A stretch of DNA of 57,026 nt, from NCBI GenBank assembly GCA_965203905.1, contig CBDBDQ010000004.1, positions 1 through 57,026 on the forward strand, in the 5' to 3' direction. The notes under the pieces are model-generated. The model did not search any database, had not been told where the DNA came from, and saw only the letters and a list, made by a program, of their open reading frames with translations. The DNA comes from Spirochaetia bacterium (GTDB lineage Bacteria; Spirochaetota; Spirochaetia; SZUA-6; Bin103). Positions 1-57,026 of this stretch are shown here, one piece after another. The position numbers and the translations under genes were made by a program. Each line of letters opens with the position of its first letter. The stretch's first letter is position 1.

Positions 1-940
1 AAAGGTGGTGCCCAATGCGATGTTGAATCTGTTCGGATCGTCACCGACCGGCCGCGGCGGCCCGGTGCCGGTGTGGGGGCGCATGGGCTGGGAGGCACTG
101 TTGGCCCCTGAGCCCGACGACTACTTTGGTCGGGCAGCGGATCTGACGATCACCAATGCTGGCTTGTCCGCCATGATCTGGCCAAGCACCAAGTACAAAC
201 CGAGCCGCCACGGCTCGCAACTACGAGAAGGTGCGCGCATGCTGAATGATCCAGACAACGCTGTAGAGTGGCGCGAAAGCGCCGCTGCTGCACCCATCCT
301 CTTAGTGGTGGTCTACATGGTGCCTACGGAACCCTACGACGCCAAAGGACAGGTCGGATTCTACGTCACGAGGCCGGAGGGGAGCCGACAAGGCCCACAA
401 GTAGACCGTTGGGTGTTGCGCCATCTGCGTGCGCAAGGATGGAGGCTACACCGTGTCATGCTTACCGGGTACTGCATCTGGGATCGCTACGCGACAGTCA
501 AAGGGCGATTGGTTGCCCCGACTGTCCCAGCGAAGGTGCAAACTAACGCCGCCGGTTACTCGACTGATCTCCGAGGACAAGTGCTGAGCGATCGCCGCGG
601 CCGCCCGACTCGTAGCACCACGCATCCGAAGGCGGTACAGATTGGCACCGACCGCGTGTCACACCCCGACCTGGACCGGTATTACCCCTGGATCCATGGT
701 GAAGACCTGATATTGCTCGGGAATCGAACTGTCGGCGCCACCAGGGCGGTACGTGCAAAGCAACGTGAACTAACGCTGAGAGCCGTAACGGCCTTGCAGT
801 CCGCCAGCTATCTGATCTTGGAGACGCAGTACCGAAAGGTGCGAGGCGGGAAAGAACTGGAGGCCGTGCGTCTGCTGCCGAGCGATGCCCACCGCCAAGC
901 CCATGCGGCCCGGTGGGCGGCGAACCGGCACACACGGTAA
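1..940 (+). CDS. C-terminal part of putative replication-initiator-like protein (continues from 56374-57026 if circular)
   Basis: Open frame from window edge; segment RGGPVPVWGRMGWEALL resembles RRGAVVPLALRIWVAAIL of 36176-37900; followed by 22-bp tandem repeats. Confidence 0.5.
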   Translation, partial: KVVPNAMLNLFGSSPTGRGGPVPVWGRMGWEALLAPEPDDYFGRAADLTITNAGLSAMIWPSTKYKPSRHGSQLREGARMLNDPDNAVEWRESAAAAPILLVVVYMVPTEPYDAKGQVGFYVTRPEGSRQGPQVDRWVLRHLRAQGWRLHRVMLTGYCIWDRYATVKGRLVAPTVPAKVQTNAAGYSTDLRGQVLSDRRGRPTRSTTHPKAVQIGTDRVSHPDLDRYYPWIHGEDLILLGNRTVGATRAVRAKQRELTLRAVTALQSASYLILETQYRKVRGGKELEAVRLLPSDAHRQAHAARWAANRHTR

Positions 941-968
941 GCGTTGCCGCTTGTCAGCCCTCCTTTTG

Positions 969-1229
969 TCAGCCCTCCTTGCGCCGGTCGTGTTGCAGTA
1001 GCGTCTCCACGGCAACCAGGCGCTTGTCGACCTCAGCCACGTCGCGGCGCAACTCCTTGAGATCGGCCCGCACCTCGGTCTGAAATCCGCTCAACTCGGT
1101 GCGCAGTCCTTCGACGGCGTTCACCACCTCACCGCGAGTGTCCGCTCGCTGGGCGCGCATTACTCGCCACGCCAGCGCCGCTATTCCGACAAGCACGGCA
1201 GGCGTCAAGGCAACATCCAGCCACTCCAT
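969..1229 (-). CDS. Small membrane-anchored coiled-coil protein
   Basis: N-terminal TM helix (LTPAVLVGIAALAW) then heptad coiled coil ending VDKRLVAVETLL. Confidence 0.6.
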   Translation of the reverse strand: MEWLDVALTPAVLVGIAALAWRVMRAQRADTRGEVVNAVEGLRTELSGFQTEVRADLKELRRDVAEVDKRLVAVETLLQHDRRKEG

Positions 1230-1274
1230 ACAACCAACGATATAGCGAGAAGCACCTGTCGCCAACCCGTGCTA

Positions 1275-1340
1275 GGTGCTGGACAGGGGAGCTTTCGGTG
1301 CTAGGGGTGGGAGCTTTAGGTGCTGGACAGGGGAGCTTTC
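1275..1340 (+). repeat. Three tandem 22-bp iteron-like repeats
   Basis: GGTGCTGGACAGGGGAGCTTTC at 1275 and 1319, variant GGTGCTAGGGGTGGGAGCTTTA at 1297. Confidence 0.75.
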
Positions 1341-2332
1341 CCAGATAATTCATGTAATAGCAAGGCAAATGGCCTCCGTCCCAATGGTCCCAAAGTCCCA
1401 GAGGACGACGGGACCAGGGACCGCCGAGCAGAGGGTGTCGGCGGCCCCTCCCGAAGAGCTGGGCCGAAGTCGCACTGCCACCAGCCGGTGCACGCTCCCG
1501 GATCTCTTTCTGCTGGGTCCCATTCTCTCGTTTTCATTTTCTGATTTTCAGAGACCAGGTAGGGACCCGTTCGCCAACCGGGGCGGGCACACGCGCGTGA
1601 ACCTGAAGGCCCCCGCGCAGCGGGGGCCGGGAACTGAGCGGGGGGGCGGGGGCGGGCGCCGGGGGTCCCTTGGCGGGTCCCGCGCGGAGCTGCGCGGCGA
1701 GGTGCAGGGCGCCGCGGTCGGGCTGCCGGACGGCCGAGCGGCCTGCCGGCCTCGGTCGAGGACCTGACCACGGCTCCACGCTCACCACCGAGCAGCCCAT
1801 GGGCGGCGCTGCGCCACGGCTGCGGGCCACCTGTCACCACCATGAACGGCGCCGAGTGCAGGCAGCACCACCCGGAGGTTGGTGACAGGGTAGGGGAGCG
1901 CCCCGCCATGGGTAGGTGCTGCGCCGGGTGGCGAGCCCAACCCCGGCGCCGGCTGGGTCGGCCTGCGGGGGTGCGGCGCCGGGCCGAGTGACCGCTCGGG
2001 CGGGCGGGGGAAGCGGCAGCCGCTCGGTCGACCCTGAGCACCGCCGGCGGCGATCCCGACGCGGGGCCGGTGCGCAGCGGCGCCGGTTGACGCGCACACG
2101 TCCAAACCGGGCCACCCGGCACCGGGCGCCGCGCCGCGCCTTGATGCCGCTGCCGGCCTGTCGAGCACCGTACTACGCACAGCACACCACGCCGTGACCT
2201 GCATCCGGGCGCCTGAACGCGCGTCGAGCGGTCCGCGGTCGGCGCCGCGGGGTCAAAGAACAGCGTTAACGCTGCGTAATACGCCGATCTGCCGGAGTCT
2301 GGACGGTCGGTCAAAAAACTGCCTGAGGGGTG

Positions 2333-2360
2333 TTGACTCTGCGTGGTTACTTATGACAAT
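2333..2360 (+). promoter_or_regulatory. Possible sigma70-type promoter for small-ORF cluster
   Basis: TTGACT-N16-GACAAT in an AT-rich patch upstream of the 2658-6476 coupled ORFs. Confidence 0.35.
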
Positions 2361-2657
2361 ATGTATTGTAGCAATCTATCCAAGGGTTGCTCAGGAGGCC
2401 GCAGGCGCGCATCGCAGCGCGCGCCACCACCAACCGAGCACGGCGGGGACGTGACCACACTTTGATCCGCGCGAGGCGACTTCGGACGGCGAGCGGCGCA
2501 CCACGTGCCGACCGATAGAGCGCGACACCGGAAGGGGTGACGGGGTGCAGATCCAACCAAACAGCGGCGCGCGCAGGTGCTTCCGACAGGGACGTGGTCC
2601 GACTCCACGGTGCGCCGCATACCGCTCCCGCCTTTGAGCGGGAGACAGGAGGGACTG

Positions 2658-2966
2658 ATGGACGGACGAACGCTATGGGTGAAGCCCGGCGACGTCGACG
2701 GGCGCATCGAAGCCGGAAACGTTGTCACGGCAACGCGAACGCTCGATGCGTGGTGCCTGCGGGGAGACGACGGCAGCACGCCGATCGCCGCCGGCAGCGC
2801 GCTTGAAATCGTCGAAGAGAGGCCGTGGGGCGCTTCCATGGCCATGGAGCTGCCGGCGCTGAGCGAAGAGGACGACGCCGGCAGCCGCGCCGCTGACAGC
2901 GAGGCATGGGTACAGGCCGGCCTTGAGCTTCAGGAGCTTGGCCTGTTCGAGGTGATCGGGCTGTGA
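2658..2966 (+). CDS. Hypothetical protein
   Basis: AGGAGG RBS before ATG; stop overlaps next start (GTGA). Confidence 0.55.
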   Translation: MDGRTLWVKPGDVDGRIEAGNVVTATRTLDAWCLRGDDGSTPIAAGSALEIVEERPWGASMAMELPALSEEDDAGSRAADSEAWVQAGLELQELGLFEVIGL

Positions 2967-3844
2967 GCACGGCTACTGTGCACGCCAACGGGAGGGTCAA
3001 CGTGACCCTCCCGAACATCAGCATCCTGGTAGATCGGCAGGACGCCGAGAGCCTGCGCGACGCGCTCAACGCGGAGTTGCCGCCGGAGCAGGCCGCGGCG
3101 CCGGCAGCGCGTGAACGCGACCTGATGCTCGATCCCACCATCCGCGACATCGACGTGCTACGGGCGGCGCAGGCCATCGCAACCGAGCACGAGTGCCACG
3201 GTTTGGTGAAGCAGCTTGCGCACATGGTGACGCTGTACTGCGACGACGACGTGAAGCGGTGCGCGCTGTGCCGCTGCGACGCCACGGAGGCCAAGCACGG
3301 CATCGCGGTCTGCCTCTACCACGTCGACCACGGGGAGGATGACCCGCCGTGCCCGACCTGCGAATGCGAGCCGCCGGAGCGCGCTCCTACGCGCCGCATC
3401 CGGTGGGTATCGGAGACATGGGTGAACGGGCGCAACGCGACGCTGGCGACGGATGAGCGGCGCCTGTCGCCGGCGATGGTCGAGCGGACCTACACGGTCG
3501 AGGCTTACGTGCTGGACCGGCATCGCCTGCCTGAGCGGCGCCACAGCAAGCGGTTTCCCAACCACACCGATGCTGAGACGGCTGCCGACCGGTGGACGCG
3601 CGCTGCTGAATGGCCGGGGGTGACCGAGTACCGCGACCTGTACGACCCGCCGGCGGAGGTCGTTGACGATGAGGACGACTACCCGGTAGCCGCAGCCGAA
3701 GGTGACCGGGTACGCGATCCGAGGACGGGCGAGTGGCGGACCGTGGCCCGCGTCGAAGGCACGACGGTCTACATGGCGGACGGCGGGTGCATGGCTATCG
3801 ACGAGTGCGGCGACATCCGGCTGCCGAGCGAGGCCCTGGACTGA
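2963..3844 (+). CDS. Hypothetical protein with Cys/His zinc-binding motifs
   Basis: CALC...CLYH...CPTC; translational coupling both sides. Confidence 0.65.
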   Translation: MSTATVHANGRVNVTLPNISILVDRQDAESLRDALNAELPPEQAAAPAARERDLMLDPTIRDIDVLRAAQAIATEHECHGLVKQLAHMVTLYCDDDVKRCALCRCDATEAKHGIAVCLYHVDHGEDDPPCPTCECEPPERAPTRRIRWVSETWVNGRNATLATDERRLSPAMVERTYTVEAYVLDRHRLPERRHSKRFPNHTDAETAADRWTRAAEWPGVTEYRDLYDPPAEVVDDEDDYPVAAAEGDRVRDPRTGEWRTVARVEGTTVYMADGGCMAIDECGDIRLPSEALD

Positions 3845-4254
3845 TGCGGGTACTGACCAACCTGGAGGTCAACGACAAGGCGGTTGCGCTCCTGGAGCGC
3901 GCCGCCTGCTTTGTGGGCATCGGGTGGACACAGGGAGCGGCAGCGCGGAACGACGCCGGTGTCCCGGTGTCGCCTACCGCGCCGGATGCGTGGTGCTGGT
4001 GCGCGACGGGCGCCCTGCTGATCGCCAGCTACCGCGTGGGGCTGCTGAAGCTGAGCGGCGGCGATGAGACCGCAGTCAGGCGGGCCGCGTGTGCCGTTCT
4101 GGAGAAGCTGATCCGTGAGACCACCGGCCTGACGGAGGATCGGGGCGGGGTGATTGCGTACTGGAACGACCTGGACGGCCAGCGGCAGGCGGACGTGAAG
4201 GCCGCGCTGATCCGCGCCGCGCGGGCGCTGAAGCCGCTCACGGAGGCGTGCTGA
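3844..4254 (+). CDS. DUF6197-like phage/plasmid protein
   Basis: GWTQG...WCWCATGAL...YWND...ADVKAAL motif pattern. Confidence 0.65.
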   Translation: MRVLTNLEVNDKAVALLERAACFVGIGWTQGAAARNDAGVPVSPTAPDAWCWCATGALLIASYRVGLLKLSGGDETAVRRAACAVLEKLIRETTGLTEDRGGVIAYWNDLDGQRQADVKAALIRAARALKPLTEAC

Positions 4255-4733
4255 TGACGGATCTGCTTGACGCGCTGAAGCGCAACAACCAGTTGCTCCA
4301 GGAGATCGCGCTGCAGTACGGCGCCGGCACCGGGGAGGGCGGCGCCGGCACCGTGCTGCACACGCCAGAGCGTGTCGCCGCGTTGTGCAGCGACATGCCT
4401 GCGCTGCTGCAAGAGCAGTTGCGGGTGCTGCTGCTGAACACGAAATCGGAGCTGCTGGAGGCCGTGACGGTCTACCAGGGGACGGTCAACGCCGCCTCGA
4501 TCCGGGTCGCGGAGATCCTGCGCCCTGCCATCGTGAGGGGCGCGCCGTACTTCATCGTGGTGCACAACCACCCCTCGGGCGACCCGTGCCCGAGCGGGTC
4601 TGACACGCGCGTGACGCGGAAGGTGCGGACTGCCGCCGAGTACCACGACATCGAGCTGTACGACCACGTGATCGTCGCGCGGCGCGGCTTCGTGAGCCTG
4701 CGGCAGCGCGGCTTATGGGATGGGTTGGAATGA
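4254..4733 (+). CDS. radC: RadC-like JAB/MPN domain protein
   Basis: QEQLRVLLLN, GTVNAASI, HNHPSGDPCPSGSD, LYDHVIV. Confidence 0.92.
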   Translation: MTDLLDALKRNNQLLQEIALQYGAGTGEGGAGTVLHTPERVAALCSDMPALLQEQLRVLLLNTKSELLEAVTVYQGTVNAASIRVAEILRPAIVRGAPYFIVVHNHPSGDPCPSGSDTRVTRKVRTAAEYHDIELYDHVIVARRGFVSLRQRGLWDGLE

Positions 4734-4957
4734 CAGGCGGGGAGCTGATCCACGGCCAGAACGGGCGCGAGACCCGCGTGGTGCGCCGTGAGGAAACGCG
4801 CTCGTCACTCGCCTCGATCTACTACGCGATCTACGCCATCAAGGACGGCGAGGTCGCGTGGTACGCGGAACGCGGCGCCGGGGGCTTGGCGCTGGACGTG
4901 GCTGAGGCATGGGGCTGGCGCGGAGAAGTGCCGGCCGACAGCGAGGCCGCATCGTGA
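4730..4957 (+). CDS. Hypothetical protein
   Basis: ATGA overlap with radC stop. Confidence 0.5.
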   Translation: MTGGELIHGQNGRETRVVRREETRSSLASIYYAIYAIKDGEVAWYAERGAGGLALDVAEAWGWRGEVPADSEAAS

Positions 4958-5060
4958 ACGAAAGCCGGCAGGGAACAGCGTGAGCGTGGTTCAACCCCAC
5001 CCCAGCCGGCAGAACAGCCCGCAGGCGCTACAGGGCGCCGGGGCGATCTGGAGGGACCGA

Positions 5061-5357
5061 ATGAGCGACGACGTGGCAGCCCGCCTTGGGCTGAGGGTCG
5101 AGAACGAGCCCTACCCGAACGGGATCGCGGCGCGCGCCGTGTACCGGGGCAATGAGCGCATCTACCACGGCGAGCCTGCCGGAGTGCGCCCGTTCCTGGA
5201 GGGTTACGAGGCCGGCGGCGACACGCGCCTGACCGACCTGGACATCCTGCGCGCGGCACGGTCGATCCTGGAGGACCGCGGTCAGGACATCGAGAACCTG
5301 TCGAGCGCGATCTGGTCGCTCGGCGGCGACGCCGACGCGGCGGAGGCGCTGTCGTGA
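5061..5357 (+). CDS. Hypothetical protein
   Basis: GGAGG RBS; motif LTDLDILRAARSI similar to IRDIDVLRAAQAI in 2963-3844. Confidence 0.6.
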   Translation: MSDDVAARLGLRVENEPYPNGIAARAVYRGNERIYHGEPAGVRPFLEGYEAGGDTRLTDLDILRAARSILEDRGQDIENLSSAIWSLGGDADAAEALS

Positions 5358-5800
5358 CGGCGGCACAGCGTTTCCTCAAAGAGGACCTGGACGACGCGCA
5401 GCGCATGGCGCGGCTGGGCGCCGCGGCCGTCACGGTCGAGGATCGCACCTACAGCACGGTGTGGACCATGCAGGACGGCAGCCGGGTCGAGCGCGGCTGC
5501 GCCCGTGGCGTCGCCGCCTACGGCACGCTGCCGTCGCTGGTCGCCATGGTCGAGCGGACGCTGAACGCCGACCGGGAGACCGTCACCTACTACCGCCGGT
5601 GCGAGGCACAGGCGCGGCTGCGCGCCAAGCGCACCGGCAGCGCCGCCTGGTCGGCTGCGGCTGGGCAGTGGGTCATGGCCCGCTTCGAGCTGGAGGCCGA
5701 CATCCGCCGGCACCTGCGGGAGCTGATCCGGCTGCGCCGTGGCCAGCAGGCCATCACCGACTACCGCCTCGACCACTACGTGGCGCGGAGCGCCGCCTGA
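5354..5800 (+). CDS. Hypothetical protein
   Basis: Coupled ORF with high-GC3 codon usage. Confidence 0.6.
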   Translation: MTAAQRFLKEDLDDAQRMARLGAAAVTVEDRTYSTVWTMQDGSRVERGCARGVAAYGTLPSLVAMVERTLNADRETVTYYRRCEAQARLRAKRTGSAAWSAAAGQWVMARFELEADIRRHLRELIRLRRGQQAITDYRLDHYVARSAA

Positions 5801-6204
5801 TGGTGGCGCAACCGCAGGGAATCCGCGTTGCCGCTGCCGAAGTCCTGGACGGCGCCGCCCGGTACATCGAGCGCGGGTGGTGCCGCTTCTCCACGGCGCG
5901 CGGCGGCGACAACGTGCCCTGCGCACCGACCAGCACCGACGCGGTGTGCTGGTGCGCTTCCGGGGCGATCCACGTCGCGGCGCGGCGCAACGCGCCCCCG
6001 CAACTGCTGGGGACCGTTACCGAGACCGCGCAGCGGGCCATGGTCGACGCGATCCTGGAGACGCATCCGGAGTTCTTCGACCCCGGCACGCTGCCGATGA
6101 GCGCGATTGCCTCCTGGAACGATCACGCCGAGATCGGCCCGGAGCACGTGACCGAGCGGCTGCGCCGCGGCGCCGAGCTGCTGCGGCTGCCGGTGGCGGC
6201 ATGA
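5800..6204 (+). CDS. DUF6197-like protein (second copy)
   Basis: GWCRF...CWCASGAI...IASWND. Confidence 0.65.
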   Translation: MVAQPQGIRVAAAEVLDGAARYIERGWCRFSTARGGDNVPCAPTSTDAVCWCASGAIHVAARRNAPPQLLGTVTETAQRAMVDAILETHPEFFDPGTLPMSAIASWNDHAEIGPEHVTERLRRGAELLRLPVAA

Positions 6205-6476
6205 AGGTTGCCATCCGCGCAGGCATGCGCCTGCAACTGTCCCGCGAGCCCGCGCGCTTCACCCGCGCGCCGCGCCGGGTCCTGGTGTACCGCCAGGGCG
6301 CCCGGCGCGCCGTGGTGTGGCGCAGCGACCTGATTCTGATGGGTCGGCGCGGCCGGCCGTACACCGTGCTGCTGCTGCGCGAGGACGGCGGCGACAGCCG
6401 CACCGAATCCCATCGCACCGTGCCTGCTGCGCTTGATACGGCGCGCGGCTGGGTAACCGGTGCCATCGCCGAATAG
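6201..6476 (+). CDS. Hypothetical protein
   Basis: ATGA overlap, last ORF of coupled run. Confidence 0.5.
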   Translation: MKVAIRAGMRLQLSREPARFTRAPRRVLVYRQGARRAVVWRSDLILMGRRGRPYTVLLLREDGGDSRTESHRTVPAALDTARGWVTGAIAE

Positions 6477-7071
6477 TGGCGAAATACGGGTCATAGACGG
6501 CCCGTATCGTGCCGGGGGTGGCCGCCCGGTGCCTGAATGAGCCATGGCCTACGGAGGGTTGTCCATGGCGGCGAGCCAAGTCGCGGCGGTCGCGCCAAGC
6601 GGCGCGCTCCATAGGGGTCAGCCGCCCGCCCTCCTCCAGGGCGATGCGAGCCAGCATCTCTGCGCGCTTCCAGTCGTCGACGTGGGCGGCACGGTGGAAA
6701 TCCCCGTCACTGGGCAGCGCACCGGGCGGGATCCCGAGCTCGGCGCGCCAGCGCTCAGCACGCCGCCGCCGGCGGTCGACCTCGCGCCGCGCCCTCCCGG
6801 TACGGGCAGAGTCCTGCAGGTGCTCGCGGCACCAGGCCGCCAGCTCCTCGCTGGTCGGCGTGTCGCGGCAGCCCGAGCACCACCAGCCGGCCGCGGCCCA
6901 GATCAGCGGAGCCTCGCACAGTCGGCACGGCGGACTACGGGTGGCGCGCGCAGCGAGAGAACGCCCGCGGATCCGCGGCAGCAGGTGCAGCACCAAGTGC
7001 GCGCGGCCGTCCACGGTCACGGTGCGGCCGGCGGCGGCGCTATCCGGCACGCTCACCACGTGGGTCGTCAT
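6259..7071 (-). CDS. Hypothetical protein with CxxC..CxxC zinc ribbon
   Basis: CRLC...CSGC; 3' end overlaps opposite ORF so extent uncertain. Confidence 0.4.
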   Translation of the reverse strand: MTTHVVSVPDSAAAGRTVTVDGRAHLVLHLLPRIRGRSLAARATRSPPCRLCEAPLIWAAAGWWCSGCRDTPTSEELAAWCREHLQDSARTGRARREVDRRRRRAERWRAELGIPPGALPSDGDFHRAAHVDDWKRAEMLARIALEEGGRLTPMERAAWRDRRDLARRHGQPSVGHGSFRHRAATPGTIRAVYDPYFATIRRWHRLPSRAPYQAQQARCDGIRCGCRRRPRAAAARCTAGRADPSESGRCATPRRAGRPGGTPGPGAARG

Positions 7072-7185
7072 CAACGGCCTTCAGTGTACGACAACCCTGC
7101 GCAGCACACCAGGGCGCTGGCGGGGCACTCGCCGCGGTGGTGGCGGCAGCCTATGATCCGATCAGGAGTAGGCCGGTAGCAACCG

Positions 7186-7588
7186 ATGACTGACAAGGCG
7201 CGCCAACTATAGCGACGCTATCCCGTGAGAAGCTCAATAAAGGCTGGTGCCAGGGGCATCTGGCCGTGGACAGGAACGGCAACGGCTGCGCTGCGAATAG
7301 TCATCTCGCTGTTGCGTGGAGCCTGGAGGGATCCATCATATATGCAAGTTCCTACTTCGCGCGTTACGACGACTGGCTCAATGCGGTGATCGAAGTCTGG
7401 CCCCGCTTGGAGCAGCTTGCCAGCCCACGGTCTCCCGATGGAATGACGCGGAGGGTCGCACCCAGGAAGAAGTGGTCGCGCTGATGAACAGCATACGGGT
7501 CCGTACGGCCGGGGTACCGGCACACTCACTACGTGCGCTGGCGGCGGTGCCCTTGAGGCTACGGCAATCCCTGCCCTGGCTACGGTAG
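7186..7588 (+). pseudogene. Frameshifted third DUF6197-like copy
   Basis: GWCQGHLAVDRNG...AWSLEGSI in one frame, RWNDAEGRTQEEVVALM in another. Confidence 0.6.
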
Positions 7589-7607
7589 CCCCTCCCCTAC
7601 TCGCGCT

Positions 7608-8110
7608 TCACAACGCCGCTTCCGGAGCGCCATCGGCCCCTGTCAGGTAGTAGGTGGTGCCGTTCGCGTCCCACGTGTCCAGATCATGGGGCGCGCCCTC
7701 GATACGCGAGCGCTGCAGCCCGCACCGGCGGCACGTGGAACGGTACTCGGTCCCGCCGTGCCAAGGGTCGCCACTCACCCACTCCGGTTTCCAATCGTGG
7801 GGCTCGCCCGAGGGGCAGACCAGCACCCCTGCAGCCACACCCGGCAAGCCACTTCGCCAACTCGTCAGGATCCAGGGTCCAGCAGGGGCCGCCTCCAGCG
7901 CTGTACGCGCTGCCTTGAGCGCCTGGTAGTGGTCCAGCGCCACGGCCGCGCCGACGCCGACGTCCAGCAGCAGCGCCAGGGCGAGCTGCGCCGGGCCGCT
8001 GCCGCCGTAACTCCACCCGAAGCCGGTAGGCGAATGCCGGCGCACGGCCAGCGACGGCGCCAGCGAGAGCGGCGTGCCGTCCGGCCGAGTCACCACGCAG
8101 CCAGCCGCCG
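7608..8110 (-). CDS. DUF6166-like protein (start uncertain, possibly degraded)
   Basis: HSPTGFGWSYGGSGPAQLALALL signature. Confidence 0.6.
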
Positions 8111-8162
8111 TGCGCAGGCCGTGGTAGCAACCAGAGCCGCCGCCGCGGCGCAGCACGCCGGC

Positions 8163-8273
8163 CGCTCGATGTGGCCCGGCGGGGGGAATCGCCGGGATCA
8201 GGCCGATGAACAACCGCCGGTATATCGACGCGCCAGATCGCTTCAATGAGGCCCGGCGGCGTGTCGCCGGGAG
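8163..8273 (-). CRISPR. Orphan type I-G-like mini-array (2 repeats, 1 spacer)
   Basis: GCTTCAATGAGGCCCGGCGGCGTGTCGCCGGGAG at 8240-8273 and degenerate copy at 8163-8198; stem CCCGGCG/CGCCGGG; about 41-nt spacer. Confidence 0.7.
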
Positions 8274-8334
8274 GCTGGCATGGTCGTGTGATCGCACCGG
8301 GAGCTGCCGCGCACCGCGTTCATGGATCCGCCTC

Positions 8335-9678
<1,344 letters not shown>

Positions 9679-9756
9679 GCGAATCGAGGTGAGTTTACCA
9701 CAGCACACCGCCGCGGCGTGGAGCGGCAGCGCGGTTCTGGATGGGGTAGCGAGCGC

Positions 9757-11379
9757 CTATCGGTCGGCGAAGCGTATCCCGGAGTTGACCGGCGGCGCGG
9801 CGGCGGCCGGGTCGACTCGCCCCATGATCTCTTCAGCGAGAGGGTGAATGATGATCGGGCGGTATTCACGCCAACCACGCACCACCGCGGCGGGGGCGCG
9901 CAGGATGCGAATGCCGCCGAAGTCGCGCTCCAGCGAGTAGCCGGCAACCGTCAGCTCGGGGTCCGCGGCCACCAGATGAGTGACCGCGGCTGAGACGGTC
10001 TCCAAGTCGCGATTGATGGCGCGTCCCGTGGTGTCGTAGAACGGTATGGCACGGTGCAGGTAGTAGTAGCCTGGGGTGTTGAGATAGAGCCGGTCCAACT
10101 GCCACACCGCGGCGACACCGCTTGCGCGGGCCAGATGGCGGTACGCCGCGAAGATCGGATCCTGGTTGCGAAGGAACCGCACCATGCCGGTCTCCCACGA
10201 CCAAGCCTGGTAGACCCGCCCCTGATACGGCAGCTCGTTCAGCAGGCCGCCCGCCGAAACAGCCACGAACAGGATGGCCGTCGCTCCCCCAACCCAGCGC
10301 GAGCGGTCGGGTGCTGGCCGTCTGCTTGCCACCCACGCCGCAAATCGAACAAGGAGATCCCCGCCGATCAGGAGCCACAGCGGAATGACTGCGAAGATGA
10401 ACCGGTACTCCTTGTGCGACGACAGGGAGTGGCTCAGCAGTACCAGGGTGATCAGCGCCAGCACCAGGGCGTAGCGCCGTGCCCAACGTAGAGCCGACAA
10501 CAGACACAGCGCGCTCAGCCCCCCGCTGGCCAGCACAAGCCACCATAGGAACTGCCACGAGGGGCTCTCATTGGCTCGCACCGGCCCCAGAATCAGGTTG
10601 AAGCGCAGGTTGGTAACGTAGGAGTGGAACAGCCTGCCGTCCCAGGTGAGCGCGTCGAACATGCCCACGGCCAGGAGCAACCCCGTCGCGGCCAGGACCA
10701 GTAGCAGCTTTCGCTGGATGCGCAGGAACACAATCCCCAGCAGCAGCAGCGCCGGCAGCGCGTACTGCAGCCGGATCGCCACCGCCAGCACCGCGAGCAT
10801 GGCCGCCTGCCATACCACCCGCCGGCGGTCGACGGCGGGCCGTACGCATAGAGCCAGTAGTCCCAGCAGCGGCGCTGTGGCTACGAACTCGGTCATCGGT
10901 TTGTGCGCGAACCCGACCAGCTCGTACCAGAACACGCCGGCCAGCAGCGCCGCCCGCGCCGGGGCTTCGCCGAAGTGACGGCGGGCAAACCAGTACATAC
11001 CCGCAGGAATGGTCAGCGACAGAGCACAGAACAGCAGCTTGACACCACCGACGTACCACCACGGCTGGCCCAGCCCGATCACGTCGAACAGCTTGAGCAC
11101 GCCAGCCACCACACCCGGCACCAGCCACGCCCGCGCGCCGTAGAAGTACTCCCAGTAGATCACCCCGTTGCCGAACACCAAGCGATGGGCAGGCTCCAGG
11201 TACTGCATGATCTCATCCGGGTGCAGCACGAAGTCGCCGGCCAGGGCCACCGCGACGCGCAACGCGAGCAGCAACGGCAGCAGCGGCCAGGGCTGCTGCT
11301 GCTCCTGCAGATGCAACAGGCCGTCCAAGCGATCTTTCCTTCCGCTTTCGCCCATTCCGTTCACAGGCGAACCTAACAC
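9757..11379 (-). CDS. GT-C (Alg9/PIG-B, GT22-like) mannosyltransferase
   Basis: HPDEIMQYLEPAHRLVFG..WE..G.R.W, HKEYRFIF, many TM helices. Confidence 0.85.
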   Translation of the reverse strand: MLGSPVNGMGESGRKDRLDGLLHLQEQQQPWPLLPLLLALRVAVALAGDFVLHPDEIMQYLEPAHRLVFGNGVIYWEYFYGARAWLVPGVVAGVLKLFDVIGLGQPWWYVGGVKLLFCALSLTIPAGMYWFARRHFGEAPARAALLAGVFWYELVGFAHKPMTEFVATAPLLGLLALCVRPAVDRRRVVWQAAMLAVLAVAIRLQYALPALLLLGIVFLRIQRKLLLVLAATGLLLAVGMFDALTWDGRLFHSYVTNLRFNLILGPVRANESPSWQFLWWLVLASGGLSALCLLSALRWARRYALVLALITLVLLSHSLSSHKEYRFIFAVIPLWLLIGGDLLVRFAAWVASRRPAPDRSRWVGGATAILFVAVSAGGLLNELPYQGRVYQAWSWETGMVRFLRNQDPIFAAYRHLARASGVAAVWQLDRLYLNTPGYYYLHRAIPFYDTTGRAINRDLETVSAAVTHLVAADPELTVAGYSLERDFGGIRILRAPAAVVRGWREYRPIIIHPLAEEIMGRVDPAAAAPPVNSGIRFADR

Positions 11380-11489
11380 CGATCGCAGGGTCCCGGCTTC
11401 CTATCAGTCGGCTGCAGTTACCGGCGAGTAGCTCGCATTACGGTATACTCCTCCAACGCTCCCCAGCGAACCGAAAGCGGAGGATTCTT

Positions 11490-12620
11490 TTGAGCCACCA
11501 GGACTGTTCCGGCCCAAGAGTGTGCTTCATCATCCCCACCTACAACGAAGCCGAGAACATTACGTTGTTGCTGCAACGGTTGAGCGAGCTGTACCAGGAC
11601 CGGAACATGATGTTTCTCGTGGTCGACGATGAGAGCCCCGATGGCACCGGGTTGCTGGTACGCGAGTTTGCGCGCCGCGATGCGCGAGTGCATCTGCTGG
11701 AGGGCAAGAAGCGCGGACTGGGAGCCGCCTACGTTCGCGGGATTACGCATGCCATGGACCGTCTCGAGGCGGAGGTGGTAGTGCAGATGGACGCCGATTT
11801 CTCGCACGATCCCGAGGACGCCGGCAGGCTGGTGGAGTGCGTGGCAGCCGGTGCGGACGTGGCGATCGGCAGCCGCTACGTTCCCGGCGGCTCCGTCGAC
11901 GAGAGCTGGGGCTTCCGCCGGCGTCAGCTCTCGCTGTGGGGCAATCGTCTGGCGCGATGGATCGCCGGATTGAAAGGCGTGCGTGACTGTACCGCCGGCT
12001 TCAAGGCAATCAGGGTGACGGCACTGCGAGCTGCGAAGGTGGGAGAGATCAGCGTACTCGGCTATGCCTTCCAGGTGGCGCTACTGCATCGCCTGCTCCA
12101 TGCCGGCGCCCGGGTGGTGGAGAAGCCGATCTATTTCCGCGACCGCGAACGCGGGGTAACCAAGCTCGGTTTAGACAGCATGCTGGAGTTCTTCTCTCAC
12201 ATCTGGTGGCTGCGCCTGACCAGTCATCGCACCTTCATCAAGTTCTCCCTGACGGGCCTTAGCGGGGTGTTCGTCAATCTGGGAGCGTTCCAGCTCCTGA
12301 CCGTACTCGGCGTACATCGCTACCTGGCCTCGCCGATCGCTATTGAGCTGTCCATCATCTCCAACTTCCTGATCAACAGTCACTGGACCTTCGCCGACCG
12401 GGCGCTGATCAAGGGCAAGCGCATCCGGGGCTTGAAGTTCAATGTCGTCTCGTTACTGTCGCTGGCAGTGAGCTACGGCGCGTTTCTGCTGCTGTCACTG
12501 CTGCTGCCACGGGTGGCGCCGGTGTGGCTGCAGGGACTAGCGATCGTGCCGGCCGTGCTCGTCAACTACTTCCTCAACTCCTCCTGGACGTTTCGCGAAG
12601 CGGGCACAAGTGGACGCTGA
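11490..12620 (+). CDS. Polyprenol-phosphate mannose synthase (DPM1/Ppm1-like GT2) fused to GtrA flippase domain
   Basis: IIPTYNEAENI, VDDESPDGT, QMDADFSHDP, GSRY, DCTAGF; C-terminal 4-TM GtrA pattern (NFLINSHWTF, NYFLNSSWTF). Confidence 0.92.
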   Translation: MSHQDCSGPRVCFIIPTYNEAENITLLLQRLSELYQDRNMMFLVVDDESPDGTGLLVREFARRDARVHLLEGKKRGLGAAYVRGITHAMDRLEAEVVVQMDADFSHDPEDAGRLVECVAAGADVAIGSRYVPGGSVDESWGFRRRQLSLWGNRLARWIAGLKGVRDCTAGFKAIRVTALRAAKVGEISVLGYAFQVALLHRLLHAGARVVEKPIYFRDRERGVTKLGLDSMLEFFSHIWWLRLTSHRTFIKFSLTGLSGVFVNLGAFQLLTVLGVHRYLASPIAIELSIISNFLINSHWTFADRALIKGKRIRGLKFNVVSLLSLAVSYGAFLLLSLLLPRVAPVWLQGLAIVPAVLVNYFLNSSWTFREAGTSGR

Positions 12621-14409
12621 CCGGCGGCCGGCCCCTGCCGAACCGGGAATTGATGGAGTTCGCGGCACCGGGCACGTAAAAAAACGTGTGGCGCAGTGGA
12701 CGAGCCGCGCCAGGGACGTGGTGCTGGCGCGGCCGTGGCTGTCCCCGCTGGCGCTCGGTCTGATGGTGCTGGTGAGCTACCTGCCGGCGATGCTGTGGGG
12801 CGACTTTGTCTGGGACGACCTGATGATGACCGGCACTCCCGCCGTGCGAGAGGCGACCGGCTTGCGCCAGATATGGTTCTCGCCGGGGGAGATCAAGGCG
12901 GAAGGGCATTACTGGCCGTTGGTCTATTCCCTGTTCTGGTTGCAGCACAAGCTGTGGGGGTTCACCCCGGCCGGCTACCATGTGGTCAACGTGCTGCTGC
13001 ACCTGGCGAACACGCTCCTGCTGTGGCAGCTCCTGCAGCGGTTGACGGTGCCGGCAGCCTGGGTCGTGGCCGCGGTGTTCGCCGTCCATCCCGTGCACGT
13101 CGAGTCCGTGGCCTGGGTGATGGAACTCAAGGACGTGCTTTCCGGCCTGTTCTACCTATCGGCGGCACTGGCGTGGATCCGCTTCACCGCCAAACCGCGT
13201 CCGGGTCCGTACCTGGCGGCGCTGGCGCTGTACGTGGCCGGCCTGCTGGCCAAATCGGTGGTGGTCACGCTGCCGGCGGCGCTGATCATCCGGCAGTGGT
13301 GGCAGCGGGGCCGGGTGACCGCGAGTGATCTCCTGCGGGTGGTGCCGTTCTTCCTGCTGGGAGCGGCGATCACGGCCGCGGACCTGGCATTCAACCGGTC
13401 CCAAAACGTAGCGCGTTTCGACTATTCGCTTTTCGAGCGCGGACTGATCGCCGCGCGCGCCCTGTGGTTCTACGTCGGCAAGATTCTCTGGCCGGTAGAC
13501 GTCGGCATCATCTACCCGCGCTGGGAGGTCGGAATCGGCGATCCGCTGGCGTGGGCAGGTCTGGCGGCAGCCAGCGGCCTCGTCGCAACGCTCTGGTTGC
13601 TGCGCGACCGCATCGGCCGCGGGCCGCTGGCTGGAGTGCTGTTCTTCGGAGTAACGCTATCGCCGACGCTCGGTTTCGTGGACTTCAACTTCATGCTGTT
13701 TTCGTTTGTCGCAGACCGTTTTCAATACCTCGCCGGCATCGGCGTTCTGGCGGTCGTCATCGGGGCGACGGCTTACAGCTTCGCCGCCGGCTCCGATACC
13801 AACGCGCAGCGGGGCGCGGTGCTGAACATAGTGCTGGTGGCCGCGCTTCTGAGCGTGCTGGGGACTTTGACCTGGCAGCAATCAGCCATCTACCGTGACG
13901 GCATTACGTTCTTCCGCCACCTCATCGCGCACAACCCCGAGGCTCGGGAAGCGCACCTCAATCTCGGCAGCGCGCTGCTGCGGTGGAACCGGCTGGATGA
14001 AGCACTCGCCGCCTATCGCATCGCCGAGGAACAACGCCCGGAGGACTGCAAGCCGCCGTACGGGGCCGGCTTGGCGCTCTATCACCTGGGGCGGCTGGAC
14101 GCGGCGGAGGAAGCTTATGTCCGCGCCCTGAAAATGTGTCCGCACTACGCGGAGGCCCTCGCCGCTCTAGGCGAGTTGCGGCTTGCTCAGCAGCGCTACG
14201 AAGATGCGCTGCAACCGCTGCGGATCGCCACCGAGGTCGACCCCCGCAACGTGGACGCCTGGATCAGCCAGGGTCTCGCCCTCCATCACCTGGGCAGAAC
14301 CGAACAGGCGCTGTATAGCATAGATCGGGCACTCGCCCTTCACCCGAACCAGGCGCAGGAAGCCCGCGCCCAAGTAGTACGAGATTCGTCGCCGGCGGAC
14401 GATGGATAG
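12610..14409 (+). CDS. TMTC-like membrane O-mannosyltransferase with C-terminal TPR repeats
   Basis: FVWDD, YWPL, YHVVNVLLH, FAVHPVHVESVAW, ADRFQYL, TPRs. Confidence 0.85.
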   Translation: MDADRRPAPAEPGIDGVRGTGHVKKRVAQWTSRARDVVLARPWLSPLALGLMVLVSYLPAMLWGDFVWDDLMMTGTPAVREATGLRQIWFSPGEIKAEGHYWPLVYSLFWLQHKLWGFTPAGYHVVNVLLHLANTLLLWQLLQRLTVPAAWVVAAVFAVHPVHVESVAWVMELKDVLSGLFYLSAALAWIRFTAKPRPGPYLAALALYVAGLLAKSVVVTLPAALIIRQWWQRGRVTASDLLRVVPFFLLGAAITAADLAFNRSQNVARFDYSLFERGLIAARALWFYVGKILWPVDVGIIYPRWEVGIGDPLAWAGLAAASGLVATLWLLRDRIGRGPLAGVLFFGVTLSPTLGFVDFNFMLFSFVADRFQYLAGIGVLAVVIGATAYSFAAGSDTNAQRGAVLNIVLVAALLSVLGTLTWQQSAIYRDGITFFRHLIAHNPEAREAHLNLGSALLRWNRLDEALAAYRIAEEQRPEDCKPPYGAGLALYHLGRLDAAEEAYVRALKMCPHYAEALAALGELRLAQQRYEDALQPLRIATEVDPRNVDAWISQGLALHHLGRTEQALYSIDRALALHPNQAQEARAQVVRDSSPADDG

Positions 14410-14510
14410 TGCCGGCCCCCAACAGCATGTCCTTGAACACTGGCCTCCCTGGGAGTTCCCTACGTTCATCCCCTGCAGGGGGCCAGTGCCCTATATATCC
14501 TCTTGAGGGG

Positions 14511-17500
14511 CTACTGGAGTAGCCGTAGTCGCACCGTGAAGTGCTGCTCCGCGTCACCTCTTGGCGGCTGCTTCCGCGTCCCTTCGGCGCTCAAATAGAC
14601 TCCCCGGTCGAGCTCAAGTCGTGCACCGACGCGATAGCTCCGCTGCCCGCCGAACGCGAGCTCCGTGGAGCTGTACGGGGTAAGGATCCCGCCGAACGCG
14701 GGCAGCCCGTAACCGATCTCCGCCTGGACACGTCCGCCCGGCTGGCTGTCGGCCAGCAGGTCGATGGTGCCTTGCTCCCACAACCCGTCGACGCGGCTGT
14801 CGGTCACGCCCCAGGTCGGCCGCACGCTCATCGACAGGCCATGGCCCGCCGCGTTCGAGTCGAGCTGGATCAGGCCGCTCAGCCCCCACTCGCCGTAGTC
14901 GCCGCCGTGGACCAGCAGGCCGCGGCCGCCGGCCGACACCGTAATTCTGGAACCCCGATCGGCGTAGGTCACGCCGCCGCCTACCTCGAGGCCGGCGCCG
15001 GTCTCGCCATCACCGCCGTCGAGGCGGCCGCCAATCTCCAGCGCAGGCTTCAGCGACCCACCGCCGGCGAAGTGCTGGGCGTGGCTGGCCTCGATGGCCG
15101 CCCGCGCCTGGCTCACGCCCACGTCGAGATGCTGGATCGTCTTCGCTTCGTTCTCGGCGACCGAGGCTCCGGCGAGGGACCCTTCCGCTTTCAGCTTCAG
15201 GGCCGTAGTTCCGCCGGCTATGAACAACTCGGTCGACAGCAGCGTCACACTCGAACCGGCTCCCAGCGACCACTGCGTGAGATCGGATTCCTGCGCCTCG
15301 TAATCCTCGTCGCCATCGTCGATCGACACACCGCCGAAGCCGAAGCCGCCGGTGGCCCACAACCCGAAGTCGGTCGAGCTCCAGCCCATGTAGGGGTGTA
15401 CGCTGATCAGCCAGCTCGCGTAGGTCCCCTCACGGCCGACGCTCGGTTCATCGGTGTACTCCAGTCCCCCGCCCGTCCAGGAGACCACGAGGCCGGCGAG
15501 CAGGCTGTCGACGAAGCGCAGGTCGGCACCGAGCCTGGCGCTCCACACGGAGCCGTCCCACTTCACCGCGGCCACGTCGCCGCCGCCGATCGTCCGGAAG
15601 TCGCCACCGCCCCAGACCGCGACGCCGACTCCGCCGTCGTCCGGGCCGTCATGGCTGCTGAGCGGCACCAGGAAGGAGGAGCCACCCAGCACCTTCGCCA
15701 AGTCGTAGCTGCCGTCCTGCAGCGCGTACTCGTTCGCCTGTAGCGCCCGGTAGAGCCCGGTCAGCCCGGAGAGATCCGCGGTAGCCGCTGAATCGCCCTG
15801 CGCGGCCAGCGCCATGCGGGTGCTCACCGCATCCAGCGCTCCCGCCGCCGAAGCGCGCGTGATGCCCGGCAGCAACGCCTGGTTGACCCGGTTGACCGAA
15901 TGGAACACCGAATCCTGAATCAGGATCGTCGCCGAACTGTTCGGACGTTTCACGGTCCCGTTGGCGGTCTGCGCCCCGGTGAGCGTCACCTTCAGCGTCT
16001 CGTCCGGCTCCAGCACCTTGTCGGCCATGGTCCGGATTGTGATTGTCGCCGTCCGCTGGCCTGCCGGAATCGAGACCATCGTCGGGCTCGGTGCCGTGTA
16101 GTCGGCCGGTGCCTTCGCGGTGCCGCCAACGGAGTAGTTCACGTCCACGGGCGCGGTGCTTTCGCCGCCGCCGACCCGCACGGTGAACCGCGCCACGTCG
16201 CCCTCGGCCACTGTCTTCGGCGCGGTCACGCTGACCGATAACTCGTCGTTGTCTTCGATGGTCACCGTCACCTGTCCGAGCATGTCCGGCGCGCTGCCGT
16301 CCGTGGTAACGGTGGTCAGCGTCACGGTGACCTCTTCGCGTCCCTCGACCAGCGAGTCCTCCACCGCGGCCACCGTGACCACTCCCTGCTGTTCGCCGGC
16401 AGGCACCTCGATAGCCCCTTGCGGAAGCGCGAGATCGAGTCCGATTACCGGCACGGAAAAGGTGTAGTCCTCTCCCGCGGTAGCGCTGCCGGCGGCCGAA
16501 TAGCCGATCCGCACTGGCACCTGGAGCGCACGCTCCAGCCGCAACACGATGTTCGCTTCACCGCCCTCGGTGACGGGCACGTCGTCTATCGGCAGCAGCG
16601 CGAGATCGTCGTCCGTGATGGTGGCCATGGCCGTTTCCATGCCTTCAGCAAACGTTGCATTCGTCGGGTTGCTCAGCCGGATCTCGATGGTCTCGCTGCC
16701 TTCGGGTTCGACGTCGCCCTTCACCGTCACGTTGATGGTCTTGGTCGTTTCTCTCGGCTGGAAGGTGAGCGTGCCTGCCGGGAGCGCCTCGTAGTCGGTG
16801 CCGGACGTTGCCGTGCCACCGGCGACCGCATAGCCCACCGTCACTTCCTTGCTGGTGGCCCCATCCTTGGTGACGGTGAAGACCAGCGGGGATTTCGCCC
16901 CTTCATGGCCTTCCTCGACCGTCGCCCCCTCAATCGACAGCTCCGGCTCCGGGTCGTCGTCTTCGATGGTTCCTTCCGCCCTGCTCATGTCTGGAGCCAA
17001 CCTCGCGTTGACTGGGCTGCTCAGAGCGATCTCAACAGTCTCGTCGATCTCATCTACGTCGTCGTCCGTCACCGTCACGTAGATCGTCTTGGTCGCTTCT
17101 CCCGGCTGGAAGGTGAGCGTGCCTGCCGGGAGCGCCTCGTAGTCAGTGCCGGCCGTCGCCGTACCGCCAGCGACCGCATAGTTCACCGTCACTACCTCGG
17201 TGCGCGTGCCGGCCTCACTGGATGCCCTTACTGTAAACGCCAGCGGGGCGGCAGCGCCCTCTCCCACGCTTGTCCCGGTGATGGACAGCGCTGTGGGCAA
17301 CGGGTCGTCGCTCTCCAGTGTGATGCGGGTCCCGGTTACGCCCTCACCTCCTGCAACGGTGATGAACTCGTCTACCTCGTACACCCTGTCGTCGATCGGT
17401 GTCAGCGTAAACGTCCCTGTGCCGCTGGGAGCACCGGTGGCGATGGTTACGACGAAGGGGGCGACTTCTCGGTAGTCCGTCCCCCCCGTGGCACTGTCAC

Positions 17501-20500
17501 CAGCCGCACCTACATTGACGGTGACTTGCTTGGCGGTGCCGTAGTAGGTGCCCCCTGTTACCCTCGCAGTTACCGTGATGGGTCTCCCTGATGTGTCGTT
17601 TTCGTTCACGGTTTCCGGGGAGACAGAGAGATTGATCCCCTCTGGCGCGGCGTCGTCGTCCGTTACGGTCACCCGTAACTGCTCAGCCGAGGAGGGGCTG
17701 TAGCCAGGTCCGCTGGGCGTGTGCGTGATGGTCACCGCTCGGCGGTTGCCGACGTTGTCCACGGCGTCGGGCACGCCGGTGACGGTTATGGTCTTCGCCG
17801 CCCAGTCGCTGGTCGTGAAGATCAATCTGGCAGGACTCACCGTTGCGATGCTTGAATCACCGCTCTCTACGGTTACGGTTACGGTACCGGTGGGCTGAGT
17901 CCTCGGCCCCACCGTGTAGAGTGTCGACTGTCCCGCTCCCGGCGCCTCGGTTACCGTTACAGCTTCTGTGGAAAGGACAAGGCCCGCGGCACGTACCGTC
18001 ACAGATACACTTTCTGAAACATTCTCGTAGCCTATACCGCTAGCCGCATTCGTGATCGCAACGGGGCTGTCGCTGCCGGCTACTCCAGTAACGGTAAACT
18101 CTTGCGCCGTGTTCCAGTTCCCGGGCGTGAACGTCCGTGATTCAGGACTAACCGTGGCGGCGGCCTCATCGCTGCTCGCCGCGGTCACCGTCACAGATCC
18201 TCTGGGCCGGGCATTCAGCTTTACCGTGTAAGTGTCCGTCTGACCCTCTGAGATTGTCAACGATGTTGGTGCGAGCGTCAGCCCTGGGGGCACCACTACA
18301 ACATCTTCGTCGGTCACCGTCACATACACATATCCCGGCGTAGCAACATACGCCCCCGTCACCGCCAATTTGATGCGTGCATCACGTTCACCACCGATAT
18401 GAATCGTTCCACTGTCCTCTCCCCCCGTAACCGTAACCACCTGCGGCATATCCCAGTTGGTGGATGTAAAGGTCAGGGTGCTTGGGCGCACGCTGGCGAC
18501 GGACGAGGGGGTGACCATTGGCGTTACAGTAACATCCCCAGTGGGCTTGCTATTTAGCTTTACCGTGAAGGTATCTTCGCGTCCCCGTGAGATTCTTAGA
18601 TCCGTTGGGACCACTGTGAGCCCGGCCCTGTCGTCGTCGGTCACCGTCACCCTCACCGGATCTGCTGTAACCGTAGCATACTCAGCGCTACCTCCTCTAA
18701 CGGCATGGGTGATGGTGACTTCTCTTCTATCACCGGAGTTGTCTTCGTCATCATTCACACCGGTAACTGTAACGGACTTTGGACTTCTCCAGTTTCCGGA
18801 CGTGAACGTCAACGATTGCGGACTGACCGTGACAGTCGCAGGTTCTGGGTTCACCACGTCTACGATCACGTCAGCCGTCGGCTCTGAATCGATCTTCACC
18901 GTGTATGTGTCGCGACCACCCATTTCCCTGATGGGGTCCAAACCACTGGTGTCGATCGTCACGTCGGGGGCATCAACATCACCTGTGGAGGGATCTGAAT
19001 TGTTGGTGACGGACACCACTATATCATGTCTTCCGGTACCACTATCTGCTGGTATTCCCGAAGCACGGTGAGTAATGATCACATCTCGAGACGCGGCGAT
19101 GTTATTGTTAACACCGAAAACATAGATAGTTTGAGCGCCACTGTTAGTGGAGTCGAACGTCAGCGACACGGACTGCTTGGCGCTCATCAACTCATCAGCC
19201 GTAGACACCTTGGCACCCTTCGTCGGATCGCTACTGCGGACGGTTACAGTAACTCTGTGGTTACCCGTTAGAATGGTTGTGTCGGTAGGTACTACCGTAT
19301 AGGATCCAGATGTTGTTTCAGTAACTGTCGGCGTGCCTACTGTTAAACCAGAAACATCATCTGTACCATTACTTACTGTGACGCGGGCCAGCTTCTTAAT
19401 ACCGCTATAGCCTCCACCGGTGGCCATGAACGATACGTCCACAGATCGGCTTGTCTCTTCAATTTTATTATACTCTCCGGAAACGTAAACAGTTTGAGCT
19501 TCGTCCCAGGTATCAGTCGTGAACGATAGGGTTATGCTCGAAGCGGGAGTGCCCGTCTCAGTCTTAGACACCTTGACATACGTATCGGTACTGCGGACGG
19601 TTACAGTAACGCGGCTCGTTGGCTCGCTACCAAGGACTGCCGTAATTCCGACTGAGGCACCACCTTCGGTAACGGTGGGGGGGCTTCCTAACTCCAAATC
19701 CGCTGTGTCGTTGTCTACGATTGTCACGGTCTTTTCTGCCGTGACACCATCGTAGCCTCCACCGGTAGCCACATGCTTGATCAGCACCGAACGATCTCCG
19801 TTATCAACTTCATCCGGCACGCTGGTAACGGTAACGTCTTGATCTGCACACCACCTGCCAGTATCACCGGAGGCGGGGTCGCAAGCACCAACAGTGGGTT
19901 GGAACGTGAGCGATGCAGTCGTCGTAGCAAGTTTCAGATTCATGCTCGTGATAGCCACTGTTACCGGGCCCGAAGGTTGAGTGCGCAGCTTTACCTTGTA
20001 AGTTTTCGTCTCCTCAACGGGAGGATCTGCCCCGTTATCTTCATCGAGTTTCGTTGGATCGGAATCCGCTGGATCGGGACTAATAACAATCTCTGCGGTG
20101 TCATCATCTATTACTGTCCCCGGAATACGTACCGTCTCAACTTTACCATAGCCGTATTCATCTGCTGGATTAACCTCGATAGCCACAGGCCGGCTGTCAT
20201 TAGGATTATCTTCCGAGTCTGCGCTGGCGGCTACCCGGATCTGCTGATACTTATCCCAATCGCCATCACCGAACGTCAAATCAACTGTATTGGCACCGTT
20301 TACCGTAACGATCCCTGTCGGCATGGCACTCACCGTTACGGTCAGCGTCTCACCTGCGGGAGGTGCAGAGTTCAGCTTCACTTCAAAGTAGTCAGGGGTG
20401 CCCTCCTCGTAAACCGTCAATCTGGGCTCGGGAGGATTAAGCGTCAAACCTGCAGTGTCATCGTCGGTCACCACAACTGGTAGGGTCTTTGTGGTGACAC

Positions 20501-20849
20501 CTGCGGCTTCGTGTGAGATCGATACTTCTCGTCTGTCGTTCGAGTTGTCCACCTTATCAGGAATGCCTGTTACTTTCACATACTGATACGTTCGGTGGCT
20601 AGCGCTCGTAAACTGAAGCGCTCGGGGCTCTACTTTGGCTCCCCCCCCGGTCAGAGTGAGGGTCAGGGTCAGGGCCGTCTCCCCCGACGGCAGAGCAGTC
20701 AGACGTACCCCATAGGATTCACTTCTGCTGCCGTCCTCGGGAACCGTCACTGATTCTACGGAAAGCACAACGTCCTGCGCCTGGACGACAGCAGGTGCCA
20801 CCCCGAACAGTAGTGCAGCAGCCAGAAGCACGACCGCGCTCCCTGCCAT
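14511..20849 (-). CDS. Large Calx-beta/cadherin-like repeat adhesin with C-terminal autotransporter-type beta-barrel
   Basis: Signal peptide; repeated LTFT..NW...Q.VTVTG..D and TAT.GTDY..TIxDDD motifs; barrel WGGGD...GETGAGLEVGGG; start uncertain (20849-20948). Confidence 0.88.
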   Translation of the reverse strand: MAGSAVVLLAAALLFGVAPAVVQAQDVVLSVESVTVPEDGSRSESYGVRLTALPSGETALTLTLTLTGGGAKVEPRALQFTSASHRTYQYVKVTGIPDKVDNSNDRREVSISHEAAGVTTKTLPVVVTDDDTAGLTLNPPEPRLTVYEEGTPDYFEVKLNSAPPAGETLTVTVSAMPTGIVTVNGANTVDLTFGDGDWDKYQQIRVAASADSEDNPNDSRPVAIEVNPADEYGYGKVETVRIPGTVIDDDTAEIVISPDPADSDPTKLDEDNGADPPVEETKTYKVKLRTQPSGPVTVAITSMNLKLATTTASLTFQPTVGACDPASGDTGRWCADQDVTVTSVPDEVDNGDRSVLIKHVATGGGYDGVTAEKTVTIVDNDTADLELGSPPTVTEGGASVGITAVLGSEPTSRVTVTVRSTDTYVKVSKTETGTPASSITLSFTTDTWDEAQTVYVSGEYNKIEETSRSVDVSFMATGGGYSGIKKLARVTVSNGTDDVSGLTVGTPTVTETTSGSYTVVPTDTTILTGNHRVTVTVRSSDPTKGAKVSTADELMSAKQSVSLTFDSTNSGAQTIYVFGVNNNIAASRDVIITHRASGIPADSGTGRHDIVVSVTNNSDPSTGDVDAPDVTIDTSGLDPIREMGGRDTYTVKIDSEPTADVIVDVVNPEPATVTVSPQSLTFTSGNWRSPKSVTVTGVNDDEDNSGDRREVTITHAVRGGSAEYATVTADPVRVTVTDDDRAGLTVVPTDLRISRGREDTFTVKLNSKPTGDVTVTPMVTPSSVASVRPSTLTFTSTNWDMPQVVTVTGGEDSGTIHIGGERDARIKLAVTGAYVATPGYVYVTVTDEDVVVVPPGLTLAPTSLTISEGQTDTYTVKLNARPRGSVTVTAASSDEAAATVSPESRTFTPGNWNTAQEFTVTGVAGSDSPVAITNAASGIGYENVSESVSVTVRAAGLVLSTEAVTVTEAPGAGQSTLYTVGPRTQPTGTVTVTVESGDSSIATVSPARLIFTTSDWAAKTITVTGVPDAVDNVGNRRAVTITHTPSGPGYSPSSAEQLRVTVTDDDAAPEGINLSVSPETVNENDTSGRPITVTARVTGGTYYGTAKQVTVNVGAAGDSATGGTDYREVAPFVVTIATGAPSGTGTFTLTPIDDRVYEVDEFITVAGGEGVTGTRITLESDDPLPTALSITGTSVGEGAAAPLAFTVRASSEAGTRTEVVTVNYAVAGGTATAGTDYEALPAGTLTFQPGEATKTIYVTVTDDDVDEIDETVEIALSSPVNARLAPDMSRAEGTIEDDDPEPELSIEGATVEEGHEGAKSPLVFTVTKDGATSKEVTVGYAVAGGTATSGTDYEALPAGTLTFQPRETTKTINVTVKGDVEPEGSETIEIRLSNPTNATFAEGMETAMATITDDDLALLPIDDVPVTEGGEANIVLRLERALQVPVRIGYSAAGSATAGEDYTFSVPVIGLDLALPQGAIEVPAGEQQGVVTVAAVEDSLVEGREEVTVTLTTVTTDGSAPDMLGQVTVTIEDNDELSVSVTAPKTVAEGDVARFTVRVGGGESTAPVDVNYSVGGTAKAPADYTAPSPTMVSIPAGQRTATITIRTMADKVLEPDETLKVTLTGAQTANGTVKRPNSSATILIQDSVFHSVNRVNQALLPGITRASAAGALDAVSTRMALAAQGDSAATADLSGLTGLYRALQANEYALQDGSYDLAKVLGGSSFLVPLSSHDGPDDGGVGVAVWGGGDFRTIGGGDVAAVKWDGSVWSARLGADLRFVDSLLAGLVVSWTGGGLEYTDEPSVGREGTYASWLISVHPYMGWSSTDFGLWATGGFGFGGVSIDDGDEDYEAQESDLTQWSLGAGSSVTLLSTELFIAGGTTALKLKAEGSLAGASVAENEAKTIQHLDVGVSQARAAIEASHAQHFAGGGSLKPALEIGGRLDGGDGETGAGLEVGGGVTYADRGSRITVSAGGRGLLVHGGDYGEWGLSGLIQLDSNAAGHGLSMSVRPTWGVTDSRVDGLWEQGTIDLLADSQPGGRVQAEIGYGLPAFGGILTPYSSTELAFGGQRSYRVGARLELDRGVYLSAEGTRKQPPRGDAEQHFTVRLRLLQ

Positions 20850-21013
20850 GCTTCGCCGCGGTTGGGTAGTCCTACTCGCGGTAGATGTGGTGTGCTGGGT
20901 ACAACCGACGTGCATCTCTTGTGGGGCCTCCCTCCCGGCCCCCCCCACAGAGGCGCCAGGGACAATTCCGTGGACCTGACCAAGCCGCGTTACACGGCTC
21001 TGGGTAGATCTCT

Positions 21014-21058
21014 AAACAAAACGGGGGCGCAGCCAAGCTAAAAAGTGACCGCGCCCCC
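21014..21058 (-). terminator. Possible intrinsic terminator after collagen-like gene
   Basis: GGGGGCGC/GCGCCCCC inverted repeat followed on minus strand by TTTTGTTT. Confidence 0.4.
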
Positions 21059-21092
21059 AGCTCTCAAGCTCTTACAAGGAGCTTTCGCTTAC

Positions 21093-22514
21093 CTATGTGT
21101 TTTTTACGACCTTCCAGTCGAGCAGGTAGTTCCCTGCCTTGGTTGCGTCGACCTGTACATAGTAGCGCTGCCCGCAAGCGAAATCGCTCACTTGGTACCG
21201 GCGCATGCTCTTCTGATCGACCAACTTCTCAACCTTGGGCTGAGACATCTCTGGGTTATGTCCCACAACCATCAACGTTCCCTCGAAGGTACTTCCATCA
21301 GTAGTGGACCCAGCGGCGGAGGAGTCGTCCAACATGACTTCCAACGTCCAGTCCGGTGACATCTGCAGACCAATCGATCCCGCTTCGGTGCCCAACCAGA
21401 AAACGTCCGTGTCTCCCTTCAGGTTACCGTTACCAACCAAAGTTCCTACGGAGCGAGTGGCTGATTTACCAACTACGCCCGATACACGAAGTACTTCTAT
21501 CGAATGATCAAGCCCCAGCAATGCACTGTCGGTAAGACCTGCTGCATATGACGGCACGCTTCCCGAGTAATCATTACGAGGACCCTTTTGTTCTTGGTCC
21601 GCACCAATTTGGTCTAGGAGAAGTCCACTTTCTACCTCGCGAATAAATGACATAACCGTAGGCGACGAACCCGCTTCGGCTGTCTCGTCCACCGTATTCG
21701 TAATCGTGGTAGTAACTACACTCGCAGATGCATGAGCTGTACGCCCGGCGCTATCCATGGCCGAAACCTTAAGGGCATAGTCCGGAGTTCCGCCGTACGT
21801 CACCGCATTATGGGTAGATCTATCTGTATCATCGGCAAGAGCGATATAGGCAGCGGTAGCTGCACTATCAAGAACGGTAGCTGTGTTTGCAGCGTAGCCC
21901 GTGTTCTTGTTCCGTCCTGGTAGCGATACCATTCCCGTAAGCATCAGCCGAGGATCGGTTTCCGAAAATGGTTCGACCATCAGACTGTGAGCCTTCGTCA
22001 AACCACTAGCCTCCACCGTGAGTGAGTAGTCATACGGTCCCGTTCCTCCGGTCGCCCCAAACGCATGCAGGGGAATTCGGCTAGTCCCCGAGTACGGCTT
22101 GCACTGCAAGAGTTCAGGTACCGGTTCCAACAAATCACCGTCGAACGCAAAATCCTGTACCGGACCTGCTGGTGTCCCCGGCCCCTGCGGTCCACTCGGC
22201 CCCTGCGGCCCAGTCGGCCCCTGCGGTCCACTCGGCCCCTGCGGCCCAGTCGGCCCTGCCGGTCCTGTCTCGCCGGGTTCGCCCTGCGGCCCGGTCGGCC
22301 CCTGCGGCCCGGTCGGCCCCTGCGGCCCGGTCGGCCCCTGCGGCCCCGTATCGCCGGGGTCACCCTTCGGCCCCTGCGCGCCGGGTTCGCCCTGCGGCCC
22401 AGTCGGCCCTGCCGGCCCCATGACCCCGCCCGGGCCTTCGCAAGCGGCCACAATCAATGTTGCGATAAACAGAAGTGCGCCGGCCTTGAACCAGCGCCCT
22501 ACAGCACTTTTCAT
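21093..22514 (-). CDS. Collagen-like (G-X-Y) surface lipoprotein
   Basis: Lipobox VAAC then nearly 30 G-X-Y triplets (GPQGPT...), 9/18-bp DNA periodicity at 22170-22440. Confidence 0.9.
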
Positions 22515-22611
22515 GCTTCCCCCAGATTTTGCCCTCTCGGGCTATCTATTTGGTCGTAGTGCGGCAATCCGCACCTGCGATGGCTACAGGCGTCCATTCC
22601 TGCGCCCCTGA

Positions 22612-22803
22612 TCATCTTCTTGCAAGCTCTCCCTCCTTCCGGTCGACCACCACCTCTTCGCCTTCCTCGCTACGGTTGTCGGCGGCCAGCTCAATCATCT
22701 TCTGAACCGCAACTCGTGCACTCCTGAGACGATGCTGCACCATGAACTCGCGTGCCAGGTGGTAGTGCTTCGGCGTTAGGGTTATCCGGTGCATCTCATC
22801 CAT
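22612..22803 (-). CDS. Small putative ribbon-helix-helix regulator
   Basis: HRITLT beta-strand followed by two helices; GGAGG RBS. Confidence 0.45.
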   Translation of the reverse strand: MDEMHRITLTPKHYHLAREFMVQHRLRSARVAVQKMIELAADNRSEEGEEVVVDRKEGELARR

Positions 22804-23077
22804 CTCGCGCCCCTCCTCCAGGCTTTGGAAAGAAGGCCGGTGGGGCGAATGATCCCCACCGGCTACCGAAACCCGAGAGACTCAAGGTGCCGCCCGGAAT
22901 CTGGAGGTAAGGATATCCCTACCATCATTATCGACATCTATGCAAGCAACTGCCAACAAATTCTTTTGAGAACATGAGTACAGCGTTGCGGACTGTGCTG
23001 TCAAGGATCATAATGCCCAAAAGGACCAGTAGGAGGCTCGGTTGGGTCAAAGTAAGCGGTCGAAACGCCGACAATGA

Positions 23078-23116
23078 GTGTGCACACGTTCATTGAGTGC
23101 ACAGAACGAACACAGG
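23078..23116 (+). promoter_or_regulatory. Putative parS/operator repeats (second cluster at 23724-23766)
   Basis: TGCACACGTTCAT..GTGCACAGA..GAACA(C/G) present upstream of parA and at its 3' end. Confidence 0.55.
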
Positions 23117-23129
23117 GACGGCTTCATTT

Positions 23130-23753
23130 ATGAGAACCATCGCTCTCATCAGCATGAAAGGCGGCAGCGGTAAGACCACGCTCGCACTGCATCTCGCCAC
23201 CGCCGCAGCGGAACACGGCCACAACGTTGCCGTGCTCGACCTTGACCCGCAGCAGTCAGCAGCGAAGTGGGGAGACCGGCGGACGATGCCGGTTCCCGTG
23301 GTCCTGGCTGCACCTCCCAGCCGGCTCGACCCGGAGCTGCAGCGGGTCGCCGACGCCGGCGCCGATATGGTGCTGATCGACACGCCACCGCGGGCTGGCT
23401 CCGACAACGCGGCCCTGGCCGCCGCCCGTGCGGCCGACCTGGTGGTGCTGCCGTGTCGGCCCGCCATTCTCGACCTCGAAACGGTCGCCAGCACGGCAGC
23501 CCGTGTGCACGACGTTGCCCAAGTGCCGGTCGTAGCGGTGCTGAACGGCTGTCCCAGCCAAGGGCGTACTGCCGAGGAGGCGGCCGTGGCCCTGGTTCGC
23601 CTTGGCGTAGAAGTGTGCCCGGTCCGGATCGGGCAGCGAATAGCGTTCGCGCGCTCGCTGCTCGATGGCCGTACCGCCCCTGAACTTGAGCCAGGCGGCC
23701 GCGCCGCCGACGAGACGGCACGACTGCACACGTTCATCGCGTGCACAGACTGA
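23130..23753 (+). CDS. parA: ParA (type Ib) partition ATPase
   Basis: KGGSGKTT, DLDPQQS, IDTPP, ADLVVLP. Confidence 0.95.
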   Translation: MRTIALISMKGGSGKTTLALHLATAAAEHGHNVAVLDLDPQQSAAKWGDRRTMPVPVVLAAPPSRLDPELQRVADAGADMVLIDTPPRAGSDNAALAAARAADLVVLPCRPAILDLETVASTAARVHDVAQVPVVAVLNGCPSQGRTAEEAAVALVRLGVEVCPVRIGQRIAFARSLLDGRTAPELEPGGRAADETARLHTFIACTD

Positions 23754-23774
23754 ACAGGTGAACAGGCGAACTCT

Positions 23775-24008
23775 ATGAACAACAGCTTCGCAGATGCGTT
23801 GAGAGGGGACAGCAGCAGCTCGACGCCGCGCCGGCGCCCGGGGGCGGTGTCCCGCCAGGGCCGCAAGCACGTCGGCGCCTACGTGGATCCGGCCGTGGCG
23901 CGCCAACTCCGGGTGATCGCCGCCGCGGAGGACACCAGCACCCAGGCGCTGATCGAGGAAGCCATCGAGATGCTGTTCCAGTCTCGGAAGCACGGTCCGC
24001 GCACCTGA
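23775..24008 (+). CDS. Ribbon-helix-helix centromere-binding partner (ParG-like)
   Basis: KHVGAYVDPAVARQLRVIAA...QALIEEAIEMLF directly after parA. Confidence 0.8.
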   Translation: MNNSFADALRGDSSSSTPRRRPGAVSRQGRKHVGAYVDPAVARQLRVIAAAEDTSTQALIEEAIEMLFQSRKHGPRT

Positions 24009-24281
24009 GCTGCCCCAGGGTGAATGCTCCTGAAGGGGCACGATGATGCGTTACCGCGTGAGGACGTTCCTGCGGCTGTGGCGCTGGCGCCGAGACCTGG
24101 CGTGGCGGCGCGCACTGATACTGGACACCCTCCGTGGACGCCTGGAGATCCGGGCGCCTGCCGGCTCCTTCGGGCTGGAGCAACCGCCGGCGCGGCGATT
24201 TTCCCGCCTGATCGTTGTGCCTGGCGTATGTGTCGTCCGCTGGGCAAGCAGCCGAAAATAAGTGGTAGAGGGTACTGACTT

Positions 24282-25553
24282 ATGAGGATCACGACACGTG
24301 GCGGCGCTCGGGCCGTGGTGGGGCTGCTGCTGGTGGCGGCGCTGCTGCTGATCGGTTGCGAGGAAGCCGTGGAGCCGGGAGAAGCGCCTGGAAAGGTGAG
24401 CAACCCCAGCCCGCGCCACAACGCCACCGACGTAAGCCAGGATACCGACCTGAAATGGGCGGAGGCTTCCGATGCGACCAGCTACCGCGTGTACTTCGGT
24501 ACCGACCCCTCGCCTGATGGTGGCGAGTTCAAGCGCGAGCAGGAAGGGACCACATACGATCCGGGGCCGCTGGAACCCAGCACGACCTACTACTGGCGAG
24601 TCGATTCCGAAAACGACGACGGTAGGACCACCGGGAACGTCTGGAAGTTCAAGACGGCTGGCAGTGACATACCAACCGACCCAAACCCGGCGCATGAAGC
24701 AACCGGCGTCGCTCCCAACACGGACCTCGAATGGGCCGCGGCCGCGGGCGCGACCAGTTACCTGGTGTACTTCGGCACCGACTCTACGCCCGACAGGACT
24801 GAGTTGCTAGACGACCGGGTAGATGGGACCACATTCGATCCGGGGCCACTGGACTACAACACGATCTACTACTGGCGGGTCGACTCCCAGAACGAGGGCG
24901 GTACGGTCAGAGGCGACGTGTGGAAGTTCACAACCGTGTCACGGCCACTTCCCAAGCCGGAGAAGGCCGCCACGCCAACGCCGGCTCATGAAGCAACCGA
25001 AGTGAGCCGCAATACCAGTCTCAGGTGGGCTGCAACCTTCAGCGCGACCAGCTACCTGGTGTACTTCGGCACCGTCGCATCGCCTGGTCACGACGAGTGG
25101 CAAGGAGAGCAGTCGGGTACCACCTTCGATCCACCAAACCTGTTGGAGTACGACACCCGCTACTGCTGGCGCGTCGACACCAAGAACGATGACGGCACGA
25201 CCACCGGGGACGTGTGGTGCTTCACCACCGAGGTAGAGCCGGCGCCGAAGGTGACCAACCCACGGCCCGCCGACGGAGTCAAGAACGTAGGCCGATTGGA
25301 TGACCTCGAATGGGATCCCGCTCCCGGCGCGACGGGCTACGTTGTGTACTTCGGCACCAACCCGTCTCCTGGGATCAACGAGAGGCAGCCTGAGCAGCAG
25401 ACACACACCACATTCGATGTGACCTTGGCCTACAACACCACCTACTACTGGCGGATCGACTCCAAGAGAGACGGCCAACTGACCGTAGGAGACGTGTGGT
25501 CGTTCACGACCGCGCAGCCCCCGACGACCGGAGCCTTGGTCACCGGGGAATGA
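24282..25553 (+). CDS. Lipoprotein with four tandem FN3-like repeats
   Basis: Lipobox LIGC; 4x P.P..A..V....L.W....ATSY.VYFGT...YYWRVD...GDVW.FTT. Confidence 0.85.
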   Translation: MRITTRGGARAVVGLLLVAALLLIGCEEAVEPGEAPGKVSNPSPRHNATDVSQDTDLKWAEASDATSYRVYFGTDPSPDGGEFKREQEGTTYDPGPLEPSTTYYWRVDSENDDGRTTGNVWKFKTAGSDIPTDPNPAHEATGVAPNTDLEWAAAAGATSYLVYFGTDSTPDRTELLDDRVDGTTFDPGPLDYNTIYYWRVDSQNEGGTVRGDVWKFTTVSRPLPKPEKAATPTPAHEATEVSRNTSLRWAATFSATSYLVYFGTVASPGHDEWQGEQSGTTFDPPNLLEYDTRYCWRVDTKNDDGTTTGDVWCFTTEVEPAPKVTNPRPADGVKNVGRLDDLEWDPAPGATGYVVYFGTNPSPGINERQPEQQTHTTFDVTLAYNTTYYWRIDSKRDGQLTVGDVWSFTTAQPPTTGALVTGE

Positions 25554-25625
25554 GGAGGTCATGGCCAAGACAGCGGCCCTTGCGTGTGGTGGAGTAGGAC
25601 AACCCGCATTGTCATAACGCACTCA

Positions 25626-26994
25626 CTCCCAATGAGGCCCGCTCGAAATCAAGCGGGAGAACGCTGGTGAACCGCGAAATCTGCCTACCGATGACCGGGA
25701 GCGCTTCAATGTGGTCGCTCCGATGGGAACGGAAACGGTAGCGCCACCCTCTACGGTCTTTGCGGGTCGCACTCCTGCAGCTTCAATGTGGCCCGCTCCG
25801 GAAACGGGAAACTCCGATGCCGCACGTGCATCGTCTCTCTACTCCCGACACCGCTTCAATGAGGCCCGCTCCCGTTCGAGCGGGAACATGCAGGTCGGCG
25901 TCGAAGCTCGCGTATGATTCTCTGCAGGCTTCAATGAGGCCGCTCCGCTCCGAAGCGGGAACACCCCGGTCGGAGCGGGAGAACACATTTGATTATTAAC
26001 CGGCACCGGCTCACCCTGTCGCACTTCAATGAGGCCGCCCGGAGCGAGCGGGAAATCCATGCTGCCACGATGCAAGATCATCCTCGCTTCAATGAGGCCC
26101 GCCCTGATCGGACGGGGACACCGGCACGACGCTTCCGCAATACTGTGACACAGCAGACTTCGATGCGGCCCGCTTCCGTTCGAGCGGAAAAGGAATCCGG
26201 CTCGGTAACGCCGTGAAGATTCATTCGTTACCTCGCTTCAATGAGGCCCGCCCCCTTATCATCGGGCGGGAAACATCGAACTTGATGCGCACACCGAGAC
26301 CAAGACTCCGCTTTAATGAGGCCCGCCCCTGATCGGGCGGGAAACCAACTTTCAATTCCGAGGTTCCGGTGGCCAGTGAGATGCGGCTTCAATGAGGCCC
26401 GCCCTGATCGGACGGGAACTACTCCGAAATATCGAACTCACGCCGTCATTCCTCTGCTTCAATGAGGCCCGCCCCTGATCGGACGGGAAACGCGACCGAA
26501 CCGGCCCGAGAACCTGACCGCGGTAGGCGGGCTTCAATGAGGCCCGCCCCTGATCGGGCGGGAAACCCCGCGAGCTTTGCTACGAATAGCGCGTCGGCTA
26601 CTGTGCTTCAATGAGGCCGCCCTGATCGGACGGGAAACCTGTGGCCATCGGTCGTGCTCCGCTCCGTGGCAGGGTGCTTCAATGAGGCCGCCCTGATCGG
26701 ACGGGAAACCTGGCGCGTCCAGCCCCAGCAGCCGCGCCTGCCGCTCGCTTCAATGAGGCCGCCCTGATCGGACGGGAAACCTGGCCGTGGCCACGGCGAT
26801 CTCTATCGGATAGTGCCGCTTCAATGAGGCCGCCCTGATCGGACGGGAAACCTGCCTCCAACAAGGCACCTGAAACGTATGATGCGGTGCTTCAATGAGG
26901 CCGCCCTGATCGGACGGGAAACCTACAAGGGCGGGCGCGACATCGAAGTAATGAACAAGCTTCAATGAGGCCGCCCTGATCGGACGGGAAACCT
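25626..26994 (-). CRISPR. Type I-G CRISPR array, 19 repeats/18 spacers, leader at 26995-27167
   Basis: Repeat (+) GCTTCAATGAGGCC(C)GCCC(C)TGATCGGACGGGAAAC, about 71-bp period; conserved near 26994 and increasingly degenerate toward 25626; ATTGAAGC 3' end on minus strand. Confidence 0.97.
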
Positions 26995-27167
26995 ATACCG
27001 CTACAGAATACTGGCACGGCAGGCACTTACGCCACCCGTTGCGAGCGCTGTTCCAAGCTGCCCTGAACAGAAGCGATAGATCGGCGCATTTGGCCGCGCA
27101 GCACTGGAGCGCTCGCACCATGTTGGCAAACTCACCAGGCACCGCCCCGCTGCCGATCATGTAGACG

Positions 27168-28385
27168 ATGCTTCTTCCTGCACTGAAAACCGCCATCGCC
27201 GATCACGCCGCGATCCGCCGGTGCCGGCGCCTGCAGCCGGCCGGCGGGGTAGGGGACAAGCTGTTTCCTCCCACCTACCCCGCTGACCGCGAAGGCCCGC
27301 CGCGCCACGTGTTCGAGCGCCGCCGCGTCGACGATCGAGAGCTCTGGTGCGTGCTGCTCGACAGCGTACAGAGCCAGGCGAACCGCATGGAGGAAGCGCT
27401 GCTGGCGGCGGCCTCCGATGAGGCGATTCCGCTGCCCTACGTCGTGGTCGACTTCCGCGACGCGGACCTACAGCCACTGGTCCAGATCACCTCCCTGGAC
27501 GCGCCGCACCGCGTCTACGACGCCATAATCCGCGACAGCCTGCTGAATGCCGAGCCGTTCATGGAGAGCGAACCGGGCCGGCGTCTCGCCGCGGCCACGC
27601 CGGCGGACGCCACCGCGCTGCTGGAGATCTCGCCGGCGGCGCTGCTGTTCGGCGCGTGGCACAGCCAGGGCGAAGGCGGCGGGCTGGGAGCCAAGTTTCC
27701 GCGCGCGCTGGTGTCGGAGATCATGGGCATCGACACCCCGGTCGAGGAAGTGGTACGCGACCGGCGCACCAACCGAACCGAGCCGCAAACCGCGGGCCGG
27801 CGCACCGGCAGCCGCATCGACCCGCTCGGCGTCCTGCGCAAGGTCGACGTGTACAAGGGCCCCGCCGCGGCCTGGAGCACCGACCAGAAGAAAGCGGGGA
27901 AGGGTGCCAAGAAAGTGCGGCCCTCGGAGATCAACCACGGCAACATCACGCCCACCGTCACGCCCCTCGGCGTCACCTGCGCCTACGCCGAGCACCGCGC
28001 CGTGCTGACGCTGGCGGGTCTCCGGCGGCTGCGCTTCGGCAGCGACGAGCGGAACGCCGCCGGCCGCGCACTGCTGGCCGCGCTCGGGCTGGTCGCGCTC
28101 ACCGAGCAGGATGCGCGCGGGTACGCGCTGCGCTCCCGCTGCGACCTGGTGTGCGACGGCGCCGCGGAGCTGGAGCTGGTGCACGCCGATGGCGCGACCG
28201 AGCATGTCGAGATCGACCGCGCGGCGGCGCACGCGCTGTACCAGGCAGCGTATGCCGGCGCCGAGCAGGCGGGCTTCCAGTTCGGCGTCACCGCGCTGCA
28301 GCCGCAACCCAAGCTGATCGAGATCGTCCGGCGCAGCCGCGAGCTGGCGCTGGAAGGCGAGGGACGCGACGACCAGGACGAGTGA
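27168..28385 (+). CDS. csb1: Type I-G Cas7 (Csb1)
   Basis: KLFPPTY, LLDSVQSQANRMEEAL, APHRVYDA, LLFGAWHS, HGNITP, LRSRCDL. Confidence 0.93.
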   Translation: MLLPALKTAIADHAAIRRCRRLQPAGGVGDKLFPPTYPADREGPPRHVFERRRVDDRELWCVLLDSVQSQANRMEEALLAAASDEAIPLPYVVVDFRDADLQPLVQITSLDAPHRVYDAIIRDSLLNAEPFMESEPGRRLAAATPADATALLEISPAALLFGAWHSQGEGGGLGAKFPRALVSEIMGIDTPVEEVVRDRRTNRTEPQTAGRRTGSRIDPLGVLRKVDVYKGPAAAWSTDQKKAGKGAKKVRPSEINHGNITPTVTPLGVTCAYAEHRAVLTLAGLRRLRFGSDERNAAGRALLAALGLVALTEQDARGYALRSRCDLVCDGAAELELVHADGATEHVEIDRAAAHALYQAAYAGAEQAGFQFGVTALQPQPKLIEIVRRSRELALEGEGRDDQDE

Positions 28386-29830
28386 GCCTCGTCCTCGAAA
28401 TCGAGTTCCTCACGGGCGTGTGCCGCGCTGCGCACAGCCCGGCGAGCAACGCTCCCGACTGGCCCTTGCAACCGGACCGGGTGTTCTCGGGGCTGGTGTC
28501 GGCGTGGGCGGCACGTGGGGAGCAGGGCAGGGAGCGCCAGGCGCTGGAGTGGCTCGAAGCACAGGGCGCCCCGACCGTTCATGCCGGCGGGCACACGGCG
28601 CGCACCGCCCCCGACGTGTTCGTGCCGCCGAACGACCAGCGTTCCTCCACGGTCATGCAGACCTACCTCAAGATCATGCCGGCCTCGCGGCCGCGGCAGC
28701 CGCGGCGGTTCCCGGTAGCGCGGCTCGATGATCCGGTGATGGCCCTGATGTGGCCGGCAGATCCGGCACCGAAGCTGCTGACAGCGCTGGACGCGCTGGC
28801 GCGCGACGTGAGCTACCTCGGCCACTCGGCGAGCCTGGTGCGGTGCCGGTTTTCGAGGCACCGATCGCCGGCGACGGATGCGCACCCTGCCGCGGCCGCC
28901 CGGCGCCAGGTCTACCCCGGCCGCCTGCAGGAACTGCGGCGCGCCCACCGCCTCAACCCGGCGCGTCCGGTGATTCTCCCAGGCGCCACCGTGCTGGCCG
29001 CGCCGGCGCCCGCTCCGGCCCCGCGGGACGCCGGCTGGCTGGTCCTCGAGGTGATCGGCGGCATCGCGCCCGACATCCGCGCGGCCGCGCTGGTGGGGCG
29101 CATGCTGCGGCGCGCCCTGATGAGCGGCTACCGCGGCATCGGCATGGCCGACCAGATCCCCGAGGTCGTGTCCGGACACACCGCTGACCGCAAGCCCGCC
29201 CGCGCGCCGCACCTGGCGATCGTGCCGCTGGCGTTCGCCGGCTTCCCCCACGCTGACGGCCGGCTGTTCGGCTTCGCCCTGATCCCCGCGCCACAGATGC
29301 CCCTGCGCGAGGTACCGGGGCTGCAGGCCGCGTTCGAGAAGATCGCGCCGTATGACCGTGGCATCGAGCGGCGGGTGCTGAAGCTGAAGTGCCTGCCGCA
29401 GCACCAGCCGCTGCAGCTCGCGCCCGCCGGCGTGCCGACCAAGCGCTCACTCGATCCGGACCCGTACCTGCAGCCGGCCCGGACCTGGGCCAGCGTGACG
29501 CCGATCGTGCTCGACCGCCACCTCAAGCGCTACGACGAGGGCAGGATCCGCGAGATCATCGCCACCTCCTGCACCAACGTCGGGCTGCCGCGGCCCGATC
29601 CGGATCGCATTCACGTGGGCAAGCACTCGGCGGTAGAGGGCGCACCGCCGGCGTGGCCGCGCCCGGGCGCGCCGCCGTGGACCGCCTGGCGCGTGCCCGG
29701 GCCGCTGGCCACTCGCTCGCTGACCCACGCCGCGATCGACTTCGAGCAGGAGGTAGCCGGCCCCGTGCTGCTCGGTGCGGGCCGCTTCACCGGACTCGGC
29801 CTGTGCCGCCGCCTCGGCGAGGACCACTGA
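28382..29830 (+). CDS. csb2: Type I-G Cas5/6 fusion (Csb2)
   Basis: GTG overlap with csb1 stop; DWPLQPDRVFSGLV, YLGHSASLV, WASVTPIVL, GPVLLGAGRFTGLGLC. Confidence 0.92.
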   Translation: MSLVLEIEFLTGVCRAAHSPASNAPDWPLQPDRVFSGLVSAWAARGEQGRERQALEWLEAQGAPTVHAGGHTARTAPDVFVPPNDQRSSTVMQTYLKIMPASRPRQPRRFPVARLDDPVMALMWPADPAPKLLTALDALARDVSYLGHSASLVRCRFSRHRSPATDAHPAAAARRQVYPGRLQELRRAHRLNPARPVILPGATVLAAPAPAPAPRDAGWLVLEVIGGIAPDIRAAALVGRMLRRALMSGYRGIGMADQIPEVVSGHTADRKPARAPHLAIVPLAFAGFPHADGRLFGFALIPAPQMPLREVPGLQAAFEKIAPYDRGIERRVLKLKCLPQHQPLQLAPAGVPTKRSLDPDPYLQPARTWASVTPIVLDRHLKRYDEGRIREIIATSCTNVGLPRPDPDRIHVGKHSAVEGAPPAWPRPGAPPWTAWRVPGPLATRSLTHAAIDFEQEVAGPVLLGAGRFTGLGLCRRLGEDH

Positions 29831-29833
29831 GAA

Positions 29834-32677
29834 ATGGCGGCGCTGACGCCGGCGGACTTCGCCAAATTCTTCACCGCCATTCACGGCGACCCGCCGTTCC
29901 CCTGGCAGCAGCGGCTCGTCGAGCAGCTCGCGTGCGAGCACCGCTGGCCGGACGTGCTGGACCTGCCTACCGGCACCGGCAAGACGGCCGCGCTCGATGC
30001 CGCCGTGTTCCACCTGGCGCTGCAGCAGGCGGTCATGCCCCGGCGCGCAGCGCTCCGGATCGTCCTGGTCGTGGACCGGCGCCTGGTGGTCGACGACGCC
30101 TACCACCGCGCCCGCAAGATCGCCTGCGCCCTGGCCGACCGATCGCGGGCGAAGACCGGCCGCTCCGTGGTCGGCGAGGTCGCGCGTCGGCTGCAGCGCC
30201 TCGCCGGCGATGATGCGCGACGGCCGCTGGAGGCGGTGCGGCGGCTGCGCGGCGGGGCACCGCTGGAGGACGACTGGGCGCGCACTCCGACGCAGCCCAC
30301 CATCCTCTGCTCCACCGTCGACCAGGTGGGCTCCCGGCTCCTGTTCCGCGGCTACGGCGTCTCGGACCGCATGAAGCCGGTGCACGCCGGGCTGCTGGGC
30401 GACGACACCCTGATCCTGCTCGACGAGGCGCACCTGTCACAGCCCTTCCAGGAAACGCTGGAGGCGCTGCGCGAGCTCGACAACGCGAAGGTCACCACCG
30501 TGGTGCTGACCGCCACGCCCGGCAGCGACTACGAACGGCCCTTTCGGCTGAACCAGGAGGACCGCAAACACACGGTGCTGCGGCCCCGTATCGAGGCTGC
30601 CAAGCCGGCCAAGCTGCTGAAGCCGATCCGCAGTCCGGATCCTGCCGGCGCGTTCACGAGCGCGGCGCGCGCCCAGGCGGAGCGGCTGCACCGCGCCGGC
30701 GTGGCTGCACCTGCAGTCGGCGTGGTGGTCAACCGGGTCGACCTGGCGCGCGCGATCTTCACCAGGCTGGCCGCAACCGAGGACGCGCCGTTCGACTGTC
30801 TCCTGCTGATCGGCCGCTCGCGCGACGTCGACCGCGACCAGGCCGAGGCCCGGTTGGCGCCCTTCCGGACCGGCGCCGAGGGGAGGGAAGACGCCAGGCC
30901 GCTGATGGTGGTCGCCACCCAGTGCCTGGAGGTGGGCGTCGACCTCGACCTGGACGCGCTGGTGACGCAGGCCGCTTCGCTCGATGCGCTGCGCCAGCGC
31001 TTCGGGCGCCTCAATCGCGCCGGGCGACCCATCCCGGCTGCCGGGGCGATCCTGGTCACGACCGAGAGCCTGGCGAAGAAGGCCGACGATCCGGTCTACC
31101 GCGACCGGATCCGCGAAACCTGGGAAAAACTCACCGCGATCGCCGACAAGGAGGGGCGCGTAGACTTCGCCTCGAAGGCGCTCGACCGGCGGCTGCGCAA
31201 GGTCGACGTGGCCAAGCTCGCCGCCCCGCGCGCCGACGCCCCGGTGCTGATGCCCGCCTACCTCGACCTGTGGGCGCAGACCTCACCGCCGCCGGCCGCG
31301 GATCCGGAAGTCGGGCTGTTCCTGTACGGCGCCGAGCAGGCGGCTCCGGAAGTCTCGGTGGTGTGGCGCAGCGACATCACCAGCGCCGACCTGGCCGCCG
31401 GCGCCGAGGACAAACTCAAGGCGATCCTGGAGCTGGTACGGCCGCGCAGCGCGGAGATGATCGACGTGCCGATCTGGGCCGCGGAGGCGTGGCTGCGGCG
31501 CTGGAACACCGCGCGCGCCGCCGGCGTCGCCGATGTGCATGAGCGTAGCGTCGAGGACCTCGAGGTGGAGCAGAGCGAGACAAACCGCCTGGCGTTTCGC
31601 TGGGCCGGTGCCGACGACCCGCGCACCGGGCTGGTCCGCCACTCGGAGCTGCGCCCCGGAGACGTGCTGGTGGTACCCGCGGACTACGGCGGCTGCGATG
31701 ACTACGGATGGGCGCCGGTGGAGCGGGATCCCGTGGCGGACGTGGCCGACGATGCGGCGTGGCCCTACCGCGGCCGCCGGCTCGCGGTGCGGGTGACGCC
31801 CGACGTGGCGCACTGGGACCGGCTCGCGGCCGTGCTGTCGAGATCCGACGAGGATCCCGACATCGAGGAGCTGCTCGCCGCGCTGCCGGACGTGGCCGAC
31901 GAGGATCCGCCCGCGGACGGCCGCCGACGGCGTGACGTGCGTCGCCAGCTCGAAGTACTCGGCCAGGCCCGGCGGGTCGAGACCCATCGCCCGTATGGGC
32001 CGCAGCCGGACCGCGGCATCATCCTGGTCGCGCCGCGCGGGCTCGCTGGTGAGCGTGGCGCGCTGCCGGTCACCGAGGACGACTCGGCTGCGCACACGGC
32101 AGGCGAGCCGATCGCCTTGGACAAGCACACCGCCGACGTCGCTGGCTACGTCGATCGCTTCGCCACGACGCTCGGGCTCGCACCGCCGATCGCCGCCGAC
32201 CTGCACCTCGCCGCGCTGCTGCACGACGCCGGCAAGGCGGATCCACGGTTCCAGCTTTTCCTCGCCGGCGCTGACCGGTGGAACCGTCCCGATGGCGCGC
32301 CCCTGGCCAAGAGCGGCCGCTCCTTGCCACGCGGCGCCTGGGAGCGGGCCGAGCTGCCCAGGGGCTGGCGTCACGAGGCGCTGTCGGTGCGCCTGGCCAC
32401 GACCGATGCGCGCTTCGCGGACGCCCATGACCCACACCTGGTGCTGTGGCTGATCGGCACCCACCACGGGCTCGGCCGGCCGTTCTTCGGCTTCGCCGAC
32501 CCCCAGGACGGCAACCAGGGGCCGCAGTCGCCCGCCTTCGACCTCGACGGCCTCGACTGGGCGTCCCTGTTCGACAGGCTCAAGCGGCGCTACGGTATCT
32601 GGGGCCTGGCGCGGCTGGAGGCAATCCTGCGTCTCGCCGATCACCGGGCATCCGAAGCGGAGCAATCGCCCGCATAG
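29834..32677 (+). CDS. cas3: Type I-G Cas3 helicase with C-terminal HD nuclease
   Basis: PTGTGKT, DEAH, TAT, QRFGRLNR; C-terminal HDAGK, RHE, THHG, LADHRAS. Confidence 0.96.
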   Translation: MAALTPADFAKFFTAIHGDPPFPWQQRLVEQLACEHRWPDVLDLPTGTGKTAALDAAVFHLALQQAVMPRRAALRIVLVVDRRLVVDDAYHRARKIACALADRSRAKTGRSVVGEVARRLQRLAGDDARRPLEAVRRLRGGAPLEDDWARTPTQPTILCSTVDQVGSRLLFRGYGVSDRMKPVHAGLLGDDTLILLDEAHLSQPFQETLEALRELDNAKVTTVVLTATPGSDYERPFRLNQEDRKHTVLRPRIEAAKPAKLLKPIRSPDPAGAFTSAARAQAERLHRAGVAAPAVGVVVNRVDLARAIFTRLAATEDAPFDCLLLIGRSRDVDRDQAEARLAPFRTGAEGREDARPLMVVATQCLEVGVDLDLDALVTQAASLDALRQRFGRLNRAGRPIPAAGAILVTTESLAKKADDPVYRDRIRETWEKLTAIADKEGRVDFASKALDRRLRKVDVAKLAAPRADAPVLMPAYLDLWAQTSPPPAADPEVGLFLYGAEQAAPEVSVVWRSDITSADLAAGAEDKLKAILELVRPRSAEMIDVPIWAAEAWLRRWNTARAAGVADVHERSVEDLEVEQSETNRLAFRWAGADDPRTGLVRHSELRPGDVLVVPADYGGCDDYGWAPVERDPVADVADDAAWPYRGRRLAVRVTPDVAHWDRLAAVLSRSDEDPDIEELLAALPDVADEDPPADGRRRRDVRRQLEVLGQARRVETHRPYGPQPDRGIILVAPRGLAGERGALPVTEDDSAAHTAGEPIALDKHTADVAGYVDRFATTLGLAPPIAADLHLAALLHDAGKADPRFQLFLAGADRWNRPDGAPLAKSGRSLPRGAWERAELPRGWRHEALSVRLATTDARFADAHDPHLVLWLIGTHHGLGRPFFGFADPQDGNQGPQSPAFDLDGLDWASLFDRLKRRYGIWGLARLEAILRLADHRASEAEQSPA

Positions 32678-32689
32678 AGGTGGAGGACA

Positions 32690-32923
32690 GTGCCAAGGAC
32701 GACTTTCTGGGATGACGTGCGAGATCTGGTGGACCAGGGAATGATCCCGCGCGTCTGGTCGCGCTTTCACTTGAGGCGGCGGCTGCGGGGCAAGTACAAG
32801 GCGAGCACCATCAAAACCTACCCATCGCACTACTGCGAAAAAACTGGGAGCTACGTCAGGAAGCGAGGTGCGAAGCCCAGGGTGCGCCGCCGGTACCCCG
32901 GTCGCTATGAACTCATCGAATAG
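32690..32923 (+). CDS. Small basic protein inside cas operon (possible winged-helix DNA binder)
   Basis: GGAGG RBS, overlaps cas8 start, ends RVRRRYPGRYELI. Confidence 0.6.
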   Translation: MPRTTFWDDVRDLVDQGMIPRVWSRFHLRRRLRGKYKASTIKTYPSHYCEKTGSYVRKRGAKPRVRRRYPGRYELIE

Positions 32924-33902
32924 CGCGGCCACACAGCATCGGCTCGACGGCCTGGAGCCCGACAACCTGCTCGCCTTCCTGGCGTTGCTCGGGCTGTTGC
33001 GCGCCCTGCAGGAAGCTGCCCCCAAGTGGCCGCCACCGCGGGTGGCGTGGGCGGTCGACACGCTGCCCCTGCGCCCGGTCCTGACCCTGCCGGTGGCGAC
33101 CAGCAGGAACGCAATCGTTGTCGCCGCGGCCGCCGGCGTGGAACAGTTGGCGAAGCGCCACGACTTCAAGCCCTTCAAGAGCCTGAAACTGAAACCGGCG
33201 GAAGCGACAGAGAAACTGCGCGGCGCCGCCGGCAGCGATCGCTACACCGCCGACCTGTGGGCTGCCCTGGCCAGTGACGCCGCCGTGCGCACCAAGCGGA
33301 CGGCGGTGGAGGTCGAACCCACGCCCCTGTGCCTGATGTTCGGCCAGGGACACCAGCACTTCCTGCAGCGGCTGAGTGCCGTGCCTCGGCAGGCGCTGCC
33401 CGACCGCGGGCCGGGCCAGCCCACCTATTCCGTCTCCGAGACCGACTGCCTGAGCGAAGCCCTGTTCACGCCCTGGGCGCGCCCCGATGCCACGCCCTCC
33501 TTTCGCTGGGATCCGCTCGAAGACGTGCGCTATGCGCACCGCGCCACCGACCCCACCGACAAGATGACGAAGGCCACGACCCAGCACGGCGCGAACCGCC
33601 TCGCGGCGGTCGGCTTTGCCGCGCTGACCGCGGTCCCGACGCGGCCACGTGCTGCCGCGGGCGAGGTGCACCTGGCGGTGCTCGGCGGCAGCCGGCACGC
33701 CGATGGCTCCTTCATCTTCTCCTGGCCGATCTGGCGCGAGCCGATCAGCCTCGCGGCGATCCGCAACCTGCTCGGGCATCCGGGCCTGGACAACCCCGCG
33801 ACCTGCGTTGAGCTCGGCATCGTCGATCGCCGCAGCGCGCGCCGCATCTCGGTCGGCAAGTACATGAACTTCACCCCCGCCGAGAGCTGGAGACGTACGT
33901 GA
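32907..33902 (+). CDS. cas8g2: Type I-G large subunit Cas8g2 (Csb3-like)
   Basis: LDGLEPDNLLAFLALLGLL, MFGQGHQHF, SFRWDP, GANRLAAVG; position after cas3. Confidence 0.8.
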   Translation: MNSSNSAATQHRLDGLEPDNLLAFLALLGLLRALQEAAPKWPPPRVAWAVDTLPLRPVLTLPVATSRNAIVVAAAAGVEQLAKRHDFKPFKSLKLKPAEATEKLRGAAGSDRYTADLWAALASDAAVRTKRTAVEVEPTPLCLMFGQGHQHFLQRLSAVPRQALPDRGPGQPTYSVSETDCLSEALFTPWARPDATPSFRWDPLEDVRYAHRATDPTDKMTKATTQHGANRLAAVGFAALTAVPTRPRAAAGEVHLAVLGGSRHADGSFIFSWPIWREPISLAAIRNLLGHPGLDNPATCVELGIVDRRSARRISVGKYMNFTPAESWRRT

Positions 33903-34165
33903 TGGATCCCGTAGGAATCGCCAGAGACAATCAGGGCCGCCACTACTTCATGGCCCCGGGAATGACAGAGTGGAAGGGCCCGAGGCAGTACGACAGGCAG
34001 GTGGCTACCGTGACCTGTGAGCGCGGCCACCTGGCTCTGCTGGATGGTCGGCTGGTACATGCGATCCATGGCCAGCATCCGGACTACACGGCCGACTGGC
34101 TGATGGCGCACGCTGCCGACCCGCCCGAGGGGCTGCAGATCGAACTCCTCGAGTGGGAGCAATGA
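33899..34165 (+). CDS. Hypothetical protein coupled to cas8
   Basis: GTGA overlap with cas8 stop; immediately precedes second array. Confidence 0.55.
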   Translation: MMDPVGIARDNQGRHYFMAPGMTEWKGPRQYDRQVATVTCERGHLALLDGRLVHAIHGQHPDYTADWLMAHAADPPEGLQIELLEWEQ

Positions 34166-34488
34166 TCCCCCGCACCGCGGCGGGCCTCATCGAAGCATGA
34201 ACATGCAGCGCACCCAGCGCAGTCCAAACGCGCCTCTCCCGTCGCCCGCTGGCGACGAGCCTCATCGAAGCCGGATAAGGTCAGGAGGAACCGCGCGGAT
34301 GGTCCGTTGTTCCCGTCCGTGGACGGGCCTCATTACAGCATGAACATGCAGTGCGCTTGGGGCATTCTGTCCTACGCACCTTCCTCCGATCGCGGCGGGC
34401 CTCATCGAAGCCGCCAGTTTCAGGTGGCGTGCGCTTTCGTCCGTTCGGGCTGCTCCCGCCTGAAAAACCAGGCGGGCCTCATTGAAGT
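34164..34488 (+). CRISPR. Degenerate type I-G array (5 repeats, 4 spacers), opposite orientation to main array
   Basis: Repeats ending GCCTCAT(C/T)GAAG(C/T) at 34196, 34271, 34339 (variant), 34411, 34488 with varying GC stems. Confidence 0.8.
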
Positions 34489-34651
34489 AATCGCGGATCG
34501 ACGCTAACGTAAGGCTATCAAACGCTTTGTCGTATCCTTCACTTGGGTAGCACCGCGAGCGTGGGGAAGCACAATAGTGCGTGTACACACGGCAGGCAGC
34601 TCGTTCCCTGTTGTGTCATTCCACCTGTTCGGGAAATAGTCTCCAGCCAAG

Positions 34652-35357
34652 GTGAAGGTCATCACTCACGAAGACTACCTGGTCGCGGTCACGACCGCGG
34701 TGTGCGAACAGTTCCCGACCACAGCGGAGGCGCTGAGCGAGGTGCAGCTCGTGTTCGGGACCGGGCCGCGCCGGCGCGCGCTGGATCCGCTGCACCGCGT
34801 GTGGAATGGCGGCGAAGCGGACGCGCCGTTGCCGTTGGTGGAGATCGCCGCCATCGGCGGCCTGGCGCCGGCCGAGACCTGCCACGTGGTGCTTCACGAG
34901 CTCGCACACGTGCTGACGCCGGGCAGCGGCCACGGCAAGGTATGGCGGTTCGCGGCGCGCCAGGTCGGGCTGCTGAAGCCACGGGCGCGGCCCAGCCCCG
35001 ACGAGCTGGGCGGCGATCGTGCCGCCGCTGCGCAACAGGCTGCAGGCGATCCCGGCGCCGACCGAGCGCGTACCCGCCGAGTACTTCGACTGGCACCGCC
35101 GGCCGTGTGGCATGGGTTACGGCACCCGCGGCGGTACCAGCCGCGGCGAGGGTGCCGGCAGCCGTTACCTGAAAGTCATCTGCCAGCACCCGGGCTGCGG
35201 CTACCAGGTGCGGGTGACGCGCAAGTGGCTGCGGCTGGGCGCGCCTCTGTGTCCAGCCGGCCACGTGCCGCTGGCCTGCGATGATGGTGCCGAGGTGCCT
35301 CTTGCAAATGTGGCCCGGCGGAGTGCCGGGAGTAGGCCGATAGCGACCGGTCAGTAG
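34652..35357 (+). pseudogene. SprT-like Zn metalloprotease with C-terminal zinc ribbon, frameshifted near 35010
   Basis: VVLHELAH..GHGKVW in frame 1; YLKVICQHPGCGYQVRVTRKW..PLCP in frame 2. Confidence 0.7.
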
Positions 35358-35480
35358 TATCGACGCGCCAGATCGCTTCTATGTGGCCCGACGGCGAGTC
35401 GCCGGGAGCTGCTGAAACCCGGGCATGGAGGCTGTACCGTGATGGTGCTTCAATGAGGTCTACGGCGAGTTGGCAAGGAC
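35302..35480 (-). CRISPR. Orphan I-G-like mini-array (3 degenerate repeats, 2 spacers)
   Basis: Repeats at about 35302-35332, 35375-35408, 35447-35480; first spacer related to that at 8199-8239. Confidence 0.7.
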
Positions 35481-35771
35481 CTACAGGAGCTCGGAAATCC
35501 ACTCCGCTGGTATCGACTCTTCCTCTTCTTCTGGTATCGGCACGCCGGCGCTCGTGATCTCCTCCCGCATCTGCGCGATCACGACCTCGCGCGCCGCGGC
35601 CGCTTGCATCGGGCTCCCTGCACTGAGATTGTGGTACGTATCCGCCATCCACCGGGCGCTCATCCGCACCCAGTCCTCCAGTGCCTCAACCCCGCCCTCT
35701 TGCACGAGTTCGCCCTTCAGCTTCGGGTTCAGGTCCTCGATCATCTGTGCCACGAGCGCTGTCCACGACAT
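35481..35771 (-). CDS. Hypothetical acidic protein
   Basis: GGAG RBS before MSWTALVAQ; stop abuts mini-array. Confidence 0.6.
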   Translation of the reverse strand: MSWTALVAQMIEDLNPKLKGELVQEGGVEALEDWVRMSARWMADTYHNLSAGSPMQAAAAREVVIAQMREEITSAGVPIPEEEEESIPAEWISELL

Positions 35772-35832
35772 CGGCACTCTCCAGTGTAACCGATCGATCT
35801 GCCGTGGACAGTACGGCACGGCCGGCGGTAGC

Positions 35833-36081
35833 ATGCTGCGCGTGGGAAAGGTTCCTGTGAGAAACCGACGCCGGCGTACCGTACGGCTCAGCGATCGCAA
35901 GGTGACCGTCTATGTCGGTTCCGACCTCGGCCAGCGCCTGGAGGCCATCGCCGACCAGCACGACGTCAGCATCGCCATGGTCGCCCGCTACGCCATCGAG
36001 GCCGGCATCCACGCCGCCGCCAGGCGCCTGCACCATGAAGCGCCGCCCGAAGACACCACCGAGTCCATGGCGACGGGGTAG
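35833..36081 (+). CDS. CopG-like ribbon-helix-helix protein
   Basis: KVTVYVGSDLGQRLEAIADQHDVSIAMVARYAI; upstream of Rep-like gene. Confidence 0.65.
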   Translation: MLRVGKVPVRNRRRRTVRLSDRKVTVYVGSDLGQRLEAIADQHDVSIAMVARYAIEAGIHAAARRLHHEAPPEDTTESMATG

Positions 36082-36175
36082 GGTAAGGAGAGGCGAAAAC
36101 CGCCCTGTGAGCGCGCCGCAGATGCCAACCGGCACTTTCATACCCCGAAGGCCGCCGAGCGCGTAAGGATGAGCC

Positions 36176-37900
36176 ATGCGTATACCCTACCTACCTGACT
36201 CTGACGACTCCCCGCCTGACTTCTCGAAACCGATCCCACCGCTCGACCCGGAGGAAATCAAGAGGTTCAAGGAACGCAAGGAACGGGAAGAACGCGAGGA
36301 ACGAGAGAAGCAGGAAGCCCGCGCCCGCGCCCGCGCCGCCGCGGACGCGCGCAACCGTGCCGCCATGGAGGAACAGCGGAGAGCCGGACCCCACCCCGAC
36401 GTGATACGCCACGTCGAGGAAGCCCGCGCCCGCGCTGCCAGGAAGGACGCCGACGACGACACCACCGCTACACCAGATCGGAAGCGCAAGGGCAGGAAAC
36501 GCCGGCGCCGCGCGGCCGCGACAGTACAACCCGCGCTGCCGACCGAGCGTGAGCTCCTGAGCGCCATGAAGACCGCCGAGACCTCCGAGGACGTGCTCGC
36601 TGCGGTGTCTCGGTGGTGCTGGGCTCAGACGAACAGCGGCACCGTGTGCCCGCCGTCTCGGATGGCTAGTGTGGAGAGCCTGACGGCTGAACTGAAAGCC
36701 ATCAAGAAGCAAGATCCGGCGGCCATAGGGTTTCGTTTACCGGGCTTCGACTCAGGTTTCTGGACCGAACTCGACAACGACCCGCCGTTAGAGGCGGTGC
36801 TTGTGCCGCCGAAGCGGACAGACCCGCTGGATGGGGATCCTACGGGGAACTCTGGACTGCGCATCATGGCGCCCGTTGATGCCGTGCACAAACGGTGGCT
36901 GAAGGCGCGGCAGCGCGAACCCGATCTCCCCCATCCGCTCGCGCGCGTAGTAGCTGCTTTGCAGCAGCGCACTCCGGAGCCGGTGAAAATGGCCAACAAG
37001 CCGTGTCCGATCATGCCACGCGCCGTCGCGCACGTAGAGACGAACGCCGAACACTACTACCTAGCACGGTTCGGCTCAGCGGTGCACCGGGAACCGGACG
37101 GCCAGCTTCTCATGGGATTTGCAACCGAAGGAGAGCGAGGCCCTACCCTGCCGGCGAACGTTTGGGCTATGGGGTTGGCTGCAGCCGAGAGACGCGGGGC
37201 AGTCGTTCCTTTAGCCCTACGGATATGGGTCGCCGCGATTCTGCACACGCCGTTGGTCGCTCGCCATGGTCACTACCCGGTCGAACTGACTGACCTGACG
37301 CTGCGGAGGTTTCTTGCTTGGGTGTACACCAGTAAGAAGGTACCGAAGCCTGTCAGGTACTGGCCCCGCATCATGGCTGCCCGCGACGTGATCAACGCGA
37401 CCGAATTGCCATTCGAGTGGCGCGGCAATCTGTGGGCACGGCCCGTCGTAACCCTTGCTACACCTTTGACGCGGCCTAGCCTTGATGACCCCTGGCCGGT
37501 GACTGTGCATCTGCCGCCTAGTGACGGCACAGGCCCAGCTATCGATTTTACTCGCCTCCAGTACTGGAGCGTCAGGAACGCCGCCTGTTATCGAGCAATG
37601 ATCAATTTAGCTTACCGGTGGCACATTGAGGGGAAACGGCTGATGCCAGCAGCCAGCACGAAACACTGGCTGCAGATCCGCGACCCGAAGCGCTACGACC
37701 GCATCACTGATGCGGCTGCCGATGCTCTCTGCTACCCGCCCGGCACCGGTGCAAAGCGCCGCGACCAGCGCATCGCAGATGCGTACACCGCCCTGGAAGA
37801 ACTGGTGAAAGAGGGAGACGCTGTAACCGTGGACGGTCGCCTGTTGCCGCCGCCACGGCAGGGTGCACACAGGTACGTCGAGGTGCACACCGGTACATGA
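36176..37900 (+). CDS. Putative replication-initiator-like protein
   Basis: 574-aa ORF between CopG-like gene and iterons; local similarity to junction-spanning ORF; no recognised Rep motif. Confidence 0.5.
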   Translation: MRIPYLPDSDDSPPDFSKPIPPLDPEEIKRFKERKEREEREEREKQEARARARAAADARNRAAMEEQRRAGPHPDVIRHVEEARARAARKDADDDTTATPDRKRKGRKRRRRAAATVQPALPTERELLSAMKTAETSEDVLAAVSRWCWAQTNSGTVCPPSRMASVESLTAELKAIKKQDPAAIGFRLPGFDSGFWTELDNDPPLEAVLVPPKRTDPLDGDPTGNSGLRIMAPVDAVHKRWLKARQREPDLPHPLARVVAALQQRTPEPVKMANKPCPIMPRAVAHVETNAEHYYLARFGSAVHREPDGQLLMGFATEGERGPTLPANVWAMGLAAAERRGAVVPLALRIWVAAILHTPLVARHGHYPVELTDLTLRRFLAWVYTSKKVPKPVRYWPRIMAARDVINATELPFEWRGNLWARPVVTLATPLTRPSLDDPWPVTVHLPPSDGTGPAIDFTRLQYWSVRNAACYRAMINLAYRWHIEGKRLMPAASTKHWLQIRDPKRYDRITDAAADALCYPPGTGAKRRDQRIADAYTALEELVKEGDAVTVDGRLLPPPRQGAHRYVEVHTGT

Positions 37901-38057
37901 TATGGCAAAAGGACCGCCTGTTGCCGCTCCAATCGGGTATTTTGCCAGCGCCCTACTAGAACCCTGAGTTGATGGATAGGGCCGTCAGCGCTTCCGAGGG
38001 TGCACACCGGTACATAGAGGGTGCGCACCGGTACATAGAGGGTGCGCACCGGTACAT
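37861..38057 (+). repeat. 21-bp iteron-like repeats (3 tandem at 37996-38057 plus 2 in gene end)
   Basis: GAGGGTGC(A/G)CACCGGTACATA; followed by inverted repeat CTCTACCCCT/AGGGGTAGAG at about 38110-38150. Confidence 0.8.
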
Positions 38058-38505
38058 CATCTGCCGAAAGGAGCCACTGTAGCGGCTCTGAACGGGGTCT
38101 TTGGACCTCCTCTACCCCTACCTCTACAGAGGAGGGGGGGAGGGGTAGAGCTTCGCTTCGCTCCGCCCTCCCCCTCAGCGCTCCGCACCCCGGCCCCTTA
38201 TGGGCCGGCCCGCTGCGCTTTTTCCGGGAAGCCGCGGTGGGGTTGGCTCAGGGAGATCCAGAGGCCATTCTACGGTTGATTGTCCCGGGTACTCCCGCCA
38301 CACTGCGTTCCAACGACCGGATAGACGACTCGTGGCCCATGCCGGGTCACTGGTCGAATACAACAGCTCCACATAAGGGCAGGGAGTAGCTACCCGGCCC
38401 CGGAGCGAATAGCCAGAACCTCAGGAATAGATGTGCCACGGGTGCAGTCTGTCCGGTCGTAAACGGCCCGGCTCCTTTGAGCAGCGGTCGTGGGGAGACA
38501 CCGGC

Positions 38506-38862
38506 ATGCGCTCATTGCTGAAAGGGACCGCCCTCCTGATGGTGGGGGTAGTCGTCGTGACCAACTGTGCCAACACCTACAACGTCCGCGCCGAAGCGGC
38601 GACCTGCACCGAGACGCGCCGCTCCTGTGTGGCGAAGTGCGATACGGGAGCCTGCGTCGCTGCCTGCAGCGCGGATGAACGCGCATGTTTCTTCACCGTC
38701 GAAAAGGAGAACGAAGTGGCCGAAAGCGCTGCCGAGAGGCAAACCACCGGCTTGCTTGCCGGAGTGCGATGGGGGTTCCACGTGGCGGGCTTGGTCTACA
38801 GCAGCGTGGTCTTAATAACGATAGCGGCCCTGGCGGCTGATTACATAGACACCCTGGAATAA
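38506..38862 (+). CDS. Small secreted Cys-rich membrane protein
   Basis: Signal/lipobox-like N-terminus, CxxxC repeats, C-terminal TM. Confidence 0.6.
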   Translation: MRSLLKGTALLMVGVVVVTNCANTYNVRAEAATCTETRRSCVAKCDTGACVAACSADERACFFTVEKENEVAESAAERQTTGLLAGVRWGFHVAGLVYSSVVLITIAALAADYIDTLE

Positions 38863-39084
38863 AGGGCAGCGGATGGCCTGTAATAGGGTGAAGTGGTGGC
38901 AGGTACTGCTGACGGTGATCGGCGTGCTGCTGTTCCTGGTGTTCTCGTACTTTGCCGCGACTCCCAACAGCGGGTACTACCCAACCATGATCCTTGAAGC
39001 GCCTTGAAGGCGCAGCCTTACTGAGCGCCACGAACGTTTGGTTTGCGCTACGAGTGACGAGTCTCGTATCATTGCTGCGAACGG

Positions 39085-39633
39085 ATGACACAACCGAAGG
39101 AGCCACCCGCGCAACGGACAGTGAATCAGCCCGTCAACCGCTGGCGGTTGGTACTTTGCGCGGCCGGGATCGAGCCGCGCAGAGTGCTCCGTGTGTACCC
39201 CGCCGGCAGCTACTACCACACCTGCATGCTGCTGCGGAAGTACCTCAATTCAGACCGCATACCGCACTGGAAGTACGTGAAGCCGCTGTCGCACCGGGCG
39301 GACAGTGAGGAGTGGCAGCGGGCGGAAGCGGTGCGCACCCACATGCACTGCCCGCTGATCGCGTCGCCGGTGTGGCAGCTTGAGCGCGCGCCGGCGGGGG
39401 ACTGGCCCTCGGATTTGTTCCTCGTGCCGCGGCCGAAGGGAATGTGTTGGAAGTGCGACCGTCGCGTGGAGGGGCGCGCTATTCTGTGCCCGGAGTGCCG
39501 GGTGGCGCGCCGGAACGCCTACAGCGCATGGATTCAGCGCTACAAGCGGCAGCGGGAGCGGCTGGCTGGCAAGAAGCCTCGTGCGCGTACAACGTTGACA
39601 ACCACTCCTGGGAGGACAGAGAGGAATGGGTGA
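39085..39633 (+). CDS. Hypothetical protein with zinc ribbon
   Basis: CWKC...CPEC; overlaps next start. Confidence 0.6.
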   Translation: MTQPKEPPAQRTVNQPVNRWRLVLCAAGIEPRRVLRVYPAGSYYHTCMLLRKYLNSDRIPHWKYVKPLSHRADSEEWQRAEAVRTHMHCPLIASPVWQLERAPAGDWPSDLFLVPRPKGMCWKCDRRVEGRAILCPECRVARRNAYSAWIQRYKRQRERLAGKKPRARTTLTTTPGRTERNG

Positions 39634-40384
39634 CCAAATGCATGGCCCGATCGAGCCCAACGAGGGAGCTGATCTGGAGAATGAGCCGGCGGCAGAGCCC
39701 GAGGAGAAGATGACGCTCGAGGAGGCGATGGATCGGCTCCTCGAGCGCACCGGTGATCCCGAGGCGCCGGACGAGGAGCGCCGGATCCGTGCGACGAAGA
39801 TGCTGGTCCGGCACAGATTCTTCCAGGTGAAGCTCGCCGACGTCTGGAGGGAGTTCAACCCAAACACGACCGCGAGCGAAAAGAGCTGCATGCAGGCCGC
39901 ATACCGGGAGATCGCGTGGCTGAACAAGACGTACCCGCTGGACCTGGGGCTGCTGCTGGAGATCCATGGGATGGGCGACTCGGCGCTGCTCGAGGAGCTC
40001 AAGAGGCTGATGCGCGCCACCACGCTCATCAAGTCGGGCGTGAAGAGAAAGATCGATCCGGACACGGGCAAGGTGGTCTCGGAGGAGTACCAGTTCATCG
40101 AGGTGCGGGACAACCGCGCCTGGGCCGACGCGATTCAGAAGTGGATGACGATCATGGGCTACAGGGTGCGCCGGGAGCCACCGACGAAGGTGAAAGACAT
40201 GCCGGTGACCCAACAACACGTGACGCCGGAGCAGCTCGCGCCGGACGCGACCACGAGCCAGGCGACGACGATAGCGCCGGTGGAGAAGGTGAGCCAGGAG
40301 GAGACGGAGAAACGGCTGGCGGACTATCTCGCGCGCAAGAGGCGCCAGCGTGCGCAGCAGAGCGACGAGGACCTGCTGAAGTGA
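39626..40384 (+). CDS. Hypothetical phage-like protein (terminase small subunit-like position)
   Basis: Strong codon bias; coupled (GTGA) to a short truncated ORF at 40381. Confidence 0.55.
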   Translation: MGDQMHGPIEPNEGADLENEPAAEPEEKMTLEEAMDRLLERTGDPEAPDEERRIRATKMLVRHRFFQVKLADVWREFNPNTTASEKSCMQAAYREIAWLNKTYPLDLGLLLEIHGMGDSALLEELKRLMRATTLIKSGVKRKIDPDTGKVVSEEYQFIEVRDNRAWADAIQKWMTIMGYRVRREPPTKVKDMPVTQQHVTPEQLAPDATTSQATTIAPVEKVSQEETEKRLADYLARKRRQRAQQSDEDLLK

Positions 40385-40496
40385 TTACCGAGGGCAAGGC
40401 CGACCGGCTCAAGCTGCTGGGCGCGCGGGTCGACCTCATGTCATTTATCGGCAGTGGGCTGGCCGCCCGCTGACTGATTCGGGTACAAGCCTTTCC

Positions 40497-41768
40497 ATGA
40501 GTTGGAGGGCGACGATGCGCAGTAGTACGGTGCGGCGGCCAGTCAACAGGCGGGGACAGGCAAGGCGACTGTTGCCTTCTCTCGCAGTGGTCGTTCTGGT
40601 TCTTGCGGGTTGCGAAGATCCGACACAAATGGAGCCGGCCCCGGTAGAGCCACCGGGGCCGGGGACGGAAGGCTTCACTCCCGACCAGGAACGAGTAATT
40701 GGATTTCCAGCGCTCTTTCACGGCGGCCACGCGGAGGAAGTGAAGGAAGCCAAGGAAGAAGCCGCGCGAGTCACCGCGATGCACGGCCGCGGCGGGACCG
40801 GGAAGGGCCAGCTCGTGGGCACGATCGAGTCCGGAGCGAACGAGGAACACCCGGACCTGAAAGGCAAGTTTGCGCACAAGTGCGCCATGGGCCAGTGCAA
40901 CGACGGGCGTCCCAACAGGGACGATCACAGCCCCCTGCTCGACACCGACGATCACGGCACCCTGGTCAACGGCGTCATCGCCGCGCGCAAGAACGGATCC
41001 GGGGTGTACGGCGTGGCCTACGAGGCGCGCATCGCCTCATACGGGAACACGGCCTACACGCTGTACCCCTGGGGCAACGACTGTGGCGGCGTTCCCAACT
41101 GTCCGTCCGGGCTGAGAGACAAGCGCCACCAGTGGAGCGAGCTGTTCGATCAGGAGATCGCCCGCGGTATCGACTGGATGCGGTCGCTCGACGTCGGGGT
41201 CATCAACTTCAGTTGGGGCCGGACCTACGAGTGGAGCCGGGAGAAGGAGACGCGGTACGGAATCACCGCGGCGACCGTCCGCGCGATCATGCCGGTGACG
41301 CTGCAGGCGTTCAAGGCGTATGCCGACGCCGACGGAGTTGCGGTGTGGGCGGCCGGCAACGGCGACAGCCTGCACCCGGCCGTGGAGGGAATGGTGCCCA
41401 GGTACTTCCCGGAGTTGGAGAAGGCGTGGCTTACGGTGGTGGGGATCGGCACGGACGGCCGGATCGGCGTGTTCTCCCACTACTGCGGTGACGCCGCCGA
41501 CTGGTGCTTGGCGGCCCCGGGAGAGGTAGTGACGACCCACCGCGGCGGAAATTGGATCTTCGCCGGCGGAACCTCCATCGCAGCGCCCTACGTCGCGGCC
41601 GGCCTGGCCGCGCTGAAGAGCAGGTTTCCGAGGATGAGCTACCAAGAGCTACGCGCCCACATTCTCGCGACCGCAGACAAAAGCCCACCGTACGACGACC
41701 AGGCGGTGTACGGACAGGGGCGGCTCGACCTGGACGCGGCGTCACGGTCGATAAGCGACACCAAGTAG
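40497..41768 (+). CDS. Subtilisin-family S8 serine protease, lipoprotein
   Basis: LAGC lipobox; HGTLV, AAGN, GTSIAAPYVA; catalytic Asp motif reads TIESG. Confidence 0.9.
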   Translation: MSWRATMRSSTVRRPVNRRGQARRLLPSLAVVVLVLAGCEDPTQMEPAPVEPPGPGTEGFTPDQERVIGFPALFHGGHAEEVKEAKEEAARVTAMHGRGGTGKGQLVGTIESGANEEHPDLKGKFAHKCAMGQCNDGRPNRDDHSPLLDTDDHGTLVNGVIAARKNGSGVYGVAYEARIASYGNTAYTLYPWGNDCGGVPNCPSGLRDKRHQWSELFDQEIARGIDWMRSLDVGVINFSWGRTYEWSREKETRYGITAATVRAIMPVTLQAFKAYADADGVAVWAAGNGDSLHPAVEGMVPRYFPELEKAWLTVVGIGTDGRIGVFSHYCGDAADWCLAAPGEVVTTHRGGNWIFAGGTSIAAPYVAAGLAALKSRFPRMSYQELRAHILATADKSPPYDDQAVYGQGRLDLDAASRSISDTK

Positions 41769-41801
41769 CTCGGGTCCCGGCTGCCGATACTCTGAAACGA
41801 G

Positions 41802-42422
41802 ATGTATGCGGTGGTGTTGAACCAAGCCGAGGAGTCCGCCTACGACGACCAGGAATGGTCCCGCTACCACTTCCCGCGCACCTACCGCTCCAACATCGAG
41901 AGGGGATCCCGGTTCGTCTACTACCGCCCCGGAGCCCGCTGTTATTTCGGCATGGGACGAATCGGCCGGGGCTGGCGCGACCCGCAGCGCTGCGATCACT
42001 GGTTTGCGGAGCTGGTCGGTGCGCGGGAGTTCCCGCGCCCGGTCTTCTACCAGGACCGGCTGGGCCGCTACCTGGAGCGCCGACCGGAGATCCGCCGGCC
42101 GGCCTTTCAGCGTTCCGCGCGCTGGATCGATCGGGAGGTCTACGACCGCATCCTCTACGGTTCCTGGCTGTGGGCGGTTGTTATCAACGGTGAGGCGTTC
42201 CGGCGGGAGCTCGCTGGTGGAGCGCAGCGGGCGGCGGCGCTGGCTTGGGTGAGGCGTCAGAAGGAGAAATTATCGGCAGTGGGCTGGCCGCCCGCTGACC
42301 GCGGCACCAAGTGTCCGTGTTCGGGGGCTTCGGGTCCCGGGTGTCGGACTGGATTCGGCTCGACGACTGAACCGCTCGCGGTGTTGGGCACCTCTGCGGG
42401 GCAGCGCTCTAGTGGCGGTTAG
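41802..42422 (+). CDS. PUA/EVE-like domain typical of N-terminus of HNH restriction proteins; no nuclease domain seen
   Basis: YDD....RYHFPRTY, FVYYRP..YFGMGRI; 3' end reads through a dif-like site. Confidence 0.5.
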   Translation: MYAVVLNQAEESAYDDQEWSRYHFPRTYRSNIERGSRFVYYRPGARCYFGMGRIGRGWRDPQRCDHWFAELVGAREFPRPVFYQDRLGRYLERRPEIRRPAFQRSARWIDREVYDRILYGSWLWAVVINGEAFRRELAGGAQRAAALAWVRRQKEKLSAVGWPPADRGTKCPCSGASGPGCRTGFGSTTEPLAVLGTSAGQRSSGG

Positions 42423-43123
42423 CGCAGGTGGGTATAGACGGAGAATTTGGCCATTTCGGAGTCGGTCATCCAGTGCATCTCGTCCGCGGGCGCAGCCTGG
42501 AGCGTGAACCAATAGAACTCCTGATCGATGGCGAGGGCGCGGTAGTAGTCGAGGTACATCCGGTGTTCCTCGGCATCACGGTCAATGGTGTCACCGGTCG
42601 CGGCGCCGTCGGCCCAGCTATGGACGCCGATCTTGGCACCGCGCTCGACGATACGCTGGACCCCGGCCAGCAGCAGGTCGGTGCCGCCGGAAGCGACCAG
42701 ACCACCGGCCGGCAGGTAGGTGGTGTAGTTCGCTTGGCGCAGCATGAGACCGAGCTCCAGGTTGGTGGTATCGTCCGCCGAGCCGGGTACAGAGGTCAGC
42801 ACGACTACCCCCACGTCGGGCGCGGACAGCAACGCCTCGTGCACGCGGCGCGCGCTCCGGCGGTTGACGACGCCCTTGATGTACAGCAGGTTACCGCGTA
42901 TCGAAAGCCGTAATCGGTCGCCCTCAGGTTCGACAAAATCGGCAGCAGTCAGGTGCTCGGCTACCGACCGTGCCAGTCGCTCCATGTCGGCGCCAGGGAC
43001 CGGATCACGGTCCGGCAACGTCAACGCCGCAGCGTGGCCGCCGCAATATACCGCGACGCTGCTGAGCAGCAGGCCTGCGGTCGCAGCCACGCGCAGCGTT
43101 CTACAGGCGATGGCTTGCAGCAT
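42419..43123 (-). CDS. Secreted ClpP/crotonase-like (COG3904-type) protein
   Basis: VPGSADD, VASGGTDLLLAG, IGVHSW, MHWMT. Confidence 0.7.
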   Translation of the reverse strand: MLQAIACRTLRVAATAGLLLSSVAVYCGGHAAALTLPDRDPVPGADMERLARSVAEHLTAADFVEPEGDRLRLSIRGNLLYIKGVVNRRSARRVHEALLSAPDVGVVVLTSVPGSADDTTNLELGLMLRQANYTTYLPAGGLVASGGTDLLLAGVQRIVERGAKIGVHSWADGAATGDTIDRDAEEHRMYLDYYRALAIDQEFYWFTLQAAPADEMHWMTDSEMAKFSVYTHLR

Positions 43124-43465
43124 CAGTACACCAGTACGGCCCAAACAACGAGTTATGCACGGGGATCTCCTCAAAGGATCCCGGCGGCATAGGGCGTCGC
43201 CGGGCTTGTGTACCCATGGCAGTGTGGTGGAGCGCGCTACGCGACGCAAGGAGAGGTGGCGCTGTGGACAGTAGGTGGTATTATCGGCAGTCAGCAGCCC
43301 GCTGACCGTGGCGCGCGGCGACCGCAGGTGCGCCGCGACCGCGGGTTGACGAACATCCCCGCGTAGTCCAAGCATTGATTGGATGGGCGATGAAGCATCG
43401 ACGTACCTGGATCGTGATCTGGCGTCCGGAGGCGGACGAATGAAGAGTCCTATAGCCGTGTACAA

Positions 43466-43711
43466 ATGGACCTGACGGTAATCGCAGCGTTGGTGTTGGC
43501 TATCGCCAGTTCCCTTACTGCTGGCGCCACATTGCTTAACAGTCTCGTCAATCGAAATATGATAAAGCTACAGAGAGAAATGAAAGACCTACAGGAAAGG
43601 GACCTCAAGATGCGGGAAGACCAAGCGAGAGTATCGGAGATCATGAGGGTCGCAAATCAGGTAATCTCGGACCGGCTCATGGACAAGGAGCAAGGAGACA
43701 AGAGTGGCTGA
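43466..43711 (+). CDS. Small TM + coiled-coil protein
   Basis: Low-GC ORF, N-terminal TM. Confidence 0.6.
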   Translation: MDLTVIAALVLAIASSLTAGATLLNSLVNRNMIKLQREMKDLQERDLKMREDQARVSEIMRVANQVISDRLMDKEQGDKSG

Positions 43712-43997
43712 ACAGTTTACTACGGTTCGATTGTTGGGCAAGGTCAGCGGTTACGAAATCTCCTTCAGGCTGAGAGATCTGAGAGAGTCGAACGAGGAGA
43801 TCACTGAACAACGGGTAGGACACATCATCAACTCTGTGATCGACGCTAACCGATCAGAGTACAGCGATGTGTTCCCGCATCTCACTTCCACCCAATACAG
43901 AGAGTATCTCAGGGAAGTAATCGCGACGCTTGAGAAGACGGGATTGAGATCATCAATCCAATTCCCACCGCCGCATCGAGTTCCTGCTCCCGTATGA
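43704..43997 (+). CDS. Hypothetical protein
   Basis: Overlaps previous ORF, AGGAG RBS. Confidence 0.55.
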   Translation: MAEQFTTVRLLGKVSGYEISFRLRDLRESNEEITEQRVGHIINSVIDANRSEYSDVFPHLTSTQYREYLREVIATLEKTGLRSSIQFPPPHRVPAPV

Positions 43998-44297
43998 ATA
44001 TCGAGGGGTGTACCGGGCCTCGGGACTCACAGGCGTCAACCTTCCTTGACTGGCGCCGCGGCGTCAAGGCGGAGTTCCCGTGCCGGCGCTCCCGAGGGTG
44101 TCAGAACGCGGTATTATCGGAAGTGGGTGCGGCCGGCTGGGATTCGCTGGAAGTGCGACCGCGTGGGGTGGTCGGGCGGGAGACGCACTACGTGAACAAG
44201 ATTCAGACTGACCGCACTAGGCAAGCCGGGTAGTGGGTCAGTTTATTTGCCCATTTCAGAACTGACCACTACAGGGCCAGGTTGGAGGAGATCAGTT

Positions 44298-44816
44298 TCA
44301 ATAAGGTCCCCATCGGTAGCTCGCTATTGTCTCTATGAGAGCAATCACTTTTTCATCTGAGAGATCTGTAGGTTCGAAACCGTCCGCACGCATAGCCTGA
44401 TACATATTTTTCATAACACCGAAGACTCTTGCTCTATCGGCATCAGTTGATGGACCACCCTGGATTGACAGCTCACTGTGGAACGTCTGAACTGCCTTTA
44501 GTACGTCATCAGAAGCTATCAGCAAAAGGTTTTCAGTAGCCGCATTAAATCGACGGCCGTTAGCACCAGAGATGGCGTACTGTAGAGTCTGCAAATAGCT
44601 GGTGTACGCCTCCCGCTTCAACTTCTGAAGATCGGCTGTACGATCCAGGCCTTTCTCATAGGAATACCCAACTAGACCGAAAACTGCAGCAATCACGACC
44701 ACTATGACAGGAGTCAAGACCTCCAACCTGCGGCGCCGTTCGATCTTCTCGAACCCCTGCCGCATGGCCGTTGCCAACTCGTCTATCGTCTGTGGAGAGG
44801 GATTCTGGTCGCTCAC
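44298..44816 (-). CDS. Hypothetical membrane-anchored protein
   Basis: AGGAGG RBS before GTG; one TM then helical domain; low GC. Confidence 0.65.
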   Translation of the reverse strand: MSDQNPSPQTIDELATAMRQGFEKIERRRRLEVLTPVIVVVIAAVFGLVGYSYEKGLDRTADLQKLKREAYTSYLQTLQYAISGANGRRFNAATENLLLIASDDVLKAVQTFHSELSIQGGPSTDADRARVFGVMKNMYQAMRADGFEPTDLSDEKVIALIETIASYRWGPY

Positions 44817-44910
44817 TCGTCCGCCTCCTTGCGGTCCGGGGGCCGTCACCTGACTGGCGCTCGCCGTCTACTTGTCCTCCCCCCGGCAGGGCATCTGTCC
44901 GGGCAATTAG

Positions 44911-45279
44911 TCAACGACCTCCCCTCGGAAACGGGTATTCCGTACATATCGAAAGCGGAACCCGGTTGATGGCAGTCCTGAGTACTGCTCCCCCTTCGAG
45001 GGTGGGATCTATGTCGATTTCCAGTTGCGACTCCCCGAAAACGAGCGCACCGAGGGCGCACATCTCCATCGCCTCGAGCTGGTCTCGGGCGATAATCCCG
45101 AGAGTGGCGCCAGCGCTCCAGCCGCTTTGTTCTCCGCCTGCCTCAGTCACGAGCGCATCGTGCACGAACCCGACCCGCACCGTGTGCTTGGCGCCTGAGC
45201 ATCCAACCAGGGCCACCGCTACAGCCAGGGCGATTCCTCGCAGCACGTCGGTTCCCCTTACGACAGCCTCGGCACTCAC
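44911..45279 (-). CDS. Small lipoprotein
   Basis: LVGC lipobox. Confidence 0.55.
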   Translation of the reverse strand: MSAEAVVRGTDVLRGIALAVAVALVGCSGAKHTVRVGFVHDALVTEAGGEQSGWSAGATLGIIARDQLEAMEMCALGALVFGESQLEIDIDPTLEGGAVLRTAINRVPLSICTEYPFPRGGR

Positions 45280-45519
45280 CAAGCGTCAACCATCCTACGA
45301 CTGGCGCCGCGGCATCAAGCCGGCGCTTGGTAGACAGTTGCACTCTTCCCGGAAGTGGCAGGTCACTCGGCGGTGGCCTCCGAGGTGCCACCCGTGGGCG
45401 CCGCACTATGGGGTTCGTGTGGCTAACTTAGACTCGGCCAGCAGGGGCGGCGCAGGTCCGCCGTCCTCCCTGGGGTGCCCCAAGTACCACCGGACGCCGT
45501 TCGCTCAGCTCCTGGTCGC

Positions 45520-45915
45520 CTATTCTTTTTGGGGGAGCGTAACATTCACTTCTTCGGTGTCGAGCATGTACCAGTCCCCGGTAGCCAAATCGATGATTAG
45601 GGGTACCAGTCCCGCCACGAAATCCAGTACGATCCAGCCGAACCCCACAAACCGCGATATCCGATAGGTTCTGGTGTCGTGCCCTTCCTTCCTGAACTCC
45701 ACCACATGGTCTTCCCGAACCGTCAGGTTCACCTGTACGGGGGTGGTGCCCACATAGTAGCCATCAACGTACACTTCGGCCCCGGCCGGCTGAGTAAGAA
45801 GATCTACGGATGGTGTCTTGTTGTTGAACATCGTCGCGCAGCCCGTGAGTGTCACGGCAACGACCAAGCCGACAAGGGTTCCTCTGACTGAATGGTGGAT
45901 CATCGACGTCACCAT
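45520..45915 (-). CDS. PEGA-domain lipoprotein
   Basis: LTGC lipobox; TQPAGAEVYVDGYYVGTTP, RKEGH. Confidence 0.85.
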   Translation of the reverse strand: MVTSMIHHSVRGTLVGLVVAVTLTGCATMFNNKTPSVDLLTQPAGAEVYVDGYYVGTTPVQVNLTVREDHVVEFRKEGHDTRTYRISRFVGFGWIVLDFVAGLVPLIIDLATGDWYMLDTEEVNVTLPQKE

Positions 45916-46228
45916 CTTCGACTGGCGCCACGGCGTCAAGCTGGAGTCTTCCGCGCTGGCGGTCCCGAGGGGACAGAACAGGGGATTACCGGCAGCGGCA
46001 GGTCACTCGGGCGGTGGCCTCCGGGGTGCCGCCCTTGGGCGCCGCTGCACGGCGAGCGGGTTGGTGGGACGCTCAGCGCACCCGTGATGGCGACAGAACG
46101 GCCCCAACCGGTGGTGCGGCCCCGAAAACGTGGCTTGCGTACCTCGAAGGCGTGGACCGACTGTCCTTGACCCTGCTGCCTAAGCTTCTGATCATTTGCC
46201 CCCCAGCCGTTTGCAAGGAGCGACATTG

Positions 46229-46480
46229 ATGCGGATCACGAGGGAAGGTGCTCGCAGTCACCGCGATACCAAGTATATGGAATCCTCCGAATGCTCGATC
46301 CGATGGGATCAAAAGGCCCGGCAGATTGAAATACGAGCCCGGATGGTAGAGGACTTTAGACGCTCAGGTGGCCAGGACGATCATCAAAGGAAAGTACGGT
46401 ACGACTTCCTGATAGAGCTGAGTAACAAAGAAGTGGCCGACCTGATAGAGAAAGTCGTGCAAGTTGTTGTAGAGAAATAG
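46229..46480 (+). CDS. Hypothetical protein
   Basis: AAGGAG RBS, clean low-GC ORF. Confidence 0.6.
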   Translation: MRITREGARSHRDTKYMESSECSIRWDQKARQIEIRARMVEDFRRSGGQDDHQRKVRYDFLIELSNKEVADLIEKVVQVVVEK

Positions 46481-46534
46481 ACAGGGGAGCAACAGGGATG
46501 CGCGATTACCGGGGCGGCGTGAGTTGTCACCGCT

Positions 46535-47437
46535 GTGGTTGGGAGAGACTACTGGAGGGACGCAGTGAGCAACCGTAGCGGCCAAGCATCTGCGGTGGTA
46601 GACCTTGCTACACTATCTGACCGAGAGTTGTTCGGAGCCGTTTCAGAAGGAATAGGACACATAATCGAGAATGCGGATAGTTTGAATTGCTCAGCGCTTC
46701 TACTTTCCTCAAAAGGAGAGCATAGGACGTCGTCTATCATAAAGGGCTTTGCCGAAGAAGAAGCAGCAAAGGTGCTTGTACTTATGGATGTTGTAAGGTG
46801 CCCTCGATCTTGCCAGAAACGACGAGTAGTAACCTTGAAGCGCTTTTATGAGCATCTGTCCAAAAGAATATACGCTGAAGCGTGCTGGTGGAGACCTTCC
46901 AACTACATAGATCTGATAAGCTACGTGGATGCGAGCCGGAAGAGTCACGAGATAGACGGCCCAAACAATTACGACTGGATATTAGGAAACCCTATACTAA
47001 GTCATCGTGAAGCAGAGATTTACGTTGATTATGTCCGAGATTTAACCGATGAGAACGGCAGAAGATCTTGGCAGATGCCCTTTCTAAACGGTATAAAGGG
47101 AAGTTATGTCGCTCCTAAATGTCTCGACGTGGTGAGTGCGTTAGAGAGATCAGGTTCTACAACTCCTGGGGGTATAGAGATCGTTGCTGAGACTTGGCGA
47201 GGCTTCAATCCCGAACCAGGCACCACGAGTGCAGAAGTCTACAGGACTACATTGGCTATGCTACGCAGACTTTACCGGTCAGGATTACTGCATGACGACC
47301 ACTGTGATACCGTATACAAGCGCCTTGATCGTTGGCCGTTTCCGATGTGGCATGTCGATATGAAAATGTCGATAGTCGATATCGAACAGCTTCGCCAAGA
47401 GAGAGAGGAGACCATCGCGGAGATCGGATTACACTAG
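46535..47437 (+). CDS. AbiV-family abortive infection (HEPN-like) protein
   Basis: IIENADSL..A.LL, AEEEAAKVLVLMD, FYEHLSK, YVDY; start may be 46565. Confidence 0.75.
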   Translation: MVGRDYWRDAVSNRSGQASAVVDLATLSDRELFGAVSEGIGHIIENADSLNCSALLLSSKGEHRTSSIIKGFAEEEAAKVLVLMDVVRCPRSCQKRRVVTLKRFYEHLSKRIYAEACWWRPSNYIDLISYVDASRKSHEIDGPNNYDWILGNPILSHREAEIYVDYVRDLTDENGRRSWQMPFLNGIKGSYVAPKCLDVVSALERSGSTTPGGIEIVAETWRGFNPEPGTTSAEVYRTTLAMLRRLYRSGLLHDDHCDTVYKRLDRWPFPMWHVDMKMSIVDIEQLRQEREETIAEIGLH

Positions 47438-47972
47438 TATCGAGGACCGAGACCGACCCGATGAGGTGTGTCGGCTGGAACGTCCCCTGAGCAGCGCGGC
47501 CGGGATCATCCCCGTGGGCGAGGTAAGAGGACCTCCTCTATCGGAAGTGGAAAATCACTCGGCGGCGGCCTCCGAGGGTGGGGACGCCACGGGCCGGTCA
47601 GTGCACCCTCGATGCGCGCCACACGCTTCGCCAGGGCGTGGTGGGACACCAGGGGCCGGTCAGCGCACCCGGCCAGCAGCTTTCATGGAGTGGGTTCTTT
47701 CACCTGGTCGAGCGTCTCGATGATCGCCTGCAGGTTCTTGCGTAGCCGCGCGGTCGCCTCGGCCAGGATCGCCGCGGTGTCAGGCTTCGGGACCGCGCCC
47801 GCCTGCGCGGCACGGAAGTCCGGCGCCTCCTGGACGATGGACAGGTAGGGCTGCTCGCCGTGAGCATCCCCGTGGCGGTACAGTTCGAAGATCGCTCGAC
47901 CCCCTCCCTTCTCAATGTCGTCCACCGACACGCCCACCAGGCGAATCCCGAGTGTCTGGTGTTCTTCATTCT

Positions 47973-48908
47973 CTAGATATTCATTATCGTGAGCACCGTT
48001 GCCAGGCACACTTTGCGGGCGAATTCCATGTTCAGTGTCTCGGCGGTGTCGCTTGGCTTGTGGTAGTGCGGTGTCCGCATCTCGGCCGTATCGGTAAGCA
48101 TGATCGCTGGTAAACCACGTTCCCAGAACGAATAGTGATCCGACCGGAGCAGATCGTGGAAGTGGTCCTTCATCTGTTGCAGCGGGACATTGACGAAGAC
48201 GGCAGGAAGGTCTACCGGTCCGCGGCACTGATCGAAACATACCCGACCCAGATCATTCGAATGCTCGCAACAACTCACTATGGCGACGAAATCACCACGG
48301 TTCCGATCAAAGCGGTAGTGGGGGAAACAATCCGGCTCGATACCCTTTGGATAGTTCTGAGAATCGCCCACGTATCCTACCGACTCCAGGTTGATAACGC
48401 CGCCAATGTCGATACAACGGCATTTCAGGCCGTCCACCCACTCACGACTGCCGATGAGCCGCGAATCATTGTCGCCCTGGACCGGGCTGCCCTCTTCCAA
48501 GGTGAAACCGATGAACCGAATCGGTCCGGCGGCGCGATGTTTGATCAGCAACCGGGCCGCTTCGAGCATCGCCGCCACCCCGCTCGCATTGTCGCCGGCG
48601 CCCGGACTCTTCCACACGGTGTCGTAGTGCGCGCAAATCACCAGTTCCGGCCGGTCCGTTCCCGCGTTGATCAAGCCCTCGACGTTGCGAAACACGCCAC
48701 AAAAGCCATCTAACTTAAAGAAGTGTTCGCTGACAGCCGCACCCATCTCGTACAGCCGCTGTCCAATGTAATTCGCCGCGACGTCGAGCCCCTTCGGACC
48801 GGTGTCCGGATGACGAATTCCGGTGAGGGCCTCTACGTGCCCCCGAATACGTGCAACGTCTGGACCATCGCTCGTTTTACCAGGCTGCGACCGTTCAGGT
48901 AGATTCAT
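47973..48908 (-). CDS. M28-family metallopeptidase
   Basis: AHYD, GAGDNASGVA, FTLEE, INLESVG, SDH, HYH..SD. Confidence 0.92.
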   Translation of the reverse strand: MNLPERSQPGKTSDGPDVARIRGHVEALTGIRHPDTGPKGLDVAANYIGQRLYEMGAAVSEHFFKLDGFCGVFRNVEGLINAGTDRPELVICAHYDTVWKSPGAGDNASGVAAMLEAARLLIKHRAAGPIRFIGFTLEEGSPVQGDNDSRLIGSREWVDGLKCRCIDIGGVINLESVGYVGDSQNYPKGIEPDCFPHYRFDRNRGDFVAIVSCCEHSNDLGRVCFDQCRGPVDLPAVFVNVPLQQMKDHFHDLLRSDHYSFWERGLPAIMLTDTAEMRTPHYHKPSDTAETLNMEFARKVCLATVLTIMNI

Positions 48909-48942
48909 CAGTCGAAGTTTAAGACCGGGAGATCCAGTCTCG

Positions 48943-49164
48943 TCATCGGCGCAACGCCTCGGCTGGGCGCCAGGGGCCGGTCAACGCGCCCAGTGCGCCC
49001 TCGATGCGGGCAACGCGCTCCGCCAGGGCGTGCAGGGCGCGTCGCAGCTCGCCCAACTCGGCGACTACACGGCCATGCAAGGTCAGGATCAGCGGCACGA
49101 GCACGGCCAACAGGGCCACGCCGACGCCCGCTATGGCGATTGCCTCGGCACTCACAGGCGTCAC
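48943..49164 (-). CDS. Small TM + coiled-coil protein (decayed copy at about 47590-47680)
   Basis: AIAGVGVALLAVLV..LAERVARIEG; similar architecture to 969-1229. Confidence 0.55.
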   Translation of the reverse strand: MTPVSAEAIAIAGVGVALLAVLVPLILTLHGRVVAELGELRRALHALAERVARIEGALGALTGPWRPAEALRR

Positions 49165-49635
49165 CATCCTCGACATGGTGCCGCGGCGTCAAGCTCGCGG
49201 CGATCCCCCCCGGCGGGGCGACAGAACCAACGATTATCGGCAGTCCTCTCAAAGGCTGAGACCCCGGCAGCCCCAGCCGACCCCGACTCGCTCAGCGCCC
49301 GTTCATCAGCTCGAGCATGACCCGGACGTCCGGAGCCTGCACCGCCGCCACCGACTCGACTGCGAGAAAGACCACCGTCGGCGGCCGCGAGGCCGGCCAG
49401 CCGGCGCAGCCTGCCGCGATCAGGATCGCCAGCAGCGCCAGCATGACGGCCCGCCTCGCGAGCTCCCCAAGCGAAGGGAGGCCGGCGGGTCGCAAGTACC
49501 CCTCTTCCCGAGCTGAATGGCTTGGCGGCGCTGCGACGACCTCTCGGTGGTGCATGCCTTCGTCATCGACAGGCCGCGGGCCTGGGTTTACCGGGCCCCC
49601 CCGGCCCTTGCTCATGGTAGGGTATAGGCGGTGCC

Positions 49636-49720
49636 ATGGCTGTGCAGGCGGATCCGGCAACGCGCGACCGTGCCGTAGCGGGTACGCCGTTACCGCTGGA
49701 GAACGGTGACCGGCTCACCC
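49636..49720 (+). pseudogene. Uma2-family N-terminal remnant
   Basis: PLENGDRLT motif then loss of similarity. Confidence 0.45.
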
Positions 49721-49862
49721 CGCGGAGGCCGCGGTGTCATGACGACCGACCCCTGGCGCCCGCCGGCGAACGGCACGCCGACAACCGGCCTCCAGCCCGC
49801 AAATCTGAGGAGGTGTGAATGACGCTCAAAGAGAAGATCGAGGCGGTCGGGACGCCGTTCTG

Positions 49863-50777
49863 ATGCCTGTTCCTGACTTCCAGGCACTCTTACTTCCGGC
49901 TCTCAAGGCGCTATCCGACACTGCGGAGACTCCAGTTTCGACGGTGCGGGAACGTGTCGCCGCTACCTTGGGACTCAAATCCGAAGATCTTCGAGAATTG
50001 CTTCCGAGCGGCAAACAGCCGGTATTCACAAATCGCGTGAGTTGGACCGTGATTTCCCTGGAGCGAGCCGGTCTTTTGGAACGTATCCACCGTGGCGTCT
50101 ATCGGTTGACAGTCGAAGGGCAACGCTTGTTGTCCAGGAATCCTTCGCGGATCGACCGCGACTTGCTTCGGACGTACTCGAGTTACACCGAATGGGAACG
50201 ACGAACGAGGCCCAATCCCCCTGACAAATGCGAAAAGGATAAGCTCACTGAAACGCCGGAGGAAACGTTGGCCCGCGTCACCGAACAGTTAGACAGAGTG
50301 CTTGAAGCCAACTTGTTACAGAGAGTTCTCGATTCGGCGCCAACGTTTCTCGAACGAGTGGTCCGTGACTTACTGGTCAAGATGGGTTACGGCGGTGGCG
50401 ATCCCGCGATGGGACGCGTGACGGGCAGTTCCGGCGATGGTGGGATCGACGCCACGATTCGGGAAGACGCACTTGGTCTAGACGAAGTGTATGTTCAGGC
50501 GAAGAGATACGCCGATGGCAACACGGTAAGCGAAGGTGCGTTGCGTAACTTCGCGGGAGCAATCGACGCTGCCGGTACGAACAAGGGAGTATTTGTCACC
50601 ACGGCCAGCTTCTCTCGTTCCGCAAGGGAGTACGTGGCGCGGAGTCCGAAACGCATCGTTTTGATTGACGGCCAAGAACTGTCGCGCCTTATGCGGCTGC
50701 ACGGAATCGGTGTGCGCGTGACGGACCGTCACGAAGTCAAGCGGATCGACGAAGACTACTTCGAGAGCTCATGGTAA
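49863..50777 (+). CDS. mrr: Mrr restriction endonuclease (Mrr_N + Mrr_cat)
   Basis: MPVPDFQ, NRVSW, GDGGID, VYVQAKRY, KGVFVTT, LIDG. Confidence 0.93.
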   Translation: MPVPDFQALLLPALKALSDTAETPVSTVRERVAATLGLKSEDLRELLPSGKQPVFTNRVSWTVISLERAGLLERIHRGVYRLTVEGQRLLSRNPSRIDRDLLRTYSSYTEWERRTRPNPPDKCEKDKLTETPEETLARVTEQLDRVLEANLLQRVLDSAPTFLERVVRDLLVKMGYGGGDPAMGRVTGSSGDGGIDATIREDALGLDEVYVQAKRYADGNTVSEGALRNFAGAIDAAGTNKGVFVTTASFSRSAREYVARSPKRIVLIDGQELSRLMRLHGIGVRVTDRHEVKRIDEDYFESSW

Positions 50778-51754
50778 GAAAACGGTACACCGAGAACGAA
50801 ATAATCCTCTGCACCTACATCGCTCGATTTGGACGCAGCTTCATCAACGAAGAAACGATCAGTTCCCTATTTGATCGACCTGCACGTTCAGTGAGAATGA
50901 AGGTTCAGAACATCGCACGCATGCTGAGCGAGGAAGGCTATCGCTACAGCCAAGAGGTGTCCCCCTGGGGAGGAGGACACCGTACGGACTGGCATACCGT
51001 CCAACCATATGCCGATCTGGAAGAGCCTGATTTCACAGCGCGGGTCAAGGAGATGCTCGCCCGCGGCCGGCACCAATCCGGGGCTTCTCGGGAGCGGAGT
51101 CACCAGCCGAGAACGGATCAGCGCGACTTCGAGCCCATCCAAGCCGAGCTCGCAGCCATCAAGGAGGACGTGGCGGCTGTCAAGGTTGCCATAGATAGCC
51201 TCGGCGCTGACATCGAGTCCCTCCTGAACGGCCCTTGGGACAAGATCAGCGAGGAAACTCGGACTCTGTTCCGCGAGCTCGAGAACTCGGTGAAATCGCT
51301 GGGCAGTGTGCAAACAGAGGAGATCACGACGGTGAGCGCGAGGCACGTTTCCAAGAGCGAGATCCATTTCAAGTGCACGGCCGCCGGCGCCACGCCGTCG
51401 GTAGTTGCCTCCGTCCATTTGCTCGTCTGGGGCGGCCTCGACGTACACATCCACGAAAAGCACCTGAGTGCCATCCCTCTCGAAGCTGGCTTCACTCGCC
51501 GTATCGATAGAGGGTACCGAAAGATCATGATCCGCGACCGGAAACACATCCGAAGGGCGGCGCCGATGTTGCGTGCAGCCTACGCCGATCTCACAAGCTC
51601 GGACATGCCAGGGCGAAAGGCGGCCCTCAAACCGGTAACCCGCCGGCGAGCTGGCGACTCACCGCCAGCTCGCCGTCTTCCTCCCAATCAGCGAGGAAGA
51701 CGACGGATGGGAGACCGCGACTATCTGCAGCTTGGTGAGAATCACGAACCGTAG
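50771..51754 (+). CDS. Hypothetical protein coupled to mrr (possible DUF5655-like C-terminus)
   Basis: Overlapping start; N-terminal RSVRMKVQNI HTH-like region, coiled coil, C-terminal alpha/beta domain ending LRAAY. Confidence 0.6.
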   Translation: MVRKRYTENEIILCTYIARFGRSFINEETISSLFDRPARSVRMKVQNIARMLSEEGYRYSQEVSPWGGGHRTDWHTVQPYADLEEPDFTARVKEMLARGRHQSGASRERSHQPRTDQRDFEPIQAELAAIKEDVAAVKVAIDSLGADIESLLNGPWDKISEETRTLFRELENSVKSLGSVQTEEITTVSARHVSKSEIHFKCTAAGATPSVVASVHLLVWGGLDVHIHEKHLSAIPLEAGFTRRIDRGYRKIMIRDRKHIRRAAPMLRAAYADLTSSDMPGRKAALKPVTRRRAGDSPPARRLPPNQRGRRRMGDRDYLQLGENHEP

Positions 51755-51858
51755 ACGACTGTCGACGGAAACAGGTTTATCGGAAGTGGCAGGTCACTCG
51801 GCGGTGGCCGCGCGGTGTCCTTTGGGCCGCCGCCCTCGTGCTGCTGTATAGTGGCACC

Positions 51859-52479
51859 ATGATTCGCCTTGTGTGTGTACTGTTGTTTGTGGTGGCGTCC
51901 GTGACCGCCGCGGCGCTGCCGGAGTGCTTGCCGGAGTGCGTCGCGCAAAACCTGAATAATGCCGACTTGAGCGGCGCCGACCTGAGCTATACAGACCTAT
52001 CCCGCGCGGGCTTGATGCGCGCCGACCTGAGCTATGCGGACCTATCCTTCGCGGACCTGCACGGCGTGACCGGTATGCTGATGAACCTACAGGGTGCAAC
52101 GCTCATGTTCACGGACTTCATCGGGGCCGCAATCCCGTGGGCGGACCTGCGAAACGTCCGCGGTGGTAACGTACACTTATCGCGCGCGGACCTGAGCGAT
52201 GCCGACCTGAGCGGCGCTGACTTGCATTTCTCCGGGATGGGCGGCGCGGATCTATCCCGCGCGAACCTGACGGACGCGGACTTGAGCAACGCTTTCTTGG
52301 GCGGCGCAAACCTGACCGAAGCGAACCTGACCAGCGCGAACTTGGCGGAGGCTGAGCTGTTCGGCGCTACTTTGTTCCGCGCGAACCTGACGGACGCGGA
52401 CCTGACCGGAGCGAAACTGGAAGCGATACGCGGCTGCGACACGAAAACGCGGCCGCGCCCACGTTTGCCCGGCTGCTGA
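51859..52479 (+). CDS. Secreted pentapeptide-repeat protein
   Basis: Signal peptide; A(D/N)Lxx repeats. Confidence 0.92.
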   Translation: MIRLVCVLLFVVASVTAAALPECLPECVAQNLNNADLSGADLSYTDLSRAGLMRADLSYADLSFADLHGVTGMLMNLQGATLMFTDFIGAAIPWADLRNVRGGNVHLSRADLSDADLSGADLHFSGMGGADLSRANLTDADLSNAFLGGANLTEANLTSANLAEAELFGATLFRANLTDADLTGAKLEAIRGCDTKTRPRPRLPGC

Positions 52480-52920
52480 AATCGACCCCGGCGGCGCCGG
52501 TTGCCTTGTAGGCGAAGGCGCCGCGGCGTGGCGGAACAACGGCCCGGCGCCTGGAGGCTGCGTGCGGACTTCCCCGACTGGTGCAGCGGCGGTGAAGCCG
52601 AAGCCCCCCCGTTCGCGGTTCGCCGCGCAAGCGACAGAACATCCCTTATCGGCAGTGTCAGGGGCCTCCAGGGAGCCGGAGGCCCCTTGTGGCGGGCACC
52701 GCTTGACGACTCGCCTTCGTCATTGGACCAATGATACTTAGTGGTTGACGCCGTTGTCCTGAGCAGGTTCATTGGGAACCCATACAGTAGTAGAGCCCGC
52801 GGCCGGTAACCGCGAGCTCTACTCGTCCAGCGCTTGTCACAGCAAGCCGAAGAACGTTGCCAGGGCAACCATACCCGCCTCGGCTTCCTGTGCCAAGCGC
52901 GCGATTCGCGGAGGCAAATC

Positions 52921-53427
52921 ATGCACGACGACGATCAGCAGGAGTTCTACTCTCTGAACCGGGTTGAGTATCTGGTGCTGAAGGCCCTTGAAGACGGTAC
53001 GGAGATCTCGCTTCAGACGCTACGTGCCCGAGTGGAGCAGCTTGCTTCCGCCGACGAGAACCCCCTCCCTCCGTTTGAACCGGCCGTTCATCGGCTGAAA
53101 GATGAGAAATGGATAGCGCTGCTTCCCGGGAATACGTGTCGCATGAACCCAGACATCATGATTATGGCCTATCGGTTGGTTGCTATCGGGTGTCGGATGG
53201 CTGCTTCGCGCACCCTGAAGGAGCCTGAGAGGTTCTATGACGCGGTGGAGGAGTTGATGCGTCAGGTGAACCTAGAAACTCGAAAAAGCAGTCCGGCAGC
53301 GCGCAAGCGGGAGCTGAATGCCATTTTACGGCTTGCTTTAGCTCATTGGAAAGATCTAAGGCCGACTGTTCAACGCCCATCATGTTACGGACAGTATCCG
53401 CCAAGAGGCGGGAAGGAGTCAAGATGA
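52921..53427 (+). CDS. Hypothetical protein, winged-helix-like N-terminus
   Basis: GGAGG RBS; LVLKALEDG...AVHRLKDEKWI. Confidence 0.55.
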   Translation: MHDDDQQEFYSLNRVEYLVLKALEDGTEISLQTLRARVEQLASADENPLPPFEPAVHRLKDEKWIALLPGNTCRMNPDIMIMAYRLVAIGCRMAASRTLKEPERFYDAVEELMRQVNLETRKSSPAARKRELNAILRLALAHWKDLRPTVQRPSCYGQYPPRGGKESR

Positions 53428-54023
53428 GACGCATCGTCGTCATGGCAGCGCTGATAGCGCTGGTGGCAGGAGTGCTACATGCTGGCCCTGAGGAAAAGGT
53501 CAGATACGGAAACTGGTGTGGGAAGGAGTACCCAAAGGATACGAAGACAGCTCCAGCTCCAGTTAATCGGGTAGATCAAGAGTGCATGAAGCACGACTTG
53601 GCCTATGAAACGAACCGATCCCGAGCAGATTCGGACGCAGAGCTTGTAAAGAATCTCACCGAGCTAGCTAACTCCGGTGAAATAGATGGTGAAGAATTAG
53701 CGTGGGCGGTTTCTATAGCTGCCGCCTTTACCGGCTTACAATATCGTGATTTGCATAAAGATCTACTTGATGGAAAGGTAAGTACTGCGGTGGATGTGGC
53801 TGTCGCAACAGGTGTGTCGATAGCGGTGTTACCCACTGCCGCAACCGCTGGAGTGATAGCTAAGGTCGGAAATGAAGTTGGCGGTCCGCTCGGAAAGCCC
53901 ATTTCGTGGACTGCCGACGTGGTACGCTTCTCTGGAGTAACTGTAATTTCTGGTGGCAAGGTAGCAGATAAGGTGCAGGCAGAAGCAAGCAGAGCTTGGC
54001 GAAGAATAAAAAGCTGGTTCTAA
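53424..54023 (+). CDS. Secreted phospholipase A2-like protein
   Basis: Signal peptide; YGNWCG and DQECMKHDLAY. Confidence 0.78.
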   Translation: MRRIVVMAALIALVAGVLHAGPEEKVRYGNWCGKEYPKDTKTAPAPVNRVDQECMKHDLAYETNRSRADSDAELVKNLTELANSGEIDGEELAWAVSIAAAFTGLQYRDLHKDLLDGKVSTAVDVAVATGVSIAVLPTAATAGVIAKVGNEVGGPLGKPISWTADVVRFSGVTVISGGKVADKVQAEASRAWRRIKSWF

Positions 54024-54124
54024 AAGCGATCCGCCCCCTCCCGGGGCGGACAGGCGCAAGGGAGAACGGTAGCGGGCCACCCCCGCCAAGTCCCGGCACG
54101 ACACACCGGAAAGGAGATTGTAAC

Positions 54125-54334
54125 ATGAGCGATCAGGATAAGGAGCCGGCGTACGTGCGTGACACATGGTTCTACCGCGGGGTGGTGTTCTCCCTCGGCT
54201 TGGTAGCTGTCGGATCGATCGTAGGGTTGCTGGCAGGCGTATCAGACGGCAAGGACGCGCTCATCGCGATCGGATCTGCCTCACGTCCAGGTGTCCCCGC
54301 TTCCAGGTCCTCGATTATGGCCCGCGCCCAATAG
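54125..54334 (+). CDS. Small membrane protein (possibly truncated)
   Basis: AAGGAG RBS; TM segment. Confidence 0.45.
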   Translation: MSDQDKEPAYVRDTWFYRGVVFSLGLVAVGSIVGLLAGVSDGKDALIAIGSASRPGVPASRSSIMARAQ

Positions 54335-54413
54335 GGCATGGAGTCGTCGAACCGAAACGTCACGGCAGTGCCTCGCTCGGCAGCAGCTCCCGAAAGTGGG
54401 CAGCCGTCGCGCC

Positions 54414-54716
54414 CTAAGCCGCCGACCGTGGCGTCACTCGTTCGGTGATCTCACGGCCTGACGCGATCTCCGCTCGCCGCAGCTCCCACGCCTTCTGCAG
54501 GTTCAGCCAGAGCTGCGGCGTCGTCCCGAAGTACCTCGCCAGCCTCAGCGCCGTGTCCGCGCTCACGCCTCGCTGGCCATTCAGGATCAACGTGACCCGG
54601 TTCACCGGCACGTCCAGCGCCTTCGACAACGCCTTGGCCGACAGACCAAGCTCGTTCAGCTCCTCACGCAGTACCTCGCCCGGATGCACCGGCTTCATCC
54701 CGTTCTGCACGCTCAT
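54414..54716 (-). CDS. higA: HigA antitoxin
   Basis: PVHPGEVLREE, ADTALRLARYFGTTPQLWLNLQ. Confidence 0.95.
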   Translation of the reverse strand: MSVQNGMKPVHPGEVLREELNELGLSAKALSKALDVPVNRVTLILNGQRGVSADTALRLARYFGTTPQLWLNLQKAWELRRAEIASGREITERVTPRSAA

Positions 54717-54731
54717 GCTCAGCCCCTCCAC

Positions 54732-55010
54732 TCAGTGATAGTCCACGATCTCCACGTCGCACGGTCCCTCGCCCGTCCACCGGAAGCAGATGCGCCACTG
54801 CGCGTTGATCCGGATGCTGTGTTGCCGGGCACGATCGCCACGCAGCACTTCCAGCCGGTTGCTCTGCAGGCCAGCGAGATCTGGTAGCGCCTCGGCGCTG
54901 TCCAGCAACGTCAGCCGGCGCGTCGCCTGGTCGGCGAATCCCTCAAAGGCAGGCACCCGCTCTCCCTCGAAGAACCGTTGCGTATCTCGATCCTTGAAGC
55001 TTCGGATCAT
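54732..55010 (-). CDS. higB: HigB (RelE-family) toxin
   Basis: MIRSFKD, NRLE.LRGDR..QHSIRINAQWRICF, VEIVDYH; toxin-first order. Confidence 0.95.
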   Translation of the reverse strand: MIRSFKDRDTQRFFEGERVPAFEGFADQATRRLTLLDSAEALPDLAGLQSNRLEVLRGDRARQHSIRINAQWRICFRWTGEGPCDVEIVDYH

Positions 55011-55066
55011 GGATTCAGACCTAGCCAGCCTTGACTGTACGGAAGATTACGGCTTACGTAAACCCA

Positions 55067-56377
55067 ATGAGTAGTAGTACAACACCTGATGCCCGCAGCA
55101 ACCTGGAAGCGGAACGAATGGTGATCGGGGCGGCCCTGTACGACCCGGAAGTGTACCGAGACGTGCATGCGCACGGGCTGCGCGCCCACATGTTCGAAGA
55201 CCTGCCCATGAGCCGCGTCTGGCAGGCCATCGGCACCACCATAGAAGCCGGCGAGCCCGTTCAGACGCTTCAGCGCGTCGCCGCCCACCTTCGAGATGAC
55301 GCCGGGCTGACGGTCACCGATCTGGCCAAGCTGCAGTCGGCCGTACCGAGCACCGCAAACCTTTCCTTCTACGTCACCAGTGTGCGCAAGGCGCACATCC
55401 ACCGCGAGTTGGATCGGCTTCCCGAGCTGCTCAGCGATGAGGATCCCGGTGTCCGTGCGCGTGAGATCGCACAGCAGGCGCGAACCCTGGCCGAGCTCGG
55501 CAGCAGTCAGCGGATCAAGGTGCACAGGGACTGGAGCGGTGAGGCGCCGCCTCGAGAGTGGATCTGCGAGGGCTGGCTGGGCTACCGCCTGACCCTGTTC
55601 ACCGGCCACGGCGGCCGCGGCAAGTCTCGCCTTGCCCTGCAGCTCGCTGCGGCCGTCGCCAGCGGCACTTACGCGCCGTGGCTCCCCCCTGAGTCCGACG
55701 ATACGCGAACCGTACCAGGTGCTGCCATCGACGGCGCGGCGAGTGCATCGGCGGTGCTGCTGGCGAGCTGGGAGGATGAGCAAGACGAGGTGCACCGACG
55801 CTTGCAGACGATGGCAATGGACGAACGGCTGCCGTGGGCCGCGCCGGAACGTATCGAGAATCGCCTGAACTTCGCCGACCTGGCCGGTTACGGCCCGCTG
55901 TGGGAGACCACCGAGTACTCAGGCGGCAAGCTGACCGACACCGGGCACGAGCTGCGAGAGATCGCCGAGCGGATCGAGGCGCGGCTACTGATCATCGACC
56001 CGCGGGCTGCAGCCTACGCCGGCGATGAAAACAACCGGGCACAGGTGCGTGCGTTCATTTCGCACTGGGACCGCTGGGCACGGGAGACTCAGTGTGCGGT
56101 GCTGGTCGTGGATCATTTGCCGAAGTACGCTACCAAGCCGAGAAAGGACGACGACGACGAGGGGCCGGCGTATGCTGGGTCTACCGATTGGCACAACGCG
56201 GCTCGTAGTGTGTGGACCCTGGAACGAACCGAGAAGGGCGGCACGTTGCTACGGTGCGACAAGAGCAACTACGGCCCGGCTCCCAAGCCGGTGCACCTGA
56301 CCAGCGGTGACGGCTGTGCCTGGTTTGCCACTGGAGCCGAGGCCACGGACAGGCTCCGTCCCGGAGAGGTGGCATGA
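55067..56377 (+). CDS. RepA-like (AAA_25, SF4) helicase with DnaB-like N-terminal domain
   Basis: LEAERMVIGAAL; GHGGRGKS; SWEDE; LLIIDP; VLVVDH; GSTDWHNAAR; KSNYG. Confidence 0.85.
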   Translation: MSSSTTPDARSNLEAERMVIGAALYDPEVYRDVHAHGLRAHMFEDLPMSRVWQAIGTTIEAGEPVQTLQRVAAHLRDDAGLTVTDLAKLQSAVPSTANLSFYVTSVRKAHIHRELDRLPELLSDEDPGVRAREIAQQARTLAELGSSQRIKVHRDWSGEAPPREWICEGWLGYRLTLFTGHGGRGKSRLALQLAAAVASGTYAPWLPPESDDTRTVPGAAIDGAASASAVLLASWEDEQDEVHRRLQTMAMDERLPWAAPERIENRLNFADLAGYGPLWETTEYSGGKLTDTGHELREIAERIEARLLIIDPRAAAYAGDENNRAQVRAFISHWDRWARETQCAVLVVDHLPKYATKPRKDDDDEGPAYAGSTDWHNAARSVWTLERTEKGGTLLRCDKSNYGPAPKPVHLTSGDGCAWFATGAEATDRLRPGEVA

Positions 56378-57026
56378 TGACCGAGCGGGATCGCGCCAAC
56401 CAACGCAACACTAAGGCCCGCGAGTTCGCCAAGCGGTACCCGGATGAGGTAGCAGATGCTGCGCTTGAGTCGGCCGAGTTGCAGGCGACGCTGGACGAGT
56501 GGCCCCCCATGGAAGCCGTACCAGTTTGGGGAATGAATGAAGATCATGATTCCTCGTATGTCCCCCGTGTCCGTGCCGCCATCGCTAAATGGCAGAAGGC
56601 CGAAGATGACCAGACTCCTGTGTGGCGCGTCAGTGAAGTGTGGAACCTGCTGGTCAAGTGGGAGATGTCAACAAAGCGGCCCCGCAAGGCACTAGAACGG
56701 TGGCTTCCACAGTACACAAAGATAGATTCCGGTGCCGTAGCGCAGAAGCTGATAGACCACTTGGCCATGCTGCCAGAGAGTCCCGAGAGCGACTCCGGTC
56801 TTTCGCTGTTGACCAAGCTGATTGAGGTCATAACGTCGGTAAGAGCAGAGGTAGATTCTCGCCGGTACGCCAACTTGTCGACCACGCTGGTGAATACTTT
56901 CTACATTGGCATTCGCGATCAGCACGACGGGCAACATGATCTGCCGTTTGAGGAGGGCGACCTGCGTCGTTACGCACTACCGCCCGCGGCAGAACCACGC
57001 TTTGAGGTCGGGTACTTACCCGGACT
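56374..57026 (+). CDS. N-terminal part of Rep-like protein, open to window end
   Basis: ATGA overlap with helicase stop; 217 sense codons + 2 nt, in frame with positions 1-940. Confidence 0.7.
   Translation, partial: MMTERDRANQRNTKAREFAKRYPDEVADAALESAELQATLDEWPPMEAVPVWGMNEDHDSSYVPRVRAAIAKWQKAEDDQTPVWRVSEVWNLLVKWEMSTKRPRKALERWLPQYTKIDSGAVAQKLIDHLAMLPESPESDSGLSLLTKLIEVITSVRAEVDSRRYANLSTTLVNTFYIGIRDQHDGQHDLPFEEGDLRRYALPPAAEPRFEVGYLPG

Follow-up and report, generated by a model that had tools for sequence, protein, structure and literature searches.

Dif-like sites divide the accessory region of a Spirochaetia plasmid into nine modules that host Xer recombinases may exchange

The window, a stretch of 57,026 nt from a Spirochaetia bacterium analysed at its full length, is a circular plasmid of 57 kb that encodes a DnaB-like helicase and ParA. 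Plasmid DNA of the host bacterium turns up in sponge and coral metagenomes too. The accessory region carries ten dif-like sites, all in the same (+) direction, with nine modules between them (Table 1), and we find each site at the position and with exactly the letters given by a first-pass annotation of this DNA. That annotation had described intervals of 0.6-2.5 kb with mixed GC content and strand; the intervals measure 629-2532 bp, with GC contents of 0.53-0.66 and genes on both strands. The modules hold unrelated genes, including peptidases, a type IV restriction enzyme, an AbiV-like protein (a weak AbiV-type HEPN match, under the cut-off), a pentapeptide-repeat protein and others without known family. 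The sites are intergenic, adjoining genes point at them from either direction, and a position-weight scan finds no more sites beyond the last one up to HigBA. A recombinase gene, said earlier to be absent, is indeed absent by domain search: none of the genome's 28 PF00589 (tyrosine recombinase) matches and none of its 4 PF00239 (serine recombinase) matches lies on the plasmid contig, and a Pfam scan of 55 window ORFs reveals no recombinase.

The gene of module 2 matches no family in the Pfam scan; its protein is 86% identical to C5:1913995-1914672 of the host genome, and its DNA is 89% identical to that of G018, a genome from another genus. The PEGA-domain protein of module 5 has a 61% protein homologue in the array at 1.91 Mb on C5. 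ORF77, in module 7, encodes a small membrane/coiled-coil protein as judged from its translation. A remnant of its 5′ end lies at the right end of module 3 (44017-44068), another remnant lies in module 4 (45261-45326), and a repeat search locates a fragment of its 3′ part within module 7 itself (47567-47670). Decayed ORF77 remnants end many of the modules.

Table 1. Sites and modules of the plasmid accessory region, and full-length recombinase paralogues elsewhere in the genome.
Feature	Coordinates	Strand	Sequence or content
Site 1	40428..40455	+	GGTCGACCTCA-tgtcat-TTATCGGCAGT; right arm 10/11 against dif, left arm weak (6/11)
Module 1	40456..42269	+	S8 subtilase 40497-41768 (PF00082 1.4e-39; PADLOC subtilase 1.8e-14) and an ORF without family; GC 0.664
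Site 2	42252..42280	+	AGGCGTCAGAA-ggagaaa-TTATCGGCAGT
Module 2	42281..43280	-	One gene, ORF 42419-43465 (true start probably inside the module)
Site 3	43263..43291	+	TGTGGACAGTA-ggtggta-TTATCGGCAGT
Module 3	43292..44113	+	Two small ORFs without family; GC 0.555
Site 4	44096..44124	+	GGGTGTCAGAA-cgcggta-TTATCGGAAGT; right arm identical to dif
Module 4	44125..45345	-	183-aa ORF 44298-44849, weak NTF2-like match below cut-off
Site 5	45329..45356	+	GGTAGACAGTT-gcactc-TTCCCGGAAGT
Module 5	45357..45985	-	PEGA-domain protein 45520-45939 (PF08308 4.7e-9)
Site 6	45968..45996	+	AGGGGACAGAA-cagggga-TTACCGGCAGC
Module 6	45997..47537	+	300-aa ORF 46535-47437, the AbiV-like protein (weak AbiV-type HEPN match below cut-off); lone left-arm match at 46089-46098; GC 0.533
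Site 7	47521..47548	+	Half site; right arm good (CTATCGGAAGT), left arm not recognisable
Module 7	47549..49233	-	M28 peptidase 47973-48908 (PF04389 2.7e-27) and ORF77 48943-49176
Site 8	49216..49244	+	GGGCGACAGAA-ccaacga-TTATCGGCAGT
Module 8	49245..51776	+	Mrr-type (type IV) restriction enzyme 49815-50777 (Mrr_cat 1.3e-31; PADLOC mREase_IV 1.3e-69) and a 327-aa ORF without family
Site 9	51760..51787	+	TGTCGACGGAA-acaggt-TTATCGGAAGT; right arm identical to dif
Module 9	51788..52645	+	Pentapeptide-repeat protein 51838-52479 (PF00805 4.4e-39)
Site 10	52629..52656	+	AAGCGACAGAA-catccc-TTATCGGCAGT; last site
Full-length paralogue	C3:56318-57295		Tyrosine recombinase
Full-length paralogue	C5:1932019-1933050		Tyrosine recombinase
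Full-length paralogue	C5:4767701-4768702		Tyrosine recombinase

The likeness of these sites to dif is read directly from their arms. Against the arms of the host dif (AGTAGACAGAA and TTATCGGAAGT), the plasmid sites agree at 8-11 of 11 positions on the right and at 6-9 of 11 on the left. The position-weight scan scores eight of the ten as two-armed, and finds the right arm only at sites 40428 (40445, 22.3 bits) and 47521 (47538, 19.5 bits), where the left arm scores below zero. The centres are 6-7 nt long and all ten are different, in keeping with the earlier description of direct sites with variable centres. The right arm TTATCGGCAGT, with two mismatches or fewer, occurs 20 times in the window compared to 8.69 ± 2.95 times in shuffled sequence, and none of 100 shuffles reaches 20; nine of the ten sites are among these matches, and the tenth (45329, right arm at 45346) has three mismatches. 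An extra + strand match, at 43500, lacks a left arm and is counted as chance. The right flanks of sites 40428 and 42252 are identical over 19 nt.

The top position-weight match in the host genome, C5:5579639, reads GTAGACAGAA-TATACA-TTATCGGAAGT. With an A+T-rich centre of 6 nt, this pattern is present in single copy in 22 of 40 relatives from the genus, family and order, compared to 2 matches of a reversed control in 41 genomes, and the flanks are syntenic in all six of the relatives' dif loci compared. In a single-contig relative (G010), GC skew is +0.020 and -0.020 over 200 kb on either side of dif, and a local maximum of cumulative skew lies 6.3 kb away; in the host genome the maximum of cumulative skew is 227 kb from dif, yet skew drops locally at dif. 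A 1.7-kb stretch of extra DNA beside the host locus has no second site. Single-copy, conserved and located at the terminus, C5:5579639 is identified here as the chromosomal dif, and the plasmid repeats, which share both of its arms, are dif-like as first proposed, two of them being poor in the left arm.

Such sites are rare in the genome and they cluster. A position-weight scan of the 8-Mb genome yields 28 matches, with clusters on the plasmid (C4), on C3 at 69.8-80.3 kb, and on C5 at 1.90-1.92 Mb and 4.79-4.80 Mb; the two C5 arrays sit in integrated relatives of these plasmids. Direction is uniform on C4 (8/8 +), on C3 (5/5 -) and at 4.79-4.80 Mb on C5 (5/5 -), while the cluster at 1.90-1.92 Mb has three + matches and one weaker - match. 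Exact TTATCGG[AC]AGT occurs 13 times on both strands of the 7.99-Mb genome, seven of these on the + strand of the 12-kb array. A degenerate two-arm pattern gives 13 matches in the host genome and none for the reversed control, and roughly 170 unrelated loci (1.76 Mb in total) contain no position-weight match. Each of 23 family relatives holds only 0-2 matches to the two-arm pattern, so within this sampling arrays do not characterise the group as a whole.

The flanks of the sites are mosaic. Among 41 site pairs that have one similar 60-nt flank, 36 are alike on one side only, which places the break in the 28-bp core. Site 49216 (49234), for example, resembles C3:77579 on the left but not on the right (flank scores 43 and 6), and site 45968 (45986) resembles the C3 int2 site on the right but not on the left (48 and 6). 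Flank types reappear beside other partners on three replicons. The rare motif marks boundaries where flanks change partner, as the first-pass annotation would have it. Some centres are shared between replicons: gcactc is common to C4:45346 (site 45329), C5:1916093 and a degraded C3 site, and gcagtc to C3, C5:614963 and C5:1913615.

Other samples contain the same modules joined in other orders at the sites, another expectation of the earlier annotation. A 1231-nt contig from run X1, a sponge metagenome, runs from module 1 through site 42252 into the start of module 3, joining 42284 to 43301, so that module 2 is absent from that contig. Contigs of runs X5 and X6 lead from module 5 through site 44096 into the beginning of module 2, returning from 44126 to 42294, beside the reference order; alternative and reference joints in the same run have similar depth (13.5 and 10.7 in X5). 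These joints were read from contigs, and several have short sides of 20-38 nt.

The host encodes a candidate pair of Xer proteins. An XerD-like and an XerC-like gene lie 2 kb apart at C5:6458135-6461180 and are the two best matches in the host (298.5 bits to the XerD model and 286.6 bits to the XerC model, below the curated NCBIfam cut-offs of 329.6 and 335.15), with the catalytic residues R, K, H, R, H and Y all aligned. We consider it rather probable that the repeats splitting the accessory region into nine modules are sites of Xer recombination and copies, carried by the plasmid, of the dif on the host chromosome, and the data suggest that the host's housekeeping Xer recombinases gather and reshuffle accessory genes. 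The XerC-like/XerD-like pair, acting in trans on the plasmid, would bind the arms and swap strands in the centre, and a plasmid site would recombine with one of like centre, carried either by a different replicon or by a module in circular form; such exchange could add, remove or swap modules. With no two plasmid centres alike, deletion between neighbours would be disfavoured and the array would persist. That XerCD is the acting protein, that it captured the modules and that exchange continues is what we infer, indirectly, from the mosaic flanks and the contig joints.

Several findings count against this explanation. By the rule described for Acinetobacter in PMC11705084, ten differing centres mean that complete Xer exchange among the plasmid sites should be blocked, and they leave the build-up of the array hard to account for. 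Centres of 5, 6 and 7 nt are found across the sites of the genome, and some contig joints sit 30-80 nt beside a site, not within it. Counterparts of the module 2 and M28 genes at other loci lack bounding sites: for the module 2 gene as found in G018 and for C5:1273209, either no sites enclose the gene or the similarity ends 120-350 nt before them. Also adverse are the 227 kb that separate dif from the skew maximum in the host, the Xer-like scores under the NCBIfam cut-offs and the scarcity of such sites in relatives.

The related elements encode recombinases of their own together with a dead paralogue that adjoins sites, and a recombinase other than XerCD could therefore act in trans. It is possible, if unlikely, that this mobile-element family works the sites with its own recombinases, maybe paired with the dead paralogue, and that the likeness to dif is mimicry or shared ancestry. 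The three full-length tyrosine recombinase paralogues (Table 1) share 69-70% identity with P0066. Each has an array at a distance of 12-22 kb and, as neighbours, backbone genes that also occur on the plasmid. The dead paralogue retains its DNA-binding parts and has lost five of six catalytic residues, and a site follows within about 50-90 nt 3′ of all six genes or fragments with a 3′ end, all of them off the plasmid. However, none of the three full-length genes has a site directly downstream, both the full-length and the dead gene are absent from the plasmid that has the longest array, and distant loci encoding members of this recombinase family have no such sites. The arms also match a dif kept in 22 relatives, most of them without arrays, which fits recognition by housekeeping proteins.

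It is quite unlikely that the array is a frozen record, in which small Xer-exploiting elements inserted serially into a single dimer-resolution site of the plasmid and left inactive hybrid sites, with at most one still active for dimer resolution. Differing centres throughout, the left arm lost at two sites, the lone left arm at 46089, the decayed ORF77 remnants that finish many modules and the frameshifts in most genomic copies of the dead recombinase gene are consistent with such a history; against it stand the alternative joints that coexist with the reference order at similar depth, the same flank types with different partners on three replicons, and right arms that remain near dif. That the repeats are instead regulatory or structural protein-binding sites (for instance operators of the dead recombinase, or promoters or terminators common to accessory genes) is highly improbable: they are intergenic, and many sites elsewhere in the genome adjoin a gene for a DNA-binding protein that lacks catalytic residues, but promoter-like sites do not coincide with them, only one of eight terminator-like matches touches one, the window contains no Rfam family, genes approach the sites from both directions, and a regulatory role does not explain likeness to a single-copy replication-terminus site.

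Xer recombination at dif copies remains our preferred reading, and it allows a tentative extension in which this family of plasmids and integrated elements runs an Xer-based cassette platform. Direct copies of dif would carry centres that serve as address labels, housekeeping XerCD would swap modules between replicons, and the dead recombinase, by occupying one arm, would either lock a site or open it to one-sided, FtsK-independent exchange. If true, the platform would be functionally analogous to the integron and made from chromosome-resolution machinery.

The closest likeness is to the dif modules of Acinetobacter, where, as described in PMC13141974 and PMC11705084, plasmid accessory genes are also split by many 28-bp dif-like sites with centres that vary from site to site, the plasmid lacks a recombinase and host XerCD is invoked, and toxin-antitoxin and defence-type genes lie in or near the cargo. 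There, according to PMC13141974, sites alternate in direction and delimit C and D modules, so that the two sites around any single module are inverted and excision requires a pair of modules; in contrast, and as noted at first pass, all ten plasmid sites here are direct and none has an inverted neighbour. The host here is a member of the Spirochaetia, the plasmid is 57 kb in size with a DnaB-like helicase and ParA, arrays occur in integrated elements too, and a dead recombinase gene goes with the sites. IMEX, which form arrays at the chromosomal dif and include CTX, RS1 and TLC of Vibrio cholerae, likewise lack a recombinase and use XerCD, their serial insertions leave direct dif-like sites with differing centres, and some carry an Xer-altering factor (in part after PMC6744903 and PMC9226527). 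Direct flanking sites are present here as well, but the arrays are on plasmids or islands at least 0.8 Mb from the chromosomal dif (on C4, on C3 and at 1.9 and 4.8 Mb on C5, with dif at 5.58 Mb), unlike the location of IMEX, and the modules are 0.6-2.5 kb long, each holding 1-3 genes of cellular type and none of phage.

The first-pass term "integron-like" survives as a loose analogy only. Both have small gene units, unrelated and exchangeable, arrayed between recombination sites of one direction, but IntI, attI, folded attC and a common gene direction are all absent from the plasmid. Integron-integrase models reach just 17-24 bits, on dead paralogues off the plasmid. Folding of five sites on both strands (10 folds) gives z-scores between -1.71 and +0.98 and reveals no long hairpin shared by the sites, and the plasmid sites are dif-type cores of short double-stranded DNA rather than folded attC of 60-140 nt. 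With module genes on both strands, there is no common promoter of the kind an integron has. The plasmid sites cer and psi are Xer sites with dif-like arms and a non-dif centre of variable length, and in these respects they resemble the sites described here. In each of those systems a single site is accompanied by accessory sequence of about 180 bp, whereas the present plasmid has ten sites whose conserved flanks are ORF77 remnants rather than a shared accessory region.

We find all ten dif-like sites of the first-pass annotation in place in the array at 40428-52656 of C4, on the + strand and letter for letter as quoted, laid out as 11-nt arms around a 6-7-nt centre. The right arm, TTATCGG(A/C)AGT, occurs far above chance frequency: at ≤2 mismatches it has 20 matches in the window against 8.69 ± 2.95 after shuffling, with 0 of 100 shuffles reaching 20. 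The entire 8-Mb genome holds 13 exact copies, and 7 of them fall in this 12 kb. A two-arm weight matrix retrieves 8 full sites on C4, a strong right arm with a poor left arm at 40445 and at 47538, and an isolated left arm at 46089. The nine intervals (modules 1-9) span 629-2532 bp with a GC of 0.53-0.66, and their genes lie in either orientation; the ten centres are all unlike one another, and none has the centre of dif. Comparison with promoters and terminators speaks against both as an explanation of the sites, and a link to the CRISPR repeats of C4 was dropped because those have another sequence and period. No known RNA families or tRNAs were found in the window.

The genome comprises five contigs, among them C4, which is the entire window, and the 7.79-Mb chromosome C5. 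Across all five the motif is not abundant, consistent with the first-pass reading of it as a module boundary: the weight matrix gives 28 clustered matches, three weak ones of which are probably chance, and further, more degraded copies were found through flank similarity. Family relatives have 0-2 such sites each, and the loci of distant recombinases (≤50% identical) from a metagenome scan have none.

Locations and contents of the features discussed (C3-C5, contigs of the host genome; L001, an extracted locus)
Feature	Location	Strand	Remark
Site cluster	C4
Site cluster	C3 69.8-80.3 kb	-	five sites
Site cluster	C5 1.90-1.92 Mb
Site cluster	C5 4.79-4.80 Mb	-	five sites
Lone site	C5:614963
Lone site	C5:5362768
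dif	C5:5579639		one of the 28 matches
Module 1			S8 subtilase
Module 2			one gene, no product assigned
Module 3			two small ORFs
Module 4			ORF, weakly NTF2-like
Module 5			PEGA-domain protein
Module 6			ORF, weakly AbiV-like
Module 7			M28 peptidase and 77-aa membrane/coiled-coil ORF (ORF77)
Module 8			Mrr-type restriction enzyme and a further ORF of unnamed function
Module 9			pentapeptide-repeat protein
ORF77	C4 48943-49176	-	small membrane plus coiled-coil protein
Dead recombinase	L001 7738-8622 = C3:71737-72621	- (in L001)
Dead recombinase, other copy	C3:73180-74346
Dead recombinase, other copy	C5:1915142-1916024
Dead recombinase, other copy	C5:4799377-4800236
Dead recombinase, other copy	C5:5361815-5362705
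Dead recombinase, other copy	C5:615054-615239
XerD-like and XerC-like genes	C5:6458135-6461180
Tyrosine-recombinase trio	C5:5305885-5308549
Tyrosine-recombinase trio	C5:6315347-6318011
Tyrosine-recombinase trio	C5:2711368-2714154
Homologues of backbone 2963-5800	C3:60613-62869
Homologues of backbone 2963-5800	C5:1925904-1928350
Homologues of backbone 2963-5800	C5:4774024-4776103
ParA	C4 23097-23753
DnaB-like helicase	C4 55031-56377
HigBA	C4 54414-55010

The best genome-wide match to the sites is chromosomal, at C5:5579639 (GTAGACAGAA-TATACA-TTATCGGAAGT). In 22 of 40 relatives from the genus, family and order, a two-arm pattern finds a single copy whose 6-nt centre is A+T-rich (TATACA, TATAGA, TATATA and similar), and the reversed pattern, used as a control, gives 2 matches across all 41 genomes. 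The dif-candidate loci of six relatives have flanks syntenic with C5 5578-5584 kb; between the host and one relative, G010, ~31 nt around the site are kept and the adjacent intergenic DNA is not. In the single contig of G010 the GC skew over 200 kb has opposite signs to either side of the site (+0.020 and -0.020), with a local cumulative skew maximum 6.3 kb away, while in the host the site sits 227 kb from the cumulative skew maximum and the skew drops there from +0.04-0.06 to about 0-0.02, with a mixed-skew stretch beyond. E. coli dif has an 11-6-11 layout with an A+T-rich centre, and on this comparative evidence we take C5:5579639 to be the chromosomal dif. Plasmid sites agree with its arms at 8-11 of 11 positions on the right and 6-9 of 11 on the left. 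The dif/Xer reading holds. Next to the chromosomal dif lies 1.7 kb of extra DNA that carries one 549-aa gene; it was rejected as an IMEX because a second site is absent.

No tyrosine or serine recombinase was found on C4, in line with the earlier claim that the plasmid encodes none. XerD-like and XerC-like proteins are encoded 2 kb apart on the chromosome; they score 298.5 and 286.6 bits, under the NCBIfam strict cut-offs, and in each all six catalytic residues align. The chromosome also carries three sets of three adjoining tyrosine-recombinase genes, two of them near-identical, which resemble 'recombinase in trio' elements.

Off C4, the genome carries a tyrosine-recombinase homologue of ~294 aa, and in all six copies that have a 3' end a site lies 50-90 nt past the gene end. 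Just one copy is intact with a full-length family match, the rest being frameshifted or fragments. Relative to XerC/D and to its own full-length paralogues, this protein lacks five of the usual six catalytic residues: arginine I has become glutamine, the beta-hairpin lysine is deleted, a histidine has become asparagine, and the LGH histidine and the tyrosine are lost. The dead form is nonetheless conserved, at about 60-83% identity, in tens of relatives among public metagenome proteins, and our guess is that it could serve as a site-binding lock or as a modifier of Xer activity.

Signs of exchange come from the flanks, the centres and public sequencing runs. For 27 sites we compared the left and right flanks over 60 nt each, counting a score ≥20 as shared, and find 41 site pairs with a shared flank; 36 of these are alike on one side only, which places the change of partner inside the 27-28-nt core, and flank types reappear with different partners. 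Two centres, gcactc and gcagtc, each occur on different replicons. The first-pass annotation had proposed cassette capture at the sites, and contigs of public runs, compared over C4 37.5-57 kb, do contain other module orders joined there, although some of these contigs have a short side and may come from different strains or replicons. A 1231-nt contig of X1, a sponge metagenome, passes from module 1 through the site at 42252 to the start of module 3, omitting module 2, which another X1 contig covers; contigs of runs X5 and X6 pass from the end of module 5 through the site at 44096 to the start of module 2, and the reference order is present in the same runs at similar depth. Further joints, among them 43295->49668, 43370->47581 and 45382->47643, do not lie cleanly inside sites and were left out of the support; repeats (the ORF77 3' flank) could have produced them, as could other strains. 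Coverage in X1 and in a further run, X2, is largely little or none at 43.4-47.3 kb and 49.2-54.4 kb, which says nothing on absence. Neither a circle nor an exchange event was seen in these contigs, and activity of the sites is inferred.

The conserved 50-100-nt block upstream of five sites is the 5' end of ORF77 on the opposite strand, and a stretch downstream of four sites, likewise conserved, is the ORF77 3' flank. We rejected the idea that the upstream block is a displaced recombinase 3' end carrying the catalytic-tyrosine segment; tblastn with nine C-terminal recombinase segments gives 28 weak matches on C4, zero of them at the upstream blocks. Many modules look like ORF77 units that other genes have entered. 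One relative, G006, has an ORF77-plus-site unit of ~570 nt with one site (locus L084, 1378-1950), and the host counterpart, C5:2049946-2049965, is an empty intergenic spacer. ORF77, which has no family match, is also met repeatedly next to dif-like sites, on C3, C4 and C5 alike.

Xer-site modules of Acinetobacter spread resistance genes, and their mode of movement is debated; to our knowledge, gene modules bounded by Xer sites have so far been described essentially for plasmids of that genus. The C4 array is real and of this known kind, here with all-direct sites, ten unlike centres and, elsewhere in the genome, a dead recombinase beside the sites. According to two reports (PMC13141974, PMC11705084), Acinetobacter sites alternate in direction, so that only C+D pairs, between direct sites with like centre, can be excised; the C4 array is, in contrast, all-direct. 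It differs from IMEX arrays in that those lie at the chromosomal dif and the arrays of this genome lie elsewhere. The proposed integron analogy stands for the layout but not for the machinery: no IntI or attI was found for the array, the genes share no common direction, and a folded attC-like structure is not supported, as ten folds give z from -1.71 to +0.98. The parts of the literature searched describe no all-direct Xer-site array outside the Acinetobacter dif-module, IMEX and integron systems. An independent case would show the hijacking of dif for accessory-gene arrays to be a more general strategy. This one comes from a distant bacterial group and has all-direct sites; several replicons in the same cell bear arrays, and defence genes are among the cargo. 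All-direct sites with all-different centres pose sharply the question of how such arrays are built and kept up, as does the dead recombinase gene adjoining sites.

C4 looks like a plasmid by gene content (ParA, a DnaB-like helicase, HigBA and a small CRISPR-Cas locus) and is probably circular, since an ORF leaving its 3' end resumes in frame at base 2 with a sense codon across the junction. Megablast finds no similar plasmid in PLSDB. Its backbone at 2963-5800 (a 293-aa ORF, RadC and two more) has homologues at 51-95% protein identity on C3 and in two C5 regions, each set adjoining a full-length tyrosine recombinase (the one on C3 at C3:56318-57295) that shares 69-70% identity with P0066; because of this combination, the two C5 regions seem to be relatives of these plasmids that have integrated. 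The backbone ORF at 39626-40384 has no close relative across 23 family genomes (best match, 29% identity). Three near-perfect 21-nt tandem repeats are candidate iterons or a candidate partition site, and an adjoining ~140-nt stretch recurs on C3 and both C5 islands (37996-38057 and 38326-38477).

The CRISPR-Cas locus has two short CRISPR-like arrays with units (repeat plus spacer) of 71-75 nt and cas genes (25853-25994, 26603-26924 and 27168-32677), namely Cas_GSU0053 and a Cas3 of 947 aa whose HD domain is C-terminal; among the ORFs scanned, none is an adaptation gene. A 2145-aa Calx-beta protein (14511-20948, - strand) and a collagen-repeat protein (21093-22514, - strand) sit in a low-GC stretch (0.52-0.57). 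The module 2 gene (42404-43101) is 89% identical in DNA to G018:C1:557989-558685, from another genus of the family, and no dif-like site lies within the 3.7-kb locus of that copy, pointing to a recent horizontal transfer in which the gene moved by itself. The nearest chromosomal copies of the module 7 M28 peptidase (47980-48860; 83% DNA identity) and of a glycosyltransferase/TPR pair (11490-14409; 75-89% protein identity) all lie within one 12-kb stretch, C5:1262434-1274090.
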